Shown here piece by piece: positions 1 to 64,000 of a stretch of 64,000 nucleotides of DNA. Every line of letters starts with the position of its first letter. Within the stretch, counting starts at the first letter, position 1. The notes under the pieces are model-generated. The model ran no database searches. It worked only from the letters and a program-made list of their open reading frames with translations, and had not been told where the DNA came from. Location of the stretch: positions 2,436 through 66,435 of the forward strand of contig JAUWZD010000002.1 of assembly GCA_030615505.1 (NCBI GenBank). Reading direction: 5' to 3'. Position numbers and translations under genes: made by a program. Source of the DNA: Spirochaetales bacterium (GTDB lineage: Bacteria > Spirochaetota > Spirochaetia > SZUA-6 > DRHE01).

Positions 1-545
1 CCAATGTAGAAACCATATTTCAGGTGGGGAACACATCCCTGGCCATGGCCGGGGAACTGGTGACGGATATTAAAAAACTCGATGTGATGAGCAGCCTGGC
101 CGATAAGCTACGGCAAAGCCACTGCATGTTTGCATCTTCCAATACTTTTAAGAAAACCTATATTCTGGAGATTTCATACTGGACCGAAGGCATGCCGATC
201 TCTCTGTATAGAAGATTCCTCAAAAAGTATGGTTTTCCCGACCTGCAGCCGGCTGGCGGTACGCCTGAAATCATTCGCACAGTTAAGCGGGATATTGATG
301 ACCTCGGAAGAATGGGCCTCACCACCATTCCGGATATCGGGCGAAAGGTGCAAGTGGACATGGAAGGCTGCACAGCTTGCATGAATTGCGTGAAAGAATG
401 TCCTGAAAACGCCATCACCGTCATCGCAGAAGCTGATCCCGCAACGGTTGTGCTGGACCAATCCTTATGCAGCGGTGTGGCATGCAGGCGCTGTGAGAGA
501 TCTTGTCCTGAAAAGAGTTTTAAGCTCATCAGCTTTTTTTTGTGA
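1..545 (+). CDS. 4Fe-4S dicluster ferredoxin-domain protein. It is probably 5'-partial, because the frame is open to the window start and the track start at 24 is a GTG.
   Basis: Two CxxCxxCxxxCP motifs (CTACMNCVKECP and CSGVACRRCERSCP). No in-frame stop between nt 3 and 24. Confidence 0.5.
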   Translation, partial: NVETIFQVGNTSLAMAGELVTDIKKLDVMSSLADKLRQSHCMFASSNTFKKTYILEISYWTEGMPISLYRRFLKKYGFPDLQPAGGTPEIIRTVKRDIDDLGRMGLTTIPDIGRKVQVDMEGCTACMNCVKECPENAITVIAEADPATVVLDQSLCSGVACRRCERSCPEKSFKLISFFL

Positions 546-563
546 AGTAAACGGGGAATCACC

Positions 564-1352
564 ATGGGGAATCACCATATGGGAGTACTCGGTATTCTTA
601 CCTGCGAAATATTGGAACTCGAATTTGCCCATCTGCTTGTTACAGATAACGAACTGTCCCGGATTACAATTCTGGAAGATATCCGATCCTTCCGCTTGAT
701 CGAGGCGCTGGAATCAAAAAAGGTCAAGAAATTAAGACGAATCCCTCATATTAATAGTTTTTCTCCTGATCATTCAGAGCAGCCGGAGGTGCTTGTACGC
801 GTATTGGAACTGGCGCTTCACCGAACAAGGAAAAGATTGCAGGAAGGATTGGTCAATGCGGCCCGCGAGATGAGTCACCATGTGGATGCATTGCTTCTCG
901 GGTATGGTTTGTGCGGTAACGCACTTGAAAACCCGGGCGAGCTGCTTGATGTTGACCTGCCCGTCTTTATCCCCATGGACAGGGATCATCCTGTGGATGA
1001 CTGTGTCGGTCTGCTCCTCGGGGGACGGGACTGTTACTATGCGGAACAATGCAAAACCCCCGGAACATTTTTTATGATACCGGGATGGACGTACCATTGG
1101 AAGACAATATTCGGCCGAGACTGCAGCGATATGGATCCGGACATGGCAAAGCTCCTGTTGGCCAATTACGAGCGATCTCTTCTGGTTTTAACGCCTGTGG
1201 TGTCCAAAGATGAAATGAAAAAAAATGTGGAAGAATTCAACAAACTGTTTGGCTTACGGAGCGAAGCGCGTGAAGGAACGATGGAAATTTTAAATGAAAC
1301 CTGGAAAGACGCCAAAGCGTTTCTGAAGACTAAAATGGGGAATAGATTATGA
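564..1352 (+). CDS. Hypothetical protein, tentatively DUF1638-like.
   Basis: 262-aa ORF. The N-terminal [14 protein letters not shown] motif resembles DUF1638 (tentative, from memory). Its 3' end overlaps the start of the next gene by 4 nt. Confidence 0.4.
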
Positions 1353-4300
1353 AAATATCGAAACAGGGCCTGGCATCGCTGCAATGTATTCATGAGGGCG
1401 CCAATTCCCTCATTTACCGTCAGGACACAAGCGAGTACGGGAAACCAGTCATTATTAAACTCCTGAAACACGACTATCCTACATCTGAGCAGATTGTTCT
1501 GTTCAGCAATGAGTACGAATTAACGAAAGACCTCAGCATCCCGGGAATTCGCAAAGCATACGACACAGGCAGGATTGATGGCACACCTGCCCTCGTGTTG
1601 GACTATGTTGAAGGTGAGACCATCCGGGAAGCATTTGTTAAGCAGCGCAAGGGCCTGGCAGAGATGCTCACGGTAACAATCTCAATCGCGCAGGCATTGG
1701 GGGAAATCCATTACCACAACATCATTCACAAAGACATCAATAGCCGTAACATTCTGGTCAATCTCGAACAGCAGACAGCCACTATTATTGATTTCGGCAT
1801 GGCGTCGCAGGTCGATCTCAAGACCCGCTATATAGGGGATTTTGAAGTGTTGGGAGGGACTCTTCACTATATGTCGCCCGAGCAGACCGGCAGAATGAAT
1901 CGGTTTATCGATTATCGCACCGACCTCTATTCTCTGGGCGTTGTACTGTACGAGATGCTCACAGGGAAATTACCGTTTGACACAACTGATGTGTCGGAGC
2001 TCGTCCATTGCCACATTGCCAGACGTCCGACCCCGCTGTGCGAGATCAACTCCGACATCCCCCAGGCGATCTCGGACATTGCGATGAAACTGCTGGCAAA
2101 GAATGCTGAAGACCGCTATCAGTCTGCGTATGGCTTAAAGGCAGATTTAGAGAACTGCCTGAATCAATTAAGAAAAACAGGCACGATCGAAGGCTTTGAA
2201 TTAGCAAAAGAGGATTTTTCAGGGAGATTTCAGATTCCTCAGAAACTGTATGGCAGAGAACAGGAAATTCAAACCCTGATACAGGCATTTGAATGGGTGA
2301 ATAGAGGCACAAGTGAAATTCTTTTGGTATCGGGCTATCCAGGTGTGGGGAAATCTTCAATAGTCATGGAAATTCAAAAAATTGTCACGGAAAAGCAGGG
2401 ATGTTTCATCTCGGGGAAGCACGATCAATATCAGCAGAATACCCCCTATTATGGCTTGATTCAGGCGTTTACCGATCTTGTCAACATGATGCTGACGGAA
2501 AGTGACGAGCGATTTGCCCAATGGAAAGCAAAGATCGTGAAGGCGGTCGGGGAAAACGGACAGTTGTTGATTGAGGTGATTCCAAGTTTAGAATTGATTA
2601 TCGGCAGGCAGCCGCCTGTTCAGGAACTGGACCCCACAAAGGCACAACATCGCTTTCATTATGTGTTTCAAAACTTTGTTAAAGCCATTTCTCAAAAAGA
2701 ACATCCGCTGGTGTTATTTATCGATAATTTACAGTGGGCGGATGTTGCCTCTTTAGATTTCTTGAAATTGTTGATGAGCGGCGTAGAAAATCAGTATTTA
2801 TTGTTCATAGGCGCATATCGGGATAATGAGGTCGGGAAATCCCATCCGTTAATGATGACGGTCGAAGATATGAAAAAGAAAAAGGCTATTATCAACACGA
2901 TTCATTTGGCAAATCTTTCTCATGACACACTGAACCTTTTGATCTCGGACACTTTACAATGCGAACCGTCTTATGCGCAATCATTATCGGAACTGGTATA
3001 TGAAAAAACAGGTGGGAATACATTTTTTGCTATTGAATTTTTGAAATCGTTATATGAGGAAGGCTTGCTGACCTTTCATTTTGATATGCATAGATGGAAA
3101 TGGGATATTACTCAAATTCGGGAAAAGAATATTCCAGACGATGTGGCCGTGTTAATGATCCATAAAATCGAAAAATTACCTGAGGACACTCGAAAAATAC
3201 TGACACTGGCCGCATGTATAGGGCACAGGTTTGATCTGAAAATGCTGGCCGCCATTGCGGAACAATCGCTAAAAGATACATTTGACAATCTATGGAAGGC
3301 CGTTGAAGAGGGATTGGTACTGCCTTTGGATGATAATTATAAAATAATGGCGGCGCTTCCGAATGGACAACAATCGGGAGTAAAAAGCCATTTCGAATTT
3401 TTGCATAACAGAACCCGACAAACCTTCTATGCGCTGATTCGCAAAAAACAGAGAAAAACGATTTCTCTTACGATTGGGAGATTATGCTTACAGGATACGG
3501 AAGAGACTGATTTGGAAGAAAACATATTTGATATTGTGAATCAGTTCAATGAGGGGTTTCAATACATCAAAGATGAACAGGAGAAACTCAAGTTAGCAGA
3601 ATTAAATCTCATAGCCGGACGCAAAGCGAAGAACGCAACGGCATATAAGACGGCTATCTGGTATTTAAGTATGGGGATAGGACTGCTGCCGCCAAGAGAT
3701 AAATGGGAGGCTCAATATGACCTGGCGCTCAGCCTGTATATGGAAGCCGTGGAAGCCGAATACTTAATGACTACCTTTGAACGGGCGGAACTACTCTCCA
3801 AAGAAGTTCTCCAACATGCCAGAGGTCTCCTGGAGAAAATCAAAATTTATGATCTCCAGATCTTGTTTTACACAGCCCAAAACAAAAATGACAAAGCCAT
3901 AGAGTCTGCGCTGGAAGCCCTGGAGATGCTGGACGTCTCTCTGCCCACCGAACCGGAGGAGATAAATGTTTATGCTGAAAAGTTGCAGGAAGAATTGTCT
4001 GAAAAAGTCGACCGGATCGATGATTTAGCCGACTTGCCGGTAATGAAGGAGCCGTATCAATTGGCAGCGATGCGGATCTTGATGAATATGGCTGCTCCGG
4101 CTCATCAGGCGAATCCCGGATTGTTGCCGGCGATTATCTTCAAAATGGTTCTCATGTCCGTCAAATATGGGAATTCGCCCCTGGCAGCTTTTGCCTATGG
4201 TTGGTATGCCGCATTTTTATGCGGAGCATACGGTGACATCGAGAAGGGGCATCAGTTTGGACAACTGTCGGTGAAAGTGCTGGAGCAGTTTAACGCCACA

Positions 4301-7300
4301 GAACTCAAAGCTAAAGTTATCTTTCTGTTTAACGTTTCTGTAAGACACTGGAAAGAACATGCCGGCGAAACGATAAAACCTTTGCAGAAAGTACATCAAA
4401 GTGGGGTTGAAACAGGAGATTTGGAGTATGGGTATTATGGGGCTGCCCACTATTGCGGCTATTTGTTTTGTATCGGAGAATCCCTGGAACTTATTCGTCA
4501 GAAGCAGGCGGAATATCTGGAGACAACAAAAAGGTTTCGACTGGAGTTTCATAGTTATTTCATCAAGATATGGGCACAAATGGTTTTGAATCTCCTGGGC
4601 AGGTCCGCGGACCCGTGCCGGTTGACAGGGGAACTGCTTGATGAATCGGAAATGCTGCCGGTTTGGATAGAGCAAAACAATCTTACCCTGGTTTTTTGCG
4701 CTTCTTGCTGCCGGACAATCTTGCTGTACTTGTTTAAAAACTATGCTGAGGCGATCGAATCGGCCCGTTTGGGGGAAGAATACGAAAAAGGCGGAGAAGG
4801 ATTTATTTATCTTCCTGAGCACAAGTTTTACTATGCCCTGGCGCTTTTGGCTCACTATCCCGAGGTCGAACCCGGGACGAAGAAACAATATCTGGATATA
4901 GTGGCCTCGATTCAAGAAAAAATGAAACAATGGGCATGCCATGCCCCCATGAATTTTCAGCATAAATACGACCTGATCGAGGCAGAGAGAGGCCGGATAT
5001 CAGGTGAAACCCTCAAAGCAATGGAACATTACGGCCGGGCTATAAAAGGCGCCCGGGAACATGAATATATTCAGGAAGAGGCACTGGCGTATGAACGCGA
5101 AGCAGAGTTTTATCTTGCTTTGGGCAGAGAGGAATTTGCCCAGCTCTGCATAACCAAAGCCCTGGATGGCTACCGACTTTGGGGCGCAACACGCAAAGTT
5201 GACGATTTGGAAGCACAGTACAGGCATCTAATGCTGACAACTCTCACCCCGACCATGACTATACCAGAAAGTAAAGGAATGAGTTCCACTTCCACATCCG
5301 GAGTATCCGCTTCATTAGATACGGCAGCCATTATAAAAGCATCCCACATGCTCTCCCAGGAAATCCATTTGGAACGACTGCTTGACAAAATGATACACAT
5401 CGTCATTGAAAGTGCAGGCGCGGAAAAAGGCATTTTGATTGAGAACAGGAACTACAGGCTGATAATACAGGCAAAAGGCAAAGTCGGGCAGGAACAGGTC
5501 GAAACGATGCAGGAAATCCCCATCGAACAGAGCGGAGAAATTCCCCTCTCAGTTGTAAATTACGTAGCACGAACGCAAACGCCTGTCGTTTTGAATGATG
5601 CCTGTCATGACAACTCCTACGCCGCCGACAGATACATCCTAATCCATCAACCCAAATCGCTGCTGTGTCTGCCGATTGTCCATCAGGGAAAACTCTCAGC
5701 GCTGTTGTATTTGGAGAACAATCTGACAACAGACGCCTTTACTCCGGATCGTTTGGAATTATTGAGGACACTGTCCTCACAGGCAGCAATTTCAATAGTT
5801 AATGCCGACCTTTATGTCAGGTTGGAGGAAAAAATCAGGGCGCACAGGAAGGCTGAAAAGGAGTTAAAAAAGCACCGGGATCGCCTTGAAGAACTGGTGA
5901 AAGCGCGTACAAGAAATCTTGAAGCTGCCAACAAAGAACTCAATAAGGCCAAAGAAGAGGCCGAAACCGCCACCCAGGCAAAGAGCGAATTCCTGGCCAG
6001 CATGAGCCATGAGCTGCGTACCCCTCTCAATGCCATTATCGGCTTTTCGGAAATCCTCGGGGAAAAAACTTTTGGCGAACTGAATGAGAAACAGGCAAAA
6101 TACGTCAACCATGTCCTCACAAGCGGCCGCCACCTGCTCCAACTGATCAGCGACATCCTGGATCTTTCCAAGGTGGAAGCGGGCAAGATGGAACTTGAAC
6201 CATCCAGGGTGAACATAAAGGGTCTTCTTGAAAACAGTCTCGTCATGATCAAGGAAAAGGCTATGAAGCATAGCCTCAGGCTCGACCTGCACATCTCTGA
6301 GGAGCTAATGGATCTCGAGATATCGGTAGATGAGCGTAAACTCAAGCAGATTATGTTCAACCTGCTTTCCAATGCTGCCAAGTTCACCCCTGACGGCGGA
6401 GAAATCCACATCACTGCCCAATCAACAATCAACAATCATCAATCATCAATCCAGATCAGCGTAGCCGATACCGGCATCGGCATCAAACCCGAAGATCAGG
6501 AACGAATCTTTGGCGAGTTCGAGCAGGCGGACTCAACCTATGCCCGCGAGCAGGAAGGGACCGGCCTGGGCCTGGCGCTGACCCGCAAACTGGTCGAGCT
6601 GCACGGCGGTGGCATTTGGGTGGAAAGTAAAGGCGAGGGCAAAGGCAGCACCTTCACCTTTGTGATTCCTATTGAGGCTTTGGAGCGGGAGGGCGAGGTC
6701 TCCATCGAGCCGGAAGAACCTTTACCTTCCCGACCAGACGTGGACGATTCCCGGCCCCTGGTCCTGGTGGTGGAAGACGACCGCCAGGCGAGTGAGCTGA
6801 TCAGTCTTTATCTATCCGAAGCAGGCTATAGGGTGGCCCACGCCTTTGATGGGGAGCAGGCGATTAAAATAGCGCGGGAACTGAGACCTTATGCGATCAC
6901 CCTGGACATTATTCTGCCGAAGAAAGACGGCTGGGAGGTGCTGGCAGAGCTGAAATCCCTGCCTGAGGTGAAAGATATCCCTGTAGTCATCGTGTCAACA
7001 GTAGAAAAGCGACCGTTTGGCCTCAATTTGGGGGCCGTTGAATACTTTGTTAAGCCAGTGAACAAGGAGCAGTTAATCGAGGCCGTGCGCAAGATCGGGG
7101 CCGTGACTGTGGTTGTGGTTGACGACGAGCCCCAGACCGTTGAACTGTTGACCGACATGCTCCAGGCCGAGGGATTCACTGTGCTTCAGGCATATGGTGG
7201 TCAACAGGGCGTAGATCTTGCCATTGAGAAGCACCCCGACCTCATTATTGTTGACCTGATGATGCCTGAGGTGAGCGGGTTCGACGTGGTGGAGCAATTG

Positions 7301-7486
7301 CGGGCGCACCCTGAAGTTATGGAGATTCCGATCATGATTTACACCTCCAAAGATCTCACCGCAGAGGATCGACAACGGCTCAACAGTCACGTACAGGCGA
7401 TCGCCTCCAAGTCGGCTTCGGGCAAGAAGGACTTACTTCGGGCGCTTGAGAGGCTGGGAAAGAGGAAGGGCGGAAAATCAAATTGA
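1349..7486 (+). CDS. Giant multidomain signalling protein: Ser/Thr protein kinase, P-loop NTPase (AAA/NB-ARC-like) with a helical repeat region, GAF, coiled coil, HisKA, HATPase_c and two REC domains.
   Basis: Kinase motifs [16 protein letters not shown] and HYMSPEQ. Walker A motif [12 protein letters not shown]-like block around aa 1300–1460. H-box [18 protein letters not shown]. HATPase N/G boxes ([24 protein letters not shown]). Two receiver domains with [11 protein letters not shown] and [11 protein letters not shown]. Confidence 0.85.
6419..6453 (+). repeat. Heptanucleotide tandem repeat, in frame inside the HATPase domain: CAATCAA x2, CAATCAT x2, CAATCCA.
   Basis: Read directly from the sequence. 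It encodes the [11 protein letters not shown] linker between the N and G1 boxes. Confidence 0.6.
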
Positions 7487-7498
7487 CGAGGTTGTGAA

Positions 7499-7882
7499 AT
7501 GGCAAGCGAAAAGATACTGATCGTCGAGGACAATCCCATGAACATGGAACTGGCAACGGACCTGCTGGAAGCGGCAGGTTACGTCGTCATCCAGGCCGGG
7601 ACGGCTAAGGAGTGTATAGAGCTGGCGAGAGCCGAATTCCCCGACCTCATTCTCATGGACATCGGCCTGCCGGGCATGGACGGACTGGAGGCAACCGGGG
7701 TTCTGAAACAAGACCCTGCGACAAAAGATATTCCCGTCATTGCCCTGACGGCTCACGTGATGAAGGGAGATGAAGAAAGAGCGCTGGCGGCCGGCTGTGC
7801 CGGCTACATCACGAAGCCCATCGACACGAGTGAATTTCCCAAGGCGGTGGCTCGGTTCATTGAGTCTGCCGGGGTTCCATAA
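7499..7882 (+). CDS. Single-domain response regulator (CheY-like receiver).
   Basis: ILIVEDNPMNMEL, DLILMDIGLPGMDGLEA and ITKPID motifs. Confidence 0.85.
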   Translation: MASEKILIVEDNPMNMELATDLLEAAGYVVIQAGTAKECIELARAEFPDLILMDIGLPGMDGLEATGVLKQDPATKDIPVIALTAHVMKGDEERALAAGCAGYITKPIDTSEFPKAVARFIESAGVP

Positions 7883-7898
7883 AAGGAGGCACGTATTA

Positions 7899-10310
7899 AT
7901 GAAAATCCTTATTGTAGATGACATAAAAGCGAACCTCGAGCTGCTGGAAGCCAGGCTGGAGGGGAGCGGCTACGAAGTTGCATCTGCCAGGAACGGGGCA
8001 GAGGCACTGGAGAGCTTAAAAAGGGACTCCATTGACATGATCATCTCTGACATCCTCATGCCCAAGATGGACGGCTACCAGCTGTGCAGGGAGTGTAAGA
8101 GAGACGACACGCTAAGAAATATACCTTTCGTATTCTACACCGCTAATTACACAAACAAGAAGGACGAGGAGTTTGCTTTGAGCCTGGGTGCTGAGAGATT
8201 TATTGTGAAGCCAATGGAACATAAGCGCTTTATGGAGACAATCGAGGATACATTAAAGAATCACAAAAAAGGCCTCATGCCCTCTCCTGAAATGCCGGTA
8301 GAAAAAGAAGAGGCTGACTTCTTGAAGGAGCATAGCGAGCGGCTGATCAAGAAACTTGATCAGAAGGTATTCCAACTGGAGGAGACCGAAAGGACACTTC
8401 AGAATCGTACGTATGATCTTAAAGAGCGGGTCAAGGAGCTTGATTGCCTCTATAGTATTTCTAAACTTGCTGAGGAGGAGGGCATTTCGTTAGAGAAGAT
8501 AACTCAAGGGGTTGTTAATCTCATTCCCCCAGCATGGCAGTATCCGGAGATCACTTGTGCACGAGCAATTTTAGAGGGCCAAGAATTCAGAACGGGAAAT
8601 TTCAAAGAAACCGTCTGGAAGCAGGCAAGCGACATCAAAGTTCATGGCAAGTGGATCGGAACTGTGGAGGTCTATTACCTAGAAGAAAAGCCAGAAATAG
8701 ATGAGGGGCCTTTTCTGAAAGAGGAAAAAGCACTGATCATCGACATTGCCGAGCGATTGGGGAGAATTATCGAGCGAAAGCGGGCGGAGGAGTTGTTGAG
8801 GGAAAGCGAGGAAAAGTTCAGGGAGTTGTTCGATGGCAGCACCGACGCCATTTTTATCGCCAACCCCGAGACGAGGAAGTTGGTTGACTGCAACAAACAG
8901 GCCCAAAAGATCACCGGGTACTCAAGAGAAGAAATCCTTTCTATGAGAGCAGACCAGCTCCATCCCAAAGACAAGGTCAAAAAGACGATGGAAGGCTTCA
9001 AGAAACATGTCGCTGGCGAGTTTTTATTTGTCGAATCAGAAGTCCTGACCAAGGACAAGAAAAGAGTCCCGGTCAGCATCAGTTACTCTCTACTCGAAAT
9101 CGCCAGCGAGAAATATCTCCAGTGCATTTTCAGGGACATTACCGAGAGTAAGCAGGCAGAGCAAAAAATACAGGAATACTCTCAAAACTTGGAACGTATG
9201 GTGGAAGAGAGAACCAAAGAACTTAACCGAGCCCTTTATGACACAGAAGCGGCACGGGACAGGATAGATGGTATCCTCAAGTCTATTGGTGACGGCCTGA
9301 TCGTCACCGATATGTATAACAGGATTATTTTGATGAACCTTGCTGCTGAAGATCTGCTGCGTGTACGCTTTAGTGAGGCGATTGATCGATCCATCGATTT
9401 TACCATCAAGGATAAAACCCTTAGGGATCGAATCAAAACAACCCTGGATAAAAAGAAGGGAGGATATGAGTTTGATTTTGAACTGCCGGGAGAGGATACC
9501 AAGCATCCCCGTATTATGCGTGCCAGGACATCGGTGATTGATGATAAGACCGGTAAGCATACCGGTAGTATAACCATTATCCATGATGTGTCCTACGAGC
9601 GCGAGGTGGACAGAATGAAGACAGAGTTCCTCTCAACAGTAGCCCATGAATTAAGAACCCCTCTCACCTCCATCCAGGGTTTCTCAGAGATTCTCTTAAC
9701 GCGGGATGGTATCAAAGAGGAAGAGAAAGAAGAGTGTCTCTCCTACATCAACAAACAATCGGTAAATCTGGCCACTCTTATCAACGATCTTTTGGATATC
9801 TCCCGTATTGAATCCGGTAAGGTATTTACTCTGAACAAGACTCCCTGCAATATTGCCGATATCATCAAATACACAATTCCCTATTTTCAGACACTGTCTC
9901 CAAAACACAGCTTTGAGGTGGTCTTGCCAGAAGAATCCGTGGAATTGATGGTGGATAAGGAAAAGATGGGGCAGGTGTTAGAGAACCTTCTGAGCAATGC
10001 GGTAAAGTATTCTCCCGAAGGCGGCTCTATTTCCGTGTCGGCAAAAAGGATTGAGGAATTGGAAGGAGACGAAAAACAATCCGCAATCGAGATCAGCGTA
10101 GCTGATACGGGCATGGGGATGAGCCCTGAGCAGGTGGAGAAGATATTTGATAAATTCTACCGTGCAGATGCCTCCAACACTGCCATTCCAGGTACTGGTC
10201 TGGGCATGAACATTGTCCAGTGCATTGTGGAGACCCATGGGGGCAAGGTTTGGGTGGGGAGTGAGCTGGGGAAAGGAACAACGGTTAAATTTACAATACC
10301 AACAAAATGA
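7899..10310 (+). CDS. Hybrid sensor histidine kinase (REC, coiled coil, GAF/PAS-like, PAS, HisKA, HATPase_c).
   Basis: Start chosen at ATG 7899, which has an AAAGGAGG SD, rather than the upstream 7770 start that overlaps the preceding gene. REC (MIISDILMPKMDGYQ), PAS (FDGSTDAIFIANPETRKLVDCN), H-box VAHELRTPLTSIQGFSEILL, and HATPase (DTGMGMSPEQ, GTGLGMNIV). Confidence 0.85.
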   Translation: MKILIVDDIKANLELLEARLEGSGYEVASARNGAEALESLKRDSIDMIISDILMPKMDGYQLCRECKRDDTLRNIPFVFYTANYTNKKDEEFALSLGAERFIVKPMEHKRFMETIEDTLKNHKKGLMPSPEMPVEKEEADFLKEHSERLIKKLDQKVFQLEETERTLQNRTYDLKERVKELDCLYSISKLAEEEGISLEKITQGVVNLIPPAWQYPEITCARAILEGQEFRTGNFKETVWKQASDIKVHGKWIGTVEVYYLEEKPEIDEGPFLKEEKALIIDIAERLGRIIERKRAEELLRESEEKFRELFDGSTDAIFIANPETRKLVDCNKQAQKITGYSREEILSMRADQLHPKDKVKKTMEGFKKHVAGEFLFVESEVLTKDKKRVPVSISYSLLEIASEKYLQCIFRDITESKQAEQKIQEYSQNLERMVEERTKELNRALYDTEAARDRIDGILKSIGDGLIVTDMYNRIILMNLAAEDLLRVRFSEAIDRSIDFTIKDKTLRDRIKTTLDKKKGGYEFDFELPGEDTKHPRIMRARTSVIDDKTGKHTGSITIIHDVSYEREVDRMKTEFLSTVAHELRTPLTSIQGFSEILLTRDGIKEEEKEECLSYINKQSVNLATLINDLLDISRIESGKVFTLNKTPCNIADIIKYTIPYFQTLSPKHSFEVVLPEESVELMVDKEKMGQVLENLLSNAVKYSPEGGSISVSAKRIEELEGDEKQSAIEISVADTGMGMSPEQVEKIFDKFYRADASNTAIPGTGLGMNIVQCIVETHGGKVWVGSELGKGTTVKFTIPTK

Positions 10311-10386
10311 TTTTGGATTGCAGGTTATGGATCACATCGCAAATCTAATATCTGAGAGATAGAAATGAAAAGGAGGAATCGTAAGG

Positions 10387-10752
10387 ATGAAAAAGATTCT
10401 CGTAGTAGATGACCAGCCAGAGGTTAGGAAGCTGGTGGAGATGACCCTCAAGGTTGAGGATTACCAGGTTCTCCAGGCTAAAAGCGGGGAGGAAGCCGTT
10501 GAGATTGGTAAGGCGGAAAAACCTGACCTGATCATCATGGACATCATGATGCCAGGTGATATACATGGACTTGAGGCCACCCGTATTCTAAAAGATGACC
10601 CGGAAACCAAAGAATGCACTATCATTATGTTGACAGCCAAAGGCCAGGAGGCTGACAAGGAAGAGGGGTTTAAAGCAGGAGCAGATGACTATTTTACTAA
10701 ACCCTTCAGCCCTTTGGAATTGATAAGGAAGGTGGAAGAGGTTCTGGAGTAG
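10387..10752 (+). CDS. Single-domain response regulator (CheY-like receiver).
   Basis: KILVVDDQPEVRKL, DLIIMDIMMPGDIHGLEA and FTKPFSPLEL motifs. Confidence 0.85.
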   Translation: MKKILVVDDQPEVRKLVEMTLKVEDYQVLQAKSGEEAVEIGKAEKPDLIIMDIMMPGDIHGLEATRILKDDPETKECTIIMLTAKGQEADKEEGFKAGADDYFTKPFSPLELIRKVEEVLE

Positions 10753-10793
10753 TTGAAACTCGAAACTTGATACTGGAAATTGCGATGTATACT

Positions 10794-10820
10794 ATCGAGC
10801 ATCGAGCATCAAGCATCCAA
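10794..10820 (+). repeat. Heptanucleotide tandem repeat (ATCGAGC x2, ATCAAGC, ATCCAA) in the leader of the HD-GYP gene.
   Basis: Read directly. It lies between the REC stop (10752) and the best start of the HD-GYP gene (ATG 10839, SD GGGGAG). Confidence 0.6.
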
Positions 10821-10838
10821 TATCCAGGGGAGATTTTC

Positions 10839-11639
10839 ATGGAAATAAATGACTTTCCGAAAGATTCTTCTAATTCGAATCAATTAGAAAAATATGCAAA
10901 GGATCTCGCCGAAGTTTGCAAATCTGAAAAGGAAAAAAGAAAAGAGCTTGAAGCTGCAAATCAGCAACTTGTGAAATATGCCGATGACCTGAACAAGACC
11001 ATCTTAGAACTAAAGGGCAGCCAACAAGAACTACAGAAAGCCTACCTTGACACTATTCACCGTCTTGTGCTTGCGGCTGAATATAAAGATGAAGACACGG
11101 GCGACCATATCATGCGCATGAGTCGTTACAGTGCCTTGATTGCTGAAAAACTTGGTCTGTCGGCCAACGAGGTTCAAAATATACTCTATGCTGCCTCCAT
11201 GCATGATGTGGGAAAAATCGGCATACCGGATAGCATTTTAATGAAGCCGGGCAAATTGACAGACGAAGAATTCGGAACCATGAAAACCCATAGCGTAATA
11301 GGGGCAAATATCCTGGCGTATTCAAAGGCTGAGATCCTCAAACTTGCAGAGCAGATAGCCATTTCCCATCATGAAAAATGGAATGGTAAGGGATATCCGC
11401 AGGGCCTTGGCGGTGATAATATTCCTCTCGCAGTCAGGATTGTTGGCCTGGCAGATGTCTTTGACGCTCTTACTTCCAAACGTCCTTACAAAGATCCTTT
11501 TCCTGTAGAAGTTGCGATCGATATTATTAAGAAAGAGCGTGGTGAACATTTTGACCCAGATGTGGTAGATGTTTTTTTGGAAAATATAGATGAAATCGTA
11601 AAAATCAAAGAAGAAGTGGATTCAACAGAAGTTGTGTAA
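10839..11639 (+). CDS. HD-GYP domain phosphodiesterase (c-di-GMP hydrolase family).
   Basis: HDVGKIGIPDSIL and HHEKWNGKGYPQGL motifs. An N-terminal coiled coil. The track start at 10767 is a TTG; ATG 10839 has a good SD. Confidence 0.8.
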   Translation: MEINDFPKDSSNSNQLEKYAKDLAEVCKSEKEKRKELEAANQQLVKYADDLNKTILELKGSQQELQKAYLDTIHRLVLAAEYKDEDTGDHIMRMSRYSALIAEKLGLSANEVQNILYAASMHDVGKIGIPDSILMKPGKLTDEEFGTMKTHSVIGANILAYSKAEILKLAEQIAISHHEKWNGKGYPQGLGGDNIPLAVRIVGLADVFDALTSKRPYKDPFPVEVAIDIIKKERGEHFDPDVVDVFLENIDEIVKIKEEVDSTEVV

Positions 11640-12211
11640 ATGAATAATAAATCCGGGAAAAGAGAATTTAATCGTTTTCCAATTGGACTAGGGGACGTCC
11701 ATTTGTAATTAAATAACTGTAAGACGAGAGTAAGGGATTGGGGCGTAATGTTAAAAATAGAGGTCGGTGATCTACAATTTTGTCGGATGGGGTCAGATCC
11801 GCTGTATAGAAAATGATCCAGACATACCTGAGGCAGTATTGATGATTGTCGATTGAAAAACAAAGAAGGTTTTTGTTTTAAGGAAATATGGTACTTTGTG
11901 GGATGGTTTTAAACAGACTATGGAAAACGCCTATAAATATCTCTTCGGTGCAAGAAGCGGATCAGTTCGAATGTGTCACCTGACAACTTGAGGCCGAGCC
12001 GATAATCTCCGATCCTTAAGCGGTAGTAGCTGGGAAAACCTGCAATCTTTTTGACTCCTTTTAGTCCTGCCGGGGAGTCTAACCTTTTCGATCCGGCAAG
12101 GGAAATAAGCCGATCCCCAGCCGTAAAAAACCGGGGATCGGCTCGCGCTGCAATACTTAAAAGAGCTTGTACACGGCGTCGTTGGACATGTCGAAAAGCC
12201 CGGTATCATCT

Positions 12212-12909
12212 TCATAGGCCTTCGAACGGCTGTCTGGAGAAACAACGATCGTGGGTTGGAACCCCTCCATGACCTTCGATCAGTCTATCGACAAGTTGTT
12301 CCTCCCCGCCCCAGCCGCGGATAACTTTTTCGGGCGGCGCCACATCTCTCTGGGTGTTGTATGGCCTATTCTCCAGGCCCCAGCGAAGGTACATCTCAGA
12401 TCCGAGAATCGACAGCGCCCGGGTAGCCTCCACCACCAGGACCTGGGACAGGGCACCCCCTTTGAGAACCCGGGCGGGGTAGATATCTCCCACCTTTCTC
12501 TGAGGATACAAGTCCAACCCTGATTCTCCGTCGGTAAACAGAAGAGTGACAATTCAAAAGGGGTCCATCCTGATGACGCTCCTGCATACCCCAGCCAGTC
12601 CGTCTATCCCCGTGCGAAAATCTACCGCTTCCACCGCCAGCAGAATCCGCATCTGCGGCGTGATCTGTATCAACGCCTTCGATCCAACAACGGCGGTAAA
12701 GCCTCAACCCGCTGCTTCAACCTCGTGTAGTCCAGGACCAGTGTCTGCGCAATATCGCTGATGGAGTGCCGCTCCGACAACTCGGCCGCCGCCTGCCACA
12801 AGCGCTGCGGTATTCGCGAACCCCTTTTTCTGACGCTGCACCAGCTTTGGAACTCCTTCAACACTTCCGCCGGTGTCCGCCGTCCGTCCGGCAAATTCTC
12901 CTGTTTCAT
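12212..12909 (-). other. GC-rich (~60%) degenerate foreign fragment with short ORFs, including one transposase-like HTH. Unassigned mobile-element remnant.
   Basis: Local GC is clearly higher than the flanks. The ORF 12670..12909 (RRTPAEVLKEF...ISDIAQTL) looks like a transposase N-terminal HTH. A perfect 11-bp inverted repeat lies at 12108–12143. No intact gene. Confidence 0.25.
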
Positions 12910-13112
12910 CAGCCATCCTCCTCGTGATCTTTGGATAGCCTATGCTACACCCTCCGGCTGCGATTTCCACGCACGCTCACCGAAAGGACACGATGAATTG
13001 ACCTTGGCATCACGGTATTCCAAAAGCAGAATGACACCTCCCGCCGTAATAAGTATATGTGGGCTCAAAAGCTCAAATAAACCAAACGCTTACAGAACCT
13101 CTATCTTCCTAA

Positions 13113-13783
13113 TATACCCATATACCAAGAGGGCAAAATGTCCTGCAAACGGTATTCAAAGAACATTTTGATGATTTCAGAGAAGTGTATGATGAGAAAT
13201 ATTCAAAAGCATACGGCAAATATCGTATTGATAGAATTAAAGAAGTTGTAGAAGAATTCATAAAATTCGGAGACTATAAAGAAGGTCTTGCTAGAATAAA
13301 ATCCACAGGATGAAACCATGTACCAACCCTGACTGCGGTCATCCACAGGATGCCCGCTGGGTGCCCGCAGGGTGAAACCAAAACCATGATTATTTTGTTC
13401 CCCTATCCTGCAAGGGATTCTATCTATGTCCGTCTTGTCATCAGAAAAGAACCCTCTTGTTTGCAGAACAGATCACACAAGAAGCTCTCTTAAGGCTTCC
13501 GCACAGACAGTGGGTTTTTTGTATTCCCAAGTGCCTTCGAGTGTTTTTCAAGCATGACAGAATGCTGTTCTCCGATATATCCAGGTTGATCTTTCAGATG
13601 CTCCAATCCTACTATGATAAGGTTTTAGCTAATTCTATCCAAACCGGCGGCACCCTGGACGGATCATCCGGATGGGCACATGACATCGAGCAACCCCGCA
13701 CGTACTACGAGAACTCATGCGTTTACTTGAAGTCCTTGTGTCGGGCAGTTCCCTGTGTAAAGCTCATTCAAATGATTGTTTGA
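13113..13783 (+). pseudogene. IS91-family (rolling-circle, HUH Y2) transposase N-terminal fragment. It has no start codon, is interrupted by two repeat-element insertions, and is truncated after the zinc-binding/N-terminal domain.
   Basis: Translation gives FKEHFDDFREVYDEKYSKAYGKYRIDRIKEVVEEFIKFGDYKEGLARIK, then [insert] CTNPDCGH [insert] DYFVPLSCKGFYLCPSCHQKRTLLFAEQITQEALLRLPHRQWVFCIPKCLRVFF. This matches the conserved IS91-family N-terminus (GF-RvrC-CG-SCK-CPSC...HRHWVFTlP). Confidence 0.7.
13302..13386 (+). repeat. Repeat-element copy A. A 17-bp short form (13302–13318) and a 45-bp long form (13342–13386) flank 23 bp of transposase coding sequence.
   Basis: TCCACAGGATGAAACCA, and TCCACAGGATG CCCGCTGGGTG CCCGCAGGGTG AAACCAAAACCA. 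Deleting both restores the transposase reading frame. Confidence 0.7.
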
Positions 13784-13945
13784 AGGGAGCAGAACATGGG
13801 CAAGCAATTCGAACTGTTCGAAGCGGAGGAGAGACATTGGATCGACAGACTGTGGCAGTCGATGCCGCCGAAAGCACGGGGCGAGGTAATCGGAATTAGT
13901 ATCATCTTCTTGACGTATGTGGGATCACCGGTACTCTGATAGCCG

Positions 13946-15213
13946 ATGAGGAAGGTTCCACAGGAGAAATGGCATACGCTTTTGAAAGATCATCACGAGG
14001 GCTATATCTCATGGGAGCAGTTTGAAATAAACCGAAAACGCATCGGGTCGAACGGGCGGCCAGGAAAGGGCCCAGGAGCACCACGGGAGGGGGATGGACT
14101 TCTGCAAGGGATCATTCTCTGCGGACGCTGTGGAAGAAGGATGAGAATCGCTTACGGAAAAGGCTCCAGGCCGACCCATTATAGCTGCGCACAAGCGCGC
14201 AAGCAAACAGGTGCTCCGGTGTGTCAGAGTTTTGGAGCACGCCGGCTGGAGCAAGCAGTGGAAGGACTCTTGTTGGATTGCCTGTCACCGCTGGGCGTAG
14301 AGGCTATGCTGGAAGCGGCGAAGGTGTATACCGAGGATAACGAGGTGGAACGGACCCGATGGAAACAAAACATCGAGAGAGCACACTACGAGATGAATCT
14401 CGCTCGCCGGCAGTATGATGCGGTGGATCCAGAGAATCGGCTTGCCGGAAGGTCCCGACCTTGGGGTTGCTCGGGAGCTGGAAAGACGGTATGAAAAGGC
14501 ACTTAGAGCCATAGAAGAGATTGAGTCGGAAGCGTATTGCCCGATGTCTGATCGAGAACGTAGTGGTAACCTCACCGCGAGAAGGCACAATGCTTATAGC
14601 CCAGGTGCACTGGAAAGGCGGCGAGGTTACAAAGCTCGATGTACTCAAGGGCAAGAGTGGCATTCACCGTTATGTGTCGCCTCTTGAACTCGTTGAGTTA
14701 ATACGTACGCTGGCAACTGAGTTTTCAGACATCCAGATCGCACGCATTTTGCACCGCAAGAGACTGAAGACACCAAAGGGTCGGCCTTTCATGGCTTACC
14801 ATGTAGCCAACGTGCGAAATAAATATAACATTCCTAAGGGTCTACGGGTGCCACTACGAGGGGAAGACGTCTATACGGCAGAAAAAGCAGCAGAACTGTT
14901 GGGTGCCTGTCGAAGTACAATTATCCGGTGGTTAGAAGTTGGCTTGCTACGCGGTTCACAATTGACATCTGGAGCTCCGTGGCGTATCGTAGTAACCAAA
15001 GAGGACATCGAAAGGCTAAAACCGAATGAGGTTGGTGAAGGTAGGTATCCGCTTAAGGGAGCGGCTTCGGCCTTAGGGGTGAGCCAGCAGACCGTTTTGC
15101 AAAAGGTTAAGTCGGGAGAGCTTGAAGCCATTCGAGTGCGAACAGGCAGGCGTGTAGGCTGGAGAATTCGTTTACCCATAAGCATTTACGACAATCAACC
15201 AGCCTTGTTTTAA
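13946..15213 (+). pseudogene. Large serine recombinase, C-terminal two-thirds, split over three frames by frameshifts. The catalytic resolvase domain is absent.
   Basis: Recombinase domain and zinc beta-ribbon (LLQGIILCGRCGRRMRIAY...YSC). A coiled coil in frame 0 (ELERRYEKALRAIEEIE). A C-terminal segment in frame 1 with two excisionase-type HTH motifs. Frames 2, 0 and 1 meet at about 14415–14687. Confidence 0.65.
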
Positions 15214-15232
15214 TGGTTTTATGATTTTGTAT

Positions 15233-15586
15233 CTAAAAGGCTTTTTCCTTAAAATCTCTAAATGTTATTATCTCGATCCTTTTAAACGGATTTAAAACAA
15301 GTAAATCTTTATCACCTGTTATTATATAATCAGCTCCTCCATTTACGGCAGTTTCTAAAATAAAATTATCCTTAACATCTCGACACGCATTTACTCTTTG
15401 CTTTATTTCAACTTTAATACTCCACCTTTGCAGCAAGCGTAACAGAACTAAACGTCTTCTTTTAATAATATATTGTTGAAGTTTAGGCCTTGTAATTACT
15501 CTGAATAATTCGTTAAGCTGCTTCCGGGATGTTAATATTAGCAGATCTTTACTTTCTATTGCATTTTCGAACTCTACTACCTTCAC
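15233..15586 (-). CDS. PIN-domain toxin-like protein (PIN_3-like). It is N-terminally short and may lack the first catalytic Asp.
   Basis: C-terminal DNFILETAVNGGADYIITGDKDLLVLNPF matches the PIN_3 consensus. GTG start, with an in-frame stop 5 codons upstream. Confidence 0.5.
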   Translation of the reverse strand: MKVVEFENAIESKDLLILTSRKQLNELFRVITRPKLQQYIIKRRRLVLLRLLQRWSIKVEIKQRVNACRDVKDNFILETAVNGGADYIITGDKDLLVLNPFKRIEIITFRDFKEKAF

Positions 15587-15800
15587 GATACATCTTCTCT
15601 CTTACTGCTTCAACTTCTTCTGTTATCTCTTCAAATGTAACAGGAATATCTTTTAATTCTTCCTTGACCCTGCTCCACTGGGCAAATAATGTTTTATCAT
15701 CCAGATACTCTGCTAATTTCTCCTGTTCATCAAACGGGAGCTGGTCAATAATATTTTTCACCTGATTAAAATCCAAGTCTATTTTCAAATTGACAGACAT
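15549..15800 (-). CDS. Putative antitoxin partner of the PIN protein.
   Basis: 83-aa acidic ORF directly upstream, overlapping the toxin start by 38 nt. No family recognised. Confidence 0.35.
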   Translation of the reverse strand: MSVNLKIDLDFNQVKNIIDQLPFDEQEKLAEYLDDKTLFAQWSRVKEELKDIPVTFEEITEEVEAVREKMYREGSRVRKCNRK

Positions 15801-15945
15801 ATGTTTCTCCTTCTTCTGTTAATATACAGTATTTATTGTTCTTTTTCTATTCCTTTGCTTTCCTGCCTGATTTAACTGTCAAGAGGCTAGTACTTTTAGG
15901 GAGCGCTTTCAGATAGATAGGTGATGAGGATATTCCCACTCCGCC

Positions 15946-18285
15946 TTAAAACACCTTCTCTAAGACTTCTTCCATACGGTTCACGGGGTGAAACTGAATC
16001 CCCTTTTTTATATGTCCAGGTATCTCTTCAAGATCCTTCTCATTCTGACCGGGAATAATGATCTCCTTAATATTATTTCTCTTTGCAGCTATTACTTTTT
16101 CTTTTAATCCGCCTATGGGGAGAACCTGTCCGACCAAAGACAGCTCTCCTGTCATGGCCAGGGATTTTTTGATCTTCTTTTTTCTTACTAAAGAGAGCAG
16201 ACAGGAAGCCATGGTGATTCCGGCTGAAGGGCCGTCCTTAGGGGTCGCACCGGCGGGGACGTGAAGATGTATCTGATTGTTCTCAAAAAACTCGTGTTTT
16301 ACGCCGAAGTCTTCTGCAATATGCCGTACATAGGTGTAGGCAATATTAGCGGATTCCTGCATGACATTTCCAAGCTGACCGGTTAATCGAAAGCCTTCCT
16401 TTCCGGGATTGGCCACTGCCTCCACAATAAGAATCTCGCCTCCCATTTGAGTCCATGCCAATCCAATGGCCATACCTGGCCTGGTTATCTTTTTAATCCC
16501 CTCTTCAAAAAAGATTGGTTTCCCGAGATATTTTTCCAATTCCTCCTTGGTGATGATTAGCGGTAAAGAGATATTTTCCAATATCACCTGCTTAGCTACT
16601 TTACGATGAATTTTATCCAAAGCCTTTTCATAATTACGAAGACCCGCTTCCCGTGCATATCCTTCCGCTATTTGGAGCAAAGCCGGTTTTTCATATTTTA
16701 TATCAGATCTTTTAATGCCGGTACGCCCTAAGGATTTTGGAATGAGGTATTTTTTTGCAATCGTCATCTTTTCTGAGTTTATATATCCCGAGAGGCGGAT
16801 CACTTCCATGCGGTCTAAAAGCGGGGCCGGTATGGTGTCCACTGTATTTGCCGTGGTCAGGAACAGGATATGGGAGATATCAAAGGGAAGATCCAGGTAA
16901 TGATCACGGAAGGCTACATTCTGTTCGGGATCCAGGACTTCAAGGAGAGCGGATGAGGGATCGCCCTGAAAAGAAACTCCCAGTTTATCGATCTCGTCGA
17001 TCATAAAAACAGGATTCTTCACCTTTACAATTTTCAGGCCCTGGATAATTTTTCCCGGCATGGCCCCAACGTAGGTTCTCCTGTGGCCTTTAATCTCGGC
17101 CTCATCTCTCATTCCTCCCACTGAGAACCGGAAGAATTTTCTGCCTAAGGCCCGAGATATGGATTTCCCCACTGAGGTTTTGCCCACTCCCGGAGGTCCC
17201 ACTAAACAGACAATGGAGCCCTTGGTGTCTTTCTTGAGCTTTCTTACAGCAAGGTATTCTAAAATTCGTTCCTTAACATCTTCAAGCCCATAATGATCCG
17301 CCTCCAGTATTTTTTGAGCCCGTTTCATGTCGATGGCTTCTGGTTTTGGATTATTCCAGGGGAGAGAGATGATGGTTTCTAAGTAATTTCTGGTAACTAT
17401 GAATTCCGATGAGTTTGCATCCATTAAGGAAAACTTCTCCAGTTCCTGCTCAACCTGCTCTGCCACCTCTTTCTCCAGTTTAAGCTTGCTGACTGCTTCC
17501 TTGAACCTTAAATATTCACTGCTCTTAGAATCAACAGGCATACCTAGTTCGGATTTTATTGCCTTGAGCTCTTCTTTAAGGAAATATTCCCTCTGGCTCT
17601 TGGTAATTTTCTCCTGGATCTGTTTCTGGATCTTCTTCTGAATGCTAAGAAGCTCCTGTTCTTTCTTGATAAAAATTAACGCCCTCATCATGCGCTCGTG
17701 CACGTCTACAAGCTCTAGAATCTTCTGCTGTTCCATTCTGTCAATATTAAGTATTGAGGTGATGAAATCGGCTATTTTTCCCGGGTGGTCGATGTTCACC
17801 ATATTCAGGCGCATCTCTTCTGAAAAGAGGGGATTATTTTCCGAAATCTGTTTCATTTCGCTTATCAGGGATCGAGTAAGGGCCCGGACTTCATCTGTCT
17901 CAACATTCTCGTCTTCCAGATAGTTTACGGCTACGCCTATGGGATTTTCCTTATGTATAAACTTCTTGATACTGAAGCGCTTCAGTGTCGAAATAAAGAG
18001 ATTGACCCCGCCGTCCGGCAGGTTTATCTTCTTAATAATCTTAACAGCTGTGCCGATTGTGAATAGATCATCCCCTGACGGGTTTTCAACCTCTGGAGAA
18101 CGGGTAAGAACAAGACCGATAAAGCCGTCGCTGGATATTGATTTTTCCACTATCTTCACATCATCTTCAGTTAGGATCATAAGTGGCATGAAAATACCGG
18201 GGAAAATGGGCTTTCCCGTGATTGGAATTATATATAATTTATTTGGAAGCACCTGGGATGTGGGCACAATCTGTTTGTCAGGCAT
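15946..18285 (-). CDS. lon: ATP-dependent protease Lon.
   Basis: LON N-terminal domain, AAA+ Walker A GPPGVGKTS, and S16 protease Ser in PKDGPSAGITMASCLLSL. Confidence 0.95.
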   Translation of the reverse strand: MPDKQIVPTSQVLPNKLYIIPITGKPIFPGIFMPLMILTEDDVKIVEKSISSDGFIGLVLTRSPEVENPSGDDLFTIGTAVKIIKKINLPDGGVNLFISTLKRFSIKKFIHKENPIGVAVNYLEDENVETDEVRALTRSLISEMKQISENNPLFSEEMRLNMVNIDHPGKIADFITSILNIDRMEQQKILELVDVHERMMRALIFIKKEQELLSIQKKIQKQIQEKITKSQREYFLKEELKAIKSELGMPVDSKSSEYLRFKEAVSKLKLEKEVAEQVEQELEKFSLMDANSSEFIVTRNYLETIISLPWNNPKPEAIDMKRAQKILEADHYGLEDVKERILEYLAVRKLKKDTKGSIVCLVGPPGVGKTSVGKSISRALGRKFFRFSVGGMRDEAEIKGHRRTYVGAMPGKIIQGLKIVKVKNPVFMIDEIDKLGVSFQGDPSSALLEVLDPEQNVAFRDHYLDLPFDISHILFLTTANTVDTIPAPLLDRMEVIRLSGYINSEKMTIAKKYLIPKSLGRTGIKRSDIKYEKPALLQIAEGYAREAGLRNYEKALDKIHRKVAKQVILENISLPLIITKEELEKYLGKPIFFEEGIKKITRPGMAIGLAWTQMGGEILIVEAVANPGKEGFRLTGQLGNVMQESANIAYTYVRHIAEDFGVKHEFFENNQIHLHVPAGATPKDGPSAGITMASCLLSLVRKKKIKKSLAMTGELSLVGQVLPIGGLKEKVIAAKRNNIKEIIIPGQNEKDLEEIPGHIKKGIQFHPVNRMEEVLEKVF

Positions 18286-18312
18286 ATTTTACCTCTTATC
18301 TTTGTAATAGAA

Positions 18313-18339
18313 ATTATAATCCTCCCGGGCAGATGTCAA
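18313..18339 (-). promoter_or_regulatory. Sigma70-like promoter candidate for lon.
   Basis: Minus strand has TTGACA, a 15-nt spacer, then TATAAT about 25 nt upstream of the lon ATG, with SD AAGAGG. Confidence 0.4.
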
Positions 18340-18431
18340 GTTAATATGTTTCGGACAATTGCGGTCTTAGACTGCGATTGGATGGAGCATATTGCTTTGC
18401 CTGGGCTTTCTAAACTATTATACTAAAAGCG

Positions 18432-19187
18432 ATGTTCAGGAATTCCACCACTTTAGCTATAGTGCTCCGTAAGGTCCGAATCGGGGAGATTCATAAAAGA
18501 TTGACAATGCTGACCCCGGAAGCAGGCATGATCAGTGCCATGGCTCACGGCGCCTGTAAGATCAAAAGCCGCTTCAGAACCCTGTCGGAACCTTTTGGCT
18601 ATTTAAGAGTCTATCTTTACCATGATCCTGTAAAAGATCAGTATAAAATTACTGATATGGAGAGCATCGATCCGTTTGAGAGTATTCGAAAGAGTATTGT
18701 TAAGATTTATACTGCTTCTCTGTGGGCTGAGGTTGTTTTAAAAGCTTTTGGCGGTGGAGAAAGCTCAGGCAGCCTTTTCCGCCTATTTTCAAGCTCACTT
18801 AAAGCCTTGAATGAATCCCGTGAGGGAAAGGAGATAATGGTATCGATACAGTTTCTCTTTAGATTTCTATGCTTAATGGGATTCAGCCCGGTGCTTGAGA
18901 CCTGCAGTCAGTGTGCCTCGGCTTTTAAAACCAATGAACCAAGCTTCTTTTCCAGCCGGGATTTATCTTTTCTCTGTTCTCGCTGTGCCAGGCTTAAATC
19001 CATTATACTGCCTGCAGGAGGACGGCGATATTTGGCCAAAACCTCCACCCATTCCCTGGGCAAAGCGCTCAAGGTAGGATTGGAAGATGATTCGGTACGT
19101 GCTTTGAAAGAGGTGCTATATCAGCTCGTACAGGGCGTTTTAGAAGTGAATCTCAACTCCATTAAATCAGGCTCGGGTATTCTATGA
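18432..19187 (+). CDS. recO: DNA repair protein RecO.
   Basis: N-terminal OB-fold region (LTPEAGMISAMAHGACKIKSRF, LSEPFGYLRV) and a C-terminal zinc finger CSQC...CSRC. Confidence 0.65.
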   Translation: MFRNSTTLAIVLRKVRIGEIHKRLTMLTPEAGMISAMAHGACKIKSRFRTLSEPFGYLRVYLYHDPVKDQYKITDMESIDPFESIRKSIVKIYTASLWAEVVLKAFGGGESSGSLFRLFSSSLKALNESREGKEIMVSIQFLFRFLCLMGFSPVLETCSQCASAFKTNEPSFFSSRDLSFLCSRCARLKSIILPAGGRRYLAKTSTHSLGKALKVGLEDDSVRALKEVLYQLVQGVLEVNLNSIKSGSGIL

Positions 19188-19735
19188 GAGTTTTTGCCGC
19201 ACTGCCGATTCCTGAAGCAGTAATCAGCGCCCTCACCGGGGTTGCTGGGACTCTTAAAAAACATTATCATCGTTTGAAAGTGATAAAGCCACAGGGTATT
19301 CATATTACTCTTCTCTTTTTCGGGGAATTAAGTGAAGAACGGATACAGCCGATTATGGAGATCATGGAAAGCCCTGATTTGCATATTGAGAGGATTAAGG
19401 CATCTTTAGGCCCTATAGGCTGTTTCCCTGTGCGGGGAAATCCCAGGGTGATCTACTGCCGTATCGAGGCGGGAAAGGATCAAATTACCGCTTTTTATGG
19501 AAAATTCTATGCTATGGTAAAAAAGTTGAGTGGCCACTATATTAATAATGAGAAGGATTTCATTCCACACATTACCCTGGCCAGAAACAAGTATGAAAGG
19601 ATAGATGCCGGGGTATTCAAGCATCTGCCTGAATTGAAGCAGTCATTCACTATTGACAGCTTTGTTCTCTTTCAATCTATCCTCAAGCCCCAGGGTGCTG
19701 AGTATAGGCCTTTGAAGACCGTGAAATTCCGTTAG
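19184..19735 (+). CDS. thpR: RNA 2',3'-cyclic phosphodiesterase (2H phosphoesterase, LigT/ThpR).
   Basis: Two H-x-T-x motifs (HITLLF and HITLAR). Confidence 0.8.
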   Translation: MRVFAALPIPEAVISALTGVAGTLKKHYHRLKVIKPQGIHITLLFFGELSEERIQPIMEIMESPDLHIERIKASLGPIGCFPVRGNPRVIYCRIEAGKDQITAFYGKFYAMVKKLSGHYINNEKDFIPHITLARNKYERIDAGVFKHLPELKQSFTIDSFVLFQSILKPQGAEYRPLKTVKFR

Positions 19736-19743
19736 GGGCCAGC

Positions 19744-21054
19744 ATGAGAGCTGTGGATCTTATAATGAAGAAGAGAGACGGGAAGGAGCTGTCCAGGCAA
19801 GAGATCGATTTCCTTATTCAGGGTTATGTGAGAGAAGAGATACCTGATTACCAGGTTTCGAGTTTTGCCATGGCCGTTTTTTTTAATGGTATGAGCTTTA
19901 AAGAAACCGGCTATTTAACCCGGGCCATGATTGATTCAGGGGATGTGATAGACCTTTCAAAATTAAATGGAGCTCTGGTGGATAAGCATTCTACCGGTGG
20001 GGTGGGTGATAAGGTCTCTCTGATTCTGGCGCCTTTAGCCGCTGCCTGCGGGCTTATGGTTCCAATGATGAGCGGTAGAGCTTTGGGCCATACCGGGGGT
20101 ACCCTGGATAAGCTCGAATCCATTCCGGGCTACCGGACGGACCTTTCCGTAGATTCTTTCATCATGGGCCTTGAGAAGGTAGGTTTCGCTATGACCGGTC
20201 AGAGCGAGAAGGTGGTGCCGGCAGACCGGAAGATGTATGTACTAAGGGATGTTACAGCTACGGTGGAATCCATTCCCCTTATCACTGCCAGCATTATGTC
20301 TAAGAAGTTTGCCGAGGGGGCGGAGGCTTTTGTTTTCGATGTGAAATGCGGAACCGGAGCTTTTATGAAGAGCATTGAGGATGCTGAAACCCTGGCAGTC
20401 TCTTTGGTCAATACGGGAAAGAGCCTGGACAGGCGCATCAGCGCAGTAATCAGTGATATGAACCAGCCCCTGGGACTCACAGTCGGCAATTTTTTAGAGG
20501 TACGCGAGGCGATTGAATGTCTTAACGGCAGGGGACCGAAAGATCTGATGGATCTCACCCTCCGCTTAACCGGCCACATGCTGCTTTTAAGCGGAATTGC
20601 CTGTAATATTGGATCTGCTGAAGAATTGTGCCGCGTGAAGATAGAAGACGGCTCTGCATGGCAGAAGTTTCTGGATAATGTGGAACTTCAGGGCGGAGAT
20701 CCTGAAATTGTCCTGAATCCGGAAAAAGGACCCAAAGCCGGCCGTGTGGTTTCGCTGTCAGCGCGGGAAGAGGGCTATGTGGAGCGGGTCGATGCATATC
20801 TGGTAGGCCTGGCCGCGGGGCTGCTGGGCTCAAGCCGGGCCAGGAAGGAAGACCCTGTACTGCCGGAGGTAGGGGTAGAGCTTGTAAAAATACAGGGAGA
20901 TTCAGTTAAATTCGGGGATGAGCTTTGCCTTATTCACGGCAGGGATCCCGATAAGATACGGGAAGCTGAAAAGCTTCTAAACAAGGCCTATAAGCTGTCT
21001 GATGAGAAGATATTGCCCTCAAAACGGGTTATGAAAGAAATTGTAAATCAATGA
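19744..21054 (+). CDS. Pyrimidine-nucleoside (thymidine) phosphorylase family protein.
   Basis: DKHSTGGVGDK motif and glycosyltransferase family 3 organisation. Confidence 0.85.
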   Translation: MRAVDLIMKKRDGKELSRQEIDFLIQGYVREEIPDYQVSSFAMAVFFNGMSFKETGYLTRAMIDSGDVIDLSKLNGALVDKHSTGGVGDKVSLILAPLAAACGLMVPMMSGRALGHTGGTLDKLESIPGYRTDLSVDSFIMGLEKVGFAMTGQSEKVVPADRKMYVLRDVTATVESIPLITASIMSKKFAEGAEAFVFDVKCGTGAFMKSIEDAETLAVSLVNTGKSLDRRISAVISDMNQPLGLTVGNFLEVREAIECLNGRGPKDLMDLTLRLTGHMLLLSGIACNIGSAEELCRVKIEDGSAWQKFLDNVELQGGDPEIVLNPEKGPKAGRVVSLSAREEGYVERVDAYLVGLAAGLLGSSRARKEDPVLPEVGVELVKIQGDSVKFGDELCLIHGRDPDKIREAEKLLNKAYKLSDEKILPSKRVMKEIVNQ

Positions 21055-23171
21055 TATGGGAAAAAATTGAAACAGACCCCGATGAAGTAAGGGAGATCGC
21101 CAGACAGAACGATCTTGACCTGATCTCCTCATCCATACTGATTAGAAGGAATTTAACGGACAGCCGTTCCCTACGTTTCCTGCTCGAGGATGATCTGCTT
21201 CTCCTTCACAATCCCTTTTTGTTCCGGGATATGGAGAAGGCGGTAAACCGTGTAAACCGCGCCATAGATCGGAAAGAGAAGATTATGGTTTTCGGCGACA
21301 GGGATGTAGACGGCATTACATCAACCGTTTTACTGGTCCAGCTCATAAGGGATTTAAGCGGCAGGGTTGAGTGGAAGCTTCCCGGGGAGAATGAAGACTA
21401 TGGGCTCACTCGCCAGGTAATTGAGGATTCGTCTGCCTCTGCCTGCAGCCTGATAATTACAGTAGATTGTGGAATCTCAAATATCGATGAAATAGCCTTA
21501 GCCAGGGAAAGAGGAATAGATACAGTGGTCATAGATCATCATATTCCACAGGATACGCTTCCTGAGGCCGCGGCAATAATAAATCCGAAACAGGCGGGAA
21601 GTACCTACCCGTTCAGAGATCTTGCAGGATGCGCTGTGGCTGCGAAATTTGCCTGGGCTGTGGTTTTCTCAAGCACGCCAATGTACGGCAAACCTGTGTG
21701 GCTTTTAAATATTAAACCGGACAACGAAACCTATTCTGTAGAAGCTGTAAAACTTGTGAACCTGGTGGAAAGAGAGCGCCTGGTTTTAAGTCTGCTTCCC
21801 GAACTTTCAAGCTCGCAGAAAAAACGGCTTTTACCCCTGATGTCGGCAGATGATATTGTAGTTTATGACTCAGCCGGCATGAGGAAACTTATAGACAGAA
21901 TAGGATTAGGTGCTGAGAACCTGAAGCTTACGGATATTCGTCCAATGGTAGGAAAATTCTTTCCGGATTTAGAGGGTAAGAGCCTGCTTAAAATCAAGAG
22001 CCTGATAAGGCCGGCCCAATATGGAAGCCGGGGCTCCGGTGAGCTTGATATGCTGATCAGCCTCCATAATACTGTTATACTGAAACAGGAAAATGCTCTC
22101 CTATCAAAGCAGAATTATTTTATGGATCTGGCGGCCTTAGGTACCCTGGCCGATTTGATGCCCTTAGCTGATGAGAATAGAATCATCGTGAAGAGGGGAT
22201 TGGAAGTTTTAAATCAGATGGGACGCCACGGCCTGCGCGAACTCATTATAAAACAGAGGCTTTACGGAAAGAGAATTACTACCACGGATGTTACCTGGCA
22301 GATTACACCGGTGCTTAATGCCGCCGGAAGGATGGGTGAGCCGGAAAAAGCAGCCTCTCTACTGCTCTCAAATGATCCACATGAGGTTGAAGAACTGGTG
22401 GATTATATTCTCGATCTGAATAGAAAACGAAAATATCTGGGAGATAATGTCTGGAAAAGATGTTTTACCCGGTTCAAAGAGAGCCTCGATAAGGCTGATG
22501 GGAAGTTTATCCTGGTCTATGATCATTCAATTCCAAGAGGAATAACCGGGATCCTGGCCTCCAGATTAATTAATTATTTCAAAGTTCCGGCCATAGCCAT
22601 TGCCGTAAGCCATGATAAAGCTGTCGGTTCTCTTCGCAGTCCGTACTCGCTAGAAGGATTTCTAGATCATTATGCCGATCTTTTTCTAAATTACGGCGGT
22701 CATGATTGCGCGGCAGGTTTCAGCCTGGCCAGTTCCATTATTCCCGAATTTGAATCGAGATTTTACAGGATGATAAGGGAACTTAATCCTCCCGATCATA
22801 GTGGAGAAAAATTGATCATCGATGCTGAGGTGCCTCCCGACTACCTCAATCCAAATTTAATCAGTGTTGTAGAGCTTTTTGAGCCTTACGGAGAAGGCAG
22901 CCCTGTCCTAATTTTCTTGACCCGGCAAGTTAGGATTGAAGCACTGGATATCATCGGTAAAAGCGGTATGTCCCACCTGAAGCTGCTTATCGGAGCCGGG
23001 AAATACAGATGGCCGGCAATTTACTGGAACGCGGCGGAAAGAGCCGGAAAGGATTTTACGGTTCACGACACTGTAGATATCGCATACCGACTGGCAAGAA
23101 ACTATTTTCAGAATACAGAAACCCTTCAGCTTACTATTTTAGATCTGAAACCATCCACAGGATGCCCATAG
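21051..23171 (+). CDS. recJ: Single-stranded-DNA-specific exonuclease RecJ. Its last 6 codons are supplied by repeat element B.
   Basis: DHH motifs (FGDRDVDGITS, VVIDHH) and DHHA1 (GGHDCAAGF). Confidence 0.9.
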   Translation: MIWEKIETDPDEVREIARQNDLDLISSSILIRRNLTDSRSLRFLLEDDLLLLHNPFLFRDMEKAVNRVNRAIDRKEKIMVFGDRDVDGITSTVLLVQLIRDLSGRVEWKLPGENEDYGLTRQVIEDSSASACSLIITVDCGISNIDEIALARERGIDTVVIDHHIPQDTLPEAAAIINPKQAGSTYPFRDLAGCAVAAKFAWAVVFSSTPMYGKPVWLLNIKPDNETYSVEAVKLVNLVERERLVLSLLPELSSSQKKRLLPLMSADDIVVYDSAGMRKLIDRIGLGAENLKLTDIRPMVGKFFPDLEGKSLLKIKSLIRPAQYGSRGSGELDMLISLHNTVILKQENALLSKQNYFMDLAALGTLADLMPLADENRIIVKRGLEVLNQMGRHGLRELIIKQRLYGKRITTTDVTWQITPVLNAAGRMGEPEKAASLLLSNDPHEVEELVDYILDLNRKRKYLGDNVWKRCFTRFKESLDKADGKFILVYDHSIPRGITGILASRLINYFKVPAIAIAVSHDKAVGSLRSPYSLEGFLDHYADLFLNYGGHDCAAGFSLASSIIPEFESRFYRMIRELNPPDHSGEKLIIDAEVPPDYLNPNLISVVELFEPYGEGSPVLIFLTRQVRIEALDIIGKSGMSHLKLLIGAGKYRWPAIYWNAAERAGKDFTVHDTVDIAYRLARNYFQNTETLQLTILDLKPSTGCP

Positions 23172-23221
23172 GGTGCCCACAGGGTGAAACCAAAACCAAA
23201 ACCATCCACAGGATGAAACCA
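23154..23221 (+). repeat. Repeat-element copy B: a 51-bp long form plus a 17-bp short form in tandem, inserted between recJ and the M23 peptidase gene.
   Basis: TCCACAGGATG CCCATAGGGTG CCCACAGGGTG AAACCAAAACCAAAACCA, then TCCACAGGATGAAACCA, then TG. Confidence 0.75.
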
Positions 23222-24300
23222 TGAGATCATCCCTGATTCTTCTACTGCTGTATCTTTCCTTCCATCTTCCGGCAGAGATCCTCTGCCTCAGTCCGGAAGA
23301 GGATTCATACTGTTACGTTTCACCGGAAGCGGATTACCTTTGGGCTGAAGGAAAACTGATGCCCAGGCAGGGGTTGTTCTCCTATTTTTCGGGGCAAGGT
23401 TCACACTTGCTTCCTGAAGTTATTTATTCTGAAGAATTTGACCGGGGGAATATACTCTGCGGATTTATTATTATCGATTGTGTTATTGAACATTTTTCCG
23501 TAGAGCTTGAGGATCAGGATGGAAATCCTATAGCAGAAGCTGGAGGATTTAAAATAGGTAATAGACAGGGATTTGAAGTTTGGTGCTTTCTATTGGGTAT
23601 CCCGAGTGATCTGACAGGGGGAATTTACAGGCTTACAATAATGGGAGGGCAGGGGAATCGTCATTTCCGTTACCTGGGAGCAGTAAAGGTAGGAGCTAAA
23701 CAGTACGCTTTTGAGCGGATTTTACTGGATAAGGGTCTTGAGGATCTGGTGTCAAAACCTGATGTGCGAAAAGTGAAAGAGGCCAGAAATTTAAGGGAAC
23801 TTCTTTTATCCTTTCGTTCTGATGCCTTCTATCATACCGGATCCTTTATACTGCCGGTTTCAGGAGCCAGGATAAGCTCCAATTTTGCTGCCAGGCGTAA
23901 ATATCAGTTTATGGGAGGAGGATTCTCTTCTGTTCATAATGGAATTGATCTGGCAGCGCCGCAGGGAACACCGGTTATGGCCTGCGGCTCCGGTAAGGTT
24001 GTTTTTGCAGGCTACAGGATCATGAGCGGTAATACCGTGGTGCTTGAACATCTACCCGGAGTATATACCCTGTACTTTCATCTACTGGATCTGAAGGTCA
24101 GGGACGGCGATATGGTGAAAAGCGGCGGGATCTTAGGAAGTATCGGCATGACCGGCCTGGCAACAGGACCCCATCTCCACTGGGAGTTGCGAGTTTCCGG
24201 TGTTGCAGTGGACCCCGGAGCCGTCCTTCAGTCCGGCCTTATTGACAAAACTGCCGTTTCAGGTATCATTAAAGAGATTATTTTAGAAGGAAGGAGGTGA
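23221..24300 (+). CDS. M23 family metallopeptidase (LytM domain), secreted.
   Basis: N-terminal signal peptide. [14 protein letters not shown] (HxxxD) and HLHWE (HxH) motifs. Confidence 0.85.
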
Positions 24301-24515
24301 TTTATATAGCTGCAATTACTGTAGGAGAAGATGAAGTTCTTGATAAGGCAATTAAGCGCTTCAAGCGAATGATTGAGAAAGAAGGCGTTATAAGAGAGTG
24401 GAAGAGAAGAGAGTTTTTCGAAAAGCCTTCTACAATTCGAAATAGAAAAAGAAAAGCTTTAGAGAGAAAGCGCTTAAAAAAAATGCGTAAAATCCATTCT
24501 TTTAAAAGATATTGA
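24297..24515 (+). CDS. rpsU: 30S ribosomal protein S21.
   Basis: [18 protein letters not shown]...[17 protein letters not shown] matches S21. GTG start overlaps the peptidase stop. Confidence 0.8.
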
Positions 24516-24525
24516 TTGAGTGCAT

Positions 24526-24554
24526 AAAGAGGTCTTTTAAAGACCTCTTTTTTA
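24526..24554. terminator. Rho-independent terminator between the convergent rpsU and ABC-ATPase genes.
   Basis: 11-bp perfect stem AAAGAGGTCTT / AAGACCTCTTT with loop TTAA, followed by a T-run. Confidence 0.6.
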
Positions 24555-25283
24555 TAGAATATGATCCAAAAATTTCCTGGTTCTTTCCTTCAGGGGATTG
24601 TTAAACAGCACTTCAGGGGGAGCAGTTTCTATTATTTCGCCGTTATCCATGAATACCACTTTATTTGCTGCTGCCCTGGCAAAGCCCATTTCATGAGAGA
24701 CTACCAGCATGGTCATGCCGTCCTCTGCAAGATCGAGCATGACATCTAAAACCTCTTTGATCATTTCCGGGTCTAAAGCCGATGTAGGTTCATCAAAGAG
24801 CATTACCTTGGGGTTCATGGCCAAGGCACGGGCAATTGCAACCCGCTGCTGCTGCCCTCCGGAGAGCTGATCCGGATAGGTTACTATTTTATCCAGTAAG
24901 CCGACCCGCTTTAAAAGCTTTCGTGCAGCCTCATTTGCTTCTTCTTCAGACATTTTCTTTACAATGCGGGGGGCCATGGTGATATTCTTCAAGGCATTCA
25001 GGTGGGGGAAGAGGTTGAAGGACTGGAATACCATCCCCACCTCTTCTCTGATCCTGCGTATATTGGCTTGAGGATCGGATACGCACTCATCATCAATCCA
25101 TATCTCCCCGGATGTGAGATTCTCAAGCCGGTTTATACAGCGGAGCAGGGTGCTTTTACCGCTGCCCGAGGGGCCGATCACCAGCACGACTTCCCCCTTT
25201 TTCACTATTATATTGGCATTGCGAACGGCTTCAAGCTTGCCGAAGCTCTTGTTTGCATTGATTATTCTAACCCTATCCTTCAC
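24552..25283 (-). CDS. Polar amino-acid ABC transporter ATP-binding protein.
   Basis: Walker [14 protein letters not shown], signature [15 protein letters not shown], Walker [12 protein letters not shown]. Confidence 0.9.
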
Positions 25284-26058
25284 GTTTTTGTAACCTTTCC
25301 TCCATTATCCCGACGAGTTTTGAGAAGAAGAGAGTAAGGATAAGATATACCAAAGCTACGACCGTATAGGTTTCAAAATAGTAGAAGGTTTTGGAAGCGA
25401 ATTCTCTGCCTCTTCTTAGAAGATCAGAAACAGCAAGGATGGATACTAAGGAGGAATCTTTAAGCAGGGCAATAAATTCGTTTCCCACAGGCGGAAGAAC
25501 TACTTTAACGGTTTGGGGCAGTATGATCCTTCTCATGGCCTGCATCCTGGACATTCCAAGTGCTAATGCTGCTTCCATCTGGCCCTTTGGAATGGACTGA
25601 ATTCCTGCCCGGAATATTTCACCGAGGTAGGCCCCGTAACAGACAGTCATGGCCGTGATGGCTGCTATCAGCCGGGGCACCCGGATGAGCTTTCCCATTG
25701 CGTAGTAGATGTAAAAGAGCTGTACTAAAAGGGGAATCCCGCGGATGATTTCAACATAAATGGTAGCGATTTTATTGACTACTTTATTGCGGGAGATTCT
25801 ACCCAGGCCGGTAAAAAGGCCCACGATGAGGGAAAAGATTATGGAGAGTACGGTTACCTGGAAGGTCCGCAAGATACCATCGGGCAGAAAGTAGATAATC
25901 TGCCGGTATGGTTCCGATCTGATTAGTGGGAGGATGATGAGCAGGCCCAGGGCCCCGAAAAAGGAGATCCGCCAGGCACTTAGGCCTGCCTTTTCCCCCT
26001 TTTCCGGGATAAGGGCCCCGTCCGAGACATCAATTTTAATTTTTTTTATCTCAGCCAC
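25273..26058 (-). CDS. Polar amino-acid ABC transporter permease.
   Basis: Multi-TM protein with the EAA-like loop typical of His/Gln/Glu-family permeases. Lies in an operon with the ATPase. Confidence 0.85.
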
Positions 26059-26810
26059 TTTTCTTCAATTTCAGTGTAGGTGGGTGTGTTCAGGACCTTT
26101 TTAAGGCCCCGATTTATGGCTTCCAGCACCTCAGTGTTTCCCTTTTTAACGACAATGCCGTAGTACTCATCGGTGAAGGGTTTGCCGACGATCTTCAGCT
26201 TTCCCTTATAATTCTCATTCTGAAGTGCAAAATCGGCGGCCACGGGGGTGTCGGCCACGCATCCATCGATCCTTCCGTTGACCAGGTCCATAAAGGCGAG
26301 TCCTATCTCATCATAGGTCTTCAGATCTACTCCGGAAACCTCTTCAATGGCAAACGAGCCTGTAGTGCCGATCTGGGCGCCTACGGATTTACCCTTCATG
26401 TCTTCCAGCGTCTCCACCCCCTCGCTTTCGGTACGGACAATCAGAACCTGACCGGCGTTGATATACGGGTCAGAGAAATCCATGGTTTTCTTTCTTTCCT
26501 CCGTGATGGTTACTGAGGACATGACAGCATCGTATTGTCCGGCAGGAAGTCCGGCAAAGATGCCGTCCCAGGCTGTGTTCTTAAACTCCATCGTGAAACC
26601 GCCCGCTTCAGCGATGGCATTCATTAGATCAATATCGAAGCCCACAATTTCCTTGTTCTCATCTACCATCTCCATGGGGGGCCATGTAGCATCCGTGGCA
26701 ACTACAATATGGAGCTTTTCAACCTTTTCTTCTTTCTTAGCACATCCTGTCATGAGCAGTCCGGCCACTGCGGCCAGGATAACAAATAAAAGAATCGTCT
26801 TTTTCAGCAT
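26046..26810 (-). CDS. Amino-acid ABC transporter substrate-binding lipoprotein (family 3 SBP).
   Basis: Signal peptide with lipobox (LMTGC). SBP_bac_3-like sequence. Confidence 0.85.
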   Translation of the reverse strand: MLKKTILLFVILAAVAGLLMTGCAKKEEKVEKLHIVVATDATWPPMEMVDENKEIVGFDIDLMNAIAEAGGFTMEFKNTAWDGIFAGLPAGQYDAVMSSVTITEERKKTMDFSDPYINAGQVLIVRTESEGVETLEDMKGKSVGAQIGTTGSFAIEEVSGVDLKTYDEIGLAFMDLVNGRIDGCVADTPVAADFALQNENYKGKLKIVGKPFTDEYYGIVVKKGNTEVLEAINRGLKKVLNTPTYTEIEEKWLR

Positions 26811-26880
26811 AGAAGCCTCCTTATTAAATATAAATAATATATTAGATCATAATAGAATTGAGGTCATTGTCAAGTCAATC

Positions 26881-26940
26881 TACAGGGTGCCCACAGGATG
26901 CCCGCAGGGTGCCCACAGGGTGAAACCAAAACCAAAACCA
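26881..26940 (+). repeat. Repeat-element copy C (60 bp) in the divergent intergenic region upstream of modA.
   Basis: TACAGGGTG CCCACAGGATG CCCGCAGGGTG CCCACAGGGTG AAACCAAAACCAAAACCA, then TGG. Confidence 0.75.
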
Positions 26941-27003
26941 TGGAAAGTTTAAAAGAATTGCAACTCAGTTGCATAAATTTATTTTAACAGATATACTCAA
27001 ATT

Positions 27004-27744
27004 ATGAAGGATAGAATAATAATACGCAGTTTTGCCTGGTTATTAGCTTTAATGTTGTCCATCTCCACTATACAGCCCCTTCAGGCCGATGCCGATGTAG
27101 TGGCCGTTGCAGCGGGTATTGCTCCCTGCGTGGAGGAGGTTATGCAGGCCTTCATTGATCAGGGCGGAGAACAATTGCAGATGGTAAAGGGAGCCTGCGG
27201 CCCCCTGGCACGACAGATGGCGGCAGGAGCACCTTACGACCTGCTGCTTGCATCGGAGCCGCGCTGGCCGAACTGGCTGAAAGAAAAGGGTGTACTCCCC
27301 AATCTAATCGTTTTTGCCATAGGACAACTTACGTTATGGCACGATAAGGCTGCTCCTCCTGAGCTGGCTATCCTTAAGGGGTCGCTGGTAGCTGTGCCGG
27401 AACCGGAGACAACAGCCTACGGAATGCTGGCAAAGGAATACCTGATCCGGGAAGGACTGTGGAGAGATGCCCTGGAAGGCAAGAGAATAATCTTCTTAGG
27501 AAGCGCTCCCCAGGCAGTGCTGGCGGTTCGCCATGGAGCTGCTGCAGCTGCCTTCATTCCCCACAGTATGGCAATAAAAGCAAAGGGAAGCTGCCTGATT
27601 ATCCCTGGAGCAGTAATAGATCAGGTGGGGGGACTTCCACTGAAAGCTGGAAAAAGCGCTGGAGATTTCTGGTCCTTCTGCCGTTCCCGCAAAGCTGAGC
27701 CCATATGGCGCAGGTGGGGCTTTAAACCGGTGCAGGTTGAGTGA
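27004..27744 (+). CDS. modA: Molybdate/tungstate ABC transporter substrate-binding protein.
   Basis: Signal peptide, ModA-like length and motifs, and context with modB and modC. Confidence 0.75.
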   Translation: MKDRIIIRSFAWLLALMLSISTIQPLQADADVVAVAAGIAPCVEEVMQAFIDQGGEQLQMVKGACGPLARQMAAGAPYDLLLASEPRWPNWLKEKGVLPNLIVFAIGQLTLWHDKAAPPELAILKGSLVAVPEPETTAYGMLAKEYLIREGLWRDALEGKRIIFLGSAPQAVLAVRHGAAAAAFIPHSMAIKAKGSCLIIPGAVIDQVGGLPLKAGKSAGDFWSFCRSRKAEPIWRRWGFKPVQVE

Positions 27745-27750
27745 GGCTAA

Positions 27751-28395
27751 ATGAAACAGGCTCTAATCATAAGTCTAAAGGTGCTGGCCGTGGATATGCC
27801 CCTGCTGTTTCTACTCGGTACTGCCATTGGATGGATTTTGGCTAAGAAGCGCTTTAAAGGCAGGGAAATTCTCTCCCTGCTTGTACTGCTTCCTGTCGCC
27901 CTTCCACCATCTGTTCTGGGCCTCTACCTGCTTATGTTCATAGGGCATGTACCTTTTCTAAAGCATCTGGGATTGCTGTTCTCCTTTCCTGCCGCCGCAC
28001 TGGCGGCTTTGGTGCCTGCGCTTCCAATCATGATTCAGGCAGCTCGTTCCGGCTTTGCATCTGTGCCTGAGGAGCTTGAGGATGCAGCCAGAACTCTGGG
28101 CGACGGTGAGTGGCGTGTTTTCCGGCGGGTAACACTATTGCTCAGCCGGCGTTCCCTCGTGGCGGGACTGGCTTTAGCCTCAGCACGAACCTTAGGAGAT
28201 TTCGGTATTACACTCATGATTGCAGGCAACATCCCCGGCAGAACACAGACACTGCCGCTATATATATTCAGCCAGATGGAAGCGTTGGAATTTGCCAAAG
28301 CCAACCTGGCAGCAGCCTTGCTGGTTGTCGTGGGAATTGTGAGTCTGGCCTTGGTAAAACGCATGGAGGAGGGCAGGTATGAGCGCCTGGTTTGA
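27751..28395 (+). CDS. modB: Molybdate ABC transporter permease.
   Basis: 5-TM CysT/ModB-type permease of 214 aa. Confidence 0.8.
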   Translation: MKQALIISLKVLAVDMPLLFLLGTAIGWILAKKRFKGREILSLLVLLPVALPPSVLGLYLLMFIGHVPFLKHLGLLFSFPAAALAALVPALPIMIQAARSGFASVPEELEDAARTLGDGEWRVFRRVTLLLSRRSLVAGLALASARTLGDFGITLMIAGNIPGRTQTLPLYIFSQMEALEFAKANLAAALLVVVGIVSLALVKRMEEGRYERLV

Positions 28396-29494
28396 AGCAT
28401 CCCTGGACCATCAGGTAGGGGAATTCAGGCTTCAGATAGACCTCTTTCTGGAAAGAGAAATTGGAGTGCTATTCGGTCCCAGCGGCTCAGGGAAAAGCCT
28501 CACTCTGAGATTGCTTGCCGGACTCGACACCCCTAAACGCGGGCAGGTGCATCTGGGAGGACGACAGCTTCTTGAGGTGCCGGGCGGCATTATTCAGCCC
28601 CCCCGGCAGAGGAGGATCGGGCTGGTATTTCAGCAGCTTGCCCTCTTCCCTCACTTGAATGCACTGGAGAACGTGGCCTACGGACTTTCCGGGAGCAGAC
28701 GGTATGACATCGCACGGGAATGGCTGGCCAGGGTAGATCTTAAGGGCATGGACCAGCGCTATCCGGCACAGCTCTCGGGTGGACAGAAACAGAGGGTGGC
28801 TCTGGCCCGGGCGCTGGCGCCGGAACCGGATCTGCTGCTCCTGGATGAGCCTTTCAATACCTTAGACAGCCCCTTAAGAAGAAGCCTGCGAAGGGAATTA
28901 AAGCGTCTTCACCGGGAGACAGGAGTACCCCTGCTCTATGTTACTCATTACATTGAGGATGTCTGCTCTATGGGAGGCCGTATATTTTTCCTCAAAGATG
29001 GACAGCTTACAGGAAACATCAATGTAGACCAGCTATGGAACACCAGCTCTCAAGTCGGGGCCTGGCATGCCCTGGGCTGGGGGAATCTGCTCCACGGTGA
29101 GGTATGCCGGAGGGAGGGGGGCACATGGTTCGTATGGGGGGAGGGTGCCCTGGAGCTGCCCGCATCTGTACAGATCATGGGACCTGTATCGGTCTTTATT
29201 CCCCCGAATCATGTAAAGATTCTATACCAGGATATTCCGGTGGATCCGCAGCTTGTCCCGAACGTGATGCATGGGCGTGTGGTGGAGAGAGTCTCAATAG
29301 GAAGCACTACAAGCCTCTATGTAGCTGCTGCAGGATTGCAGTGGCAGTTGGAATTTCCCATTAAATCCTATGATCGTCTCGACCTGAAGGAGGGAGCTGA
29401 TGTGCGCATTGCAGTGAGGCCGGGATCTATTTCCCTTCTTGAGCATGACAGAGGAGGATCTGAATATGAAAATACGAATACTGCCCCTGGATGA
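28379..29494 (+). CDS. modC: Molybdate ABC transporter ATP-binding protein with a C-terminal TOBE domain.
   Basis: Walker [13 protein letters not shown], signature LSGGQKQRVALARAL, and a C-terminal Mo-binding beta domain. Confidence 0.85.
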   Translation: MSAWFEASLDHQVGEFRLQIDLFLEREIGVLFGPSGSGKSLTLRLLAGLDTPKRGQVHLGGRQLLEVPGGIIQPPRQRRIGLVFQQLALFPHLNALENVAYGLSGSRRYDIAREWLARVDLKGMDQRYPAQLSGGQKQRVALARALAPEPDLLLLDEPFNTLDSPLRRSLRRELKRLHRETGVPLLYVTHYIEDVCSMGGRIFFLKDGQLTGNINVDQLWNTSSQVGAWHALGWGNLLHGEVCRREGGTWFVWGEGALELPASVQIMGPVSVFIPPNHVKILYQDIPVDPQLVPNVMHGRVVERVSIGSTTSLYVAAAGLQWQLEFPIKSYDRLDLKEGADVRIAVRPGSISLLEHDRGGSEYENTNTAPG

Positions 29495-30488
29495 GGCACT
29501 GGGGCTTCGCCTCTCCCATGACCTCACCCAGATCGTCCCGGAAACAGGTTACAAGGGGCCCCGCTTTAAGAAGGGGCATGTTGTAACAGAGGAGGACGTA
29601 CCCACCCTGCGCACCATGGGCCGGGAGCACCTCTCCATTATAGAGATTAGCGAGGATGAAGTACACGAGGATGAGGCGGCACTGAGGCTCTCTGAAGTGC
29701 TGGCGGGAGAAGGTATGGAAGTAAAGGGTCCCAGTGAAGGCAAATGTGTTTTAGTTGCCTGTAGAGACGGCCTGCTTATATTTGATGAAGATATGGTCAA
29801 CCGGGTGAATGATGATCCTGAGTGGATTCTCGCCACACTTCCACCAAAGGTGCCGGTACACAAGGGGGAGCAGGTGGCGGCCTTCCGCATACGTCCTCTG
29901 GTTGTGCAGGAAGAGCAGGTGGCACGGGCTGAGAAAGCGGGCAGGAGCATTAACGTTCTCCCCTTCCTTCCTTTGAAAGTGGGACTTGTAACCACCGGCA
30001 GGGAGATTGCCGATGGACGCATTAAGGACACATTCCGGCCCAGGATGGAACGCAAGGCGGAGCGCTTCGGAGGAACATTGCTGGGACAGAGGATCGTGGC
30101 GGATGATAAGGATGAAATCTGCCGCAGCATTTCAACTTTCTTAGAAGAAGGCGCAGAACTGATTATTTGCACAGGAGGTATGAGTGTTGATGCTGACGAT
30201 CTTACACCTGCTGCGATCAGTGACGTATCTGATAAGGTGCTTTTCCATGGGGTTCCCTCCCTGCCGGGTTCTATGCTCATGCTTGGTGTAAAGGGAAGGG
30301 CGGCTATAGTAGGAGCCCCGGCTTGTGTCGTACATGACGAATGGACCACCCTTGACCTGCTTCTCCAGCAGCTCTTTGCAGGCCTAATACCGGCCATAAG
30401 AGAAATACGAAGATGGGGAGTCGGCGGGCTCTGCCGCCGCTGTGAAGTCTGTATCTATCCGAACTGTGCTTTTGCCCAACGCCCATGA
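29439..30488 (+). CDS. MoeA-like molybdopterin-binding protein (MoeA_N plus MoCF_biosynth domain) with a Cys-rich C-terminus in place of MoeA_C.
   Basis: LVTTGREIADGRIKD and ICTGGMSVD motifs. C-terminal CRRCEVCIYPNC. Likely start at ATG about 29466 (MKIRILPLDEAL). Confidence 0.6.
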   Translation: MSMTEEDLNMKIRILPLDEALGLRLSHDLTQIVPETGYKGPRFKKGHVVTEEDVPTLRTMGREHLSIIEISEDEVHEDEAALRLSEVLAGEGMEVKGPSEGKCVLVACRDGLLIFDEDMVNRVNDDPEWILATLPPKVPVHKGEQVAAFRIRPLVVQEEQVARAEKAGRSINVLPFLPLKVGLVTTGREIADGRIKDTFRPRMERKAERFGGTLLGQRIVADDKDEICRSISTFLEEGAELIICTGGMSVDADDLTPAAISDVSDKVLFHGVPSLPGSMLMLGVKGRAAIVGAPACVVHDEWTTLDLLLQQLFAGLIPAIREIRRWGVGGLCRRCEVCIYPNCAFAQRP

Positions 30489-30919
30489 CAGCAGAAGAAA
30501 TCCTTACAAAGGCCGGCGTGCGCCCCACTCATGTGCGGGATGCGGTTCTGAAGCGCCTCTATGAAGCAGGATGCCCGCTCTCACATGGAGAGATTGCAGC
30601 GCACCCGGGAATGAAGCGTTATGACCGGGTAACAATCTATCGCACTCTTTATACTCTTGAGGGAGCAGGGCTGGTTCACACCGTGCAGGGAATAGACGGG
30701 GCCTGGCGCTTCTGTGCACATCCTCCGGACCGTACAGGATGCCCCGGAAATCATCCACACTTTCTCTGCCTTAAGTGTGGGAAGATGCAATGCCTCACAG
30801 GGCAGCGCCTCCCCTGGGTAGAAGTGCCCGAAAGAGTTAGGGTAAAGGGAAAACAGTTGGTGATCTACGGGATCTGCACGGCCTGTGGTACGGCAGAGGA
30901 AAGGAATAAAAACAAATGA
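30485..30919 (+). CDS. Fur-family transcriptional regulator embedded in the Mo cluster.
   Basis: Winged-helix N-terminus (RPTHVRDAVLKRL), HPHFLCLKCG and CTACG metal-site motifs. Confidence 0.75.
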   Translation: MTAEEILTKAGVRPTHVRDAVLKRLYEAGCPLSHGEIAAHPGMKRYDRVTIYRTLYTLEGAGLVHTVQGIDGAWRFCAHPPDRTGCPGNHPHFLCLKCGKMQCLTGQRLPWVEVPERVRVKGKQLVIYGICTACGTAEERNKNK

Positions 30920-31668
30920 CTATACTAAAGAAAGCGCAGAAACTATTTATTCAGGTTCTTATGAAGAAAAATATTTCTTTAGATGAACATATAGCCGCAG
31001 AACCCCTCGGGGTAGAGGAAGCATTAGGTGATCCGTCTCCGTATAAGGACTTTGCCTTACAGAGGGGAGTGGAGAAGCTCGTTGAGGTGAAATACAGGGA
31101 GGCTCGAGGACAGGCATTCACCTCATGCCCCCTTCGATGGAAGGGAACTTTAGGGGAGGTCCTGGATCTTCCCCTTGAGAGTGACAGGGAAAGAGCTCTC
31201 CTTGTAGCATCGATGAACGCAGTGGGGCGCTGTCTGGATCTGGCGGATAAAACTGTACACTGTAAGGATGATGGACCGGAGCGCTGCGGCAAAAAGATGG
31301 CTGCGGAACTGGTGGAGAAGTATGGTATGGACCAGGTTATTGGGATTGTCGGTTATCAACCGGCCCTGCTGAAAAACATAGTAAGCCGATTCGGGCCGGA
31401 GAAAGTCCGTACAGCAGACCTCAACCCCGAAAATATTGGCAAAGTGGCCTGCGGTGTGCCGATTTGGGACGGCGAAAAAGATCTTGACCGTATTGCAGAA
31501 GAATGCTCCCTGTGCATGGCAACAGGTTCCTCTCTTTCAAACAACACATTAGACAGAATTTTGGAGGCTTTCTGCAGAAAAGATAAAAAAGTGATCTTTT
31601 ACGGCACTACAATTGCGTTTCCCGCTGTCCTTTTGGGTCTTGACCGGCTCTGCTTCGAATCGAAATGA
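30916..31668 (+). CDS. Hypothetical Rossmann-like protein, possibly DUF364/DUF4213 (putative metal chelation).
   Basis: GIVGYQP glycine-rich motif. Context with Mo genes. Family assignment is tentative. Confidence 0.35.
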   Translation: MTILKKAQKLFIQVLMKKNISLDEHIAAEPLGVEEALGDPSPYKDFALQRGVEKLVEVKYREARGQAFTSCPLRWKGTLGEVLDLPLESDRERALLVASMNAVGRCLDLADKTVHCKDDGPERCGKKMAAELVEKYGMDQVIGIVGYQPALLKNIVSRFGPEKVRTADLNPENIGKVACGVPIWDGEKDLDRIAEECSLCMATGSSLSNNTLDRILEAFCRKDKKVIFYGTTIAFPAVLLGLDRLCFESK

Positions 31669-31779
31669 TACCCTTGAGGCCCGCCGTTGGCATTTTAAGG
31701 GATTGAAATTGCTATTTGCAGAATATACAGCAAAATTTTACCTGGTAAAGCGGCCTGAACAGGCAAGGCAGGGAGCTTC

Positions 31780-32577
31780 ATGTTAGACAGATTTGACAGG
31801 GAAATAAATTATCTTCGTATATCTGTAACTGACAAATGTAATCTGCGCTGTGTGTACTGTATGCCGGAAGAGGGTGTTCCGCTGCACCGGCATGATGATT
31901 TTTTAAGTCTCGAAGAAATTACGCAAACGGTTAAGGCGGGTGTCAAGCTGGGTCTTACCAGGATCCGCTTAACCGGTGGCGAACCCCTGGTTAAGCGGGG
32001 TATCGTGGATCTGGTCGGAATGATAAAAGGTGTTAAAGGTGTTGAGAGCCTTGCCATGACCAGCAACGGTACTTTAGTAGAAAGGATGGCGGGAGAATTG
32101 AAGAGGGCGGGCTTGGATAGTATGAATATTTCACTGGATACGCTGGATCCGGCACGCTACCGGAAGATCACCCGTATCGGCGATATTCAATCTGCCTTGC
32201 GAGGGATAGAAGCCGCGCTTAAGGCAAGATTCCCGCTCAAGCTCAATATGGTCGTATTAAATGATACTGGTGCTGAAGAGGTAAGGCAGATGAAGCGCTT
32301 CTGTGCTCAAAAAGGGATCAAACTCCAATTGATCAATCACTATTCTCTGACTGAGGAGAAGATGAATAATTACCGGTATGACCGTCCCCCCGATTGTGCC
32401 AACTGCAATCGTATCCGCATGCTGGCCGATTGTAAACTGAAGCCCTGCCTCCACTCCAATATAGAGATAAAACTGGATTTAAATAATATCGAATCTTCTC
32501 TAATCAAAGCTATCGAGTATAAACCTGAAAGAGGATCTGTCTGTTTAAACAGGCAAATTGTTGAGATTGGAGGCTAA
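31780..32577 (+). CDS. moaA: GTP 3',8-cyclase MoaA (radical SAM), short form.
   Basis: CNLRCVYCMPEEG radical-SAM cluster and a C-terminal CANCNRIRMLADCKLKPC cluster. 265 aa. Confidence 0.85.
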   Translation: MLDRFDREINYLRISVTDKCNLRCVYCMPEEGVPLHRHDDFLSLEEITQTVKAGVKLGLTRIRLTGGEPLVKRGIVDLVGMIKGVKGVESLAMTSNGTLVERMAGELKRAGLDSMNISLDTLDPARYRKITRIGDIQSALRGIEAALKARFPLKLNMVVLNDTGAEEVRQMKRFCAQKGIKLQLINHYSLTEEKMNNYRYDRPPDCANCNRIRMLADCKLKPCLHSNIEIKLDLNNIESSLIKAIEYKPERGSVCLNRQIVEIGG

Positions 32578-32581
32578 AATC

Positions 32582-33034
32582 ATGAAATTTAGCCATCTGG
32601 ATGAAGAGGGTAGGGCCGTTATGGTGGATGTTTCCCATAAACCTAAAGTAAGGCGAGAGGCTACTGCTTTCGGTAGAGTGTACCTCAGACCGGAAACGAT
32701 TCAACTGATCAGAAAGAGCCTTATTAAGAAGGGAGATGTTCTAACTGTAGCCAGGATTGCTGCCATAAGCGGAGCCAAAAGAACGGCAGACCTGATCCCC
32801 CTCTGCCATAATATTACAATCGATCAGGTTGATATCGATTTTACGGTTGCGGAGGAGGCAGTTGAGATACGGAGTTATGCAGTTTGTACCGATAAAACGG
32901 GAATTGAAATGGAAGCGCTTACAGCTGTCTCCATAGCGGCCTTAACGATCTATGATATGTGTAAAGCTGTTGACAGATCTATTAAGATATCAGATATCCG
33001 GCTGCTGGAAAAAACCAAAGATGAGCCAATTTGA
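32582..33034 (+). CDS. moaC: Cyclic pyranopterin monophosphate synthase MoaC.
   Basis: MoaC family sequence (LIPLCHNI). Start at ATG 32582 with a GGAGG SD, directly after the moaA stop. Confidence 0.85.
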   Translation: MKFSHLDEEGRAVMVDVSHKPKVRREATAFGRVYLRPETIQLIRKSLIKKGDVLTVARIAAISGAKRTADLIPLCHNITIDQVDIDFTVAEEAVEIRSYAVCTDKTGIEMEALTAVSIAALTIYDMCKAVDRSIKISDIRLLEKTKDEPI

Positions 33035-33074
33035 GGTCCTTTATGCTCTTAACCCATAAGATTTTATTATTTTG

Positions 33075-33087
33075 TCCACAGGATGAA
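33075..33087 (+). repeat. Partial (13-nt) copy of the repeat-element 5' end (TCCACAGGATGAA) upstream of the MOSC gene.
   Basis: Exact 13-mer shared with copies A and B. Confidence 0.4.
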
Positions 33088-33107
33088 GACACATAAATTT
33101 TAGTCAA

Positions 33108-33569
33108 GTGCAGACTAAAGGCCGCGCTGTGAAACATGAATTTAAAATCCTATCGATTAATATCTCTGCCTGTAAGGGTGAACGGAAAAAGCCTGTAGAT
33201 AGAGTCAAGATTAAAGAAAATTGCGGAATTGAGGGGGACGCCCATGCCGGTACCTGGCACCGTCAAATCTCCCTGCTGGCAAACGAGGATATCGAGCTGA
33301 TGCGTCAAAGAGGAATCGAGTTGAACTATGGTGATTTTGCAGAGAATATCACCAGCGAAGGTGTTGATCTCAGTTCTCTGCCCATCGGAACAAAACTCTA
33401 TCTCGGCAATACGATTATGGAAGTAACCCAGATCGGCAAGGAATGCCGTCACGGCTGTACCATCTATCAGGCATTAGGAGACTGCGTTATGCCTCATAAA
33501 GGCATTTTTGCCAGAGTGTTAAAAGGAGGCGAAATCTCAAGTGAAACTTATTGTTATTACGATCTCTGA
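33108..33569 (+). CDS. MOSC domain-containing protein.
   Basis: GDAHAGTWHRQISLL and the beta-barrel MOSC pattern. 153 aa. Confidence 0.7.
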   Translation: MQTKGRAVKHEFKILSINISACKGERKKPVDRVKIKENCGIEGDAHAGTWHRQISLLANEDIELMRQRGIELNYGDFAENITSEGVDLSSLPIGTKLYLGNTIMEVTQIGKECRHGCTIYQALGDCVMPHKGIFARVLKGGEISSETYCYYDL

Positions 33570-34008
33570 CCGTGCCGCAAAGGGGATCTATCAGGATCTA
33601 TCCGGCCCGGAAATTGAAGGAATTATCAGGAAAAGCTTTCCGAACTCAAGAATTACTAAAGAGATCGTGCCGGATAAAAAAGAGGCCATCCTGGCTGCTT
33701 TTACTAAATACGCCGGAGCCGATTATATTCTGACAGCCGGGGGTACGGGCATCTCCCCTCGGGATATTACACCTGAAGTAACCGAGCAGTACTGCGACAG
33801 GGCTCTTCCGGGTATTGCCGAAATCCTGAGGGCGGAATCTTACAAAAAAACTAAAAATGCCATGCTGTCCAGGGGCTATGCCGGCTTGAAGGGAAATACC
33901 ATTATTGTCAACTTCCCGGGATCAGTTAAAGCGGTCCGGCTCTGCACTAAAACCCTGGTGCCGATCATGGAGCATGGACTTAAGATGCTGCGAGGCGAGG
34001 GACACTGA
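33541..34008 (+). CDS. moaB: Molybdenum cofactor biosynthesis protein MoaB/MogA family.
   Basis: ILTAGGTGISPRDITPE motif, MoCF_biosynth fold. Confidence 0.8.
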   Translation: MKLIVITISDRAAKGIYQDLSGPEIEGIIRKSFPNSRITKEIVPDKKEAILAAFTKYAGADYILTAGGTGISPRDITPEVTEQYCDRALPGIAEILRAESYKKTKNAMLSRGYAGLKGNTIIVNFPGSVKAVRLCTKTLVPIMEHGLKMLRGEGH

Positions 34009-34087
34009 AAGAAATTTCACGCAGGGATCGCGGAGTCCGCAGGGAGCTTGACACTTTATAAGCATTTTGGTATATTCCGTTTGGCAA

Positions 34088-34160
34088 CGCAGGGTAGAGC
34101 AGTTGGAAGCTCGTCGGGCTCATAACCCGGAGGTCGCAGGTTCGAGTCCTGCCCCTGCTA
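34088..34160 (+). tRNA. tRNA-Met (anticodon CAT) with initiator-type features.
   Basis: The cloverleaf folds by hand: acceptor CGCAGGG/CCCTGCT with an unpaired C1·U72, D-arm GAGC/GCTC, anticodon stem with three G:C pairs next to the loop CTCATAA, and T-arm GCAGG-TTCGAGT-CCTGC. It is close to E. coli tRNA-fMet. No CCA is encoded. Confidence 0.85.
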
Positions 34161-34255
34161 TGTGTAAATCTATATAATATATAGACTTATAAACCACAAA
34201 ATAATTGATGTAACCAGTATTGACACATTTTTAAAACGGTGATAAGCTCTTCTCC

Positions 34256-35431
34256 GTGCCTCGATATAAGGAGCCGTTTTCTCTCTATCCCAGAAAAACA
34301 AAAAAGGGCGTTGCCGTCTGGTATTATCGAACTTACGATAAGGATGGCGAGCGTACTTATGGCCGATCTACCGGCGAATCTTCAAAGACTCTTGCCCGAC
34401 AATATTGTCAGTCTCTGATTTCCAAAGGCAGATTGATTCCTCAGAAATCACCTACGCTCGCAGAGTGGACAGAGAAAAGGCGATGGTGGATATGGGGAGA
34501 GTGTCTGTATATCAAGGGTCGGCTTGCTCGCTCAGATGTGGATAGACCGGGAATTACTCATCGTTATTGCGATTTGAATTATCAAGTTATGATGAAGAAA
34601 ATTCTATCGATTCATGGAGACAAGCAGCTTGACTCTATTATGCCCGAGGATTGTGAAAAACTATTATTCTCTTGGGCAAATCAGGGAGTCAGTTATAAGA
34701 CTGCAAATAATTGGGCTTCAGTATATCGGGTTATGATGGGCGAGGCAGCCAGATTAAGGATGATAGACGAAAATCCCTGGAAGCGAGTGCTTTCATTATC
34801 TTCCAGCACAAAGAGGCGGGGGATTCTCACGATGGCCGAAGCCCGAACGCTTCTGAATCCGGCGACAATAAACGAAGTGTGGGACAAACACCATATGTAT
34901 TATTGCATCAACCTGATTGCATCTCTCACAGCGATGAGACAGGGGGAGATCCTCGCACTGAGGAAAGAAGATGTGTTCTCCGATCATTTGCATATCAGGC
35001 ATTCATGGTCTGCAAAATATGAGTTGGGGAAAACTAAGACAAAAGAAATTGGCGATGCGCCGATCCCCGGATTTCTGTATCGAGAAATTGAAAAGTATCT
35101 GGAATATGATGGTTATATTTTCAGCTTCAATGGGGGGAAGAGGCCAGCTACAGGGAACCGTGTAACCGAATGGCTATATCGTGCCATGAGAAATATCGGG
35201 ATTTCAGAGCATGAGAGGGTGGAGCGGAATTTAACCTTCCATAGTTGGCGTCATTTTTTCAATACGTATCTGCGGAGCCGGGGCGTGCCAGATTCGCAAA
35301 TAAGGAAAGTTACCCGGCATAAAACCGAAGAAATGACAGAGCATTATACAGAATTCGGATTGGAACATTATAAAGAAACATACGATGCTCAGGATGGATT
35401 CGGGGAATTGATACAGGAGGAAAAAGGATGA
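34256..35431 (+). CDS. Tyrosine-type phage integrase.
   Basis: C-terminal catalytic R...HSWRHFFNTYL...Y pattern and an N-terminal arm-binding region (KKGVAVWYYR). Confidence 0.85.
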   Translation: MPRYKEPFSLYPRKTKKGVAVWYYRTYDKDGERTYGRSTGESSKTLARQYCQSLISKGRLIPQKSPTLAEWTEKRRWWIWGECLYIKGRLARSDVDRPGITHRYCDLNYQVMMKKILSIHGDKQLDSIMPEDCEKLLFSWANQGVSYKTANNWASVYRVMMGEAARLRMIDENPWKRVLSLSSSTKRRGILTMAEARTLLNPATINEVWDKHHMYYCINLIASLTAMRQGEILALRKEDVFSDHLHIRHSWSAKYELGKTKTKEIGDAPIPGFLYREIEKYLEYDGYIFSFNGGKRPATGNRVTEWLYRAMRNIGISEHERVERNLTFHSWRHFFNTYLRSRGVPDSQIRKVTRHKTEEMTEHYTEFGLEHYKETYDAQDGFGELIQEEKG

Positions 35432-35595
35432 AAGAAAATAATATCGCTGGATTGCGCAGAAGGACGAAAATAACCTGTCCCAAATGTGGCAGATTTCTCC
35501 ATACTCACGATGAGAGGGATGGGATATGTCCTGTTTGTGAAAAGGAGAAATATGACGGGCTAAAGGGACTCGGCGCAGTGGAGGAAAAACCATGA
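35428..35595 (+). CDS. Small zinc-ribbon protein (55 aa), not in the ORF track.
   Basis: CPKCG...CPVCEK. ATG overlaps the integrase stop (ATGA), and its own stop overlaps the next ATG. Confidence 0.4.
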   Translation: MKENNIAGLRRRTKITCPKCGRFLHTHDERDGICPVCEKEKYDGLKGLGAVEEKP

Positions 35596-35846
35596 AAGAA
35601 TATCAGACCAGATTTGACGGTCGATATATCGGACTGAGGGCGGGAAAAGATACTGATGGTTGTGGCGATGTTGCACAGATGGTATCCGTAGCAAAAACGA
35701 CAGTAACCTATTATTCTGTCAGTGATGGATCATTCAAGACCGCAAAGGCAATGATGAAATGTGATGCTTGCGGGAAAGATGATCTTGAAACTGATTATAA
35801 TTATTGCCCGAACTGTGGGCTGAAATTTGAGAAGAAAGGTAAATAA
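35592..35846 (+). CDS. Small zinc-ribbon protein (84 aa).
   Basis: DGCGD...CDACG...CPNCG. Confidence 0.45.
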   Translation: MKEYQTRFDGRYIGLRAGKDTDGCGDVAQMVSVAKTTVTYYSVSDGSFKTAKAMMKCDACGKDDLETDYNYCPNCGLKFEKKGK

Positions 35847-35868
35847 GAGGCAAGTAAATTACAAATTC

Positions 35869-36144
35869 TCACGGTTCTGTCAAGTCTATCGTTTCATAAG
35901 TCTGTCTTATCCGATCCACATCAACCATATATTCAACGAGCTGCAGCCAGAAATCAAGAGGCATGTATATCAAGCCATTCTGCATATATAACTGCCCCGT
36001 AGAATCAGGCGGAACAGGCCATTCAATCTGAATCGGGATCGGCTCGACCTCTACGGGCAAGCTCGGACATGATAGAAAGAGAAGCGTCAAACTTATCAGC
36101 ATCAGAACCGGAACGTAGCTTCTTTTTTTTCTTTGCCGTTTCAT
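35869..36144 (-). CDS. Outer-membrane lipoprotein, o-spanin-like (Rz1-like).
   Basis: Lipobox LLFLSC, Pro-rich mature part, and a 122-nt out-of-frame overlap with the upstream TM/coiled-coil gene. Confidence 0.5.
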   Translation of the reverse strand: MKRQRKKRSYVPVLMLISLTLLFLSCPSLPVEVEPIPIQIEWPVPPDSTGQLYMQNGLIYMPLDFWLQLVEYMVDVDRIRQTYETIDLTEP

Positions 36145-36334
36145 TGTAAATTTCCTCCATACGCTTGATTATGTGGCCTCGGCGGTCTATTTCTTTAGCG
36201 AATTTATTAGCCCGTGCTTTTTCTCTTTTCGCTTTCTTGCGGAACTTCCAGGCAGCATATAGAGCTAGGCCAGCGACGCCGGTTGTGATGATCGAATACA
36301 AGATCATGATGTACCTCCTGCGATCCAGTGCCAT
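36023..36334 (-). CDS. i-spanin-like protein (N-terminal TM plus charged helical domain).
   Basis: One TM (IMILYSIITTGVAGLALYAAW) followed by a Lys/Arg/Glu-rich helix. Overlaps the lipoprotein gene. Confidence 0.45.
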   Translation of the reverse strand: MALDRRRYIMILYSIITTGVAGLALYAAWKFRKKAKREKARANKFAKEIDRRGHIIKRMEEIYNETAKKKKKLRSGSDADKFDASLSIMSELARRGRADPDSD

Positions 36335-36855
36335 TGGTCTACAAAGTCTCTGTTGTGGATTTCTACCTTGAGTTTGACGGCCTGGAGCATGTAATAATAG
36401 TCGGTGAGATTAGCAGCCACATAATCGAATAGAATCGTGTCGGCAGCATCCAGGATGTAGATATGCCATGGTTCAGGCGTCCAGGGTGATTCAAGAACGG
36501 TTATGCTTACGCTTGCCTGTCCTTCTGCCTCGCCGTCTGAGATAATAATCTGCACGGCGTATACTGTTTCGATTTCCGGGGATTTGGAGAAGAGAAACGC
36601 TGATTCAGTTTCTCCTAGTTGCTCTATCCCGTCTATAGACCACTGGTATGAATGCATATCGCCTACATCTGGATCGTCAACCTCGGCTGTGAGAAGATGA
36701 TTCTGGCCGTTTTCGATTATCGTATCGCCGCCAAGTATTATTACCGTCGGTGCTATGTTCGGCGCCTCTTCAGTTTTTTCTAATTCGGGTGCGGTTGTTT
36801 GAGCACACGCCATGAGAAACAGAAAAATTATCAGGATCGGTAATAATAGTCTCAT
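36304..36855 (-). CDS. Lipoprotein with an Ig-like/beta-sandwich domain.
   Basis: Signal peptide with lipobox LMAC. No family assigned. Confidence 0.5.
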   Translation of the reverse strand: MRLLLPILIIFLFLMACAQTTAPELEKTEEAPNIAPTVIILGGDTIIENGQNHLLTAEVDDPDVGDMHSYQWSIDGIEQLGETESAFLFSKSPEIETVYAVQIIISDGEAEGQASVSITVLESPWTPEPWHIYILDAADTILFDYVAANLTDYYYMLQAVKLKVEIHNRDFVDQWHWIAGGTS

Positions 36856-37085
36856 GGTGTCGCCTCCACTATCCGCTCCTCCTGGATTTCGTAGAGATCG
36901 TCAGGATGGTCTCTATTGTGAAGTTCGCAGGTAAGCCGTGCACGATAGAGAAAGTCTGCATAATGTTTCGCATCCTTGATGGTCTCAGTCTGTGTATGAC
37001 TCGCTCCCTTGATGCGGATTCGGGAGGGGAGCATTTGCTCCGTTATTTCCTCCAGCTTGAAAACCGGTACGAATTGTTTTGCCAT
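36852..37085 (-). CDS. Hypothetical small phage protein.
   Basis: The track ORF 36852..37226 overlaps the tail fiber gene. The internal ATG at about 37085 (MAKQFVPVFKLEE) avoids that overlap. Confidence 0.3.
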   Translation of the reverse strand: MAKQFVPVFKLEEITEQMLPSRIRIKGASHTQTETIKDAKHYADFLYRARLTCELHNRDHPDDLYEIQEERIVEATP

Positions 37086-37095
37086 ATTAGCCTCC

Positions 37096-38133
37096 TTAAC
37101 TTGCCTTATATTCCCGGCCCCAAATATACATGTGCCCCACCAGCGCCCGTGGATCGTTGGTCTTGCCGGTGCGTGGCGTGCCGTTGACGCCGTCGGTGAT
37201 GGGATCTTGAACATGATTTTCATCAAAACTTACGCTTCCTACACCTCTGGATGAAGTTTCTGTGATTTGGGGATAACTTCCAGCTACATGTCTTTTTAAA
37301 TCATGCCAGTGCCCCTGCCCCCGGTCTCTCCGTCTCATCCCCGCAATACACTCGCCGTCGGCATCGTTCGCCGCTACCATCACGCCACCAGGTCGTTCGA
37401 ATACCCGTGCGGTCGTGCTGCTGCCGGGTATACGATGCTGATAGAATTCTGCTATTGCAGTTACGCCCCCTGAGCCGTCGGATGCGGTTACGGGGAATGT
37501 GATTGTACGTGCTGAAGGATCAATTCCGCTGAGAGCATACTCCCCTGCGGGAATATTGCCGATTGCATCCGGCAGAGTAACGCTGCGATAACCATTGAAA
37601 TCGCCATGAACCAGGTTGTCTTCGGTATAATCGGAGAGTAGAGCTTTCTCAGCCGTCTGATCTGCGAATGTCAGCGTGCCGACATTTGAAGATACAGCCC
37701 AATTGATTACATCAAACTGGTATTTTTCGCCTGTGATGCCTTCATTGTAGATTGCTCGGAGAGTCCGCAGATCCGGTACTAAGTCGGACCAGTTTGCTAC
37801 GGCAATATCATGGTCTCCGTCGTCGAGACAGAGTGCAGGAAAATAATCTTCCGGGCTGTCCTTGTTGAATGCTGCTGGAGCTTTATACTTGTTGAGGAAA
37901 AACAATTCCCCAAGAGGCTTACCATGCGCTATCGCAAGTCCTTTGATCGCCGCCAATACGTACTTGTTCGTTCCCGCAGCCTCGGCAATAGAAAGCTCAT
38001 CCTCGATGCCCCGTAGTTCATCCTGCACATCGTTACCCCAATTTGCCGTGTGATACGTCCCTGTGGGGTTCGTTACTGGGTCGTAATCTTTGAAAGTATA
38101 GTTTACGTGGCCTGGGCCAGCGATTTTTCTCAT
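37096..38133 (-). CDS. Tail fiber protein.
   Basis: Position after the baseplate genes, Gly/Thr-rich beta sequence, and a C-terminal collar-like region. Confidence 0.6.
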   Translation of the reverse strand: MRKIAGPGHVNYTFKDYDPVTNPTGTYHTANWGNDVQDELRGIEDELSIAEAAGTNKYVLAAIKGLAIAHGKPLGELFFLNKYKAPAAFNKDSPEDYFPALCLDDGDHDIAVANWSDLVPDLRTLRAIYNEGITGEKYQFDVINWAVSSNVGTLTFADQTAEKALLSDYTEDNLVHGDFNGYRSVTLPDAIGNIPAGEYALSGIDPSARTITFPVTASDGSGGVTAIAEFYQHRIPGSSTTARVFERPGGVMVAANDADGECIAGMRRRDRGQGHWHDLKRHVAGSYPQITETSSRGVGSVSFDENHVQDPITDGVNGTPRTGKTNDPRALVGHMYIWGREYKAS

Positions 38134-38765
38134 TCTTGTCCCCTTCCTACCTGCATGAGACCGACCATTCCCAGGCCGACTTCGCTGGTAGCTGTTTGAT
38201 TTCTGATAGTAATTTCAAATACCGGCTCCATTTCTTTCGGCATAATCCTATCGAGTAGATTTTCAAGCCCCCGCAAATCTATAGCGTCGTTCACTTCACC
38301 GGCAACCCGGTAATAATGCACGGGAAATGTGCCGTCTGTAGACGGACTTGCCAGCCAGGACGGATAGCCTTGCACCTGCATATCGCCTACCATGCCAAGA
38401 CCGACCATATTCTCAGGATTAACGTCGGTTTCGATAAGATGCACATCAGGATAAGCTTTCTGAATCTGCGCTTCAAGATAGTCCTTGTTTTGCCCGCCTA
38501 GCGATGTGTACGCCTGATCTGCCCGAGCCTGTCTGTTTGCAAGCGTCTGCGTAGGATCGTATTTCAGGCCAAACGCCTCAAACCATTCAGGAAGCGTATC
38601 ATCTGCCGTACCTGGTAGCGATTCTGTCAGTATGCCCAGAAAAAATGTCCGGATACGTGCGAATGACATGGCGAGTGCTTCTACCAGGTCGCCTAGTGCG
38701 CCTGTAAGCGTCCAGGCGTGACCGGGCGGGAATAATCGGCGTAAGACTCGATTCATTAGACCCAT
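38130..38765 (-). CDS. Phage tail protein, DUF2313 / Mu gp48 / P2 gpI-like.
   Basis: N-terminal LRRLFPPGHAW motif typical of DUF2313 (YmfQ). Confidence 0.6.
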   Translation of the reverse strand: MGLMNRVLRRLFPPGHAWTLTGALGDLVEALAMSFARIRTFFLGILTESLPGTADDTLPEWFEAFGLKYDPTQTLANRQARADQAYTSLGGQNKDYLEAQIQKAYPDVHLIETDVNPENMVGLGMVGDMQVQGYPSWLASPSTDGTFPVHYYRVAGEVNDAIDLRGLENLLDRIMPKEMEPVFEITIRNQTATSEVGLGMVGLMQVGRGQE

Positions 38766-39853
38766 GTCAAATCCCTCAATACCGATAGCTCATGATCCTG
38801 GAGCGTGTAGGATGTGATTGGGCTTCCGCCTGCATTTTTCAGGGTAACGGTCAATATCTTTGCTCCGGCTGCGATTGCAATAAAATAGATTTCACCTGCC
38901 GAAACAACATTTATTGGATTAACTTCATCCTCGTATTGCTGGGGTCTGCGAGCATACATGTAGGCGGTTATAACTGTCTCAATATTCGCTTTTGTAATTG
39001 CATCGTTCGGAGATAGATCGGCTATATCGACATCAAAATCAAGCTCCGTCATTGCGAGTGCCAATACTGTGGCACCGAACGGTTTCCGTTTTGTTTCGTT
39101 GAGATAGTCTTCTACTTCGGTTAGTTTTCCGCTGCTCGGGATCCTATTTGCTAGGTCTGGATCGTCTGTCAACGGATACACGTTCACAAATCCTGGAGTC
39201 GGCCTGAAAGCATATGCCTCTGCAATCCCAGCAACCTTAATTGCCCAACCGATATAATCGGATGCAGCCCCACCCTGGGGCTTATCTTTTTCCCGTTGCA
39301 TTATCCGCTTGCGGAAGTTCTCGATGCTCTCTTGATCCTCGCCGGTGGTAATCGTGCCTGTTACGGTCGCCTCATCGTCTATGCCTGCAATCGGTGAGGC
39401 GATTTTCAGGGTATCGTCAACGAGCAGATTCCCAGCGTCGCCTGCGGTCAGACATTCATTTGTGATCGTAGCCACGCCCGCCGTAATTACGACCGTCTCT
39501 TGCTGCTGATAGACCAGACCGTTATCATCGCCGATCCAGAGGGTGCCCCCGGGGATCTGGATGTCGTCATCGCCGGTCGCCTGGGCCGTGTGCTTGGCCC
39601 TAACTGCCGGGGAACGCGAGAGGCCGTACTGTGCGCCTCGCCTGATAAGTGCCTCTTCATCGGCAGTAGCCGCGAAAATCTGTTTATAGCACCACAGGCC
39701 GACGCGGTAGGCGAGGGTCTGGATACCGGCGAGAGCTTTGGCGAGTATGCGTATGAAGTTTTTCGGCAACCAGGGCACGGTAATGCCGAGCTTGCCTTCG
39801 ATATCGCTGATAATCTGATCTTTGATTTCTTTCGTTGTGGGGATTGTTACCAC
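38756..39853 (-). CDS. Baseplate J-like protein (Mu gp47 / P2 gpJ family).
   Basis: Size, position and Baseplate_J-like sequence. Confidence 0.7.
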   Translation of the reverse strand: MVTIPTTKEIKDQIISDIEGKLGITVPWLPKNFIRILAKALAGIQTLAYRVGLWCYKQIFAATADEEALIRRGAQYGLSRSPAVRAKHTAQATGDDDIQIPGGTLWIGDDNGLVYQQQETVVITAGVATITNECLTAGDAGNLLVDDTLKIASPIAGIDDEATVTGTITTGEDQESIENFRKRIMQREKDKPQGGAASDYIGWAIKVAGIAEAYAFRPTPGFVNVYPLTDDPDLANRIPSSGKLTEVEDYLNETKRKPFGATVLALAMTELDFDVDIADLSPNDAITKANIETVITAYMYARRPQQYEDEVNPINVVSAGEIYFIAIAAGAKILTVTLKNAGGSPITSYTLQDHELSVLRDLTWV

Positions 39854-39965
39854 TATTTACGCCTCTTTTTCCGATTCTTTTTCTTTTTTGTGTAGAAGCT
39901 TTTGGGATGTTTTCCGTAATCCCTTCTCGATTTTTTAACTCCATAGCCAGATAAAAATACCGGCA

Positions 39966-40412
39966 TTATGCCACCCCCATGCTAACTCGCTGATTTTCCC
40001 AATTAATCTGATAGCGGAACTCCGCCACGGTCCCGTCCGGCTGGTAGATTCTCACAACGAGACCAAGAAAACCGGTGCGGGGGATAGACGCCTCCGCCTC
40101 AATCTTTGCTGCGATGCCCTGCCGTTTCATCCAAGCAAGTGCCTGCAGAGCGTATTCCTCGGCATCAAGGCGGGTCTGATTGTCCAAGTTCCGAGAGAAT
40201 AGCGATTCAAGTTTGCTCTCGCATTTCTCATCCCTCTCGGATATGGCATTAACCCAATAGTCGCCTGAGAAAAGAGAGATATAGGCGGCGGTCTCAAGGC
40301 CGTCGTCCATAACCGTCTGCCCTTTTTCGATTGTGATTTGCCCGCCGTCGTCGGTCGGGATAAGCTTCACGTCGCCGTCGTAGTTCATTCCTTTTTCCTT
40401 GGCCTCGGCCAT
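39966..40412 (-). CDS. Baseplate wedge protein gp46/GPW/gp25-like.
   Basis: About 148 aa. LETAAYISLF fits the GP46 family. Confidence 0.6.
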   Translation of the reverse strand: MAEAKEKGMNYDGDVKLIPTDDGGQITIEKGQTVMDDGLETAAYISLFSGDYWVNAISERDEKCESKLESLFSRNLDNQTRLDAEEYALQALAWMKRQGIAAKIEAEASIPRTGFLGLVVRIYQPDGTVAEFRYQINWENQRVSMGVA

Positions 40413-40512
40413 TCAATTTTAAAATGCTCTTCGCATCGTAGGCAAATAAAATCAGCAACATTAGGATTGTCCATTTTGTGACCGAATAATTTACAAATCA
40501 ATTTTTTCATCT

Positions 40513-41031
40513 TCATCCTCCAGTCCTCACTGTCTGCGTTTCCGCAGCCGATATATCCAGGGTAAGTGCCCCTACCGTCCCGCCCCCATCAAGTTTCGTG
40601 CCGAAGGTCGTATTGATAGCCGTTACAAGTGCCTGTAAAGCGGTATTTAAAGCGGCGTAGGTTACGAGTTTCTTGCTATCGCCGTTCAGGTCGATATTGC
40701 CGTCGCCATCCAGGTCGATCCTGGCCTTGACGGTTTTGCCGTCGGGAGTCGTGGAGTAGATCGTTGTCTCGCCCTCGGCTACCTGGATATCGAGTTCGTA
40801 ATTGTGGGTAGCGACAATAACGCCATAGCGACGGGACCCTCCAAGCGGGATAAATATACCCCTTGCACCCCCTGGAGGCGCAGAGTAGATGCCGGGCTGC
40901 TGATAGAGTTCAGGTGTAATCACGTCGCCCTTTGTTGCTTCAGCCTGGCATATCACAGCATCGCCGGGAGCGTTGCCCTTCCTGCCGATCTTGGAGGATG
41001 CAATTTTGACGAGTCGATCCATTAATCCCAC
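40513..41031 (-). CDS. Baseplate assembly protein V / spike (Mu gp45-like).
   Basis: 172 aa with an OB-fold N-terminus and a C-terminal Gly-rich beta-helix region. Confidence 0.6.
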   Translation of the reverse strand: MGLMDRLVKIASSKIGRKGNAPGDAVICQAEATKGDVITPELYQQPGIYSAPPGGARGIFIPLGGSRRYGVIVATHNYELDIQVAEGETTIYSTTPDGKTVKARIDLDGDGNIDLNGDSKKLVTYAALNTALQALVTAINTTFGTKLDGGGTVGALTLDISAAETQTVRTGG

Positions 41032-42272
41032 GGATATGCCTCCGGCATTTCGATTGTATAGGTTTCCGGCAACGCCAAGCGCAGATCGGCTACACGTCCC
41101 TGAACCTCATCAATACGAAGCGTTAAACCGGCCACCGTGAACGGGGATTCTCGGTAGATCATTAAAGAAGGGGCGTATAGCGTAATCGGATCGGTCTTAT
41201 TCCAGAGGGACCGGTCCGGAGTCCGCCAACCGGAGACGGTAACATTCAGTCCGACCGAATCAGCAAGCGCCATCGTGCGCCGCCACTTGGCTGCTGTCTC
41301 GGCGTTCTTGCCGTCTGCATCAATACCGATCTCGACTTTGGGACGATAGCAGGGTATTCCCATATCTTCAGCTTGGCCGATATAGGAGGGATTCCCGTCT
41401 TGCTGTAAAAGCACTTTGTATCGAGAAAATCGCTTCGTGCCGTCATAGACAGCCGAGCCGCCGATGAAAGGTGATTCTCCCTCGATGATAGCAGCTACTG
41501 GGCTGCCGGCAGGATTTGATTTCCTTATGATGAGCTTATCCCCGGAATCCGAGGAAGGCAGCATTCCCTTTCCCTGAGCGAGTCGATTAATAAATTCATA
41601 TATTTTTTGTCCTGGTTCAGTCCTGGTCTCCTGGATCGCATCGGTATCGCCGTCGGGCATTTCTACGATGATCCCGAAAAGCTCGCATAACCATCTTGCG
41701 ATTCCGCCAAGAGTTTGCCCTCTGAATTCATGACCCGATCCTTCGATACAATTGTCAACCAAAAATCCTGTCAAAGAGCGCCCCTGTACTGTGATTGTTA
41801 TGTCATCCTTTGAAAATGTAGGTTCGATTTTTTCAACATAGCCTTTCAGGATTTTTTCTTTGCCGATATAGAGTTTACAGGGCTGATAGCCAAATGGCCT
41901 GAACCGCTCCCGCATCTCTTTTCGGGTAGGATCGAAAGGAGCTACAAGGGCAAATGCATCATCACAGATGTCTATTGATCGATCTATCGTAACCCCCTCC
42001 CAGCCGGAAAATAGCTGGCCGGCTACGGCAAGAGAAACCTCGTCTTGATCTATCTCGCCGGATAACTCGAATTCAGGACGTGTTTCATCTGGCAGATCGG
42101 GAATAATCGCAATTTCACCCGGATGTATGAGATTAGGACGGCCACTGCGGAAATTGGAAGCTCGCCAAATGCCGTACCATTTTGATTGATCGCCATATTT
42201 CTTGGCTGCGATTTTCGGGAGGGTATCGCCTTTTACAACCGTATAGCGTTCAGACATAATACGCCACCTCAC
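41022..42272 (-). CDS. Baseplate hub protein (P2 gpD / Mu P-like) with an N-terminal LysM domain (X-D fusion).
   Basis: LysM (YTVVKGDTLPKIAAKKYGD...HPGEIAIIP) followed by a late-control-D-like body. Confidence 0.65.
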   Translation of the reverse strand: MRWRIMSERYTVVKGDTLPKIAAKKYGDQSKWYGIWRASNFRSGRPNLIHPGEIAIIPDLPDETRPEFELSGEIDQDEVSLAVAGQLFSGWEGVTIDRSIDICDDAFALVAPFDPTRKEMRERFRPFGYQPCKLYIGKEKILKGYVEKIEPTFSKDDITITVQGRSLTGFLVDNCIEGSGHEFRGQTLGGIARWLCELFGIIVEMPDGDTDAIQETRTEPGQKIYEFINRLAQGKGMLPSSDSGDKLIIRKSNPAGSPVAAIIEGESPFIGGSAVYDGTKRFSRYKVLLQQDGNPSYIGQAEDMGIPCYRPKVEIGIDADGKNAETAAKWRRTMALADSVGLNVTVSGWRTPDRSLWNKTDPITLYAPSLMIYRESPFTVAGLTLRIDEVQGRVADLRLALPETYTIEMPEAYPWD

Positions 42273-43467
42273 GGCCTCGTGGGATCATGAAAATCTCATC
42301 TCCCTGCAGGCGGTTTTGTTCGATGAATTCATCGAGGTGGTCGATGTCGTCATAGAGTTCATATATCAGGTCAAGCGGCGTACGGTCTCCCTCGAGCGTG
42401 ATCCGCCTCTCGGCTTTCAGGGAGAAGGACTTCTCTAATAGCATGGCTGCAGCTCGAGCAAGAATATCTCTGAGCCAGGCCATAATATCCGCAGGCGCAG
42501 AATAACCGGGAATAGTCCCCTCCACCGATTCAATCAGCTCAATAGCAGATGAGATTGCATCCCATAACGCCTCACATGCCAGTACTGCCTCAGAGCGGCT
42601 TGCAAAACTACCTGTCAGCGTTGATTCTGCCATGCCGGCGAGTATGCCAACCGTCTGAAGCGTTCTTGTAGCTGCCTGCGATTTTGTCTCGGGCGCCACA
42701 TAGCCTGCCAGGCTTTCCAGCATTGTTTTGTAACCGGCGATCTTTGAAGTGATTTTCGTTACCATCCGCCCCGGCACGCGGAATAGCTGTACGAATGAAT
42801 AGCCGAGGGTGATGGGGTCGAGAATGAGCTGATCCATCGTGCTCTCGAATTCGCTTACCCTACGATTGATTTCCTCAGATAGTTCTTCATTTGCAGCGAT
42901 TATGCCGGAGATGTTCTCAGAAAAATCGTTCAAAGAGTCTTTTAGTGATTTTTTCGAGACAGCGCTATCGGCTGCACTCTCAGGATCGAATTGTTTGCCG
43001 AACGCCTCACCTGTAGCCTCTCCCGTAGAATCGAGAGAATCCTCTATAGACGCTTCGGTCTGAACGATGGTTGTCGGGTAGGCTACCTCGCCGACTCGCA
43101 CAAACTCGATCTCGAATCGAGCTCGCCCCATTCCGTCTACAAAAGATTCGCCCTGAGTGTGGGTGAGGGAGAGGACAGATACGTCGCCCCATCGTGGGTG
43201 TTGGAGAATGGCAGGGCCTTTTTCGGCGAGTGCATTCCAGAATGAATCGGCTACCTGGTCATAATCTGCGCCTGTGAAAAATAGCTCGATAGCAAAGCGG
43301 TTTGCCAGATTGCCTAGATCCTGGACATTCGGATCATCTTGCTGAGGGAATTCATGCACAGTTGCTTTTTTCCCGCCTGCACGTTTTAGGTCGTTAAAAT
43401 TGAATTCGAATTCAGAGCCGGAAGGCGAGACATATTTTGCTGTGCGGAGACGATCAAGATAGCTCAT
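42250..43467 (-). CDS. Mu-like DNA circulation protein (DNA_circ_N family).
   Basis: N-terminal W..L..ASFRGV..F-like region: YVSPSGSEFEFNFNDLKRAGGKKATVHEFPQQDDPNVQDLG. Confidence 0.65.
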   Translation of the reverse strand: MSYLDRLRTAKYVSPSGSEFEFNFNDLKRAGGKKATVHEFPQQDDPNVQDLGNLANRFAIELFFTGADYDQVADSFWNALAEKGPAILQHPRWGDVSVLSLTHTQGESFVDGMGRARFEIEFVRVGEVAYPTTIVQTEASIEDSLDSTGEATGEAFGKQFDPESAADSAVSKKSLKDSLNDFSENISGIIAANEELSEEINRRVSEFESTMDQLILDPITLGYSFVQLFRVPGRMVTKITSKIAGYKTMLESLAGYVAPETKSQAATRTLQTVGILAGMAESTLTGSFASRSEAVLACEALWDAISSAIELIESVEGTIPGYSAPADIMAWLRDILARAAAMLLEKSFSLKAERRITLEGDRTPLDLIYELYDDIDHLDEFIEQNRLQGDEIFMIPRGREVAYYV

Positions 43468-43469
43468 TG

Positions 43470-44885
43470 CTATCGACCTCCTGCATAGCCACGGGGAAGA
43501 TTGATATTCGGAGCTGTCACTCCTTGACCATGAGTTCGTGCTCGTGCAGTAGTACCCGGAGGAGCATTAGGGATATTAATATCTACGGTTACATTTACGG
43601 GCTCTTTTTCGCGCTGTAAAGCTTCTATTGCCCCACTTAGGCCAAGCCAATCGGCTGGTTTTCCAGCTCTTGATTCTTTCGTGACAGGAGCCGATATTTC
43701 TCCTTTAACTCCAAATACATTTCCCATACCAAAAGGATTTCTTGCGAATGCTTCAACATCACGTTTGAAATAATCCAGGAAGCCATGTTTTGCTATATCC
43801 TTTTGTACCTGCGGCCATACTCTTATTAAATCTACAAGTGCTTTAACAAATAATGCAATTGCAGCGGCCATCGCTAAATATGGATTTGCGTTCATAACTA
43901 AATTGAGAGCTGCCTGCGCAACTGACCAAGCTTTAACAGCTACAGCAATTCCCAAAACCCATGGCCCCCATTTTTTTATAATTGGCCAGAGTTCTTTAAT
44001 TATTTCCCATGCTCTCTGTAATTTAGGAACTAGTTTCCTAAATCCTTCTTTTATTTTGTATATGTATTCATTGAATTTCTGTTTGATAATTTCTTTATTC
44101 GCCGCCCACCAGGCTGTAATTTTATCGATAATAGGTATGATCGCTGGAAGCAATTTTTCCATAATCATGATTTTGACGCCCCAGAGACTTGCTTTCAAAT
44201 CTGTCATTGAATCTACGAATTCCTCAGCATTTTTAGCAGCTACATCTGACAATATGCCACCATATTTGCGGGCTTCCTCTCGCAGGGCTTCAATAGCCTC
44301 TGTCCCGCCTTCGGCAAGAATCAGCATATTTTTCCCGGATCGCCCAAATGCAGCATTGGCAAGAGCAGCTTTTTCCATTTGATTCGGGAGCTTTTCGATT
44401 TCTTTGACTAGAAGAGCAAATGCTTGCTCAGAATTATCAACAAGCTTCAATTGCTCTAGTAATGCTGGATTTGTTTTATTTAGAAGGGTCGTTAGCGTTC
44501 CTGTTCCTGCTCTGGCTTCACCGACGTTTTTATTCATCTTCTGTAAGGATTTTGTGAAATCTTCAGTTGTGATTCCCTGTCGTTCGGCTGCAAATTGTAA
44601 TTCTTGCAAAGCTTCGGCAGTTAAACCGATCTGTCGAGCTGTTTTCGATATCTCATCACCTTTCTTGGCAAAGTCATTAATGACTTTGCCTATCATTCCG
44701 GTTGTTAGTGCGATTGCAACGCCGGTAATAAGCCTACGCATATTTCTCAAGCCTTTGTTCATCCCACCGAAACCACGCTGAGCGGACTTAGAGAATCCTG
44801 TAACGGATTTCTTCATCTGCTTTGTCGGGCCTGTGATCCGATCTATAGCCTGAAATATGCTTGAGATTTTAAATTTACTTGCCAC
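43470..44885 (-). CDS. Tail tape measure protein (GTG start).
   Basis: Coiled-coil N-terminus, hydrophobic segments, and position after the chaperone gene. Confidence 0.7.
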   Translation of the reverse strand: MASKFKISSIFQAIDRITGPTKQMKKSVTGFSKSAQRGFGGMNKGLRNMRRLITGVAIALTTGMIGKVINDFAKKGDEISKTARQIGLTAEALQELQFAAERQGITTEDFTKSLQKMNKNVGEARAGTGTLTTLLNKTNPALLEQLKLVDNSEQAFALLVKEIEKLPNQMEKAALANAAFGRSGKNMLILAEGGTEAIEALREEARKYGGILSDVAAKNAEEFVDSMTDLKASLWGVKIMIMEKLLPAIIPIIDKITAWWAANKEIIKQKFNEYIYKIKEGFRKLVPKLQRAWEIIKELWPIIKKWGPWVLGIAVAVKAWSVAQAALNLVMNANPYLAMAAAIALFVKALVDLIRVWPQVQKDIAKHGFLDYFKRDVEAFARNPFGMGNVFGVKGEISAPVTKESRAGKPADWLGLSGAIEALQREKEPVNVTVDINIPNAPPGTTARARTHGQGVTAPNINLPRGYAGGR

Positions 44886-45063
44886 GTTTTATACCCATTA
44901 TTTTCGCTTGTAGTTCAATTTCCTCTTCGGATAACCAGCGGCATCCTTCATTCCAGAAGTGAAGTTCCGATAGTTTCATCTGCCAGATATTCTCCCTCCC
45001 AAATCTACCGGCGACCGACCAAATTACTTGATTTATCTCCGCCGCCGGAATTAGGCGAAAAAA
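44875..45063 (-). other. -1 programmed frameshift extension of the tail assembly chaperone (slippery TTTTTTC at 45057–45063, 59-codon extension ending at the tape-measure start).
   Basis: Minus strand reads acT TTT TTC gcc TAA. The -1 frame stays open for 59 codons to a TAA at 44875–44877, which overlaps the tape-measure GTG. Confidence 0.45.
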
Positions 45064-45434
45064 GTGAATACTCCTCCAGTGAGAGTCAGGTCTTTTTGCT
45101 TAAGTCGGTCGAGTACGCCGAGAGGATGGCCGGTAATGGAAGAAAGCAGCCGAAGCACTGATTCAAAATCATCTTTGGCCTTGTCGGCATCCCTGAGTTG
45201 CCGGGCGTCTGGTTCTTCGAGCTTGAGGAAGGTTATTGTCTCCCCATTTTCGAGTCGGATCGGTTTGCGGAGCTGGATTGTAAATATCTCGGCTTTTTTA
45301 TCGAAAATGATTCGACCGTCCATAAGGGCACGTACAATAGATTCTCGGGTCCCGAGATCAAGCGTAACCCTGAAGAGTTCAGACCATCCCTCAACCTCTT
45401 TCTCCGCAGCTTCCCTGCAAATTTTATCAGCCAT
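45051..45434 (-). CDS. Tail assembly chaperone (P2 gpE / lambda gpG-like position).
   Basis: Small acidic protein between the tube and tape-measure genes, ending in a slippery heptamer. Confidence 0.55.
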   Translation of the reverse strand: MADKICREAAEKEVEGWSELFRVTLDLGTRESIVRALMDGRIIFDKKAEIFTIQLRKPIRLENGETITFLKLEEPDARQLRDADKAKDDFESVLRLLSSITGHPLGVLDRLKQKDLTLTGGVFTFFA

Positions 45435-45443
45435 ATCAGCTCC

Positions 45444-45830
45444 TTATATCTGTTCGAATTTAGCGCCACGCATTTCAAGGGTGAGCGTGCCGTCTCCTGT
45501 GGCTTTGGCAACATCCCCTATCGGGATTAATGAGCCAGAGTATGTGATCCCGCTTGCTAGTGTGATCGTAATTGGAACCAATTTGCCTGCATCGACAATC
45601 TCCTGGATATATTCCAGGTCTTGTCGGCTATCATCTATCGAGACCGGGCAATCTGAGAATCCGGCCACTTTCCGGCGCTGTGTAATGTGCATTGAACCAT
45701 TGCCGTTGATCCCAACCTCATCGGCAAAGCCACCGAGATCAATGTTGACGTTGGCATCCTCGCCTTTTACATCGAGCTCACGGCCCTTAACCATGAATTG
45801 TCGTATATCACCTGCACGTACTATTGACAT
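45444..45830 (-). CDS. Tail tube protein.
   Basis: 128 aa, directly downstream of the sheath gene. Confidence 0.6.
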   Translation of the reverse strand: MSIVRAGDIRQFMVKGRELDVKGEDANVNIDLGGFADEVGINGNGSMHITQRRKVAGFSDCPVSIDDSRQDLEYIQEIVDAGKLVPITITLASGITYSGSLIPIGDVAKATGDGTLTLEMRGAKFEQI

Positions 45831-45841
45831 GTATTACCTCC

Positions 45842-47338
45842 TTAACTCAGCGATGTGAAGCTCCAGGAGAGCTTGACCGCTATTATTTTTAGACCGACCG
45901 CCATATCGTCCGGCACCTGTATGTTGATACGTTCCGGATTCCCCGGACCGATTTCGCAGACGATCCCAGCTACAACGGCATCCCGATTTTTTGTGAGCGC
46001 TTTTGGAACCCAGAGCTCATCGATGAGTTTGATCGCATACGCTTTCACGGTTTTGGGCCTGATCGCATAATCGACATCGGTTACAGCAGCATCGTCTACG
46101 ACAACGCCGCTAACAAAGGGCTCGGAGTTGAAAATCGTATCGATTGAATAGATTTTCGCCTGGATGTTGGCGATCCTCTCGGTTGCCCGCATAGAAGAGT
46201 CATCCTCTTCAAGATCATTTTTTGTGCGGGTGGTAATCAGGTCTTCGATGCGTACTTTGCCGTCGCTGGATACTTTGAACGTCGAGCCACCTGCCTTGAC
46301 AACCTGGTCTCTCTGTCCATAAGTCCACAGTGCCCCCGTACCAGGCAAAATGCTCGGGAGCGTGAGAGCACGGTATGGCCTGCCCGGATTTGCCTGGGCT
46401 CGCCTGGCAGCTACGCCTATCAATGCCGATGCGATTTCAAGCGGCATATTTGGACTATCTTCAACCGGAAACGGGGTTGTCCATGCGGAATTACGATCAT
46501 CTAACCAAGTCAGGAAATTGGACCGAGTATCGACATATCCACAGACGCCTGCAAATTGTCGTTTTACAGCCGGGTCGTTTCTGTCATTTCCGGCAGCCTC
46601 CAGCACATCGAGAAGCGTATCATCGTTGTAGGGATAATCGGTCCAGGTGTACCAAGTGTCGCCGAAATTCTCGAACGGGTTGGTGCCCGATGCGAAAGTA
46701 GGATCGGTGGCGCCGTTGCTCATGGCGACAATTGCGATTGTTACTCCGGCAGGTTCGTTAATATCATCTCCAACGCCCAGATCGAGCTTGATCGAGATGT
46801 CGTTTCCGGTCGTTCCCTTCCATTTTGCCGTCAGGGTGACGACACCGGTGGCAGCCGCGCCTGTTGCCGGCAGATTTGGGTTTGCCGTGATCGCTGCGGC
46901 GATAAGGGTGGCAATTTCGTCCACAGTCTTTACGCCCGATACGCCCACGGCCACGCGTTTACCGGCGATATACAGAGCTATAGTCCCGGAGCCTGTTGAC
47001 GGAGTGGATACCGTAATCGTACCGTTGTTGGCCGCCGTTCCGGCTCCTGCATCTGGCACTGGAAACGCCGTAACGGGCACAGTGCCCTTACCCTTCCAGA
47101 GGGCCTCGATCATGATTGCCAGCATCGAGCCAGGGCCGTATAGAGTCTTTGCCTCGGCTACAGACGAGATTAATCGGGGCAGATAGTCATCCGGTGTTTT
47201 ACCGGAATTATATTGCCCAATTGCAGCAATTTTCTGCGGTATTATAATATCGCCGAATGAACGCTTCTCGTATTCCTGTTCGATGAATACGTTGGATGCA
47301 GCCGCATCGGCAGGAACATAATCAAATGATACTCCCAT
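45842..47338 (-). CDS. Contractile tail sheath protein.
   Basis: 498 aa, the first gene of the tail module. Confidence 0.65.
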   Translation of the reverse strand: MGVSFDYVPADAAASNVFIEQEYEKRSFGDIIIPQKIAAIGQYNSGKTPDDYLPRLISSVAEAKTLYGPGSMLAIMIEALWKGKGTVPVTAFPVPDAGAGTAANNGTITVSTPSTGSGTIALYIAGKRVAVGVSGVKTVDEIATLIAAAITANPNLPATGAAATGVVTLTAKWKGTTGNDISIKLDLGVGDDINEPAGVTIAIVAMSNGATDPTFASGTNPFENFGDTWYTWTDYPYNDDTLLDVLEAAGNDRNDPAVKRQFAGVCGYVDTRSNFLTWLDDRNSAWTTPFPVEDSPNMPLEIASALIGVAARRAQANPGRPYRALTLPSILPGTGALWTYGQRDQVVKAGGSTFKVSSDGKVRIEDLITTRTKNDLEEDDSSMRATERIANIQAKIYSIDTIFNSEPFVSGVVVDDAAVTDVDYAIRPKTVKAYAIKLIDELWVPKALTKNRDAVVAGIVCEIGPGNPERINIQVPDDMAVGLKIIAVKLSWSFTSLS

Positions 47339-47347
47339 ATTTTCCTC

Positions 47348-47941
47348 CTATGTATATGTATAAAGCGTTTTCCAGAGCTCCTTGAGGCTGTCCTCGATGC
47401 TCAGTTCTGCCAGAGCGACGAAAGCCTGATCCTCCGGCTGCCAGGCATATTCGACATCAAATGTCCAGCGTCCCCCGATGATCTGTTCCTCCGGCATTTT
47501 TGAATCGGTCTGAAACAGGCTGAATCGGGGCCAGCCTTTGCGGGCGATAGTACCGGCGGGGAAACCGAAGTCGGCGTTGACCAGCTTGTAGAGCGCATGT
47601 TTGGTCTGTTGTGCCAGATACTTCAGCCGGACATAAGCGATTTCATCGGAGGCGATTGGCGTCTCCCCTACCTGTTCAGTGCCCTTGGCAATCAGATCAA
47701 CGTTGTATGTCGCTGATTCCTGCTCATATGTTTTCGAGCCGGGATCCTCCGGGTTCAGATCGGATATCCATACATTGACGAGCGGTTTTGCCAATTTCCC
47801 AATTGGCCGACTCCTTCCCTGGGACACATCAAATCCGACCAGGGGATCTATCGCTGCTTGTTTGTTGGAAAAGTCCTTAAGAACCTGGACGATTTTAGTT
47901 TCGATTTGATCGAATAATCCGAGTGCGATTATCTCTGCCAT
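47348..47941 (-). CDS. Hypothetical neck / tail-completion protein.
   Basis: Assigned by position only. Confidence 0.35.
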   Translation of the reverse strand: MAEIIALGLFDQIETKIVQVLKDFSNKQAAIDPLVGFDVSQGRSRPIGKLAKPLVNVWISDLNPEDPGSKTYEQESATYNVDLIAKGTEQVGETPIASDEIAYVRLKYLAQQTKHALYKLVNADFGFPAGTIARKGWPRFSLFQTDSKMPEEQIIGGRWTFDVEYAWQPEDQAFVALAELSIEDSLKELWKTLYTYT

Positions 47942-48289
47942 TTATACCCTCGCCAATACGGTGAGCCTTCCAGACGTATAATCCGGCATCGGAGCCTGAC
48001 AATAGCCAACGAAAGCGGCGCCAGTAATATCGGTGCTCTCCACTTTCCAGCCTTCCTCCGGTATGATCCCTTCAAGCGAACTAAGCCGAACCGTGAACGC
48101 TGCCGTGCTGCCTCGGACCATGAGACCGGTCTCGGGGTCAACCTCGACTGAAATCCGGGTGAATTGACCTTTCACGGTCTTGGTTTGCAGCTCATCGGGG
48201 CTTGTGAACGTGATCTCGACCCCGAATCCCGCTACATCATCCTCCAGGAGGATGGCGTTATCGGCCTCGGCCTGTTCCCGCAGATTCAT
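47942..48289 (-). CDS. Putative head-tail connector protein.
   Basis: Assigned by position only. Confidence 0.35.
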   Translation of the reverse strand: MNLREQAEADNAILLEDDVAGFGVEITFTSPDELQTKTVKGQFTRISVEVDPETGLMVRGSTAAFTVRLSSLEGIIPEEGWKVESTDITGAAFVGYCQAPMPDYTSGRLTVLARV

Positions 48290-48471
48290 TTTTTCTTTGA
48301 CCTCGGCTCCGCAGGCGGATCCATGTCCACGATTGTGCCGGATTCAAGAGCTTCCTTGATTCCAGCTTTTCCCCATGCAGTGAGAATCTCATCCGGCACA
48401 GGTCTGCCCGCTTTCCAGCTCTGGCCGCCACGATAAAGCGTACGGCCTTTCCCGACTATGTATTGAGGCAT
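48286..48471 (-). CDS. Hypothetical small phage protein.
   Basis: 61-aa ORF coupled to its neighbours. Confidence 0.25.
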   Translation of the reverse strand: MPQYIVGKGRTLYRGGQSWKAGRPVPDEILTAWGKAGIKEALESGTIVDMDPPAEPRSKKK

Positions 48472-48474
48472 AGG

Positions 48475-48858
48475 CTATTTCTCCGCCTGAGCCAGTTCGA
48501 TAGCTTCGACAAGTTCTTTTTCTTTCATCTTGTCGGGCTTCTTGATGCCGAGTTCGGCGGCAATCTTGAGAAGTTCTTTGCGCTGGTCTTTGGCGGACTT
48601 GGCCCTCTTTTTTGCGTCGGCTTCAGCTTTGGCCTTTTTCTCGGCAGCCGCTTCTTTTTCCGCCTCGGCCTTCAGCTCTTCCTCTGTCGGACCATGCTTC
48701 TTCCTGTAGATCCGCTCATCAATGATCGAGCCCTCCTTCAGGAGCACTTTGACATCCTTCGGCTCAAGGCCGAGTTCTTCGGCAGGGAATTCCTTCCCCG
48801 CCGTATACAATAGTCCGCCATGGGTTATGGCGAGATCTTCATTTACATAAAATTTCAC
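48475..48858 (-). CDS. Hypothetical phage protein with a Lys/Glu/Ala-rich C-terminus (Rho_N/SAP-like tail).
   Basis: KELLKIAAELGIKKPDKMKEKELVEAI. Confidence 0.3.
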   Translation of the reverse strand: MKFYVNEDLAITHGGLLYTAGKEFPAEELGLEPKDVKVLLKEGSIIDERIYRKKHGPTEEELKAEAEKEAAAEKKAKAEADAKKRAKSAKDQRKELLKIAAELGIKKPDKMKEKELVEAIELAQAEK

Positions 48859-48871
48859 GTTGCGCCTCCTC

Positions 48872-49948
48872 TTAATCCACGTTGTAGAGATCGCCGAATG
48901 TATCGATAGCAGTCGGGATCATTACGGGTGCGGACTGCACGCCAGCCATGAGTGCAGCAGGTGGTTTCTCGTATGCAAATGGCGTGATTTGGCCTGGCTG
49001 GAATTCCGGTACCATCGGCATACCGAGGCGTCTGTATTCTTCCTGGAATTGAGGAAGGATTTCCACAGCGCCGAACGCTTTGACCAGGCGGGCAGCACGA
49101 TTGAGCATAATCATGCTGTCGGTGGTGACATATGGAGTAGCGACAGGCGGAACTGCCGTAGTTTCGTAAAACTCATCATAGATGTAGATGTCGAACACAT
49201 ACTGCCCGATAGTCAGCCTGCCCCAGAGCTTTGCGCCCTGTACCACGTCTCCAGGTGCGAGTCTGCCGGGTTCGACGTATCTGGTATTGAGATACGCAAG
49301 CACTTTGTCGTTGCCGATGAAAACCGTGAATGCGGTTGCTCCGAAAATGAGTGTATCCGGCTTCATTTTCCCGTCATGGAAAACAACATCGGCCAGGGCC
49401 TGGATGTCGGCGATGGGAGTGCCTGTCGTGGGCGCCCATTTTGTACCCGGTGTTACGTGGTGGGTGGCCTTCTTCTTGAAATCAAGGCTGTCGGAATTGA
49501 CCAGAGTAATTTTCCCGGTGAGAAATGCCTGAGCCGCTTGATATTCCATGGCACGCCTGATTTTCAGAGCCTGTTTTGCCTGTATTTTCGCGGCATGATA
49601 AGCGAGCGCCTGCATACGGTCTACGGGCTGGAATGGATCGAATCCGGGGAGCCGTTTGTTGAGCATGGCTGCGGTAATAGCAGCTTCCTCCCAGTATAAC
49701 GGCACCTGGTATTCGTGGGCCGTGAACCGATTTGATTCGTTTTTATTTCCAGCAGCCCCGCCGCGAGTCACGTCAACGGCGAGCTCCCTGCTATCCCGGA
49801 TCACGTCAACATCGATTTTTTCCGTTTCCGACAGATACAGTTCGGAGGGATTTTTCCCGAACAGATTTGAGAGAAACATCGGTGGCTGCGCAAGTATACT
49901 TTCGTCATAGGCAGCCATCATGTAGTGCTTGAAAAGTTTATCAGCCAT
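48872..49948 (-). CDS. Major capsid protein (lambda gpE-like).
   Basis: 358 aa, position after the protease/scaffold and D-like genes. Fold assignment is tentative. Confidence 0.6.
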   Translation of the reverse strand: MADKLFKHYMMAAYDESILAQPPMFLSNLFGKNPSELYLSETEKIDVDVIRDSRELAVDVTRGGAAGNKNESNRFTAHEYQVPLYWEEAAITAAMLNKRLPGFDPFQPVDRMQALAYHAAKIQAKQALKIRRAMEYQAAQAFLTGKITLVNSDSLDFKKKATHHVTPGTKWAPTTGTPIADIQALADVVFHDGKMKPDTLIFGATAFTVFIGNDKVLAYLNTRYVEPGRLAPGDVVQGAKLWGRLTIGQYVFDIYIYDEFYETTAVPPVATPYVTTDSMIMLNRAARLVKAFGAVEILPQFQEEYRRLGMPMVPEFQPGQITPFAYEKPPAALMAGVQSAPVMIPTAIDTFGDLYNVD

Positions 49949-49962
49949 AAGATTTTCCTCCT

Positions 49963-50649
49963 TTAGCTGTTATCATAATTTTCGAGAATACTACCGGTCT
50001 GGGTTATAATCCCGACCGCCCGCAGATGATCGTAGTACGATTTATCGCGGACACGTGTTGCGAGCGTTTCCGATCCCTGGAAAACCATCATCGTGGCGCT
50101 TATCAAGCAAGGACCAAGCACATCACAATCTACGTCTGCCGCAAGCGCATCAATCTCACGAGGAGCGATGTACTGCGGGATCTCTGAGCCATCAACTGAA
50201 GTTGTTACAGTCTCTTTGAGCTTGAGCGAGCCTGCCGCGACCGTGATGACAAAATAATCATCTACTGCGAAGTCCGTTGAGCCGTCGGTGATTTTGAAGG
50301 TAATGCCTGCGCCGGTGAAAACGATGACACCCCCTGCGCCTGCCGCGATAGTAATGTCATGAGCAATGAGCTTGCCGTTCGGATCGACGAGTTTGAAAAC
50401 TCCGCTGTTTATGATTGCCTCAATACAGGTTAGTCTGCAATCACCTACAATTGCAGGGCCACCTGCAGCGAGAGCCAGCTCAGTACACGTCCCGTTTCCG
50501 GTTCCAACTACTGCTGCTGCGGTTACGGCGCCTAGTGTTATCTCTCCAAGTGGCGAACCTTTTGCGATTTTAGCGCCTGCATCCTGCAGGATGGTTTTCA
50601 GTAATTTGTACGCTCCGCCAATTACTAGCGGTCTATTATCAAGATCCAT
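49963..50649 (-). CDS. Putative head decoration protein (gpD-like position), Gly/Ala-rich.
   Basis: Assigned by position between the protease and capsid genes. Confidence 0.35.
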   Translation of the reverse strand: MDLDNRPLVIGGAYKLLKTILQDAGAKIAKGSPLGEITLGAVTAAAVVGTGNGTCTELALAAGGPAIVGDCRLTCIEAIINSGVFKLVDPNGKLIAHDITIAAGAGGVIVFTGAGITFKITDGSTDFAVDDYFVITVAAGSLKLKETVTTSVDGSEIPQYIAPREIDALAADVDCDVLGPCLISATMMVFQGSETLATRVRDKSYYDHLRAVGIITQTGSILENYDNS

Positions 50650-50659
50650 AATTTCCTCC

Positions 50660-51910
50660 TTAGCCTATTTTCCGAATCTTTTTGCGGAAGGCGTCGAGCT
50701 GGACCTTGTCTGGCTCTTCTTCCTCTCCAGTCTCCCCGCTGCCGGTTTTCGTGGTACCGGTAGCGACATCACCTGGAGTATCGTCGCCTGCCTGGCCCTT
50801 CCCATCTTTTCCTGCCTGAGCCGCTTTTCGGATAGCTCCCTCAATGAGCGGATGAGCCTCTTCCATCGATTTGCCGGAGATGATTGCCTCGGCTACAACT
50901 TCCTTACATTCGGGTACGTTCTCCGCCCATGACATGAACTGCGTTACCCGCTTGTGTTCCTCAGATATCCCCGTCTCACGGCCTTTTTTGAGTACCTCCG
51001 CATACAGGCCGGGATTCTCTGCCCTAAATTCTTCAAGAGTCATAAGTTTGACCCCCTTATTTTTTGTTTTAGTCGCTCCTGGAGCGGCTTCATCCGGGGC
51101 AACGCCCTCGGTTTCTCCAATGTCCTGTTTTGATATTCCCTGTATTTTGTCGATCATGCCTACATTTTTCGCATCTTCAGCTACGAGAACCGCACCTCTA
51201 CCATAATCAGAGTTAACTTTCTCAGACGTTGTTTTGCGCCCCTCGGCTACACGAGAAGCGAAGACTCCATGAAGATCGTCCAATTCTTTCTGCCAGACCT
51301 TCTCGCCTTTTTTCGTAAGCGGTTCATATGCAGCTTTCTTTTCCGGTGCATCTGTCGAGGCTATGAGTACACGATCAAGCCCCTGCTCTTTGAAATACCG
51401 GGTGGGATCGAGGAAATCTATTATTACGCCGATGCTGCCGAACATTGCTACCGGGCTTGTGGCGGTGATTTTATCCGCTTGTGAAGCGATCCAATACGCA
51501 GCGGAAGCAGCAAGATTATCGATCCTCGCTTCAGTCGGTTTGTCGGCGCTTCCAACTGCCTGAGCGGATACATCTACGCCGTCTAAATATCCGCCCGGCG
51601 AATTGACATCCAGGACAATTTTTTCAACCTGCGGATCTGTATCCGCCTGGCCAAGTGCCTCGGCAATCTGATCATAAGTGAGTTTTGTGGCGGTCCCGAG
51701 GATCATGTCGATCCAACTGATTTTTCGGGTAAGTACACCGGAGACGGGGATATGTGCCTCGCCATTAACGACATTGTATAGTTTTGGTTTATCTGGCTTA
51801 TCTTTTTCTTCCAGAAGATCAAAAAGAGTTTCAATATTAACGATTGACAGGGCTTGTTCTTGGCGCTTGATATAATCAATAAGAAAGGTTTTTTCTAAGA
51901 GATATTTCAC
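50660..51910 (-). CDS. Head maturation protease (S49 / lambda gpC-like) fused to a scaffold-like C-terminus.
   Basis: VNSPGGYLDG S49 motif. The C-terminal half is acidic and helical. Confidence 0.7.
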   Translation of the reverse strand: MKYLLEKTFLIDYIKRQEQALSIVNIETLFDLLEEKDKPDKPKLYNVVNGEAHIPVSGVLTRKISWIDMILGTATKLTYDQIAEALGQADTDPQVEKIVLDVNSPGGYLDGVDVSAQAVGSADKPTEARIDNLAASAAYWIASQADKITATSPVAMFGSIGVIIDFLDPTRYFKEQGLDRVLIASTDAPEKKAAYEPLTKKGEKVWQKELDDLHGVFASRVAEGRKTTSEKVNSDYGRGAVLVAEDAKNVGMIDKIQGISKQDIGETEGVAPDEAAPGATKTKNKGVKLMTLEEFRAENPGLYAEVLKKGRETGISEEHKRVTQFMSWAENVPECKEVVAEAIISGKSMEEAHPLIEGAIRKAAQAGKDGKGQAGDDTPGDVATGTTKTGSGETGEEEEPDKVQLDAFRKKIRKIG

Positions 51911-52158
51911 TTTCCGCCTCCGTTCTTAGAGCCAAACTTCTCTATCACGCCAACACCCAGGAGTCCTGCGCCTGCATATATCAGTGTCTTGCCAGCCGCC
52001 AGTGCAGTATGGGGATCGGCGACTATTCTGGAAAGAGAAACGACGCCGACTATGCCGAGAAAAACCCCTCCAGCACCTATCAGAATTGTCCCGATCAGGC
52101 GCTTGCTACTTTTATTTCCTTGAGAATCATAAAAAAAGCCTGTTTTAATTTCATTCAT
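51907..52158 (-). CDS. Small two-TM membrane protein (holin-like).
   Basis: Gly-zipper TM segments GAGGVFLGIVGVV and AGAGLLGVGV. Confidence 0.4.
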   Translation of the reverse strand: MNEIKTGFFYDSQGNKSSKRLIGTILIGAGGVFLGIVGVVSLSRIVADPHTALAAGKTLIYAGAGLLGVGVIEKFGSKNGGGK

Positions 52159-52759
52159 ATTTCAGTTCCTTGTAGATAATTGCAAATTTTTTTACGTTCC
52201 GATCGAATTCGTCGATATCCAGACGTCTATTGAATCCATTCCCGTCTGCGAATCTGTCGGGCCAGGAGTCATTGAAAATAATCTCATCGGTTTTATTATC
52301 GTAGGCAACGACAGCGATAAAATGACCGGGTTCCACAAGGCAGATCTGGGCTGCGCATCCGAGCTTCAAATATGCGGCCAGTTTTCTAAAACTGCTAAGC
52401 CAAACGAATGTGCCATCGGCGTTGAAAACCTGTTTGACAGCAAACGGATACAATTGAGGGATTCGGTTGCCGGGGAATGAAACCGGGTCAACGTCATGGC
52501 GGATTTTTTCAAGCTCCTCATAATTCCGGGGATCGTTGAAAAAATCCATAAGAACCTCTTCGGGTTGCGGCTTATACGGCCCCGGACAATAGATTTTCAG
52601 GTTGTAGCCAAAGGCAGCTAGGCAATTTACGGCAGCCGTTGGTCCGCAGGATTCGAGCCAGCCTTCTCCCTTTCGCTTTTTGAGGAGCTGTTCGGTGGGA
52701 TTGTTAGTTTGACAATAATATTTGTCGGGATCCGCCCAAAATTTAGCCCCGTGAATCAT
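52151..52759 (-). CDS. Papain-fold cysteine peptidase (Peptidase_C39_2-like). No signal peptide.
   Basis: Catalytic Cys in ESCGPTAAVNCLAAFGY, His in PGHFIAVVAYD, and Asn/Asp in IIFNDSW. Confidence 0.5.
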   Translation of the reverse strand: MIHGAKFWADPDKYYCQTNNPTEQLLKKRKGEGWLESCGPTAAVNCLAAFGYNLKIYCPGPYKPQPEEVLMDFFNDPRNYEELEKIRHDVDPVSFPGNRIPQLYPFAVKQVFNADGTFVWLSSFRKLAAYLKLGCAAQICLVEPGHFIAVVAYDNKTDEIIFNDSWPDRFADGNGFNRRLDIDEFDRNVKKFAIIYKELKYE

Positions 52760-52995
52760 TTAGTTACCAGCTCCTTAATCTCTTTTACATCGTCCGAAAT
52801 ATTATCCAGTTTCGTTTCAATCACCGCTTGCTGAACTGAAAGTATTCTGATCTGTCCCTCATGGCTTTTGATGTCATTCCGCATATCACGAGTGGGGATC
52901 GTAGCCATGGTTATAATGATGCCGCCGAAAAATATACAGACTGCAATTATCACCGCTACCCATTTCGCGGTCGAGCTCTTGTAATTCAATCCCAT
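52756..52995 (-). CDS. Small membrane protein with an N-terminal TM and a periplasmic coiled coil.
   Basis: WVAVIIAVCIFFGGIIITMA is the TM, followed by a heptad-rich helix. Confidence 0.4.
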   Translation of the reverse strand: MGLNYKSSTAKWVAVIIAVCIFFGGIIITMATIPTRDMRNDIKSHEGQIRILSVQQAVIETKLDNISDDVKEIKELVTK

Positions 52996-53005
52996 TCAGA
53001 CCCCC

Positions 53006-54703
53006 TCATCGCAATTCCTCTATTACCATTTCCGCAACTTCCTCTTTCGCTTCTTCTTTATCGCCGTCTCCATTTTCCCCTGAAGGCAGTATTGCTGGAG
53101 CCAGCGATTTCTTCGCTTCGGTCAGTTCTGGATTTTCAACTTTTAGACGTTCGATGTTTTCGGAGAATTCCGATCCGTTATAGATCCTCGCTTCCCGTTC
53201 TCCAGTTGTATGTCCGAGACCAGTTCTGAGTTGGACAGCCTTGACCTCTTTAAGCGGATCAATTGAGGGCTTGCTGATTCCAGTCCAAGAGCAATTGAGC
53301 CAGGCACGGCGGGTAACAGCGGTTTTCCATCCAAGCGCTTTAATCCGATTTGATTCAATCTCTCCACCCATCCAAGCTTCCAGTAGAGGATTGAGAATAT
53401 CTGCCCCGATATTGACTCGGTATATGGCGATATCGTTCCAAAATAGGATCAGAGTCGCACGGGAAGCGGAATAATTTTGATTGAATGACATTTCCACACA
53501 TTCATCCGGGATTCCGATTGATGCGGAGAGACCCGATTTTATGGATTTGACAAACGTATCACGATTTGCGCTGGGACGTTTTGTGTCGATTTCACTGATT
53601 TTCTCGCCTGGCCCAAGATTCTGGATTATAAGACCGGGCTTATGAATTACGCCGGTTGTAGGCGGGTTGATCTGCGTAGATTCAAATAATTCTGCGCCGG
53701 TATTCCTTAGCCGGATGCCATCAAAAGGTCTTGAAGAAGCTTTCCCTTCCGACGGCTCAATATAAGCTGCGATACAAGCGTTGATTATCATCGACTCGAT
53801 TTCTGCGACATCGGCGTCGGTAAGTTTTTGCAACTCATGGATCATGTTTGCCAGTATGGGAATTCCCCGTACCTGGCCGACGGAATCAATGAGAGGCGAA
53901 TGGATCATGAAAAGTTTCCCGGATTTAGGGCCTTTTCGGATTACGCGGGTTGGTTTTCCAGTTTCCTCATCGTGGACATAATAGGCGATTTCCTCACCCG
54001 TTTTGCTGATTTCGATACCGTCAACAATTTTGTTACCACGAAGTTTCGCAGCTTTGAGCATTTCGGAGCTGCCGGGAGTATATATTTGATCAGGCTGAAA
54101 AAATTGAACATAGAGTGGATTCATGCGGGAATTATCAGATGAATAATGAAGGCGTAAAAATGTTTCGCCGTCTCGGAGTCTGTTAAGAAATTCAAAAGTT
54201 TCAAGTTGATAGAGCGTCATACGACCCGAGGCACTCGGCTCTTTCGAGTTTGCCCAGAGGTGGTACCGAGACTCAGTGTTACGAATCCAGACTCGCTTTT
54301 CTTCTTCAGATGCCTTCAGCCAGCAGATTTCCCAGATCGGCGCAGATTCCAGCTTCAGCCCGGTATTGACGGTATTGTCTACGAGCCTACCTATAAGTGC
54401 TCGGCCATGTACGCTTTCCCAATATGCGATGCGAGACCGCCGGCGTAATTTTTCATGATCGAGATTCCAGCCGGAAGGATAACCAAGTGCGCCTGGATAT
54501 TTCCCGCCTGAAAATGTCGAGGTCAATCCGCTCTGGCCTGTCCAAGAAGACATGGCTATAGCGGAGTGTCGGAATAATCGGCGGAGAGATGCCCGCCCTA
54601 GATCGATTTGCGTGCCGGGAAACTCTCGATCCAGTTCCTGAATTGCAGTGGCATAATCTCGGTCAACGGATTTTCTTCGGCGGAATAGATTGAGCAATTT
54701 CAT
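53006..54703 (-). CDS. Portal protein (lambda gpB family).
   Basis: 565 aa, directly downstream of TerL and gpW. Phage_portal_2-like. Confidence 0.75.
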   Translation of the reverse strand: MKLLNLFRRRKSVDRDYATAIQELDREFPGTQIDLGRASLRRLFRHSAIAMSSWTGQSGLTSTFSGGKYPGALGYPSGWNLDHEKLRRRSRIAYWESVHGRALIGRLVDNTVNTGLKLESAPIWEICWLKASEEEKRVWIRNTESRYHLWANSKEPSASGRMTLYQLETFEFLNRLRDGETFLRLHYSSDNSRMNPLYVQFFQPDQIYTPGSSEMLKAAKLRGNKIVDGIEISKTGEEIAYYVHDEETGKPTRVIRKGPKSGKLFMIHSPLIDSVGQVRGIPILANMIHELQKLTDADVAEIESMIINACIAAYIEPSEGKASSRPFDGIRLRNTGAELFESTQINPPTTGVIHKPGLIIQNLGPGEKISEIDTKRPSANRDTFVKSIKSGLSASIGIPDECVEMSFNQNYSASRATLILFWNDIAIYRVNIGADILNPLLEAWMGGEIESNRIKALGWKTAVTRRAWLNCSWTGISKPSIDPLKEVKAVQLRTGLGHTTGEREARIYNGSEFSENIERLKVENPELTEAKKSLAPAILPSGENGDGDKEEAKEEVAEMVIEELR

Positions 54704-54945
54704 CCATGCCTCCGAAACTGCACGGCAAGTATGCCGGTATCCCCGGATTCCTCGGCGAGAGCTTTTTCATATTTCTGTTCCCAAAAAGATAGTAAACGAA
54801 TGAGATCTGAAAGATCTGCACGGGTTACGGACTGGATGCCTTGACCTGTGTCGAGTTTGTATGATTGGCCTAATTGGACAGTTTCTATAGCCGTTTCAAG
54901 TGCTGTGATTTTTGCTTTGATTTCCGTAGACGTGCGGAGGCTCAT
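54700..54945 (-). CDS. Head-tail joining protein gpW-like.
   Basis: 81 aa between the terminase and portal genes. Confidence 0.35.
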   Translation of the reverse strand: MSLRTSTEIKAKITALETAIETVQLGQSYKLDTGQGIQSVTRADLSDLIRLLSFWEQKYEKALAEESGDTGILAVQFRRHG

Positions 54946-55106
54946 ACAGAACCTCCGAAGGCGGAAGAATCACGAGGCCAGTTATCACTTTGTTTCGGGT
55001 TGGCTTCATCGGGGGTCATCACTCCCCGGACGGGACGCTGGGCTGTAGGTATGCCAACGCTCGCCATGATAGGTTATGAAAAAATATACATATTAGAAAA
55101 AAAGTG

Positions 55107-56969
55107 TCAAGTATGTTCTTGAAAACCTTTTTCTGCCCATTGCCAGAAAAGTTCCCAGGAGAATTCCTTGTCTCCAAACGTCATTTCCCAGCGCTTGACG
55201 GCAAAATAACGGAGAGCACCCATAGCATAGACTCGGCAATCATGAGCGTGATTATCCCGTCCGTGTTTCAAATGCCAGGCATAATGAGGTTTGCCGAATT
55301 TGTCTTTTTCGGAGAATTTCTCTTCAGCAGTGAGCTGCCGGAAGTATTTTTCCCCGTACTCGCCAGGGAAATGACAATATCCGTATGGATAATCCTGCCC
55401 GGGTTCGGGGACGCCCTTGGCAAGATAGGAATATAATTCCTGCTTCAGCGAATCCGTATACAAATCGATTCGTTTCACTTGGTGGCCCCTATCTGTCAGG
55501 CTTTTCTCTATGAAAAGTTGGGCCTTCTGTCCTACTCTCGCATCGCCCATGATCGGGAAAACCCCATCCACGAACTGATCGCAGAATTCATATACTGTCG
55601 GCGTATTATATCCAGCATCAATAAATGCCATTTTGCTTTCCAAATCCGCATGTTTGGATAGTAATATGTTTTTCAGTTTTTGCCAGACCTCGCCCTCGAT
55701 TTTTTCTGTCTGGCCTTCAAGAATGAGATGGTTTACGCTCCAGCTCTCTTTGTCTTTCCCCCAAGCTAGCAGCTCTACTACGATGTTGTCGGCATGTACG
55801 TCCACACCGACAGTAAGAAAAAATGCCTTGCCAGGGCAAGTGCCAGTCGAATAACCTTCGCGCCGGAGCATGATCCGCTCATACCGGGGAGCTATGCCCT
55901 TTTCTATCCAGGTTTCGCCGAATACGGTATTAACGAAAACTCGGAGCATGGGCGGATCATCTTTGACTGTGATCCATTCCTGGCAGATTGATTCCCAGGA
56001 GCGCATACCTACCGGGGAATAGAAAGAGGCAAGATGATAGCTGCGATAATTCGGCTCCGTCGGAATTACCGTCGGGCGCCATTCGCCAAAACCAAGAAAC
56101 TCGGTTTTATCTGAGTTTTTCATTTCTCGATTACACTTATCGCACTCATAAAATACAGCCGGCCAGATAAGCCTTCCCATCTCATCTTGTTTGTAATGCA
56201 TGTGATCCCATTTTAGCACCTGGAATGTTCCGCACTTCAAGCAGGGAATATTATAATATCGTTGATCGCCTTTCAGAAATGCTTGCTTGATCCGGCTCGT
56301 CTGTTCAATCAATGGGGTTGAGATATCGAGGATTTTTCGAATGCTTTCAAAAGCATCCGTTCGCCGATCAGTCAATTTGATCGGATCTCCTTCTTTTGAG
56401 ACTTCCTGCGGGTAGGCATCTATCTCGTCTCGCAGCATATATCTAATCGAGATCATGCGGAGCTTGCCCCCGCTGTTCGGACCGACGGCCAGGAGGAAGC
56501 CGCCCGCAAATTCCTTTTTTGATTTTGTATCACCGGTTTTTTTGGAATGTTTTTTTTCCGATTGTGAAAATATTTTTCGGGACAATCCCGCAGACTCGAT
56601 CATCCTGTCAACTCGCAGCTCGATGCTCTGCTCGGCAACGGTTTTGTCTGCCGACAAGAACATCGTAGGCCCAGGAACTGCATCAATAATATAGCCGAGT
56701 ACGTTTTCCAGGATGCCAACCGTGAATCCGAGTTGAGCGCCCTTCATGATGGCAACATGCTGAATCGGCGAGGATTCCGAAAAACAATCGGCGATCTCCC
56801 GAAGATACGGTGTCACTTCCCACCGGAAAGGCCCCGGCATTGGGCTTATACCAACTGGCAGGAATCGTTTCTGTTCCGCCCACTCGGAAACTTTGAGGCG
56901 CGTATCTACCCTGAATCCTTCGGCTATGAGATGGTCGATCCAGATAGTTTCATCAAGCTCGCTCTGCAT
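55107..56969 (-). CDS. Terminase large subunit (lambda GpA family).
   Basis: N-terminal GpA-type ATPase region and C-terminal nuclease. 620 aa. Confidence 0.85.
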   Translation of the reverse strand: MQSELDETIWIDHLIAEGFRVDTRLKVSEWAEQKRFLPVGISPMPGPFRWEVTPYLREIADCFSESSPIQHVAIMKGAQLGFTVGILENVLGYIIDAVPGPTMFLSADKTVAEQSIELRVDRMIESAGLSRKIFSQSEKKHSKKTGDTKSKKEFAGGFLLAVGPNSGGKLRMISIRYMLRDEIDAYPQEVSKEGDPIKLTDRRTDAFESIRKILDISTPLIEQTSRIKQAFLKGDQRYYNIPCLKCGTFQVLKWDHMHYKQDEMGRLIWPAVFYECDKCNREMKNSDKTEFLGFGEWRPTVIPTEPNYRSYHLASFYSPVGMRSWESICQEWITVKDDPPMLRVFVNTVFGETWIEKGIAPRYERIMLRREGYSTGTCPGKAFFLTVGVDVHADNIVVELLAWGKDKESWSVNHLILEGQTEKIEGEVWQKLKNILLSKHADLESKMAFIDAGYNTPTVYEFCDQFVDGVFPIMGDARVGQKAQLFIEKSLTDRGHQVKRIDLYTDSLKQELYSYLAKGVPEPGQDYPYGYCHFPGEYGEKYFRQLTAEEKFSEKDKFGKPHYAWHLKHGRDNHAHDCRVYAMGALRYFAVKRWEMTFGDKEFSWELFWQWAEKGFQEHT

Positions 56970-57513
56970 CTGAGATTTCCTTTAAGAACTTTCGCAAGTC
57001 GGAGTCCATGGATTCGCTGATCTCACGGGCAAGTTGCTGAGAGTCTATTTTATCAAGAACTTTATGAATTGCTTTTGCCTTGCTGAGCTTTTCAATATGC
57101 CGGATCAGGATCGAGGCAAGAGTGTGCGCATGTCGGGCGGGTAAGGTCATCATGTGAGATTTTATGAGGGTCAATTTCGGGAGGAGCCTTTTTTGAAGAT
57201 TTTCTTTTGAGATAAGATCTCCCTCTTTTTCCTTGAATTTCAGTTCTTTGAGCTTGTAATCAATCTGCTTATTGGCAGCGAGAAGCTTCTGATATGTATT
57301 ATCTTTGACCTGATTCTTGCCCGCACCCATACCGCGGCTTTGATGGTCCTTCTCAGGGTGTCGATTCTGCGCCCAGGCTATGCTCTGAGAGGCCCAATCT
57401 ATCTTGCCGGAGGGTGTTTTAATGATGCGGCCTGTACCGATAGCCTTGTTTACGACTTGGCGGGAGACTCCCATGCGGCGGGCGAATTCGCTTTGAGAAA
57501 TTAATTCGGGCAT
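56953..57513 (-). CDS. Putative terminase small subunit (N-terminal HTH).
   Basis: ISQSEFARRMGVSRQVVNKAIGTGRI HTH, and position directly upstream of TerL. Confidence 0.5.
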   Translation of the reverse strand: MPELISQSEFARRMGVSRQVVNKAIGTGRIIKTPSGKIDWASQSIAWAQNRHPEKDHQSRGMGAGKNQVKDNTYQKLLAANKQIDYKLKELKFKEKEGDLISKENLQKRLLPKLTLIKSHMMTLPARHAHTLASILIRHIEKLSKAKAIHKVLDKIDSQQLAREISESMDSDLRKFLKEISDAERA

Positions 57514-58182
57514 TTAGACCTCTGGGAAGAGCAAAATAACGTCTTTGAGGAATTTCTCAATCCGTTTTTGTTTTCTCCGGTTGATAATGTTGATTATTTT
57601 TCCGGCGATGATAGGACTGACCGATTCTGAAATATCGCCGATTTGGACAAAGGTCTTATCCGGTTTTTCTATTACTTCCGGCTCTGTTTCTTCTTCAGGA
57701 TCATCAATCAGAATATCCTCGATATTTATGTCTGGCAATTCCAAGTCATCAACATTGATTTCCAGGCCGTCTATGAATTCATGTAGACCTTCCAGGTCAA
57801 TTGTGCCGTATTTGCTATTCAGGCGGAGAAGTTTCTGCTTGGCATCATCAATATCTTTAGCATCCACTCTGCAGGCAGGGAATCGAGGGAGCTGTCCTCC
57901 GAGTTGGCTGAATATCTGTAGGGCTATCAGGCGACCATGGCCGTCGAGTACATAGCGGTGGCCGTCCAGATAGGCGTAGAAGAAGGGGAAGGAAAAACCA
58001 TAGTCCCGAATGCTGCGCAAGATTTTGATAATATCGCTTTCGGTGCGGGTTTTAAGCTCGCTCTGGAAATCCTCGAAATAATCGAGAGGAAGATTTTCAT
58101 TACCGTTGCATTCGATGCGTATTTGGAATGGGAACTCCTGATCTGAGAGCTCGTTGACAATTGCGCCGAGATTTAGATCCAT
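57514..58182 (-). CDS. ParB-like nuclease domain protein, first gene of the late operon.
   Basis: YVLDGHGRLIAL ParB/sulfiredoxin-fold motif. Confidence 0.6.
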   Translation of the reverse strand: MDLNLGAIVNELSDQEFPFQIRIECNGNENLPLDYFEDFQSELKTRTESDIIKILRSIRDYGFSFPFFYAYLDGHRYVLDGHGRLIALQIFSQLGGQLPRFPACRVDAKDIDDAKQKLLRLNSKYGTIDLEGLHEFIDGLEINVDDLELPDINIEDILIDDPEEETEPEVIEKPDKTFVQIGDISESVSPIIAGKIINIINRRKQKRIEKFLKDVILLFPEV

Positions 58183-58190
58183 AGTGCCTC

Positions 58191-58237
58191 CTGTATAAAA
58201 AACTATACAGGGGGAGGCGGTTTGTCAACCTTGTCAA
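58191..58237 (-). promoter_or_regulatory. Late-operon promoter/operator: a perfect palindrome CTGTATA-N6-TATACAG (58191–58210) overlapping a -10-like TATAGT and abutting the SD. Two TTGTCAAC direct repeats supply TTGACA -35 hexamers.
   Basis: Minus strand reads TTGACAaggTTGACA-15nt-TATAGT...TATACAGGAGGcactATG. Confidence 0.4.
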
Positions 58238-58368
58238 CTCGAAAAAAAAAGTTATCAGTTTACACGCTCAATACTACTCACGTTTACCCTCTGATTCTAC
58301 AAGATCGAGCACAGTACCTTAATCTATTAGCAATTATCATGCCATGCTCCGGGGAACGGGATGCATGC

Positions 58369-58402
58369 GGGGGGAATTTAGGGGGAATTTAGGGGGAATA
58401 TT
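58369..58402. repeat. Three direct repeats of GGGGGAATTTA (11-bp period) about 190 bp upstream of the late operon.
   Basis: Read directly: GGGGGGAATTTAGGGGGAATTTAGGGGGAATATTT. Confidence 0.5.
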
Positions 58403-58844
58403 TCAGCTATAAAAAAGGCAGCCATATAAGCTGCCCAACCGACTTACGTCAGGGAGTCGTAAATATATATTAATTCACGGAATCCATAGTATCAAGTGTT
58501 CTTTTAGCACCGCTCATTATCGCCTAAAAGTATCGCAATAAATACCGCTGAGACGAGCATGAAGGGGTCTACAAGCGACTTTGTTAGCCAAATGGTACTT
58601 GGACACCATCTTTGCCTCATAATATCACATCGCTACAAATGTAAATCCTTATATTATCAGTAAATAAATATCTACTATTTCACCCCTCTCACACCGCCGT
58701 TATTTGCCTCTTTTCCCCGATTCTGCTATACTAATCTCATGGCTAAATTCAGAAAACAATTAGGCAAAAGCAGAGTACAAAAAGGTGGCAATAACGGAAC
58801 GCCAGTAAATCCAAAGCCACAGGCTTTGCGTCCTAAACCTCCTC

Positions 58845-59501
58845 TTGAAGATGGTAAAACACATGGCTAAATCCATATTCAGTATCACCACCGATGTGAA
58901 GAAATACACAAAGCAAATGAACCGGGTCAACAAGGAGCTGCTGCCGAAGGCGATAGGTAATACAATGAATCGTGCTTGCAACGCATCTCATAGCCGGAGC
59001 ATACGGAATATTAAAAGCGATCTTATTCTCCGTAATCAATACACCGAACGATCCATGATCCTCTGGAAATCGAAATACAAGCCTGGCCGGAGCATCGACC
59101 GTATCAGTGCTACTACTGGCTCTAAATCTCCTTACCTCCCGCTCCAGGAAACAGGCGGAGTTGTGAGAGCAAAAAAGAGCAAGATCCCTGTCCCCACCCT
59201 GGCGGGCAGGCGAGGCAAGTGGAGAAAGCCGATCCCGCCAAGCTTGCGGATGAACCGGATGGGAGCGATAGGCACTGAAGGCTCTAAGTTCTTTTTTATG
59301 AAAAGCCCAGGCGGGAAAAAGGGGATTTTCTATCGTAAGTCAAAAAAGAAGATCGTCAAAGTAAGGGATATTTCCAGGCGGAGCTATCGGATCAAGGCTA
59401 CTCGTTGGCATAGTGAGGCAGTAAAGAAATTCGGCAATAAGCGTATTATGGGCCAGCTATTTGTCCAGGAGGCTAAGAGGCAGTTGGCGAAGGTGAGTTA
59501 G
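58845..59501 (+). CDS. Hypothetical very basic phage protein.
   Basis: 218-aa ORF, Lys/Arg-rich. Start uncertain (TTG at 58845, ATG at 58851 or 58866). Confidence 0.35.
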   Translation: MKMVKHMAKSIFSITTDVKKYTKQMNRVNKELLPKAIGNTMNRACNASHSRSIRNIKSDLILRNQYTERSMILWKSKYKPGRSIDRISATTGSKSPYLPLQETGGVVRAKKSKIPVPTLAGRRGKWRKPIPPSLRMNRMGAIGTEGSKFFFMKSPGGKKGIFYRKSKKKIVKVRDISRRSYRIKATRWHSEAVKKFGNKRIMGQLFVQEAKRQLAKVS

Positions 59502-59527
59502 GGGTGATTTTGCGAAGATACAGAAAA

Positions 59528-59842
59528 TCAGGTTATCGCCATGAGAGCGATGGTCCCGCCAAGAACAATCAGCATGATGTGTAAAATCGTGTATATCAAG
59601 GCCAACGGGATTTGTTTGGCGATCTCCTCTTTTTTTCTACGCTTGATCAACTCAATGAAGGTGTGAATATGATACAATGCTCCCAAAACACCCGCAATAA
59701 AGATAGTGATCTTCGCGGTACAAGCTAATCTGGGTGGAATTTCCCCTCCGAATCTAAACAGCGCGGAAATGCCAAAATATAGCAATAGAGATAGATAAGT
59801 GGTTCTTATTTGAACACCCTTCATAAACTGTATCTGATCCAT
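59528..59842 (-). CDS. Small polytopic membrane protein (accessory gene).
   Basis: Three or four TM helices. ATG 59842 has a GGAGG SD. Low-GC block. Confidence 0.45.
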   Translation of the reverse strand: MDQIQFMKGVQIRTTYLSLLLYFGISALFRFGGEIPPRLACTAKITIFIAGVLGALYHIHTFIELIKRRKKEEIAKQIPLALIYTILHIMLIVLGGTIALMAIT

Positions 59843-59895
59843 AGCGACCTCCAGCTTCAAGTATTTGACCCCTTCAGACACGGCTGGGGAGGGGT

Positions 59896-60258
59896 TTACC
59901 AAGTAAGTTTTTCTTGGCTAGCTTCTAATTGTTCTCTATACATCATAAAAATAGTCGAATAATTGCACATGCCAATTGAGCAATATGTCTCAATTACATT
60001 ATCTAATAATTTTCTGTTTTTCGCTTTCATCAATTTCTTAAATGCCTCAAGCTCTTCCTTTTCCATCATCCGTAATATTAACGGATCACCCATGCCGATA
60101 GCAGTATAGGTTTTTTTAACGTTCTCCTGAATAAAGGCGATAACTTCCTGTTTTTCTTTATCCGTTCCCTTGAAATCTAATGGATGAATAAAATCATCAG
60201 CAAATAGAGGCGCACAAACAAAAAATATAACAGTCAAGATAAATGCTTTTTTCTTCAT
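59896..60258 (-). CDS. Small secreted protein (accessory gene).
   Basis: Signal peptide MKKKAFILTVIFFVCAPLFA, SD AGGAGG. Low GC. Confidence 0.45.
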   Translation of the reverse strand: MKKKAFILTVIFFVCAPLFADDFIHPLDFKGTDKEKQEVIAFIQENVKKTYTAIGMGDPLILRMMEKEELEAFKKLMKAKNRKLLDNVIETYCSIGMCNYSTIFMMYREQLEASQEKLTW

Positions 60259-60293
60259 CTTTCCTATCCTCCTAGTTCCAACAAGGTAAAAAG

Positions 60294-60842
60294 TTAATTT
60301 AGCTTAAATTCAATCCAATGATTAACTATATAATCATCGCTTATATTCATTTCATGGGTGATCCACATTTCCGGGAACCATTTACCTACTATTAGCGTGC
60401 TGAAAGGAGCAAAGATAAGCTTTTTCTCTCCTTCATGAATTACATAATATGGGTCAAATTTCCTCTCGCCAATATTACTTTGAACATTATAGTCTTTGAC
60501 TAATTGATCGTTTATTTTCTTGAAATCCTCCCTATATTTAGCTTCGTCTCTGTATTCTCTAGAATCAAAAAACCAGTCAATATATACGAGTTCTTTATGC
60601 TGATTAAAATTAAAAACGACTTCAACATTTTCTTCAGCATAGTGCAAGCCTTTATATCGAAACTCGAAAGCATAAGGATGTTCTATTTCCTTGGTAGGCT
60701 CTCCATATTTCTCTTTTACATCTTCCAGAAACATATTCCAGTCAATTTCAAAAGGAAGCGTTAATTTTGATTCTGCAAAGACAAAGACAGCTATAAAAAG
60801 CAATAGAACGGTAATTGCGAAAGTGCCGATTATCTTTTTCAT
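60294..60842 (-). CDS. Secreted protein (accessory gene).
   Basis: Signal peptide MKKIIGTFAITVLLLFIAVFVFA, AGGAGG SD at ATG 60842. About 35% GC. Confidence 0.45.
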   Translation of the reverse strand: MKKIIGTFAITVLLLFIAVFVFAESKLTLPFEIDWNMFLEDVKEKYGEPTKEIEHPYAFEFRYKGLHYAEENVEVVFNFNQHKELVYIDWFFDSREYRDEAKYREDFKKINDQLVKDYNVQSNIGERKFDPYYVIHEGEKKLIFAPFSTLIVGKWFPEMWITHEMNISDDYIVNHWIEFKLN

Positions 60843-60956
60843 ATTTGCCTCCTGGTTCCAATATATCATTTCAAGTATTTTACATCCAGATAATTTTTAC
60901 AAGCAAAAAAATCAAAGATTATGCAGCCGGAGGCCGATTTTCGATATAAAGGGATT

Positions 60957-61325
60957 CTATGAATGAACCTGGTCAGTATTCTCTTTTTCTCTCCTAGCCT
61001 GTTCTGCCATCGATTTAAGTATTTCTCGAATAGCATTTAATTTGACATCGTTCAAGACCTTGAGATCTTCCACAATATCGGCGGGTGGAAGCCATTGAGC
61101 TTTTTTCCAAATTACCAAACTTTCAACAGTTGTTTCGAGAACTTTAGCAATCATGACGGCTCTATCCGCAGGAGGGAATCTATCCTCTGAAATCCAATTT
61201 GAAACTGTAGAAGATGCTAGATTTTCGCCAAATTTAAGAGCAATTGCTGCCCGAAGAGAAGCCCAACTATCATATCCCAATTCTTCCATCCTTTTTTCAA
61301 CTTTACCCCAGAAAAGGTTAATCAT
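60957..61325 (-). CDS. XRE-family HTH protein, putative prophage repressor.
   Basis: HTH ASSTVSNWISEDRFPPADRAVMIAKVL. Divergent from the early genes. Confidence 0.55.
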   Translation of the reverse strand: MINLFWGKVEKRMEELGYDSWASLRAAIALKFGENLASSTVSNWISEDRFPPADRAVMIAKVLETTVESLVIWKKAQWLPPADIVEDLKVLNDVKLNAIREILKSMAEQARREKENTDQVHS

Positions 61326-61412
61326 AATTTATTTATCGTAAATACGAGTAAAAAACGTAAATATTTTTATTTTACTATTGCATTATCTCGCAAACAGGAG
61401 TATAATCAGCTC

Positions 61413-61604
61413 ATGAAACGATCAAATGCTCCTAAACACGAGAATAAAAAACATCCTTTGACGGTGAACCTACCATTTACGGAAGAACAAGAGCGACTTT
61501 TCAATGAATATTGCCATAAATATCAAAAAATCAAAGGCCGTTTTGTTATAAGTCTTATTTTACAGGAAATCGAAAAAGAAGCTCTTGAGAGCGTGAAGAT
61601 ATAA
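61413..61604 (+). CDS. Small early protein (Cro-like position).
   Basis: 63 aa, the first gene divergent from the repressor. Confidence 0.3.
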   Translation: MKRSNAPKHENKKHPLTVNLPFTEEQERLFNEYCHKYQKIKGRFVISLILQEIEKEALESVKI

Positions 61605-61615
61605 GGAGCCAGTCC

Positions 61616-62113
61616 ATGAAGAATCCCATTGACTGTCCTACATTCCGAACATGCAATGCGATGCTTTGTCCCTTAGATGATGAAATCGAATATCGTTATT
61701 GGTATCCAGGAGAGAGTATTTGTTCTTACCAAGCTGCTAACAAGGGACTTGATTGGATTAGACGACAACGAGCCATTTCTAAAAAGGCAAAAAATAACGA
61801 AACCTGTTTTACCCTAAAGATGCTGAAGCGACATTGTAAGATTTGTAAGGGCATAGTTGGTATCAATCTTGAAAATGACCGAGAAACAGAGGAAAGACAG
61901 TGGCTTAAAAAACATCCAGAAATACGCAAAATGTCTGCTAAGGAAAAGACTAAAATAGCAGAACGTATGAATCTTGCGAGACACCGGAAAATATTGGCGT
62001 ATTCCGCTCAAAAAGAGGCTAAACGTGGGGCTTTAAATACCCCCGATGGAAAAAAGGTCTCTGGATACCCTAAACAAAAAGAACTATGGGAAATAACACG
62101 TACAGGCAAATAA
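61616..62113 (+). CDS. Hypothetical Cys-rich early protein.
   Basis: N-terminal CPTFRTCNAMLCP and CKICKG motifs. Basic C-terminus. Confidence 0.35.
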   Translation: MKNPIDCPTFRTCNAMLCPLDDEIEYRYWYPGESICSYQAANKGLDWIRRQRAISKKAKNNETCFTLKMLKRHCKICKGIVGINLENDRETEERQWLKKHPEIRKMSAKEKTKIAERMNLARHRKILAYSAQKEAKRGALNTPDGKKVSGYPKQKELWEITRTGK

Positions 62114-62125
62114 AGGAGCCAGCCC

Positions 62126-62713
62126 ATGCAGGACATGACGATTAAGCAGATAGCGGAGATATGCCAGGTAGACCAAAGAACAGTCCAATTATGGGCTAAT
62201 AAAGCGGGCGAAAATATTTCGTCCATCAAAGAAAGAATTTCGTCCAGTACATCAACATATCCAGCAAATTATACTCTTGACGAAACTCTTGCCATCATTC
62301 GAGCTGGTGGCCGTTCTACCTTAGCCGATCTCTTGGCCGAGAATGCTCAGCGATCGCAACCCTTGATCGGCGATACTCTAAGGGAACTAATTCCAGCAAT
62401 AACCGCAGCAATGACGGCTGCCATGGCACCACTAATCCGGGAACTACGGACGCCACAGGCTCCATCTCAGATGCGTCCGGGACAATTGGCTCTACTACCA
62501 GCGACCCCGCCATCCGGCGAATATTACACAATCAAAGCTTATGGTTCGATGCACGGTGTACATGTCAACAATACCAACGCCGTGATGCTTGGGCGTGAGG
62601 CTTCTAAGATTTCTCGTCAACGCAATATCGAAATTCGCAGAGTCCCTCACGAGGAATGGGGCGAAATCAATAGCTATCATATTTCAGTGCTCAAAGAAGT
62701 TTTCACGGTGTGA
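62126..62713 (+). CDS. HTH-domain early protein (possible antirepressor or regulatory protein).
   Basis: N-terminal IKQIAEICQVDQRTVQLWANKAG HTH. Confidence 0.4.
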   Translation: MQDMTIKQIAEICQVDQRTVQLWANKAGENISSIKERISSSTSTYPANYTLDETLAIIRAGGRSTLADLLAENAQRSQPLIGDTLRELIPAITAAMTAAMAPLIRELRTPQAPSQMRPGQLALLPATPPSGEYYTIKAYGSMHGVHVNNTNAVMLGREASKISRQRNIEIRRVPHEEWGEINSYHISVLKEVFTV

Positions 62714-62759
62714 AAAGCGCAAGCGTTGCTTGCAGTAAAAAATATAAGGAGGCACAAGT

Positions 62760-63002
62760 ATGAACGCAAAAGAATTAGCGGAGAAGAAAGCAGAGAGTAT
62801 TTCTAGGACTACAAAAATAATCGGTGAGATGCTCGATTCAGTTGGGGCCGAAGTCCAGAATTTTGAATGGGAGCTGTCCACCGTGGACGGAATTCATCAA
62901 TTCTTGACTATTAGAATTCTCTCACTACCACGCCCATACAAAGAAACAGGGACTCCCGATAAATGGCCATTTGGATTGAAAGACGAACCTGAGTTGAAAT
63001 AG
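62760..63002 (+). CDS. Hypothetical early protein.
   Basis: 80 aa, with an AAGGAGG SD. Confidence 0.35.
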   Translation: MNAKELAEKKAESISRTTKIIGEMLDSVGAEVQNFEWELSTVDGIHQFLTIRILSLPRPYKETGTPDKWPFGLKDEPELK

Positions 63003-63006
63003 TGCT

Positions 63007-63186
63007 CTATTCGTTCTTTAATTCCCCGGATTCAATATATTTCAAGAATTTTGTCGCTAAAGATTTAAGTTGTTCAAAGTCAAAAGCAATTCTTGGGCCT
63101 GTTGCATGGCCCGTTCTTATAGCTTCAATTTGCTTGAACCTTAAGGCGGCTTGCAATGCAGCAACCCGTTTTTCTTCATCTGTCAT
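63007..63186 (-). CDS. Small 59-aa protein, not in the ORF track.
   Basis: MTDEEKRVAALQAALRFKQIEAIRTGHATGPRIAFDFEQLKSLATKFLKYIESGELKNE, with an AGGAGGG SD 8 nt upstream. It competes with two overlapping plus-strand ORFs that lack an SD. Confidence 0.35.
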   Translation of the reverse strand: MTDEEKRVAALQAALRFKQIEAIRTGHATGPRIAFDFEQLKSLATKFLKYIESGELKNE

Positions 63187-63431
63187 AAAAATAGCCCTCC
63201 TTTTGGTTTTAGTTTCCCCTCCAAGTATTCTAAGCCATTTGGAGGGCTTTTACAAATTCCGGGGGATATTTGCTGTATGACCCTATCGCAGAAAAGAGCA
63301 AAAAGAGATCAAGAAATATCTTCTGCAAACAAGAGGCGTGTTGCCGACAAATTGCTATTTAGCGACATGGATCTAGAGGATGTCCATAATTATGAAGATA
63401 GAAGCGAATATAAACCAAGGAAGAGGCGGAG

Positions 63432-64000
63432 ATGAATAATATCGTGAGCCTCTCAGGAGGCAAGGACTCAACTGCGCTAGTCCACATGATGCTTGAGCGT
63501 GGAGAGCCTATTACAGATGTTGTTATGTTCGATACCGGCTGGGAATTCCCTCAAATGCACGACCATCTCAAGGAAATCGAGAGAAAGACCGGCATCACGA
63601 TTACCAGATTAAAGCCTGAAAAACCATTCACATATTTTCTGCTTGAACATCCGGTCAAGATCAGGAAAGGTCCCGAGAAAGGACAGATTAATAGAATCGG
63701 CAACGGCTGGCCTTCTCCTTTCCGTCGATGGTGTACAAGGATCAAGGTTGATACCATCGAGAAATACATCTCCAGATATAAAAATCCTGTCCAGCTCATC
63801 GGCTACGCTTACGAAGAAATGCATCGAATAAAATTCAATAGCAAATACCCGAAGCGATACCCGCTGATTGAATTGAAAATCACAGAAGATGATGCTCTGA
63901 AATATTGCCGGGAGCTCGGATATACCTGGGGCGGATTATACGATCATTTCAAGCGGGTGAGCTGCTTTTGCTGCCCGTTGCAAGGACTCAAGAATCTCAG
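63432..64000 (+). CDS. PAPS reductase / PP-loop ATP pyrophosphatase family protein (3' partial, runs off the window).
   Basis: SLSGGKDS PP-loop. Open frame to nt 64000. C-terminal CFCCP. Confidence 0.75.
   Translation, partial: MNNIVSLSGGKDSTALVHMMLERGEPITDVVMFDTGWEFPQMHDHLKEIERKTGITITRLKPEKPFTYFLLEHPVKIRKGPEKGQINRIGNGWPSPFRRWCTRIKVDTIEKYISRYKNPVQLIGYAYEEMHRIKFNSKYPKRYPLIELKITEDDALKYCRELGYTWGGLYDHFKRVSCFCCPLQGLKNL

Follow-up and report, generated by a model that had tools for sequence, protein, structure and literature searches.

The 64,000-nucleotide stretch of Spirochaetales DNA analysed here (the window) carries the relic of an IS91-family element interrupted by two short inserts, and further repeats of the same kind at a recJ/M23 peptidase gene junction and in a divergent intergenic region (Table 1). 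The relic was compared with L001, a copy from another metagenome (ENA ERZ27251120) that encodes the uninterrupted protein P0001 and is 97–99% identical to the window copy. By BLASTN, homology to L001 was confined to 12998–13649; the left boundary is approximate, being the limit of the BLAST alignment, and the right end is missing, homology to intact copies ending at 13649. The protein reconstructed without the inserts matched Pfam PF14319 (Zn_Tnp_IS91; E=5.3e-13, 49 bits against a cutoff of 26.3, profile positions 8–89 of 90) and was 95% identical to P0001 over 150 aa, and the CxxC...C...CxxC cysteines were invariant in an alignment of 14 homologues. The Y2 HUH catalytic domain PF04986, present in several homologues of the reconstructed protein, is absent from the window copy, which ends before that domain. 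These results demonstrate that the window holds a fragment of an IS91-family member, not a whole element. The copy is dead also apart from the 17-bp insert, since it has an in-frame TAA, an out-of-phase 45-bp insert and a 3′ truncation.

Table 1 IS91-family relic and repeat copies in the window
Feature	Position	Strand	Remarks
IS91-family element, 5′ relic: leader and N-terminal ~190 transposase codons including the zinc-binding domain	12998..13649	+	3′-truncated
Extra 9 bases AATATACCC, a local duplication producing TAA in the transposase frame	13111..13119	+	L001 alignment columns 72–80, read in the P0001 frame
17-bp cassette TCCACAGGATGAAACCA at the codon boundary ...ARIK/CTNP...	13302..13318	+	absent from L001
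Native IS91 23 bp TGTACCAACCCTGACTGCGGTCA (CTNPDCG-H) between the two inserts	13319..13341	+	identical in L001
45-bp composite, 3 x 11-mer (TCCACAGGATG CCCGCTGGGTG CCCGCAGGGTG) + 2 x AAACCA; spans TCCACAGGATGCCCGCTGGGTGCCCGCAGGGTGAAACCAAAACCA	13342..13386	+	absent from L001 and L095
51-bp composite, 3 x 11-mer + 3 x AAACCA, between the last sense codon CCA of recJ and its TGA	23154..23204	+	
Second exact copy of the 17-bp cassette, adjoining the M23 peptidase start	23205..23221	+	
62-bp composite, 4 x 11-mer + 3 x AAACCA, located between divergent genes and upstream of the SBP_bac_11 gene (27004)	26879..26940	+	

The region 13291–13400 reads ...GCTAGAATAAAA/TCCACAGGATGAAACCA/TGTACCAACCCTGACTGCGGTCA/TCCACAGGATGCCCGCTGGGTGCCCGCAGGGTGAAACCAAAACCA/TGATTATTTT..., and excision of the 17-bp and 45-bp inserts yields ...GLARIKCTNPDCGHDYFVPLSCKGFYLCPSCHQKR.... 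A sequence-only reading had taken the two inserts for repeat elements that interrupt an IS91-type zinc-binding N-terminus between A and TG, without target duplication, and whose removal restores the frame. The base-for-base alignment with L001, which is 98.9% identical over the 265 bp 3′ of the inserts, agreed with this proposal: L001 lacked the two inserts to the base, neither site showed a target duplication, and the A/TG junctions were recovered, their placement being ambiguous by 1 bp (A) for the 17-mer and by 2 bp (CA) for the 45-mer. The Pfam match and the identity to P0001 bore out the identity of the interrupted gene. The joined protein aligned with IS91 N-termini, the comparison on which that reading had staked its in-frame empty site, and the 23-bp CTNPDCGH segment that it had assigned to the native gene was the same in the uninterrupted copy. 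The inserts total 62 bp, as that reading stated. The 17-mer taken alone is no simple frameshift and keeps the downstream frame in phase 0.

The 17-mer sits at a codon boundary and reads TCC ACA GGA TGA, a stop, overlapping ATG AAA CCA, a restart in the downstream frame. The upstream ORF (13185..13313, ...ARIKSTG) now ends ...IK-STG-TGA inside the cassette, and the overlapping ATG-AAA-CCA is in frame with the downstream CTNPDCGH; the same STG ending and MKP restart were read in the homologues P0070 and L063. With its overlapping stop and start (GGATGA or GGGTGA), the unit holds two frames in register with its two ends. To judge from the sequence, the phase-0 17-mer is a putative stop/restart (ATGA) cassette that would end the upstream ORF, with S-T-G-stop added, and would offer an M-K-P- restart. 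The 45-mer is placed after codon position 2 (GGT CA/T), and an in-frame TGA terminates the ORF; the GTGA and CCATGA overlaps within it would send any coupled re-initiation into the wrong frame. An exact look-up of the ...ARIKSTG ORF returned no record, and 13302–13386 is covered by one assembly.

The repeat family is modular, with 11-mers of the form YCCNNNGGRTG followed by AAACCA hexamers. Its basic unit is the 17-mer YCC-NNN-GGR-TGA-AAC-CA, to which longer members add 11-mers in front and AAACCA hexamers behind. The window contains five copies of 17–62 bp, each on the + strand; across the four insertion sites the arrays range from one to four 11-mers and from one to three hexamers. The motif TCCACAGGATG, with at most one mismatch, occurs 9 times in the window against 1.1 expected, CCCRCAGGGTG 7 times against 1.2, and AAACCAAAACCA 8 times against 0.4; the observed counts of all three motifs were reached in 0 of 100 shuffles.

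All four insertion sites in the window have A/TG junctions. Over seven independent sites, T follows the element in every case and TG in five, and the binomial probability of at least five TG in seven is ~2e-5 at p=1/16 per site by our own arithmetic. The 5′ flanks (AAAA, GTCA, ACCA, TCAA, CCAG, ACAG, TCTC and GTAA) are unconserved. The elements enter DNA seamlessly, without target duplication, directly 5′ of T (usually TG), and the terminal A of the element therefore makes or keeps an ATG. At the 62-bp composite, the TG that follows completes the ATG of a 15-codon upstream ORF. In all cases seen the element lies in the sense orientation of the gene that it touches (about 4 independent cases, P about 0.06), and three of four independent coding insertions are in phase 0 (P about 0.1); in total, the recovered members of the family number only about a dozen.

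At the recJ/M23 junction, recJ now ends with an added STGCP, at a TAG within the 51-bp element. The stretch 23205–23226 reads ...GGA TGA / ATG AAA CCA TGA / ATG AGA..., so that the last A of the 17-mer and the flanking TG rebuild the M23 ATG (23221–23223), with AGGA 7 nt upstream of it, and the mini-ORF ATG AAA CCA TGA overlaps the M23 start by 4 nt. The ORF at 23221..24300 was identified as Peptidase_M23 in Pfam. In the orthologous loci L100 and L101, recJ and M23 overlap by a 4-nt ATGA (CAATGA and CCATGA) with no insert, and RecJ homologues end LTILDLK[KRQ]x, 1–3 residues beyond LDLK. The predicted empty site of this junction is validated by both orthologous loci and by the RecJ homologue ends. 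The recJ-side copy is also present in the Logan assembly of SRR14872670, whose contig breaks inside the element. In addition, the native recJ end GAAACCA/TGA shares 7 nt with the 3′ end of the element and its flank, GAAACCA/TG.

The IS91 insertion is not unique to the window, as the identical codon boundary is filled in other IS91 lineages elsewhere. The identical 17-mer was found in the IS91 copies L095 (SDBV01), L063 (a Spirochaetales MAG) and L005 (a MAG binned as Planctomycetota). In L073 and L078 the same boundary holds a different member, a 37-mer ending CAGGGTGAAACCAAAACCA; L099 has a variant 17-mer there, TCCGCTGGATGAGACCA, with a SAG-stop and an MRP-restart retained. Over the other datasets, at least three diverged lineages of IS91 carry the same or a variant cassette at this boundary. 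The cassettes of the window and L063 agree at 17 of 17 bases, with flanks only 60% identical, and L099 and L063 have nearly identical 5′ flanks beside cassettes that differ at 4 of 17 positions; the identity of the cassette is incongruent with the IS91 tree. Every cassette-bearing IS91 copy seen is otherwise degenerate, and among these copies we found no evidence for a working split IS91. Outside IS91, the identical 17-mer splits a HAAS-domain gene in L054 (a Spirochaetaceae MAG), and deletion of the 17 bp restored a contiguous PF22564 match (profile positions 1–54 of 55, E=2.7e-14).

A genome-wide scan for the 17-mer gave 67 matches against about 69 expected by chance, most of them coding coincidences; in this collection, which lacks the source genome, only L005, L024, L054 and L063 were credible. 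A metagenome scan for the junction of 11-mer and hexamer gave 25 matches, of which only L073 and L078 were convincing, and the viral contigs and plasmids searched contained no family member. When the six element-encoded peptides were concatenated and searched against 5.8 billion proteins, eight word-sharing candidates were obtained and none scored, from which it follows that the long elements are rare in called ORFs. The repeat family belongs to an uncultured lineage of Spirochaetota and to some relatives.

Several other readings of the repeats were considered and rejected. A mini-hairpin with YCC-NNN-GGR stems is not favoured, since, as DNA, the 17-, 45-, 62- and 68-nt elements folded no more stably than shuffles (z-scores +0.7 to +1.2) and the 17-mer was structureless. 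A quasi-palindrome, with the 3′ flank as a mirror image of the element about CA/TG, gave 5–8 matches in 17, which is not significant given a mean of 5.7 (sd 1.7) in the null set of 17-mers starting with TG. MITEs were set aside, as the termini do not form an inverted repeat (TCCACAGG... versus ...GAAACCA) and none of the sites has a target duplication. No slippery heptamer common to the sites pointed to programmed frameshifting, and no matched take-off and landing codons pointed to translational bypass, the codons across the inserts being different (AAA/TGT, CAG/TGC, CTC/TAT). IS91/Helitron-type mobilisation shares only the TC start and the A/T target, and GTTC/CTTG is absent. A relation of orientation to replication was dropped as well, the window allowing no leading- or lagging-strand assignment; the switch in GC skew and coding strand at about 36 kb is caused by a prophage adjoining tRNA-Met. 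That tRNA (34088–34160) was the sole match of the whole window to Rfam 15 at gathering score, with none in the repeats. A Pfam scan of about 40 window ORFs revealed nothing suggestive of a mobilising enzyme; the recombination-type genes among them were a prophage integrase, a serine-recombinase fragment, and IS66 and IS91 fragments.

Taken together, the seamless empty sites, the modular architecture and the overlapping stop and start suggest that the inserts are probably members of a family of ultra-short (17–62 bp) modular dispersed repeats built on a stop/restart unit. In the transposase gene, the 17-mer would have split the coding sequence between an N-terminal segment and the zinc finger, and the 45-mer would have landed later, 23 bp downstream and out of phase, breaking the ORF of a copy that is now a truncated relic. 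At an ATGA overlap such as that of recJ and M23, a chain of coupling junctions would replace one, with the ATG restored and AGGA placed 7 nt upstream. [quoted passage not shown] A more far-reaching version holds that the 17-nt cassette is the smallest mobile DNA described, that it splits genes and operon junctions into coupled ORFs, that it homes to one IS91 codon boundary across several lineages, and that it rides on split active IS91 elements or tames them; on balance we consider this version unlikely. The mechanism of movement is unsupported, because no enzyme candidate was found among the ORFs scanned, the elements fold no better than shuffles and the 5′ target is not conserved. With low confidence, we suggest that the elements move as DNA, through the in-trans action of an enzyme encoded outside the window. 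It is suggested with equally low confidence that the IS91 boundary is a preferred target, or the sole position where a split IS91 stays mobile while carrying the cassette.

Two other origins deserve comparison with a dispersed repeat family. IS1 and IS3 use two ORFs, and the 17-nt cassette could similarly be a built-in regulatory feature of an IS91 subgroup that splits the transposase into OrfA and a translationally coupled OrfB, with the recJ/M23 and HAAS copies as secondary escapes. This would account for one codon boundary being filled in at least three IS91 lineages with flanks 60–85% identical, for the 17-nt length and GGATGA core that even the diverged L099 variant retains, and for phase 0 at all IS91 occurrences of the cassette. 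However, the 97–99% identical L001 does without it, nearly all of the 120 closest homologues are uninterrupted at ...ARI[KRQ]CTNP..., all cassette-bearing copies seen are otherwise broken, the identity of the cassette conflicts with the IS91 tree, and identical cassettes occur in unrelated host genes; we therefore think a built-in feature quite improbable. The inserts might instead be patches templated from another locus, for instance the recJ/M23 junction, by microhomology-mediated repair or gene conversion, with no dedicated transposition enzyme. The 7-nt identity at the native recJ end, the 1–2 bp of junction microhomology (A, CA) and the failure to find either a transposase candidate or a terminal structure are consistent with such patching. 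It is nevertheless distinctly unlikely in our view, as the same cassette at several unrelated sites in different genomes and metagenomes needs a recurrent, rather specific process, and as microhomology of 1–2 bp is insufficient for repeated insertion at a single IS91 boundary by different members.

Decay of a pseudogene, with the inserts as non-mobile products of local slippage or duplication, formed in situ within a dead gene, fits the multiply damaged state of the relic (the 9-bp duplication at 13111–13119 and the 3′ truncation), and tandem 11-mers and hexamers could grow by slippage. The empty site of L001 holds no seed of either repeat, though, and the identical 17-mer and the composite architecture recur at loci unrelated to this one, both within the window and in other metagenomes, so that this origin is effectively refuted and very improbable. 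Least credible of all, to a nearly negligible degree, is an assembly or sequencing artefact. The contig is metagenome-derived, assemblers can misplace short repeats, and the Logan contig does break inside the element; against this, separate projects and assemblers yielded the cassette (NCBI together with Logan SRR14872670; SDBV01; JAUVWI01; VRUG01; CAZERV01; and Logan SRR31660265), and the flanks differ per project and assembler, each reconstructing real genes.

Among known systems, the closest parallel to these repeats is with MIRUs. According to PMC12548453 and PMC3635867, MIRUs are intercistronic, gene-oriented repeats situated at the start codon, with a small internal ORF that has a 4-nt stop/start overlap. 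The spirochaete repeats share with them the short units, variable tandem arrays, dispersed loci and sense orientation, and an internal ORF that, as read from the DNA, overlaps its neighbours by 4 nt, an arrangement that would keep coupling. The MIRU-like location at a start codon or overlap is seen at recJ/M23 and possibly at 26879–26940, with its 15-codon upstream ORF, whereas the two IS91 sites and L054 are internal to genes. The unit here is 17 bp, the arrays are 17–62 bp, and the host belongs to Spirochaetota, not Actinomycetota; MIRUs are reportedly roughly 46–101 bp. We know of no MIRU description that includes landing inside coding sequence or recurrence at one IS91 codon boundary. The likeness proposed here is in how the repeats would work, not in membership of the MIRU family.

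The small dispersed repeats (SDRs) of heterocystous cyanobacteria are said to be about 20–30 nt long, with mobility inferred from filled and empty sites, and reportedly often lie inside other mobile elements and beside tandem short repeats and encode no protein. The family described here is likewise made of very small dispersed repeats that look mobile from filled and empty sites, are often found inside other mobile elements and beside tandem short repeats, and encode no protein, but it differs in sequence, host and architecture, and its 17-bp unit is smaller still; to our knowledge SDRs have not been described as stop/restart cassettes or tied to start codons. REP/REPIN-RAYT and IS200/IS605-derived elements are also short, non-coding and orientation-specific, with seamless empty sites lacking target duplication. 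They require a fixed tetranucleotide next to one end as well as stable hairpins, whereas the spirochaete repeats show neither folding better than shuffles nor a fixed 5′ tetra- or pentanucleotide target, and no Y1 HUH gene was found among the ORFs scanned. Rickettsia palindromic elements (RPEs) become an in-frame part of the translated protein, and mitochondrial 'byp' elements lie between matched codons and are bypassed by the ribosome. Both, like the present repeats, are selfish mini-elements tolerated in protein-coding genes through an interplay with translation; the unit here, in contrast, would stop translation and offer a restart, and matched take-off and landing codons are absent. Helitrons have TC as their first bases and integrate between A and T, and most copies here read A/TCC...CCA/T, again with no target duplication, as in IS91, ISCR and Helitrons. 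This likeness covers only 2–3 nt, and there is no 3′ hairpin, CTRR end or GTTC/CTTG target. The IS91 enzyme is linked to the repeats only by its gene being struck.

If the stop/restart reading is true, 17 bp would suffice for a dispersed, orientation-specific element that survives through its own stop/start junction, and the idea behind MIRUs would then cover another phylum, much smaller units and insertions within genes. It would also represent natural gene splitting by a minimal cassette, would offer a compact coupling module for synthetic operons, and would give a new ground for suspecting that short frameshifts dismissed as 'errors' in the gene calls of MAGs may be genuine. The repeated filling of one IS91 boundary is a concrete instance on which to test target-specific insertion against hitch-hiking between two selfish elements. 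Even if the stop/restart reading is wrong, the locus would still be a clean example of small repeats building up in a dead insertion sequence.

On the + strand, positions 13291-13400 read GCT AGA ATA AAA / TCCACAGGATGAAACCA / TGT ACC AAC CCT GAC TGC GGT CA, followed by a 45-mer composed of TCCACAGGATG CCCGCTGGGTG CCCGCAGGGTG AAACCA AAACCA and then by T GAT TAT TTT (slashes here and below mark junctions). Removal of 13302-13318 (17 bp) and 13342-13386 (45 bp) left a single ORF, EEFIKFGDYKEGLARIKCTNPDCGHDYFVPLSCKGFYLCPSCHQKRTLLFAEQ, which matched Zn_Tnp_IS91 (PF14319, E=5.3e-13, profile 8-89 of 90) and had 164 homologues. The top homologue, P0001, was 95% identical across all 150 residues and uninterrupted through GLARIKCTNPDCGHDYF. 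The contig encoding P0001 (L001, ENA ERZ27251120) aligned base for base with the window, with exactly both segments absent; BLASTN identity was 98.9% over 265 bp 3' of the second insert, and the 25 bp between the inserts (23 native bp with one base of flank on each side) matched at 100%. No target duplication was found at either site in this filled-versus-empty alignment, and the junction positions are fixed to within 1 bp (A) at the first insert and 2 bp (CA) at the second. The sequence-only reading had proposed that repeats were inserted in the N-terminus of an IS91-family transposase, between A and TG and with no duplicated target; both its observation and its interpretation are correct, and the A/TG junctions hold at all four insertion sites of the window. 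The two refuting conditions that it had set were checked and neither held, since L001 shares the native 23-bp segment and the reconstructed protein aligns with IS91 N-termini. The homology to L001 was confined to 12998-13649 (BLASTN), so the catalytic Y2 domain is absent from the window copy, in which nine additional bases at 13111-13119 also create an in-frame TAA. This copy is a relic, surrounded from 11.9 to 15.3 kb by a mobile-element graveyard (table). A RelE/ParE-like toxin remnant adjoins it.

The building blocks of the two inserts were strongly over-represented in the window: TCCACAGGATG (<=1 mismatch) occurred nine times against 1.1 expected, CCCRCAGGGTG seven times against 1.2, and AAACCAAAACCA eight times against 0.4, counts that were unmatched in shuffles. 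Five family members were located by a regular-expression scan. In each long member, the 11-mer block taken together with the first hexamer ends in 17 nt (CCCRCAGGGTGAAACCA) that are a variant of the short 17-mer, so the family is modular, a 17-nt unit YCC NNN GGR TGA AAC CA to which 11-mers are added 5' and hexamers 3', in tandem.

Repeat-family members and other features of the window (11-mer, YCCNNNGGRTG; hexamer, AAACCA)
Feature	Position	Strand	Description
Family member	13302-13318	+	1 x 11-mer, 1 x hexamer
Family member	13342-13386	+	3 x 11-mer, 2 x hexamer
Family member	23154-23204	+	3 x 11-mer, 3 x hexamer
Family member	23205-23221	+	1 x 11-mer, 1 x hexamer; identical to 13302-13318
Family member	26879-26940	+	4 x 11-mer, 3 x hexamer
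Possible degenerate 17-mer	33075-33091		TCCACAGGATGAAGACA (AAACCA -> AAGACA); moaC-MOSC intergenic, not at a start codon
recJ	21051-23171		ends ...LTILDLKP-STGCP-stop
IS66 Orf1/Orf2 fragments	12554-12909 and 11976-12245	minus	Orf2 cut after ~39 residues
Large serine recombinase, 5'-truncated, itself broken	within 11.9-15.3 kb		Zn_ribbon_recom, HTH_17
22-bp palindromic insert CCGGAAGGTCCCGACCTTGGGG	14445-14466		interrupts the serine recombinase in ...DPENRL/VARELERRYE...; single copy in window; mini-insert family distinct from the 17-mer family
2045-aa ORF	1349-7486		Ser/Thr protein kinase, AAA_16 ATPase, GAF, HisKA/HATPase_c and two receiver domains joined
Heptamer repeat CAATCAA x4.7	6419-6451		within the 2045-aa ORF
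tRNA-Met	34088-34160
Tyrosine integrase	34256-35431		follows the tRNA-Met
Mu-like/myovirus prophage	region 34088-64000	minus	baseplate J, Gp45/Gp48, GpP-like, DNA circularisation protein, capsid E, S49 protease, lambda-type portal
Perfect 11-bp tandem repeat GGGGGAATTTA x2.7	58370-58399		in prophage; sequence unrelated to the 17-mer family

Seamless filled and empty sites are validated at two loci, the second being the junction of recJ with an M23 peptidase gene. In two syntenic relatives these genes share a 4-base overlap (L100, ...CTG AAG CAATGA AAA...; L101, ...CAG CCATGA GG...), and the RecJ C-termini of 13 homologues end in LTILD[LI] plus two or three residues, mostly K plus one. In the window the junction CTG AAA CCA/TGA GAT is divided by the 51-mer and then the 17-mer, which lie between the last sense codon and TGA, that is, they part A from TG in the start codon of M23; with the final A of the 17-mer, this ATG (23221-23223) is rebuilt. 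The native recJ end GAAACCA/TGA (23147-23153) and the element 3' junction GAAACCA/TG (23215-23223) share a seven-nt identity, which could reflect target mimicry or an origin of the hexamer at such a site. The best named relatives of RecJ, Lon and their neighbours were Spirochaetales and Spirochaetaceae MAGs (closest RecJ 69% identical). The only records of the proteins of the RecJ/Lon region came from a single NCBI contig of 102 kb and from SRR14872670 as assembled in Logan. The Logan contig breaks off within the element on the recJ side, which is what a dispersed repeat would be expected to cause.

In phase 0 the 17-mer reads TCC ACA GGA TGA (Ser-Thr-Gly-stop), and ATG AAA CCA overlaps this stop as ATGA; the last codon of the restart frame coincides with the 3' end of the unit, so that this frame reads on into the codons downstream. 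In the long members GTGA takes the place of this ATGA. The predicted products at the IS91 boundary are ...ARIK-STG-stop and MKP-CTNPDCGH..., and the predicted chain at recJ/M23 is a GTG-KPKPKPSTG mini-ORF running to GGA TGA, then ATG AAA CCA TGA, then ATG AGA... (M23), with AGGA 7 nt upstream of the rebuilt ATG. The probability that a random 17-mer would carry ATGA in the one register fitting both ends is estimated at ~1-2%. We infer that stop/restart would make an insertion at an operon junction or codon boundary mild, and that copies there would persist for this reason. The 45-mer in IS91 gains nothing from the design. Placed after codon position 2, and with a length that is a multiple of three, it reads GHPQDARWVPAG-TGA in its phase, and its GTGA and CCATGA overlaps would direct any restart into the wrong frame (ORF 13350..13493), so the earlier claim that the gene is disrupted stands.

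The 17-mer was sought by exact match in 185,579 species genomes. The 67 hits are about as many as chance would give; on inspection, four of them were judged non-chance. L063, a contig of a Spirochaetales MAG, carries the 17-mer between GGTGTCGCCCGCATCCAG and TGCACCAACCCTGAATGT (...GVARIQ/CTNPEC...), the same codon boundary by homology, in another IS91 whose ORFs are ...ARIQSTG-stop and MKPCTNPEC...; L005, from a MAG binned as Planctomycetota, has it at the same boundary. In L054, from a Spirochaetaceae MAG, it lies within a gene adjoining a PadR regulator (...EKKEIL/YDYEEHF...; called ORFs ...EILSTG-stop and MKPYDYEEHF...), and its removal makes a HAAS domain contiguous again (PF22564, profile 1-54 of 55, E=2.7e-14); in L024, from the same MAG, it stands at a contig end. 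The IS91 boundary is also occupied in L095, found via P0070 (a protein starting MKPCTNPDCGH), by the 17-mer without the 45-mer; in L073 and L078, retrieved by a metagenome scan for CAGGGTGAAACCAAAACCA, by a 37-mer (GGTGTGTCTTCATC CCCRCAGGGTG AAACCA AAACCA); and in P0292/L099, found when 1.84 billion representative proteins were searched in full with HMMER, by a variant 17-mer, TCCGCTGGATGAGACCA (...ARIQ-SAG-stop and MRP-YTNPEC). This one boundary is recurrently occupied, in at least three lineages and in independent datasets.

Other small insertions seem to collect in the IS91 N-termini of these communities. L095 has a 21-bp in-frame insert, CCACTGGCGTGGATTTACAAT (HWRGFTI), in the zinc finger at ~670-690 (P0070 residues 19-25), where in P0109 a 7-residue stretch, VTSLKYA, replaces a single Ser. 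Nested GC-rich mini-inserts (CCGRAGGTGCCC..., GTCTTCRTCCCCGCAGGGG...) were present in L005 (1-160, minus), L073 (1480-1700) and L078 (1990-2150), one of those in L078 being apparently bracketed by a 9-bp direct repeat, AGGTCGTAG.

The boundary copies do not fit one ancient, neutral insertion event, because cassette identity, flanks and the closest relative disagree. The 17-mer is 17/17 identical among the window, L095, L063 and L005, whereas identity over the first 60 nt of 3' flank is 84% between window and L095, 60% between window and L063 and 84% between L063 and L005; L099 and L063 have nearly identical 5' flanks with cassettes differing at 4/17 positions; and L001, which is closest to the window copy and has a 100% identical flank over the same 60 nt, lacks the cassette. 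We favour repeated insertion, in which different family members struck the boundary through a target preference and tolerated positions were selected; the reason is that unrelated host genes carry identical cassettes too. Exchange or precise loss of cassettes, or very strong constraint on the cassette within IS91, are the remaining options.

Across seven independent sites (the IS91 boundary, IS91 site 2, recJ/M23, 26879, L054, L024 and the L063-type boundary, counted once), the 3' base was T in 7/7 and TG followed in 5/7 (binomial P(>=5 TG, p=1/16) ~2e-5), and the compared insertion sites had no 5'-flank consensus. Sense orientation at every site with a defined gene (P about 0.06) and phase 0 at 3/4 independent coding sites (P about 0.1) are few events and only suggestive, and the conclusions on the family as a whole rest on a small number of copies.

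Among movement models, the hairpin-dependent single-strand (IS200/REP-type) model failed two of three sequence tests and the MITE model both tests put to it; neither bypass nor frameshift models passed. No candidate mobilising enzyme was found among the ~40 ORFs of the window scanned. The nearest precedent in size is reportedly the small dispersed repeats of cyanobacteria, attributed to Elhai in 2008. As a functional analogue the mycobacterial MIRU comes closest: the family shares its logic, variable tandem arrays and an unexplained mobilisation route. MIRUs are mainly intergenic and within operons (PMC3635867). The 17-mer family belongs to another phylum, has another size, splits genes from inside and recurs at one IS91 transposase site. 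By analogy, we file it as working like MIRUs, outside the MIRU family.

The prophage contained no mini-repeat copies (34088-64000), and it is the cause of the change in strand and GC skew near 36 kb.

That a repeat has inserted into a dead IS is by itself ordinary. The interest lies in what kind of repeat it is, a unit of 17 nt that reads as having a built-in ATGA stop/restart, and in two validated filled/empty loci and the recurrence at one IS91 codon boundary.

What the first reader, a model, noticed from the sequence alone, without database searches (positions are those of the whole stretch)
23141..23223. Element insertion into an ATGA-overlapped recJ / M23-peptidase junction rewrites the recJ C-terminus and supplies the peptidase SD
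Removing 23154–23221 gives ...TTA GAT CTG AAA CCA TGA GAT..., where recJ ends LDLKP-TGA and the peptidase starts at the overlapping ATG (a classic ATGA coupling). With the 68-bp insert (long plus short element), recJ instead reads six codons into the element (STGCP, stop TAG at 23169). The peptidase ATG is now preceded by the element-borne AGGATGAAACC spacer. The element therefore uncouples the two genes and donates a new ribosome-binding site.
Basis: partly seen in the sequence, partly recalled or inferred. Interest (0 to 1): 0.65.

Follow-up and report, generated by a model that had tools for sequence, protein, structure and literature searches.

The report
Tiny repeat splits overlapping gene junction
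Two copies of a very small DNA repeat (51 and 17 bases) sit exactly on the four-base overlap that used to link the recJ and peptidase genes of a spirochaete, so RecJ gains five residues and the genes now lie 49 bases apart. The 17-base unit is the more interesting part, because it also occurs as a clean insertion in unrelated DNA from other samples.

Summary
Positions 23154-23221 are a 51-nt "long" plus a 17-nt "short" copy of a repeat that has three more copies in the window.

Removing them restores ...CTG AAA CCA TGA GAT..., an ATGA stop/start overlap. All six orthologous recJ/M23-peptidase junctions I retrieved have an NTGA overlap. No RecJ homologue ends in STGCP, and the peptidase N-termini align from Met1. 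The structural reading is therefore strongly supported.

The functional reading is weaker:
- The element-borne AGGA sits at a normal distance from the start codon, but binds a generic anti-SD poorly (-4.1 versus -11.1 kcal/mol for a native GGAGG).
- It is mostly buried in a 5-bp hairpin.
- The 17-mer also rebuilds an ATGA overlap, between a 3-codon mini-ORF and the peptidase.

The element itself is unusual:
- It is an exactly bounded 17-mer, TCCACAGGATGAAACCA, without target duplication or inverted repeats.
- In the window it is always on the + strand and followed by TG.
- Clean empty sites exist for three unrelated hosts: the recJ junction, IS91-family transposase genes (two diverged lineages, same nucleotide), and a palindromic repeat in another metagenome.

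How it moves is unknown.

The parts
21051..23171 (+). recJ (DHH, DHHA1, RecJ_OB domains). The last five codons (23154-23168, STGCP) and the TAG stop are element-derived.
23147..23153 (+). Host GAAACCA, which forms a 7-nt direct repeat with the last 7 nt of the insert (23215-23221). It makes the exact cut point ambiguous and is a possible microhomology.
23154..23204 (+). Long element, 51 nt. It has three 11-nt hairpin units (23154-64, 23165-75, 23176-86) and three AAACCA units (23187-23204).
23169..23171 (+). The TAG that now ends recJ. It arises from the private CCCATAGGG variant. The other two long copies have CCCGCAGGG or CCCGCTGGG and are open in this frame (STGCPQGAHRVKPKPKP).
23205..23221 (+). 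Short element, the 17-mer TCCACAGGATGAAACCA. Its last A is now the A of the peptidase ATG.
23203..23215 (+). CATCC-ACA-GGATG hairpin (5 bp, -5.0 kcal/mol as RNA). It contains the SD-like AGGA at 23210-23213.
23213..23224 (+). Element-borne mini-ORF ATG AAA CCA TGA. Its stop overlaps the peptidase ATG, giving a new ATGA overlap.
   Evidence: direct reading; frame of ORF 23009-23224
23184..23216 (+). Possible relay mini-ORF in the recJ frame: GTG AAA CCA AAA CCA AAA CCA TCC ACA GGA TGA. Its stop overlaps the ATG at 23213.
   Evidence: direct reading; inference only
23221..24300 (+). M23 peptidase gene. Its start is homologous to the starts of the orthologues.
24297..24515 (+). rpsU (ribosomal protein S21). 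It is still joined to the peptidase gene by a GTGA overlap.
13302..13318 (+). Second exact copy of the 17-mer. It interrupts an IS91-family Zn-finger reading frame between ARIK and CTNPDC.
13342..13386 (+). Long element, 45 nt (3 hairpin units + 2 AAACCA units), in the same gene between CGH and DYFVPL.
26879..26940 (+). Long element, 62 nt (4 hairpin units + 3 AAACCA units). It lies in the divergent intergenic region between the SBP_bac_3 gene (26046-26810, - strand) and the SBP_bac_11 gene (27004-27744, + strand).
13120..13655 (+). Truncated IS91-family transposase gene (Zn_Tnp_IS91 domain) that hosts two of the copies.

Best explanation
Positions 23154-23221 are two adjacent copies of a very small dispersed insertion module. 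The module is built from 11-nt mini-hairpin units (TCC-ACA-GGA-TG or CCC-RCW-GGG-TG) followed by AAACCA units. The minimal form is the 17-mer TCCACAGGATGAAACCA.

The copies landed between the A and the TG of the ATGA that once joined the recJ stop to the M23-peptidase start, inside the tightly overlapped operon recO-ligT-deoA-recJ-M23-rpsU.

Shown:
- The insertion is clean: no target duplication and no inverted repeats.
- RecJ now carries five extra residues and stops 49 nt before the peptidase ATG.
- The peptidase start codon is retained.
- The 17-mer places AGGA at -11 and a three-codon mini-ORF whose TGA overlaps the peptidase ATG.

Inferred:
- The RecJ tail is harmless, because orthologue tails vary from 2 to 18 residues.
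- Peptidase translation now depends on some mix of weak direct initiation, re-initiation over 49 nt, and relay through the element's own stop/start overlaps.
- The module tolerates sense-strand insertion because it carries these signals. In phase 0 the 17-mer reads TCC ACA GGA TGA, and an overlapping ATG AAA CCA ends exactly at its last base. A gene is therefore split into ...STG-stop and MKP-... in frame.

Inferred with low confidence: the module is moved in trans by a single-strand (HUH-type, IS91- or IS200-like) transposase.
For: Ancestral overlap:
- The orthologue junctions are L003 CAATGAAAA, L006 CCATGAGGC, L042 and L043 ATGAGAG, L044 ATGAGAA, and L004 GTGAGAT.
- For RecJ tail lengths, 65 of 100 homologues have 2 residues after LD[LIV], as the restored junction does.
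- The other overlaps in the operon are intact.

Real insertions with empty sites:
- L045 is about 93% identical in DNA to the window's IS91-like copy. It lacks exactly the 17 nt and the 45 nt.
- 111 of 120 homologue clusters read through the 17-mer site.
- The palindromic repeat in L040 lacks exactly the 17 nt that L026 and L028 carry.

Recurrent insertion:
- The 17-mer sits at the same nucleotide in K-type and Q-type IS91-like genes that are about 53% identical in protein.
- The closest relatives of each type (76-97% identity) have an empty site.

No TSD. All five window copies are on the + strand. All four 3' junctions with host DNA are followed by TG.

A comparable logic is reported for MIRUs, which insert at start codons with a -4 nt coupled ORF (PMC12548453).
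Against: - No transposase or other mobilising gene could be linked to the element. The window holds only a truncated IS91-family gene.
- Only five copies are visible, and the rest of the genome was not available.
- The long form was found nowhere else. GTDB representatives gave only chance single hits. JGI metagenomes gave 0 hits, and no called protein contains its translation.
- The nearest relative shares only 69% RecJ identity, so there is no same-species empty allele and no dating.
- The 7-nt GAAACCA repeat at this site would also fit copying from another copy by microhomology.
- Several metagenome hits to the 19-mer search pattern (the 17-mer plus the following TG) are plain coding sequence: L037 is GlnRS, and L027/L041 are a 522-codon ORF. 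Hits outside the IS91-like genes must therefore be checked one by one.
- All statements about translation are computed, not measured.
Confidence: 0.8

Rival explanations
1. Adaptive ribosome-binding-site donor. The element was retained here because its AGGA and spacer now drive independent translation of the peptidase, replacing coupling to recJ.
For: - AGGA starts at -11 with a 7-nt spacer, inside the -9 to -15 range of SD cores in this window.
- The restored upstream sequence has essentially no SD (-0.1 kcal/mol).
- The A/C-rich AAACCA run is predicted to be unstructured.
Against: - The duplex energy is only -4.1 kcal/mol, against -11.1 for a native GGAGG.
- AGGA has an unpaired probability of 0.24, because it lies within a -5.0 kcal/mol hairpin.
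- The same module sits inside a dead transposase gene and 63 nt from the nearest start, where it can have no RBS role.
- Orthologues manage without any SD at this junction.
Confidence: 0.25
2. Templated copying rather than transposition. During replication or repair, a 3' end ending in GAAACCA annealed to another copy of the repeat, copied it, and returned. This is microhomology-mediated template switching or gene conversion.
For: - A 7-nt direct repeat GAAACCA flanks the insert.
- The unit numbers vary (hairpin units 1, 3, 4; AAACCA units 1, 2, 3), as expected for slippage-prone repeats.
- The copies cluster within 13.3-26.9 kb.
Against: - The other sites offer only 1-3 nt of microhomology: AAA|A, CAT, and A in the L040/L028 pair.
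- The 17-mer has identical boundaries in unrelated hosts from different samples.
- It recurs at one nucleotide in two diverged IS91-like lineages.
Confidence: 0.2
3. Native spacer. The 68 nt are ancestral, and the relatives lost them.
For: None found. The possibility arises only because the closest relative is distant (69% RecJ identity).
Against: - Six of six orthologous junctions overlap.
- The same sequence occurs at unrelated loci.
- RecJ tails do not support it.
Confidence: 0.02
4. Assembly artefact. The repeat was mis-joined into the junction.
For: Short-read contigs break inside the element.
Against: - Logan contigs L002 and L001 read from recJ into the long element, and from the long element through the short one into the peptidase. 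They are consistent in unit counts and in the ATA variant.
- The recJ and peptidase flanks are otherwise colinear with the orthologues.
Confidence: 0.03

Closest known systems
Mycobacterial interspersed repetitive units (MIRUs)
   Same: Small repeats lying within operons in the direction of translation. They are reported to insert at start codons so that an ORF inside the repeat is coupled to the downstream gene with -4 nt spacing (PMC12548453; PMC3184786). Here the 17-mer's ATG-AAA-CCA-TGA overlaps the peptidase ATG in the same way. The internal units also vary in number, as in a VNTR.
   Different: MIRUs are about 40-100 bp and are described from mycobacteria, with short direct repeats at filled sites. 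This unit is 17 nt (45-62 nt in composite form) and lies in a spirochaete MAG. It shows no target duplication and also inserts inside genes. Sequence relatedness to MIRUs was not tested.
REP / REPIN elements mobilised by RAYT transposases (GTAG- and CGTC-tagged palindromes)
   Same: Very short hairpin-containing dispersed repeats, sometimes clustered and sometimes inside genes. They are thought to be moved by HUH tyrosine transposases (PMC3733652; PMC3116915).
   Different: REPs are 20-40 bp (21-65 bp in another account). They have stems of 5-13 bp and a GTAG or CGTC tag. The units here have 3-5 bp stems and no such tag in the 17-mer. No RAYT gene could be looked for outside the window.
Small dispersed repeats (SDRs) of cyanobacteria (Elhai et al. 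2008, cited in PMC3116915 ref. 43 and PMC2884548 ref. 29)
   Same: Repeats of about 20 bp that may be mobile and occur in varying tandem numbers. From my own recollection, they are often nested in other repeats.
   Different: They come from a different phylum and, as far as I recall, have a different sequence. The paper is not in the held library, so no feature could be checked.
Miniature fragments mobilised by IS91-family rolling-circle transposition
   Same: IS91-family transposases act in trans, leave no inverted repeats, and can move short pieces of DNA (229-679 nt fragments of IS801; PMC3189936). Here the 17-mer is found mostly inside IS91-family genes.
   Different: The known fragments are more than ten times longer, derive from the IS right end, and end in a consensus tetranucleotide. 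The left ends of the IS91-like copies compared here show no resemblance to the 17-mer.
Rickettsia palindromic elements and other repeats fused into ORFs
   Same: Selfish repeats that are tolerated within or at the ends of protein-coding genes, and that extend the C- or N-termini of proteins (PMC3184786).
   Different: Those are longer and usually inserted in frame. The 17-mer shifts the frame and instead provides a stop plus an in-frame restart.

Membership tests
NTGA translational coupling (recJ to M23 peptidase) | [quoted passage not shown] | tested here: not met
   In the present sequence the recJ TAG ends at 23171 and the peptidase ATG starts at 23221, a 49-nt gap. The feature is met in the restored sequence and in 6 of 6 orthologues. 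It is also met between the element's mini-ORF (23213-23224) and the peptidase.
Shine-Dalgarno ribosome-binding site | A purine-rich match to the anti-SD, 5-10 nt upstream of the start, that is accessible | tested here: inconclusive
   AGGA is present with a 7-nt spacer, within this genome's usual range. The duplex energy is only -4.1 kcal/mol with a generic anti-SD, against -11.1 for a native GGAGG, and the unpaired probability is 0.24. The organism's own 16S 3' end is not in the window.
MIRU-like intercistronic repeat | Lies between co-oriented genes of an operon, in the same orientation, with an internal ORF overlapping the downstream start by 4 nt | tested here: met
   Direct reading of 23154-23224 and the operon context.
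MIRU-like intercistronic repeat | Unit of about 40-100 bp, mycobacterial, with short direct repeats at filled sites | tested here: not met
   The units are 17 and 45-62 nt, and the host is a Spirochaetales MAG. The empty/filled pairs show no duplication.
REP / REPIN | An unpaired GTAG or CGTC tag next to a palindrome with a stem of 5-13 bp | tested here: not met
   There is no GTAG or CGTC in the 17-mer on either strand. The stems are 3-5 bp, compared against the feature table in PMC3733652. Only the first unit of the 26879 copy reads CTAC.
REP / REPIN | A RAYT (Y1 HUH) gene flanked by the repeats in the same genome | not testable with these tools
   The genome is not among the GTDB representatives that were scanned. 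Only 64 kb plus about 2.4 kb of flank were readable.
MITE | Terminal inverted repeats and a target-site duplication | tested here: not met
   The ends TCCACAGG... and ...GAAACCA are not inverted repeats. The empty and filled sites differ by exactly 17 or 45 nt.
IS200/IS605-type single-strand 'peel and paste' derivative | No duplication, strand-specific insertion next to a short fixed target, and subterminal hairpins at both ends | tested here: inconclusive
   No duplication is seen, all five window copies are on one strand, and the host TG always lies 3' of the element. However, there is only one hairpin, only a 2-nt target, and no TnpA gene in view.
IS91-family one-ended miniature fragment | The sequence derives from the IS right end and ends at a consensus tetranucleotide | tested here: inconclusive
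   There is no resemblance to the left ends of the IS91-like copies. The right ends could not be defined, because all copies are truncated or diverged.
Known RNA family (Rfam) | A covariance-model match | tested here: not met
   There were no matches at E<=1 in 23050-23320. At the gathering threshold the window yielded only a tRNA.

The most novel reading that the evidence does not exclude
The 17-mer TCCACAGGATGAAACCA is a free-standing mobile unit, smaller than the 20-40 bp range given for REPs. It would be moved in trans by a single-strand (HUH-type) transposase and would home repeatedly into one nucleotide of IS91-family transposase genes. It would carry a built-in stop/restart cassette (TGA overlapping ATG, with the restart frame ending at its last base), so that sense-strand insertions split genes or operon junctions into translationally linked pieces instead of killing them. 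The long forms would be slippage-expanded derivatives.
Probability: 0.3. Interest if true: 0.8.

Novelty: new variant of a known kind. Interest (0 to 1): 0.6.

Why it matters
For this locus, it gives a clean natural experiment on translational coupling. An operon linked by 4-nt overlaps has had exactly one junction opened to +49 nt by an insert that brings its own weak SD and its own ATGA overlap. Constructs with and without the 68 nt would separate the contributions of the SD, of re-initiation distance, and of mini-ORF relay.

For mobile DNA more generally, a 17-nt unit with exact boundaries and clean empty sites in three unrelated hosts pushes down the size at which DNA can behave as a discrete insertion unit. 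It also raises the question of what recognises it. Its recurrence at one nucleotide of IS91-family transposase genes suggests either a parasite of a transposon or a by-product of rolling-circle transposition.

Tried and rejected
1. A 2-nt 'AT' target duplication. Rejected because the Q-type copies read ...ACAG|TCCACAGG.

2. An insertion in a GlnRS gene (L037). Rejected because, with the 19-mer search pattern (the 17-mer plus TG) kept, the frame reads [16 protein letters not shown]. From my recollection of the E. coli GlnRS sequence, this matches PNHPNKPEMGSRQVPF, so it is a chance match.

3. L027/L041. These are also chance matches. The minus strand carries an unbroken 522-codon ORF across the 19-mer.

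4. Ribosome hopping or bypass across the 17-mer. A matching take-off and landing codon exists for K-type copies (AAA) but not in the right frame for Q-type copies, so I dropped this idea.

5. A conserved downstream ATCCTG as a pairing target. It is not conserved among K-type copies, including the window's own.

6. REP membership. There is no tag and the stems are too short.

7. Similarity between the 17-mer and the left ends of the IS91-like copies. None was found.

8. Genome-collection scan with the long core: 12 single hits in unrelated phyla, which I take as chance.

9. Metagenome scan with the long core: 0 hits. Two viral scans: 0 hits.

10. Protein search with all five open frames of the long element: no candidate.

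11. Plasmid and phage collections: only chance-level hits, with E of about 0.4-0.5.

12. Rfam: nothing.

13. Structure: beyond the 5-bp hairpin, the folds are no better than shuffles.

14. About 2.4 kb of extra flank from the same run: no further copies.
Full report
**The observation**

- recJ (21051-23171) ends ...LDLKP followed by STGCP and a TAG at 23169-23171.
- The M23 peptidase gene starts at 23221.
- Between the host bases ...CTGAAACCA and TGAGATCA... lie 68 nt that parse into two pieces.
  - The 51-nt piece (23154-23204) consists of three 11-nt units, TCCACAGGATG, CCCATAGGGTG and CCCACAGGGTG, followed by three AAACCA units.
  - The 17-nt piece (23205-23221) is TCCACAGGATG followed by one AAACCA.

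The same architecture recurs in the window.
- An exact 17-mer lies at 13302-13318.
- A 45-nt form (3 + 2 units) lies at 13342-13386.
- A 62-nt form (4 + 3 units) lies at 26879-26940.

None of 100 shuffles reached the observed counts for the three diagnostic patterns. All five copies are on the + strand. A Logan assembly of run SRR14872670 reads from recJ into the long element, and from the long element through the short one into the peptidase. It has the same unit counts and the same ATA variant.

**Was the junction an ATGA overlap?**

Deleting 23154-23221 gives TTA GAT CTG AAA CCA TGA GAT. RecJ then ends ...LDLKP-stop, and the peptidase starts [10 protein letters not shown].

The closest RecJ homologues are only 69%, 63% and 59-54% identical. 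They come from Spirochaetales-type MAGs and metagenomes. I fetched the DNA for six distinct orthologous loci.
- In all six, the peptidase gene follows recJ with a 4-nt start/stop overlap.
- Five are ATGA (L003, L006/L007, L042, L043, L044).
- One is GTGA (L004/L005). There the gene caller chose a later start, but the GTG-initiated N-terminus aligns with the others.

Further evidence points the same way.
- The four peptidase N-termini I aligned match from Met1 through a signal-peptide-like segment.
- Among the 100 RecJ homologues that carry the terminal LxLxxxD motif, 65 have two residues after it. The window has seven (KPSTGCP), and the restored sequence has two. No homologue contains STGCP.
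- The other junctions of the operon are still 4-nt overlaps (ligT on recO, recJ on deoA, rpsU on the peptidase gene), so this is the only one that has been opened.

**What the insert does to expression (computed, not measured)**

- The recJ stop now lies 49 nt upstream of the peptidase ATG.
- The TAG comes from a variant private to this copy (CCCATAGGG). The other two long copies read CCCGCAGGG or CCCGCTGGG and are open in the recJ frame (STGCPQGAHRVKPKPKP).
- About half the genes in this window have a GGAGG-type SD whose core starts 9-15 nt before the start codon. The overlapped genes recO, ligT, deoA and recJ have none.
- The peptidase now has AGGA starting at -11. Its duplex with a generic anti-SD is -4.1 kcal/mol, against -0.1 for the restored upstream sequence and -11.1 for a native GGAGG.
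- AGGA is the 3' arm of the CAUCC-ACA-GGAUG hairpin (-5.0 kcal/mol) and has an unpaired probability of 0.24.
- No promoter-like site lies on the + strand within the insert.

The 17-mer also carries ATG AAA CCA. Together with the host TGA, this forms a three-codon ORF whose stop overlaps the peptidase ATG, so an ATGA overlap is re-created with a different upstream partner. In the recJ frame, a GTG at 23184 opens KPKPKPSTG-stop, and that TGA overlaps the ATG at 23213.

A recent review notes that coupling can persist over tens of nucleotides and declines gradually beyond +50 nt (PMC12548453). 'Donates an RBS' and 'uncouples' are therefore possible but unproven. The RBS is weak and largely masked.

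**What the element is**

For three unrelated hosts I could compare filled and empty sites.

*1. The IS91-family transposase gene*
- The window's truncated IS91-family gene (Zn_Tnp_IS91, E = 3e-13 after restoration) is interrupted by both forms.
- A copy about 93% identical in DNA, from another sample (L045), lacks exactly the 17 nt (AGAATAAA^ATGTACC) and exactly the 45 nt (GCGGT^CATGATT).
- 111 of 120 homologue clusters read straight through ARI[KRQ]|CTNP[DE]C.

*2. The same site in diverged lineages*
- An exact search for the 17-mer plus TG in JGI metagenomes returned 22 loci.
- Twelve carry it at this same nucleotide of IS91-family genes. These fall into two lineages, K-type (ARIK) and Q-type (ARIQ), which share only about 53% protein identity.
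- The nearest relatives of each lineage (76-97% identity) have empty sites.
- This requires either repeated insertion at one nucleotide or repeated precise loss.

*3. A palindromic repeat*
- A palindromic repeat of about 170 nt in L026/L028 carries the 17-mer, reading AAAATTA|17-mer|TGAAGC.
- The homologous repeat in L040, from a different metagenome, reads AAAATTA|TGAGGC, shorter by exactly 17 nt.

In no case is there a target duplication or a terminal inverted repeat. The four 3' junctions with host DNA in the window are all followed by TG. The metagenome hits were selected for that TG, so they do not count towards this.

Several other metagenome hits are ordinary coding sequence, namely L037 (GlnRS) and L027/L041 (a 522-codon ORF). 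I had first misread one of them as an insertion. The remaining five (L020, L025, L030, L038 and L040 at 7025) are undecided.

The long form was found nowhere outside this genome. Its 14-nt core GATGCCCGCAGGGT does recur in other small hairpin units that litter the Q-type IS91-like genes. It also occurs at the end of the contig from the 63%-identity relative, 50 nt upstream of the SBP gene. That position is homologous to the window's 26879 copy.

**How it may work**

In phase 0 the 17-mer reads TCC ACA GGA TGA. An ATG overlapping that TGA opens ATG AAA CCA, which ends exactly at the last base of the element. The upstream part of the host gene therefore ends ...STG-stop, and the downstream part restarts MKP-... 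in frame.

This is the situation in the IS91-like genes, where gene callers do start a protein at MKPCTNPDC (P0193). It is also the situation at the recJ junction.

My best reading is a selfish micro-repeat that is tolerated on the sense strand because it carries stop, restart and a weak SD. The same logic has been proposed for MIRUs. This reading is inference.

The mechanism of movement is unknown.
- Points in favour of a single-strand HUH-type transposase acting in trans: seamless insertion, a single strand in the window, a terminal mini-hairpin, and the association with IS91-family genes.
- Points that leave it open: I found no such gene, no REP-type tag, and no resemblance to the IS left ends.
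- Microhomology-templated copying is a live rival at this particular site, because of the 7-nt GAAACCA repeat. It fits the other sites poorly.

**Comparison with known elements, and novelty**

- In function, the junction resembles a MIRU insertion.
- In size and hairpin content, the units resemble REPs and cyanobacterial SDRs.
- In company, they point to IS91-type rolling-circle elements.
- The element fails the defining tests for MITEs and REPs, and the size and host criteria for MIRUs.
- It has no Rfam, plasmid or phage counterpart.

I rate it a new variant of a known kind (a small dispersed repeat inserted at an operon junction). There is a 0.3 chance that the 17-mer is a distinct and unusually small mobile unit.

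**Verdict**

The functional claims are plausible but weak, and the element itself deserves follow-up. Interest 0.6.

Noticed in passing
window 13120-13655; loci L021-L036, L024, L035; proteins P0157, P0170, P0174, P0192, P0200, P0201, P0234, P0235: IS91-family Zn-finger genes from sediment-type metagenomes are riddled with other micro-insertions of about 17-45 nt, in both orientations. Examples are GTCGTAGATGCCCGCAGG, GTCTTCATCCCCGCAGGGG and CCCACTGGCGTGGAT. Some are in frame (for example PLGGxxxR at the same place in two lineages). All 120 homologue clusters are at most 261 aa long, even on Mb-sized contigs.
   Followed up: partly
L004 7355-7387 versus window 26879-26940: The relative with 63% RecJ identity has related hairpin units (GATGCCCGCAGG, TGTCTTCATCCC) 50 nt upstream of the SBP_bac_3 gene start. 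That is the position homologous to the window's 62-nt copy. The contig ends inside them.
   Followed up: partly
L028 about 200-400, L026 about 960-1051, L040 9150-9314: A palindromic, MITE-like repeat of about 170 nt is shared by two different metagenomes. The 17-mer is present in one and absent in the other.
   Followed up: partly
window 11700-15600: A cluster of mobile-element remnants: an ISL3 HTH fragment (12670-12909, - strand), the IS91-like Zn domain, a serine-recombinase Zn ribbon (13946-14494), an HTH_17 protein (14521-15213) and a PIN_3 protein (15233-15586, - strand).
   Followed up: partly
L004 4831 / L005: The gene caller placed the peptidase start 137 nt downstream of recJ. A GTG overlapping the recJ TGA gives an N-terminus that aligns with the orthologues, so the called start is probably wrong.
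   Followed up: yes
window 23202-23216, minus strand: On the antisense strand, the hairpin followed by TTTTGGTTTT scores as an intrinsic-terminator-like site. The match is weak (6-bp stem).
   Followed up: no
window 987-1000, minus strand: TCATCCACAGGATGA, the hairpin part only, lies inside the DUF1638 gene 564-1352. It is probably a chance match.
   Followed up: no
window about 34000-36000: The cumulative GC skew peaks here, where the gene strand flips from + to -. A tRNA lies at 34088-34160. All five repeat copies lie on the positive-skew side.
   Followed up: no
window 60000-64000 and L046 8576-10939: A low-GC stretch (0.35 at 60-62 kb) with a run of small ORFs and a PAPS_reduct gene. It may be prophage-like.
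   Followed up: no
window 58370-58399 and 553-578: Two perfect short tandem repeats: GGGGGAATTTA x2.7 and GGGGAATCACCAT x2.
   Followed up: no

Follow-up and report, generated by a model that had tools for sequence, protein, structure and literature searches.

A predicted cysteine-peptidase endolysin encoded with small membrane proteins between the portal and head-protease genes of a spirochaete prophage

Three small genes between the portal and head maturation protease genes of a Spirochaetales prophage very probably represent the holin–endolysin part of its lysis system, with a papain-like cysteine peptidase as the predicted endolysin. This assignment is based on sequence comparisons. The genes are located in a 64,000-nucleotide stretch of DNA, referred to here as the window, and are listed in Table 1 together with their neighbors and a distant spanin pair. 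A lysis cassette with a peptidase endolysin was one of two explanations suggested in an earlier note on this DNA. It is now well supported by the exchange of enzymes in the same genomic slot of related phages, by the adjacency of a homologous cassette to spanin genes in locus L054, and by a cassette with an M15_3 endolysin in locus L086.

Table 1 Genes of the cassette, boundaries of the slot, and spanin-like pair
Feature	Position	Strand	Characteristics	Interpretation
79-aa gene	52756..52995	-	ORF; N-terminal transmembrane (TM) segment and C-terminal coiled coil	XhlA-like lysis accessory, probably holin partner or regulator
202-aa gene	52151..52759	-	ORF; cytoplasmic papain-fold Peptidase_C39_2-like cysteine peptidase	Predicted endolysin
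83-aa gene	51907..52158	-	ORF; two-TM protein	Holin candidate, class II topology
Lambda-family portal gene	53006..54703	-	PF05136, E 3.9e-53; phrog_21	Upstream boundary of the slot
S49/ClpP-type head maturation protease gene	50660..51910	-	PF01343, E 1.2e-22; phrog_53, E 4.7e-66	Downstream boundary of the slot
103-aa gene	36023..36334	-	ORF; TM residues 7-29, charged periplasmic part	i-spanin-like
91-aa gene	35869..36144	-	Lipobox LFLSC after a hydrophobic segment; 122-nt overlap with 36023-36334	o-spanin-like lipoprotein

The three open reading frames, for proteins of 79, 202, and 83 residues, are translationally coupled and fill positions 51907-52995 exactly, in the arrangement described in the earlier note. 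The stop codon of the portal gene is separated from the cassette by a 10-nt gap containing GAGGGGG, and the subsequent junctions are formed by the overlaps ATGA, ATGAATGA, and GTGA, in this order. Independent gene calling on a Logan contig gave the same three genes; because of this agreement, and because homologues exist, the genes are considered real. Counts of promoter-like and terminator-like sites at the cassette are at chance level, and a separate promoter or terminator was therefore rejected. No strong compositional break was found at the cassette. The three genes are most likely expressed as a part of the late head operon, at the levels of both transcription and translation.

The structure of the 202-residue protein was predicted with confidence (pLDDT 92), and the model has a papain-like alpha+beta fold of the C39_2 type. 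The structures nearest to the model are PeiR and C39-like peptidases, and the C39-like peptidase of Bacillus anthracis (3erv) is among those matched. A CHAP- or NlpC-like wall hydrolase, the alternative to a C39 peptidase that the structure was expected to distinguish, is thus not borne out, and neither is a head-maturation protein, since the fold is papain/C39-like and not that of a head-maturation protease. Residues Q17, C38, H146, and D164, corresponding to the catalytic oxyanion Gln, Cys, His, and Asp, are invariant among 45 homologues. The match to the Pfam family Peptidase_C39_2 (PF13529) passes the cut-off marginally (24.9 bits against 24.0, E 3.4e-5) and covers residues 122-166 only; a precomputed match to the same family is present in most of the homologues. 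Hydropathy analysis identified neither a TM segment nor a signal or SAR sequence, in agreement with the cytoplasmic Cys-His peptidase that had been proposed. The gene overlaps those of the flanking TM proteins, and this context, together with the lack of a signal or SAR sequence, is that of an endolysin gene. Peptidase_C39_2 is a listed class of endolysin catalytic domains (PMC5017753).

Homologues of the peptidase number 151 in a search of 5.8 billion proteins, and a profile search of 1.84 billion proteins returned 293 cluster representatives. Members of the subfamily were found almost exclusively in spirochaete genome bins and uncultivated phage contigs. A tblastn search of 50,697 GenBank phage records gave no match, the PHROG scan assigned no family, and a sequence search of the PDB produced insignificant matches only (CYLD USP, E 0.11). 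The hhalign comparison of the peptidase profile with the N5 domain of Bxz2 LysA was likewise not significant (probability 2.3%, E 0.02), which argues against a function in lysis.

In the protein of 83 residues, previously described as a Gly-zipper two-TM protein, a strong TM1 (residues ~18-49, KD17 peak 2.34) is followed by a weaker, Gly/Ala-rich TM2 (~51-76, peak 1.46) and a short, basic C-terminus, EKFGSKNGGGK. The 83- and 79-residue proteins have about 20 homologues each. Pfam and PHROG scans matched neither of them to a holin family, and this, together with the weak hydrophobicity of TM2 of the 83-residue protein, counts against their participation in lysis. Twenty small TM partner proteins encoded at other loci were likewise not assigned to a family by these scans, apart from one weak match to a holin PHROG (E 0.005). 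A type IV secretion pilin was considered for the 83-residue protein and rejected, as the T4SS_pilin score of 20.4 bits is below the threshold of 26.6 and there are no T4SS genes.

The 79-residue protein contains a single strong N-terminal TM segment (residues ~5-36, KD17 peak 2.93), and 10 of the 13 heptad a/d positions in its C-terminal 45 residues are hydrophobic. The TM segment and coiled coil described in the earlier note are thus present, but an XhlA-like identity fits better than its comparison to an i-spanin or holin. The periplasmic part of only ~45 residues and the existence of a separate spanin pair led to rejection of the i-spanin assignment. The XhlA profile (PF10779) aligns to the protein over profile positions 10-47 of 67 with 14.7 bits (cut-off 34.7, E 0.035). 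However, 17 of the 19 members of the protein family match XhlA at E<=0.05, the best of them at 8.6e-7, and the homologue P0308 carries a precomputed PF10779 match. In XhlA the coiled coil precedes a C-terminal TM anchor, whereas the order of the two parts in the 79-residue protein is the reverse. The C39 gene in L014, L036, L043, L054, and L074 is preceded by a variant with the TM segment at the C-terminus, and in many related cassettes a gene for an analogous protein with a TM segment and a coiled coil lies ahead of that for the enzyme. As judged from these profile matches, the protein is probably a remote XhlA-like lysis accessory with an N-terminal TM segment.

The slot between the portal and protease genes was compared in relatives with lambda-type portals, which were identified in IMG/VR by an alignment-based portal search; a search with the single portal protein found nothing. 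The slot holds 0.5-3.6 kb in 43 of the 49 relatives sampled. The earlier observation that the corresponding gap between lambda genes B and C is empty is correct. However, the cassette is displaced only relative to lambda, since an occupied slot is typical of the lineage. C39-like enzymes framed by homologues of the 83-residue protein are present in the slot of L096, L110, L114, L116, and L008, and a C39 gene beside a different two-TM protein in that of L099, L100, and L109. Other relatives have different enzymes in this position. Peptidase_M23 (E 2.7e-8) framed by an 83-residue homologue is found in L103, Peptidase_M15_4 with such homologues in L106 (7e-14), L119 (2.9e-10), and, weakly, L107, and a DUF261 enzyme with an 83-residue homologue in L102. 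Further occupants of the slot are DUF261 proteins in L105 and L113, a GH19-like protein in L135, and two Amidase_2 proteins. Where the locus of the enzyme is known, the M23 and M15_4 genes and one DUF261 gene adjoin 83-residue homologues. In none of the sequences compared does C39 occur together with M23, M15_4, GH19-like, Amidase_2, or DUF261. The 202-residue peptidase is therefore positionally equivalent to, and interchangeable with, known endolysin families in homologous cassettes, and a role in lysis is supported because the C39-like gene gives way to canonical endolysins in a slot that is framed by the same two-TM family.

Outside the slot, the C39 gene is found in several other contexts. 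In L054 a tail fiber gene is followed by genes for a coiled-coil/TM protein, C39, a homologue of the 83-residue protein (49% identity), an i-spanin, and an o-spanin; the tail fiber and o-spanin are homologous to those of the window. The position of C39 and the 83-residue homologue directly upstream of a spanin pair supports the assignment to lysis. C39 genes with small TM proteins and spanin-like pairs are also present in L014, L029, L048, L052, and L078. The 83-residue homologue P0135 (E 1e-10) of L086 belongs to a classical cassette that also encodes an M15_3 endolysin, a spanin-like pair, and a coiled-coil protein with an N-terminal TM segment. In Mu-like Treponema prophages, C39 is located between MuF and the protease, and a multi-TM protein and spanin-like genes are upstream of TerS, with no wall hydrolase there, which also favors the lysis function. 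A small two-TM ORF follows C39 in 13 of 69 contexts, compared with 19 of 425 for control genes, and a small TM ORF precedes it in 20 of 69, compared with 53 of 425; the crude neighbor classifier undercounts TM partners and spanins, so these counts, which speak for a lysis function, are lower bounds. About half of the contexts, in Mu-like prophages and in a class with TerL and a Zn-finger protein, have C39 without an adjacent TM protein, which counts against a lysis function.

The spanin-like pair at the distal end of the late operon has the two-component architecture of an i-spanin with an N-terminal TM segment and an overlapping gene for an o-spanin lipoprotein. The presence of the pair, with neither an endolysin nor a holin gene beside it, is as previously reported. 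Assignment of the pair to a spanin family is weak: it has no Pfam match, and the 103-residue protein matches Rz-like spanin PHROGs only at E ~0.04. In L017, the gene for a homologue of this protein is ~0.8 kb downstream of C39. The 91-residue o-spanin-like protein also has homologues encoded after the C39 cassettes of L017 (E 4e-6) and L054 (E 2e-4). The pair is most likely a part of the lysis system that remained behind where the late operon ends, 16 kb from the cassette. No other wall hydrolase is recognizable in the late operon within the window, where the scanned proteins otherwise belong to structural families only, and this argues for the peptidase as the endolysin. An endolysin elsewhere in the prophage, which the earlier note considered as evidence against a lysis cassette, was not detected up to ~66.4 kb, ~2.4 kb past the window. 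However, the prophage continues beyond this point, where another endolysin could lie, which weighs against the assignment.

If the cassette functions in lysis, the C39_2-like peptidase would accumulate folded in the cytoplasm, while the two-TM protein would build up in the inner membrane and, at a programmed time, form holes through which the peptidase would reach the peptidoglycan. The XhlA-like protein may help the holin or set its timing, a role comparable to that of XhlA toward XhlB in Bacillus PBSX. The peptidase would then cut the peptide part of the wall, and the i-/o-spanin pair would disrupt the outer membrane. By analogy to PeiR, it may be speculated that the enzyme cleaves the ornithine-type treponemal wall at a cross-link or isopeptide bond.

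Other functions of the cassette were considered. The three genes could form a non-lytic protease module at the membrane, in which the TM proteins recruit or regulate a cytoplasmic peptidase that serves, for example, superinfection exclusion, anti-defense, or processing of host or phage membrane proteins. Such a module is unlikely, as it leaves unexplained why M23, M15_4, GH19-like, and Amidase_2 enzymes occur in the same position with the same two-TM partner and why C39 cassettes directly adjoin spanin genes in L054 and other loci; it would also leave the phage without an endolysin in the late operon. In three unrelated types of module the gene adjoins packaging or head genes: it follows the lambda-type portal in the window, L004, L009, and L026, MuF in ~25 Mu-like Treponema prophage loci, and TerL and a Zn-finger protein in the third type. 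This placement would suit a peptidase that enters the head via the portal or MuF, is delivered with the DNA, and either pierces the wall at entry or acts as an effector similar to MuF polymorphic toxins. MuF proteins, which are bound to the portal in the head, can include toxin domains (PMC5576092). However, C39 in the Mu-like relatives is a separate gene ~300 nt after MuF, with no immunity-like ORF between it and the protease gene, and in the window there is neither a MuF gene nor an immunity-like gene after the peptidase. About 20 contexts are outside head modules, beside tail fibers, small TM proteins, and spanins, and ordinary endolysins fill the slot in relatives, which makes an ejected peptidase very unlikely.

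The position between the portal and protease genes would also suit an accessory protease that acts with the S49/ClpP protease in head maturation or scaffold processing. This is highly improbable, since the papain/C39 fold differs from those of known prohead proteases, many homologues are encoded outside head modules, the flanking proteins are membrane proteins with no role in prohead assembly, and the head module already contains a complete S49/ClpP protease. The peptidase is almost certainly not a C39 enzyme that removes a double-glycine leader from a small, bacteriocin-like secreted peptide: it is a single-domain protein with neither an ABC transporter fusion or neighbor, as in PF03412 PCAT proteins, nor a leader-type peptide gene nearby, and homologues do not share the C-terminal GGGK of the 83-residue protein, whose coding sequence overlaps the GGAGG ribosome-binding site of the gene that follows. 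There is a slight chance that the peptidase is more than an endolysin, being loaded into the capsid, ejected with the DNA, and active on the wall or a host protein, with the small membrane proteins separately lytic. In a milder form, the portal–protease slot may be a conserved site of lysis genes in a large lambda-portal lineage, in which C39-like and DUF261 proteins would be spirochaete-adapted endolysins for ornithine-type cross-links.

The holin–endolysin cassette and the distant spanins most likely represent an unusual layout of a known lysis system, built around an uncharacterized cysteine-peptidase wall enzyme. A soluble cytoplasmic wall enzyme, an adjoining small multi-TM protein, and overlapping i- and o-spanin genes, all expressed late, are shared with systems of the lambda S/R/Rz/Rz1 type. 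In contrast to these, the enzyme is a C39_2-like cysteine peptidase and not a transglycosylase, lysozyme, or amidase, the holin–endolysin genes are in the head module away from the spanins, and there is an additional XhlA-like gene, with no family-level match to a known holin or spanin. The unit xhlA-xhlB-xlyA of Bacillus subtilis PBSX also comprises three genes, for a small coiled-coil membrane protein, a holin, and an endolysin; however, the gene order here is accessory, endolysin, holin, the host is diderm, and a cysteine peptidase replaces the Amidase_2 enzyme. Identity to the pseudomurein endoisopeptidases PeiR, PeiW, and PeiP of methanogen viruses (family C71) is only 14% over 133 aligned residues. 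The Pei enzymes carry additional wall-binding repeats, and their substrate is archaeal pseudomurein, unlike the proposed target of the 202-residue peptidase. PET-C39-2 and the N5 domain of mycobacteriophage LysA (Bxz2 gp11) are, like the peptidase, papain-fold Cys-His peptidase domains; they are used in phage endolysins, and the N5 domain likewise matches the structure 3erv (PMC3314691). However, N5 is combined with other modules, including a wall-binding domain, in the multi-domain lysin LysA, whereas the protein described here is a free-standing single domain of 200 residues. Literature searches identified no characterized endolysin for phages of Treponema and its relatives, and no direct precedent for DUF261 or for lysis genes between portal and protease.

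If the assignment is confirmed, many Treponema prophages, among them those of T. phagedenis and T. vincentii, would use a peptidase of this subfamily for lysis, which would then be a candidate lytic enzyme against hard-to-treat treponemes associated with periodontal disease and digital dermatitis. The cassette suggests that the head module can house lysis genes and that phages of the lambda-portal lineage keep a swappable endolysin between the portal and protease genes. Lysis genes in the head module will escape annotation pipelines that look for them close to the terminase or where the late operon ends. By its occurrence in this slot, DUF261 is marked as a further candidate family of endolysins.

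The three genes between the portal and head-protease genes of the window probably form a lysis cassette. The open reading frames that the earlier note had placed there are borne out exactly, encoding 79, 202, and 83 aa on the minus strand, and the same genes were called by an independent gene caller on a Logan contig. At the first junction a 10-nt gap contains a GAGGGGG ribosome-binding site, the next three are ATGA, ATGAATGA, and GTGA overlaps, and promoter-like and terminator-like sites in the cassette are no commoner than chance, indicating that it is read within the late head operon. The prophage has a lambda-like head and a Mu-like tail and baseplate (Gp45, Gp46, Gp48, GpP, and DNA_circ_N families), and its late operon, encoded on the minus strand, extends from ~58.2 to 35.9 kb. 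The protease gene is followed by genes for a 228-aa protein without a family match and a gpE-type major capsid protein. A minor-tail/tail-completion-like gene (58845-59501; phrog_4688, E 4e-16) lies by itself on the plus strand, upstream of the late operon and in the opposite orientation. A low-GC stretch that separates the late operon from the repressor gene (59528-60869; 35% in 60-62 kb) encodes three minus-strand membrane or secreted proteins of 124, 120, and 191 aa, none of which matches a family. The stretch resembles a moron or lysogenic-conversion block, and its multi-transmembrane (TM) 124-aa protein may be holin-like.

Features of the window and of compared loci of related phages and prophages (L numbers). 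C39, homologue of the 202-aa protein; slot, space between the portal and head-protease genes.
Locus	Feature	Position	Strand	Match or basis
Window	Integrase, prophage start, beside tRNA-Met	34256-35431		
Window	o-spanin-like gene, late-operon end	35869-36144		
Window	i-spanin-like gene, late-operon end, overlaps o-spanin-like gene	36023-36334		
Window	S49/ClpP head-maturation protease gene, downstream of cassette	50660-51910		PF01343, E 1.2e-22; phrog_53, E 4.7e-66
Window	Two-TM protein, 83 aa	51907-52158	-	ORF
Window	C39-like peptidase, 202 aa	52151-52759	-	ORF
Window	TM/coiled-coil protein, 79 aa	52756-52995	-	ORF
Window	Lambda-family portal gene, upstream of cassette	53006-54703		PF05136, E 3.9e-53
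L096, L110, L114, L116, L008	C39-like in slot, with 83-aa homologue			
L099, L100, L109	C39-like in slot, with different two-TM protein			
L103	Peptidase_M23 in slot, with 83-aa homologue			E 2.7e-8
L106, L119, L107	Peptidase_M15_4 in slot, with 83-aa homologue			E 7e-14, E 2.9e-10, and weak, respectively
L102	DUF261 in slot, with 83-aa homologue	5530-5943		PF03196, E 3.1e-10
L105	DUF261 in slot	4959-5564		PF03196
L113	DUF261 in slot	5614-6057		PF03196
L135	GH19-like in slot			Homologous to GH19 part of mycobacteriophage Bxz2 LysA
L001, L002, L003, L012, L018-L022, L024, L025, L027, L030, L034, L067, L090-L092	GGGCRGRATTTGCGYCYGC hairpin	e.g. L002 5694-5734 and 5802-5842	coding	

The 202-aa protein passes the Peptidase_C39_2 threshold marginally (24.9 bits; threshold 24.0), and has neither a TM segment nor a signal peptide. 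In the alignment of 45 homologues, residues Gln17, Cys38, His146, and Asp164 are invariant, and the AlphaFold2 model calculated from this alignment is confident (pLDDT 92.3, pTM 0.90). Its best neighbours among predicted viral structures are cyanophage multi-domain "lysozyme"/peptidoglycan-binding proteins and a Gordonia phage endolysin. The modelled fold is compatible with a wall peptidase; the fold alone is no proof. The 79-aa protein has a single strong N-terminal TM segment and a 45-residue tail with a heptad pattern. It matches XhlA weakly (E 0.035), and the Pfam XhlA profile is matched by 17 of the 19 members of its family (best 8.6e-7). In the 83-aa protein, TM1 is strong and TM2 is weaker and Gly/Ala-rich; family-profile scans matched no holin family.

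Three comparisons are decisive, with portal relatives and with loci L054 and L086, and the first is the most telling. IMG/VR was searched with the portal alignment, and the count covers the 49 relatives in which a ClpP/S49 protease was detectable downstream. The portal-protease gap is <=400 nt in only six of them and holds 0.5-3.6 kb of genes in 43, statistics that depend on protease detection by tblastn. The enzyme between the small TM/coiled-coil protein and the 83-aa homologue varies among these relatives (Table); two Amidase_2 proteins were also counted in the slot without assignment to a named locus. None of 99 C39-bearing sequences contained a detectable relative of the alternative enzymes, and the converse search likewise gave none. 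Modular replacement of this kind is typical of lysis cassettes, and it puts the C39-like protein in the position of the endolysin. The DUF261 proteins are about 140 aa long with Cys and His motifs, and the L102 gene lies just upstream of the 83-aa homologue. DUF261, a Borrelia family, may from its slot position be a further, uncharacterised endolysin family; a literature search on DUF261 found no paper. In L106, a class 3 lipase gene (2918-3610; PF01764, E 1.1e-10) directly follows the portal gene and shares the slot with the M15_4 endolysin and the 83-aa homologue. The lipase may be a lysis factor aimed at envelope lipids.

Locus L054 has a tail fibre homologous to that of the window and a similar baseplate gene order. 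After its fibre follow a coiled-coil protein with a C-terminal TM segment, C39, an 83-aa homologue (49% identity), an i-spanin, and an o-spanin homologous to that of the window (E 2e-4). A related phage thus holds in a single contiguous lysis cassette the components that lie apart in the window. The position of the L054 C39 and holin genes is occupied in the window, between the tail-fibre genes and spanins, by a gene for a 183-aa lipoprotein (36304-36855) with a weak PKD/Ig-like match, which may be a surface or exclusion protein. The 83-aa protein also has a more remote homologue (P0135, E 1e-10) in the unrelated phage L086, where its gene is clustered with those for an N-TM coiled-coil protein, small TM proteins, a spanin-like pair, and a Peptidase_M15_3 endolysin.

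Scans of almost every other protein of the late operon, with the prophage read up to about 66.4 kb, identified structural families only and no other endolysin. The only other peptidoglycan-related signal in the operon comes from the Mu GpP/gp44-like baseplate hub (41022-42272), whose N-terminus has a weak, sub-threshold LysM-like segment (E 0.002), a binding rather than a catalytic domain. Mu-like Treponema prophages show the same logic as the window, with spanin-like genes lacking an enzyme and C39 elsewhere. Their lysis-like cluster upstream of TerS contains no wall hydrolase; in L091 (7078-8447) it encodes a 145-aa multi-TM protein, a 100-aa i-spanin-like protein, an overlapping 128-aa lipoprotein, and a 148-aa N-TM coiled-coil protein. 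Their C39 lies in the head module, in the order MuF, about 300 nt, C39, about 120 nt, and protease I, and has no TM partner. A hairpin motif, GGGCRGRATTTGCGYCYGC, with a 5-bp stem and the loop ATTTGCG, is conserved in one or two copies in each of 18 such loci. All copies are on the coding strand, and those whose position was compared with that of C39 lie in the intergenic region between MuF and C39. The motif matches nothing in Rfam and does not occur in the window; it may act in the regulation or processing of the peptidase gene.

The C39 family is small, with 293 matches at E<=1e-3 in a profile search of 1.84 billion cluster representatives, of which the best 150 are all free-standing and about 90-240 aa long. 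Its genomic occurrence is almost only in Spirochaetota bins (Treponema, Spirochaetaceae, Rectinemataceae), and named organisms include T. phagedenis and T. vincentii. The family has no PHROG and no tblastn match in 50,697 GenBank phage records. The window's gene order recurs in L004, L009, L026, and L088, with a 328-aa insertion in L031 and without the first gene in L040. Classical-looking lysis cassettes, in which C39 is accompanied by small TM proteins and often spanin-like pairs, follow the tail-fibre genes in L029, L036, L042, L043, L048, L052, L054, L074, and L078. The entire C39/TM/spanin-type set immediately follows the portal gene in L014, and larger phages have the order TerL, Zn-finger protein, C39. 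By a crude automatic count giving lower bounds, a small two-TM ORF lies directly downstream of C39 in 13 of 69 distinct contexts (19 of 425 control genes), and a small TM ORF directly upstream in 20 of 69 (53 of 425). GIY-YIG/NUMOD3 homing-endonuclease genes immediately precede C39 in L008 (2599-3219), separating it from the XhlA-like gene, and in L014 (4363-5004); such enzymes could help to shift the endolysin gene between genomic positions. In L075 (8830-9995), two 191-aa ORFs directly upstream of C39 have SGPQAAV instead of SCGPTAAV and look like paralogues without the catalytic cysteine.

The lysis reading, which the earlier note had raised as a possibility, is supported by the enzyme swapping, by L054 and L086, and by the lack of another late-operon endolysin. 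The most likely mechanism overall is the canonical holin-endolysin-spanin pathway. The 83-aa holin candidate would let out the cytoplasmic C39-like peptidase, a step that the XhlA-like 79-aa protein would assist or time, and the distal spanins would then break the outer membrane. We infer both that peptidoglycan is the peptidase substrate and that the two membrane proteins act in this way. For PBSX, synergy between XhlA and the holin XhlB has been predicted, and xhlA, xhlB, and xlyA were each necessary for the endolysin-dependent phenotype that was measured, the release of membrane vesicles (PMC5589764). A preference for cross-links of the ornithine type is speculation, prompted by analogy with PeiR, the pseudomurein endoisopeptidase of a methanogen virus, and by the confinement of the family to treponeme-like hosts.

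A membrane protease module with no part in lysis would leave both the swapping of enzymes and the adjacency to spanins unexplained. The recurrence of C39 near portal, MuF, and TerL genes suggests a peptidase that is loaded into the capsid or ejected, for which MuF polymorphic toxins offer a parallel (PMC5576092); however, an immunity gene is lacking, MuF is absent from the window, and many homologues are encoded outside head modules. The peptidase fold and the membrane partners contradict an accessory head-maturation protease, and processing of double-glycine leaders lacks both a transporter and a substrate.

Peptidase_C39_2 is already among the listed endolysin catalytic domains (PMC5017753), and structure 3erv, a B. 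anthracis C39-like peptidase, is matched by the N5 domain of mycobacteriophage LysA (PMC3314691) as well as by the 202-aa protein. A direct profile comparison of the 202-aa family with Bxz2 LysA is not significant. Unlike the listed domains, the subfamily of the window is free-standing and spirochaete-restricted, with no characterised member. Genes between portal and protease are known in other phages, such as mycobacteriophage Patience (PMC4324244), and a limited literature search turned up no account of a lysis slot at this position across a whole lineage. In contrast to known systems, the cassette of the window is positioned between the portal and protease genes, apart from the spanins, and its XhlA-like partner has an inverted topology and belongs to a diderm host.

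Follow-up and report, generated by a model that had tools for sequence, protein, structure and literature searches.

Introduction

Phages that package their DNA with a Nu1/gpA-like terminase carry the cos site beside the packaging genes. In phage lambda, this site is a tripartite, conserved non-coding block that lies just upstream of the packaging genes and is laid out as cosQ, cosN and cosB. Another described system that resembles part of the present locus is IS10/Tn10, in which fold-back inhibition of transposase translation reportedly protects the element against external promoters (Davis, Simons & Kleckner 1985, Cell 43:379). There, an inverted repeat places its 3' arm over the ribosome-binding site, the start site of the element itself is located between the two arms, and the hairpin can be formed only by transcripts from outside.

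The genome ends of the Rhodobacter phage RcBaka (RcC cluster) have been defined experimentally as 11-nt 5' overhangs (PMC8601537). The left end lies 163 nt upstream of its ParB-like gene 1 (nt 164), and three direct repeats and a tandem GTTGCCAGTTGCCA are found in between. The terminase large subunit (TerL) of RcBaka is 33% identical to the TerL described here. In VP16T and the Rhodobacter RcC phages, TerL is located about 0.9-2.9 kb from the start of the record.

Here, we describe positions 58183-58436 of a stretch of DNA of 64,000 nt, which is called the window throughout. We read this segment as the head of a late (packaging and virion) operon, consisting of a promoter, a fold-back hairpin, a cos block and non-conserved repeats, and we regard this composite reading as evenly balanced. 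Each element is of a well-known kind (promoter, Shine-Dalgarno-masking hairpin, cos-like block, slippage repeat), and the phage lineage is new. Because this lineage is uncharacterised, with a TerL that is at most 38% identical to that of any catalogued phage and an uncultured spirochaete as the host, its promoter, probable cos block and proposed insulation hairpin would aid the annotation and induction of such prophages.

The Prophage and Its Late Operon

The window holds part of a bacterial chromosome with host genes that include Lon, RecO and RecJ. The Lon protein has about 79% identity to its counterparts in uncultured Spirochaetales MAGs. The prophage spans from the tRNA-Met gene and the adjoining integrase gene to past position 64000 (Table 1). 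All its late genes are on the minus strand, in the order ParB-like gene, small terminase subunit (TerS), TerL, gpW-like adaptor, lambda-type portal, S49 head protease, major capsid protein, tail sheath and tape measure. As in lambda, TerL combines a GpA ATPase with a GpA nuclease domain, TerS carries a helix-turn-helix (HTH) at its N-terminus, and the portal is of the lambda type. We propose that it is a lambda-type cos prophage integrated at tRNA-Met in an uncultured spirochaete. The features described below lie in an intergenic region of 556 nt between the ParB-like gene and the divergent gp10-like gene. The initial annotation, which was made from the sequence alone, had placed the control region of the late operon here. 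This was borne out, since the ParB-like, TerS, TerL and portal genes follow on the same strand and the promoter is kept in all nine sequences compared. The sequence features that it listed exist and exceed what chance would give; the names operator and iteron are interpretations.

The N-terminal part of the ParB-like protein matched phrog_498 (E 9e-12, PHROG), and 'ParB N-terminal domain-containing protein [Rectinema sp.]' is the name given to one homologue. Profile searches of the PDB with the ParB-like protein and TerS were uninformative (E at least 0.02). Relatives of the ParB-like protein at 73-88% identity were found in metagenomes. Their contigs were fetched, and metagenome contigs were also scanned with a motif of this region, TAAACTGA-N11-TTCGAGKTGACA. 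In nine distinct sequences, the ParB-like gene follows (the window, L139, L133, L147, L141/L142, L005, L004/L138, L006 and L148). In a variant form (L007/L132, L140, L146), the promoter and the ParB-like gene are separated by an inserted HNH endonuclease gene, and six sequences (L128-L131, L134, L135) have the same upstream block followed by a different operon. The closest relative is L139, with a ParB-like protein that is 87% identical. It aligns with the window at about 80% over the whole intergenic region except 58360-58440. The TerS HTH is nearly invariant among the relatives, and L139 and the window have the recognition-helix sequence in common.

No close phage relative was found among 50,697 phage records by megablast (positions 57400-59000) or by tblastn of the ParB-like protein. 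When IMG/VR was scanned for the conserved block, a loose pattern returned only chance matches and a strict pattern returned none. Two viral contigs with ParB-like genes at 46% identity lack the block. Searches of GTDB genomes with the protein and with the pattern found nothing. In Rfam, the whole window had no match that reached the gathering threshold, 58100-58900 had none at E<=1, and the conserved block had none either.

Table 1. Positions of the features of the prophage and of the region heading its late operon.
Feature	Position	Strand	Remarks
tRNA-Met	34088-34160
Integrase gene	34256-35431
Lambda-type portal gene	53006-54703	-	Phage_portal_2, E 4e-53
gpA-type TerL gene	55107-56969	-	GpA_ATPase, E 3e-67; GpA_nuclease, E 2e-59
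Nu1-like TerS gene	56953-57513	-	N-terminal HTH; phrog_57, E 5e-17
ParB-like gene	57514-58182	-	ParB N-terminal/nuclease-type; first in the late/packaging operon; phrog_620, E 2.9e-8
ATG of ParB-like gene	58182-58180	-	Direct reading
Shine-Dalgarno AGGAGG	58187-58192	-	4 nt before the ATG; direct reading
Inverted repeat, predicted RNA hairpin	58187-58214	-	Arms 58187-58197 and 58204-58214; 11 nt, one mismatch
Overlapping -10 candidates	58200-58207	-	TATAGT 58207-58202 (15-nt spacer); TAGTTT 58205-58200 (17-nt spacer, canonical)
Proximal TTGACA box	58223-58228	-	Putative -35; from the sequence and relatives
Tandem boxes TTGACAaggTTGACA	58237-58223	-	Followed by 15 nt and TATAGT
Distal box TTCGAGTTGACA	58232-58243	-	Right edge of the conserved block, invariant; no other exact match in the window; kept in all relatives
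Conserved non-coding block	58232-58335	-	About 105 bp here, 112 bp between L131 and L133; candidate cosQ-cosN-cosB
Block motif T9	58250-58242	-
Block motif GTAAACTGA	58263-58255	-
Block motif AGAGGGT	58292-58286	-
Block motif AAGGTACTGT	58320-58311	-
Sigma-54-like -24/-12 motif TGGCATgataaTTGCT	58329-58344	-	10/11 positions; 3 matches in the window vs 1.7 expected, not above chance
Tandem 11-mer GGGGGAATTTA	58370-58402		Two perfect copies and a degenerate third
Terminator-like hairpin GGGCAGC..GCTGCCT and T run	58408-58436	-	Hairpin 58436-58416; directly upstream of the repeats
Second leaderless promoter	58704-58741		TTGCCT-17-TATACT-6-ATG
gp10-like 'minor tail' gene	58863-59501	+	Divergent from the ParB-like gene

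The Conserved Block as a Candidate cos Site

The best-conserved element of the region is a non-coding block between the 11-mer repeats and the promoter, which the initial annotation had missed. It occurs once in the window. On the minus strand it reads AAGGTACTGT, 15 or 16 nt, TyAGAGGGT, 23 nt, GTAAACTGA, 11 nt and TTCGAGTTGACA. The spacing is fixed, with no indels from GGGT to the box in an alignment of 12 sequences. Between L131 and L133, the block is 100% identical from AGATTATATC to TTGACA, and the genes downstream are different. A structured RNA was considered for this block and rejected, as RNAalifold gave -6.1 and -2.7 kcal/mol on the two strands with little covariation and the leader folds of single sequences were not significant.

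We suggest that the Nu1-like TerS and gpA-like TerL use the block as their cos site, which on the sequence comparison we consider slightly on the probable side. The block occupies the stretch from 50 to 150 nt before the operon start and adjoins the genes of both terminase subunits. In this arrangement, AAGGTACTGT would be the cosQ-like element, the cut would fall near AGAG/GGGT, and GTAAACTGA with one or more GTTGACA boxes would be found towards the terminase genes. Candidate sites for TerS binding (cosB) are the GTTGACA boxes, present in 1-4 copies, and GTAAACTGA. The layout of cosQ, cosN and cosB in lambda resembles the spacing of the block motifs: one motif precedes the proposed cut by about 22-31 nt, and repeats follow on the side of the terminase genes. 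The block differs from lambda in that it has no sequence similarity to lambda cos beyond the GGG start, and a ParB-like gene and a promoter are found between the block and TerS. In addition, no clear two-fold symmetry was found around the proposed cut. Short palindromes of the relatives are lineage-specific (CAGCGCTG in L133 and AAGCagGCTT in L004); by inspection they have no common centre, and none is found in the window.

The ends of metagenome contigs are compatible with this assignment. Four contigs from other samples begin inside the block, at about +1, +21, +22 and +28 from GGGT. L005 starts at the GGT of AGAGGGT, L148 at +22, and L141 (+21) and L142 (+28) start with the tips of Nextera adapters. 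Among contigs with the whole ParB-like gene, the upstream flanks measure 17, 73, 80, 83, 99, 362, 454, 719 and 973 nt, so that four fall within 26 nt. Other contigs read through the block, and two further ends (L149, L140) are downstream of it. The overlaps kept at the contig ends are 57, 35, 28 and 34 nt (57 nt in a SPAdes contig, 35 and 28 nt in Logan contigs), which is near typical k values of assemblers. As the block is common to co-occurring elements, the contig ends may be assembly breaks, and we take them as moderate evidence for cos.

The comparison with RcBaka points in the same direction. Both loci have a genome end (here a candidate), direct repeats, a tandem GTTGNCA pair and a gene for a ParB-like nuclease as the first gene. 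The two ParB-like proteins show hardly any similarity (27% over 83 residues). The RcBaka repeats (GTTTCCACTT, three copies with a period of 13) are downstream of the end, whereas the 11-mers of the window are upstream of the proposed cut, and the TerS of RcBaka lies 2 kb further on, unlike that of the window. Taken together, the gpA-type terminase, the four contig ends in the block and the RcBaka arrangement suggest a cos site.

The block may also be a portable late-promoter module, to which a late activator would bind ahead of a -35-like box. Such a module would precede different late operons and occur in related or satellite-like elements. We think this possible but not very likely. In six elements (L128-L131, L134, L135), the block is found before a 90-aa gene, a gp10-like gene, a tail chaperone and a tape measure, and it is preceded by a head protease and a coiled-coil (scaffold-like) protein; on these short contigs, no terminase or capsid gene is in view. 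The position before tail-gene operons fits a portable promoter or activator module at least as well as cos, and this second context fits either a portable late module or a satellite with the cos or the promoter of a helper. The block is always co-oriented with the operon and directly before its first gene, often after a terminator-like hairpin, and the TTGACA box forms its right edge. The identity of the L131 and L133 blocks in two different contexts is also in keeping with a module. However, the late genes in the window span more than 24 kb and contain only one copy, and extra boxes shift the distance from the block to the -10 by 9-16 nt, which breaks the helical phasing. Moreover, a terminase of the Nu1/gpA type needs a cos site nearby, for which no other conserved non-coding candidate is present, and the clustering of contig ends in the block is another point against a module. 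The two explanations of the block are not mutually exclusive.

The Late Promoter and the Palindrome

The tandem TTGACA boxes followed by 15 nt and TATAGT were present as first described, and a canonical 17-nt option stands alongside (Table 1). The exact tandem occurs once in the window, and with up to one mismatch two occurrences were found, compared with 0.36 expected. In the window, TTGACA-15-TATAGT fits the consensus at 11/12 positions and TTGACA-17-TAGTTT at 9/12. A TTGACA-like box and a TAnnnT hexamer 15-17 nt apart precede the ParB-like gene in all nine distinct ParB-context sequences. Most relatives have TATAAT at 15 nt and TAATAT at 17 nt; the exceptions are L006 (TAATCT at 16 nt) and L148 (TACTTT at 17 nt). 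The number of boxes in these sequences varies from one to three with a period of 7-9 bp, and the last copy is at promoter distance. In L128 and L130, no box is at promoter distance from an A/T-rich hexamer. These data support well a late promoter of the sigma-70 type, as the box and the position of the -10 are conserved; the start site would be about 11-13 nt upstream of the ATG. A standard scan with 16-18-nt spacing missed this promoter because the 15-nt spacer was disallowed and the 17-nt option scored below the threshold. We had regarded the 15-nt spacer as an anomaly and withdrew this view, since the overlapping -10 offers 17 nt in every sequence. Two more promoters of the same phage have a 17-nt spacing and are of the leaderless type, namely that of the cro-like gene (TTGCAT-17-TATAAT-6-ATG) and the one listed in Table 1.

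The palindrome that had been noted over the -10 and the Shine-Dalgarno sequence is present, and its perfect core, CCTGTATA-N6-TATACAGG, measures 8 bp, one more than counted before. The 5' arm CCCCCTGTATA (58214-58204) overlaps the -10, the loop covers 58203-58198, and the 3' arm TATACAGGAGG (58197-58187) holds the Shine-Dalgarno sequence. When the stretch from the last box to the ATG was folded, the window gave -16.3 kcal/mol (z -5.4), and none of 200 shuffled sequences was as stable. The corresponding values were -21.2 kcal/mol for L147 (z -5.2), -18.2 for L141 (z -3.3), -10.6 for L139 (z -3.0) and -13.9 for L006 (z -2.3). The signal was weak in L148 (-11.0 kcal/mol, z -1.5), L005 (-10.7 kcal/mol, z -0.8) and L004 (-9.7 kcal/mol, z -0.4). 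A single hairpin with its 3' arm reaching into the Shine-Dalgarno sequence was predicted in all eight sequences folded, and in each of them the 5' arm is a C-rich stretch within the promoter spacer that pairs with the Shine-Dalgarno sequence. The sequence of the arms varies: L148 has CCTGTCT/AGACAGG, and the arms of L006 pair through two G·U pairs and do not form a DNA palindrome. In all nine ParB-context sequences, the loop or the 3' arm contains the predicted start site, whichever -10 is chosen.

Since the hairpin is kept while the arm sequence changes, an RNA fold-back fits these data better than a fixed operator. From the sequence comparison, the palindrome is more likely a fold-back that masks the Shine-Dalgarno sequence and insulates the gene against read-through transcripts than an operator. 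The C-rich promoter spacer CCUCCCCCUGUAUA would pair with UAUACAGGAGG, which bears the Shine-Dalgarno sequence. Transcripts of the late promoter itself would lack the anti-Shine-Dalgarno arm because they begin in the loop or the 3' arm, and their Shine-Dalgarno sequence would be free. Transcripts coming in from upstream, possibly from the operon on the cI side or by reading across cos ends that have been joined, would carry both arms and be masked. The hairpin would thus keep outside transcription from driving translation of the ParB-like gene, as in IS10. The two systems share the inverted repeat with its 3' arm over the ribosome-binding site, the own start site (here predicted) between the arms, and a hairpin that only transcripts from outside could form. 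They differ in that the gene here heads a phage late operon instead of encoding a transposase, and there is no antisense RNA partner.

The operator proposed in the initial annotation would bind a dimeric phage repressor or activator at CTGTATA-N6-TATACAG over the -10/+1 to switch late transcription. At the DNA level, the palindrome has no mismatch over 8 bp and is centred approximately on the predicted start site, and the half-site yTGTATA/TATACAr occurs in the window, L139, L133, L147 and L141, and with one mismatch in L005. Nevertheless, we consider an operator doubtful, and the comparison did not support it. No second copy of the palindrome with up to one mismatch was found in the 64 kb, including the region between cI and cro, where a shared operator would be expected, and its absence there argues against an operator. 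L004, L006 and L148 retain the hairpin with other sequences, and the L006 arms, as noted, are not a DNA palindrome. The pairing also extends into the Shine-Dalgarno sequence and the C-rich complement, which an operator would not need. Three further candidates were rejected. A CI operator in common with the cI-cro region was not found there. The gammaproteobacterial LexA (SOS) box is CTGT-N8-ACAG, whereas the spacing found here is CTGT-N12-ACAG, in a spirochaete host. The inverted pair GTTGACAA and TTGTCAAC that brackets the start codon was treated as chance because it is not conserved in L004.

The GTTGACA boxes could be recognition repeats of the Nu1-like TerS (cosB), instead of or besides serving as the -35. 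Their copy number varies from one to four with the 7-9-bp period, and their place, about +45 to +70 from the proposed cut towards the terminase genes, is comparable to that of R3 in lambda. RcBaka carries GTTGCCAGTTGCCA at the equivalent place, and the boxes are conserved, as is the TerS HTH. On the other hand, the box is a perfect -35 consensus with a -10 hexamer at promoter distance in all nine ParB-context sequences, and boxes are present also in elements without an adjacent TerS gene. We regard a role of the boxes as TerS repeats as unlikely.

The Repeats Upstream of the Block

Three 11-bp direct repeats had been reported at 58369-58402. The array is real, but it amounts to 2.7 copies and starts one position later. 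Its perfect part (58370-58399) gave 100% matches and a TRF score of 60, and the third unit, GGGGGAATATT (58392-58402), has two mismatches. Taken singly, the 11-mer is no more frequent in the window than expected, with 23 matches at up to two mismatches against 27 expected, so only the tandem arrangement is special. The array and the terminator-like hairpin are located in the stretch 58360-58440 that does not align with L139. This hairpin is not clearly conserved in L139, and analogous hairpins are found before the block in L130 and L135.

At the same site, about 40-50 nt upstream of AAGGTACTGT in the relatives, L139 has no tandem repeat and shows a C-rich stretch instead. L004 has a different 11-mer (AAAGCTTAACC, four copies), L147/L133 have an 8-mer (AGTACAGA, three copies) inside a long inverted repeat, and L006 and L007 have no repeats. 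Because L139 shares the TerS recognition helix and lacks the 11-mers, these are not a conserved site for an activator, TerS or the ParB-like protein; as the TerS HTH is almost invariant among the relatives, the 11-mers do not track TerS specificity. The initial proposal that they are sites for a late activator, partition or packaging was thus not upheld, given their absence in L139 and the unrelated repeats in other relatives. Iterons are typically 17-22 bp, conserved and near rep/par genes, and were rejected for an array of 11 bp in 2.7 copies that is absent in the closest relative. A parS centromere was also rejected, as there is no parS-like palindrome of about 16 bp and no ParA gene, and the protein matches only the ParB N-terminal/nuclease-type domain. 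We concluded from the sequence comparison that the 11-mers are probably a recent, lineage-specific tandem expansion in a hypervariable spacer and have no conserved role.

The 11-mers as functional phased sites, for example as an upstream activating sequence for the sigma-54-like motif at 58344-58329 or as sites for a phage-specific protein, are very improbable in our view: only the window and L004 have 11-bp arrays and the motif TGGCA(C/T)-N5-TTGC(A/T), which lies 15-25 nt downstream of the array in both, is perfect in L004 (TGGCACagtgaTTGCA, 11/11, at the homologous place) and keeps its consensus positions while its spacer differs at 4/5 positions, and three lineages have some short repeat at this place, but the motif is absent in L139, L006, L007 and L133, the first of which also lacks repeats, the motif of the window alone is near chance expectation (Table 1), the repeats are nearer to the -24 element than typical enhancer sites, the prophage part within the window has no gene for an enhancer-binding protein, and perfect copies suggest recent slippage. 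As a speculation, A/T tracts phased at 11 bp might bend DNA, which would be an architectural role at most.

Elements That Share the Block

That the identical block occurs in two gene settings may point to the exchange of a module or to a relationship between helper and satellite, and we know of no such helper/satellite relationship in the spirochaete phylum. The block of about 112 bp may be a portable cos and/or late-promoter cassette, common to full lambda-type helper phages of free-living spirochaetes, which have the ParB-like, TerS and TerL genes, and to compact satellite-like elements that would hijack the terminase or the late activator of the helper. This is a long shot, and a cassette shared between two types of element is the one thread worth following. 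Since the contigs of the second group are short, satellite is a tentative term for it. As in P2 and P4, a helper and a satellite that share cos and late-promoter modules, the same short non-coding module stands in a full packaging-operon context and in compact elements with part of the virion genes. Unlike P4, the compact elements, as known from their short contigs, carry tail-related genes (gp10-like, chaperone and tape measure) and a head protease.

Compact elements, and insertions beside the packaging genes

The conserved non-coding block that is a candidate cos (window 58232-58335, minus strand) was also found in a family of compact elements on the metagenome contigs L128-L131, L134 and L135. 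Ahead of the block they encode an S49 head protease, a protein of 84 aa and a coiled-coil protein of ~230 aa, and then have a terminator; after the block come genes for a protein of 90 aa, a gp10-like protein, a tail chaperone and the tape measure. Two of the contigs show more: an SDH-type protease and a methylase follow on L129, and a small HTH gene lies upstream on L135. These contigs could represent mosaic or defective prophages, or satellites.

In other metagenome contigs, HNH-type endonuclease genes (see the table) were inserted either downstream of the promoter but ahead of the ParB-like gene, together with a long structured leader, or immediately after the ParB-like gene. These genes beside the packaging genes look like mobile homing-type insertions.

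Features of the window and of related contigs
Feature	Sequence	Position	Strand	Context
HNH-type endonuclease gene	L007/L132	754-1293
HNH-type endonuclease gene	L140	76-729
HNH-type endonuclease gene	L146
HNH-type endonuclease gene	L148	781-1323
Promoter-like TTGATA-17-TAATAT	window	58495-58467	-
Leaderless-looking promoter TTGCCT-17-TATACT-6-ATG	window	within 58704-58875	+	ahead of 43-aa ORF 58739-58870
Leaderless-looking promoter TTGCAT-17-TATAAT-6-ATG	window	within 61375-61415	+	ahead of cro-like gene (61413)
Host intergenic element, copy 1	window	13344-13388	+
Host intergenic element, copy 2	window	23155-23204	+
Host intergenic element, copy 3	window	26882-26940	+

Promoter-like and regulatory sequences

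Upstream of the late operon, ~210 nt of non-coding DNA (58490-58700) show 75-80% identity to the closest relative, L139, and this stretch contains no ORF of at least 40 aa and no Rfam match. The promoter-like sequence TTGATA-17-TAATAT is followed by two hairpins and then by a putative terminator (58436-58416), and transcription from this predicted promoter to the terminator would yield a minus-strand RNA of ~50 nt. The whole unit (58408-58495) lies in a hypervariable segment, and comparison of the window with L139 showed no conservation of it. A sigma-54-like -24/-12 motif (window 58329-58344, minus strand; L004 2822-2837) is confined, among the relatives, to the two sequences with 11-bp tandem arrays, and the L004 copy is a perfect TGGCACagtgaTTGCA.

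Judged by their sequence, the promoters of the 43-aa ORF and of the cro-like gene look leaderless, and the same geometry is present in L004 and L006. The start region ATGGCTAAAT(T/C)CA occurs twice in the window (58733-58751 and 58857-58875), and the second copy is likely the true start of the gp10-like gene. In the cI-cro intergenic region (61320-61375) the motif CGTAAATA occurs twice in direct orientation, at a distance of 19 nt, and short ATTTA/TAAAT dyads are also present. Both are candidate operators, and they are unrelated to the late-promoter palindrome.

In the host DNA, each of the three intergenic element copies consists of 3-4 tandem 11-mers (CCACAGGGTGC/CCACAGGATGC) and (AAACCA)x2-3, with an ATG immediately after. 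The three downstream genes are unrelated; the copies may belong to a dispersed repeat family, or the element may serve as a leader.

In the Logan contigs L141 and L142 the first 19 nt are contaminating adapter sequence (Nextera mosaic end, AGATGTGTATAAGAGACAG), which bears on the interpretation of contig ends.
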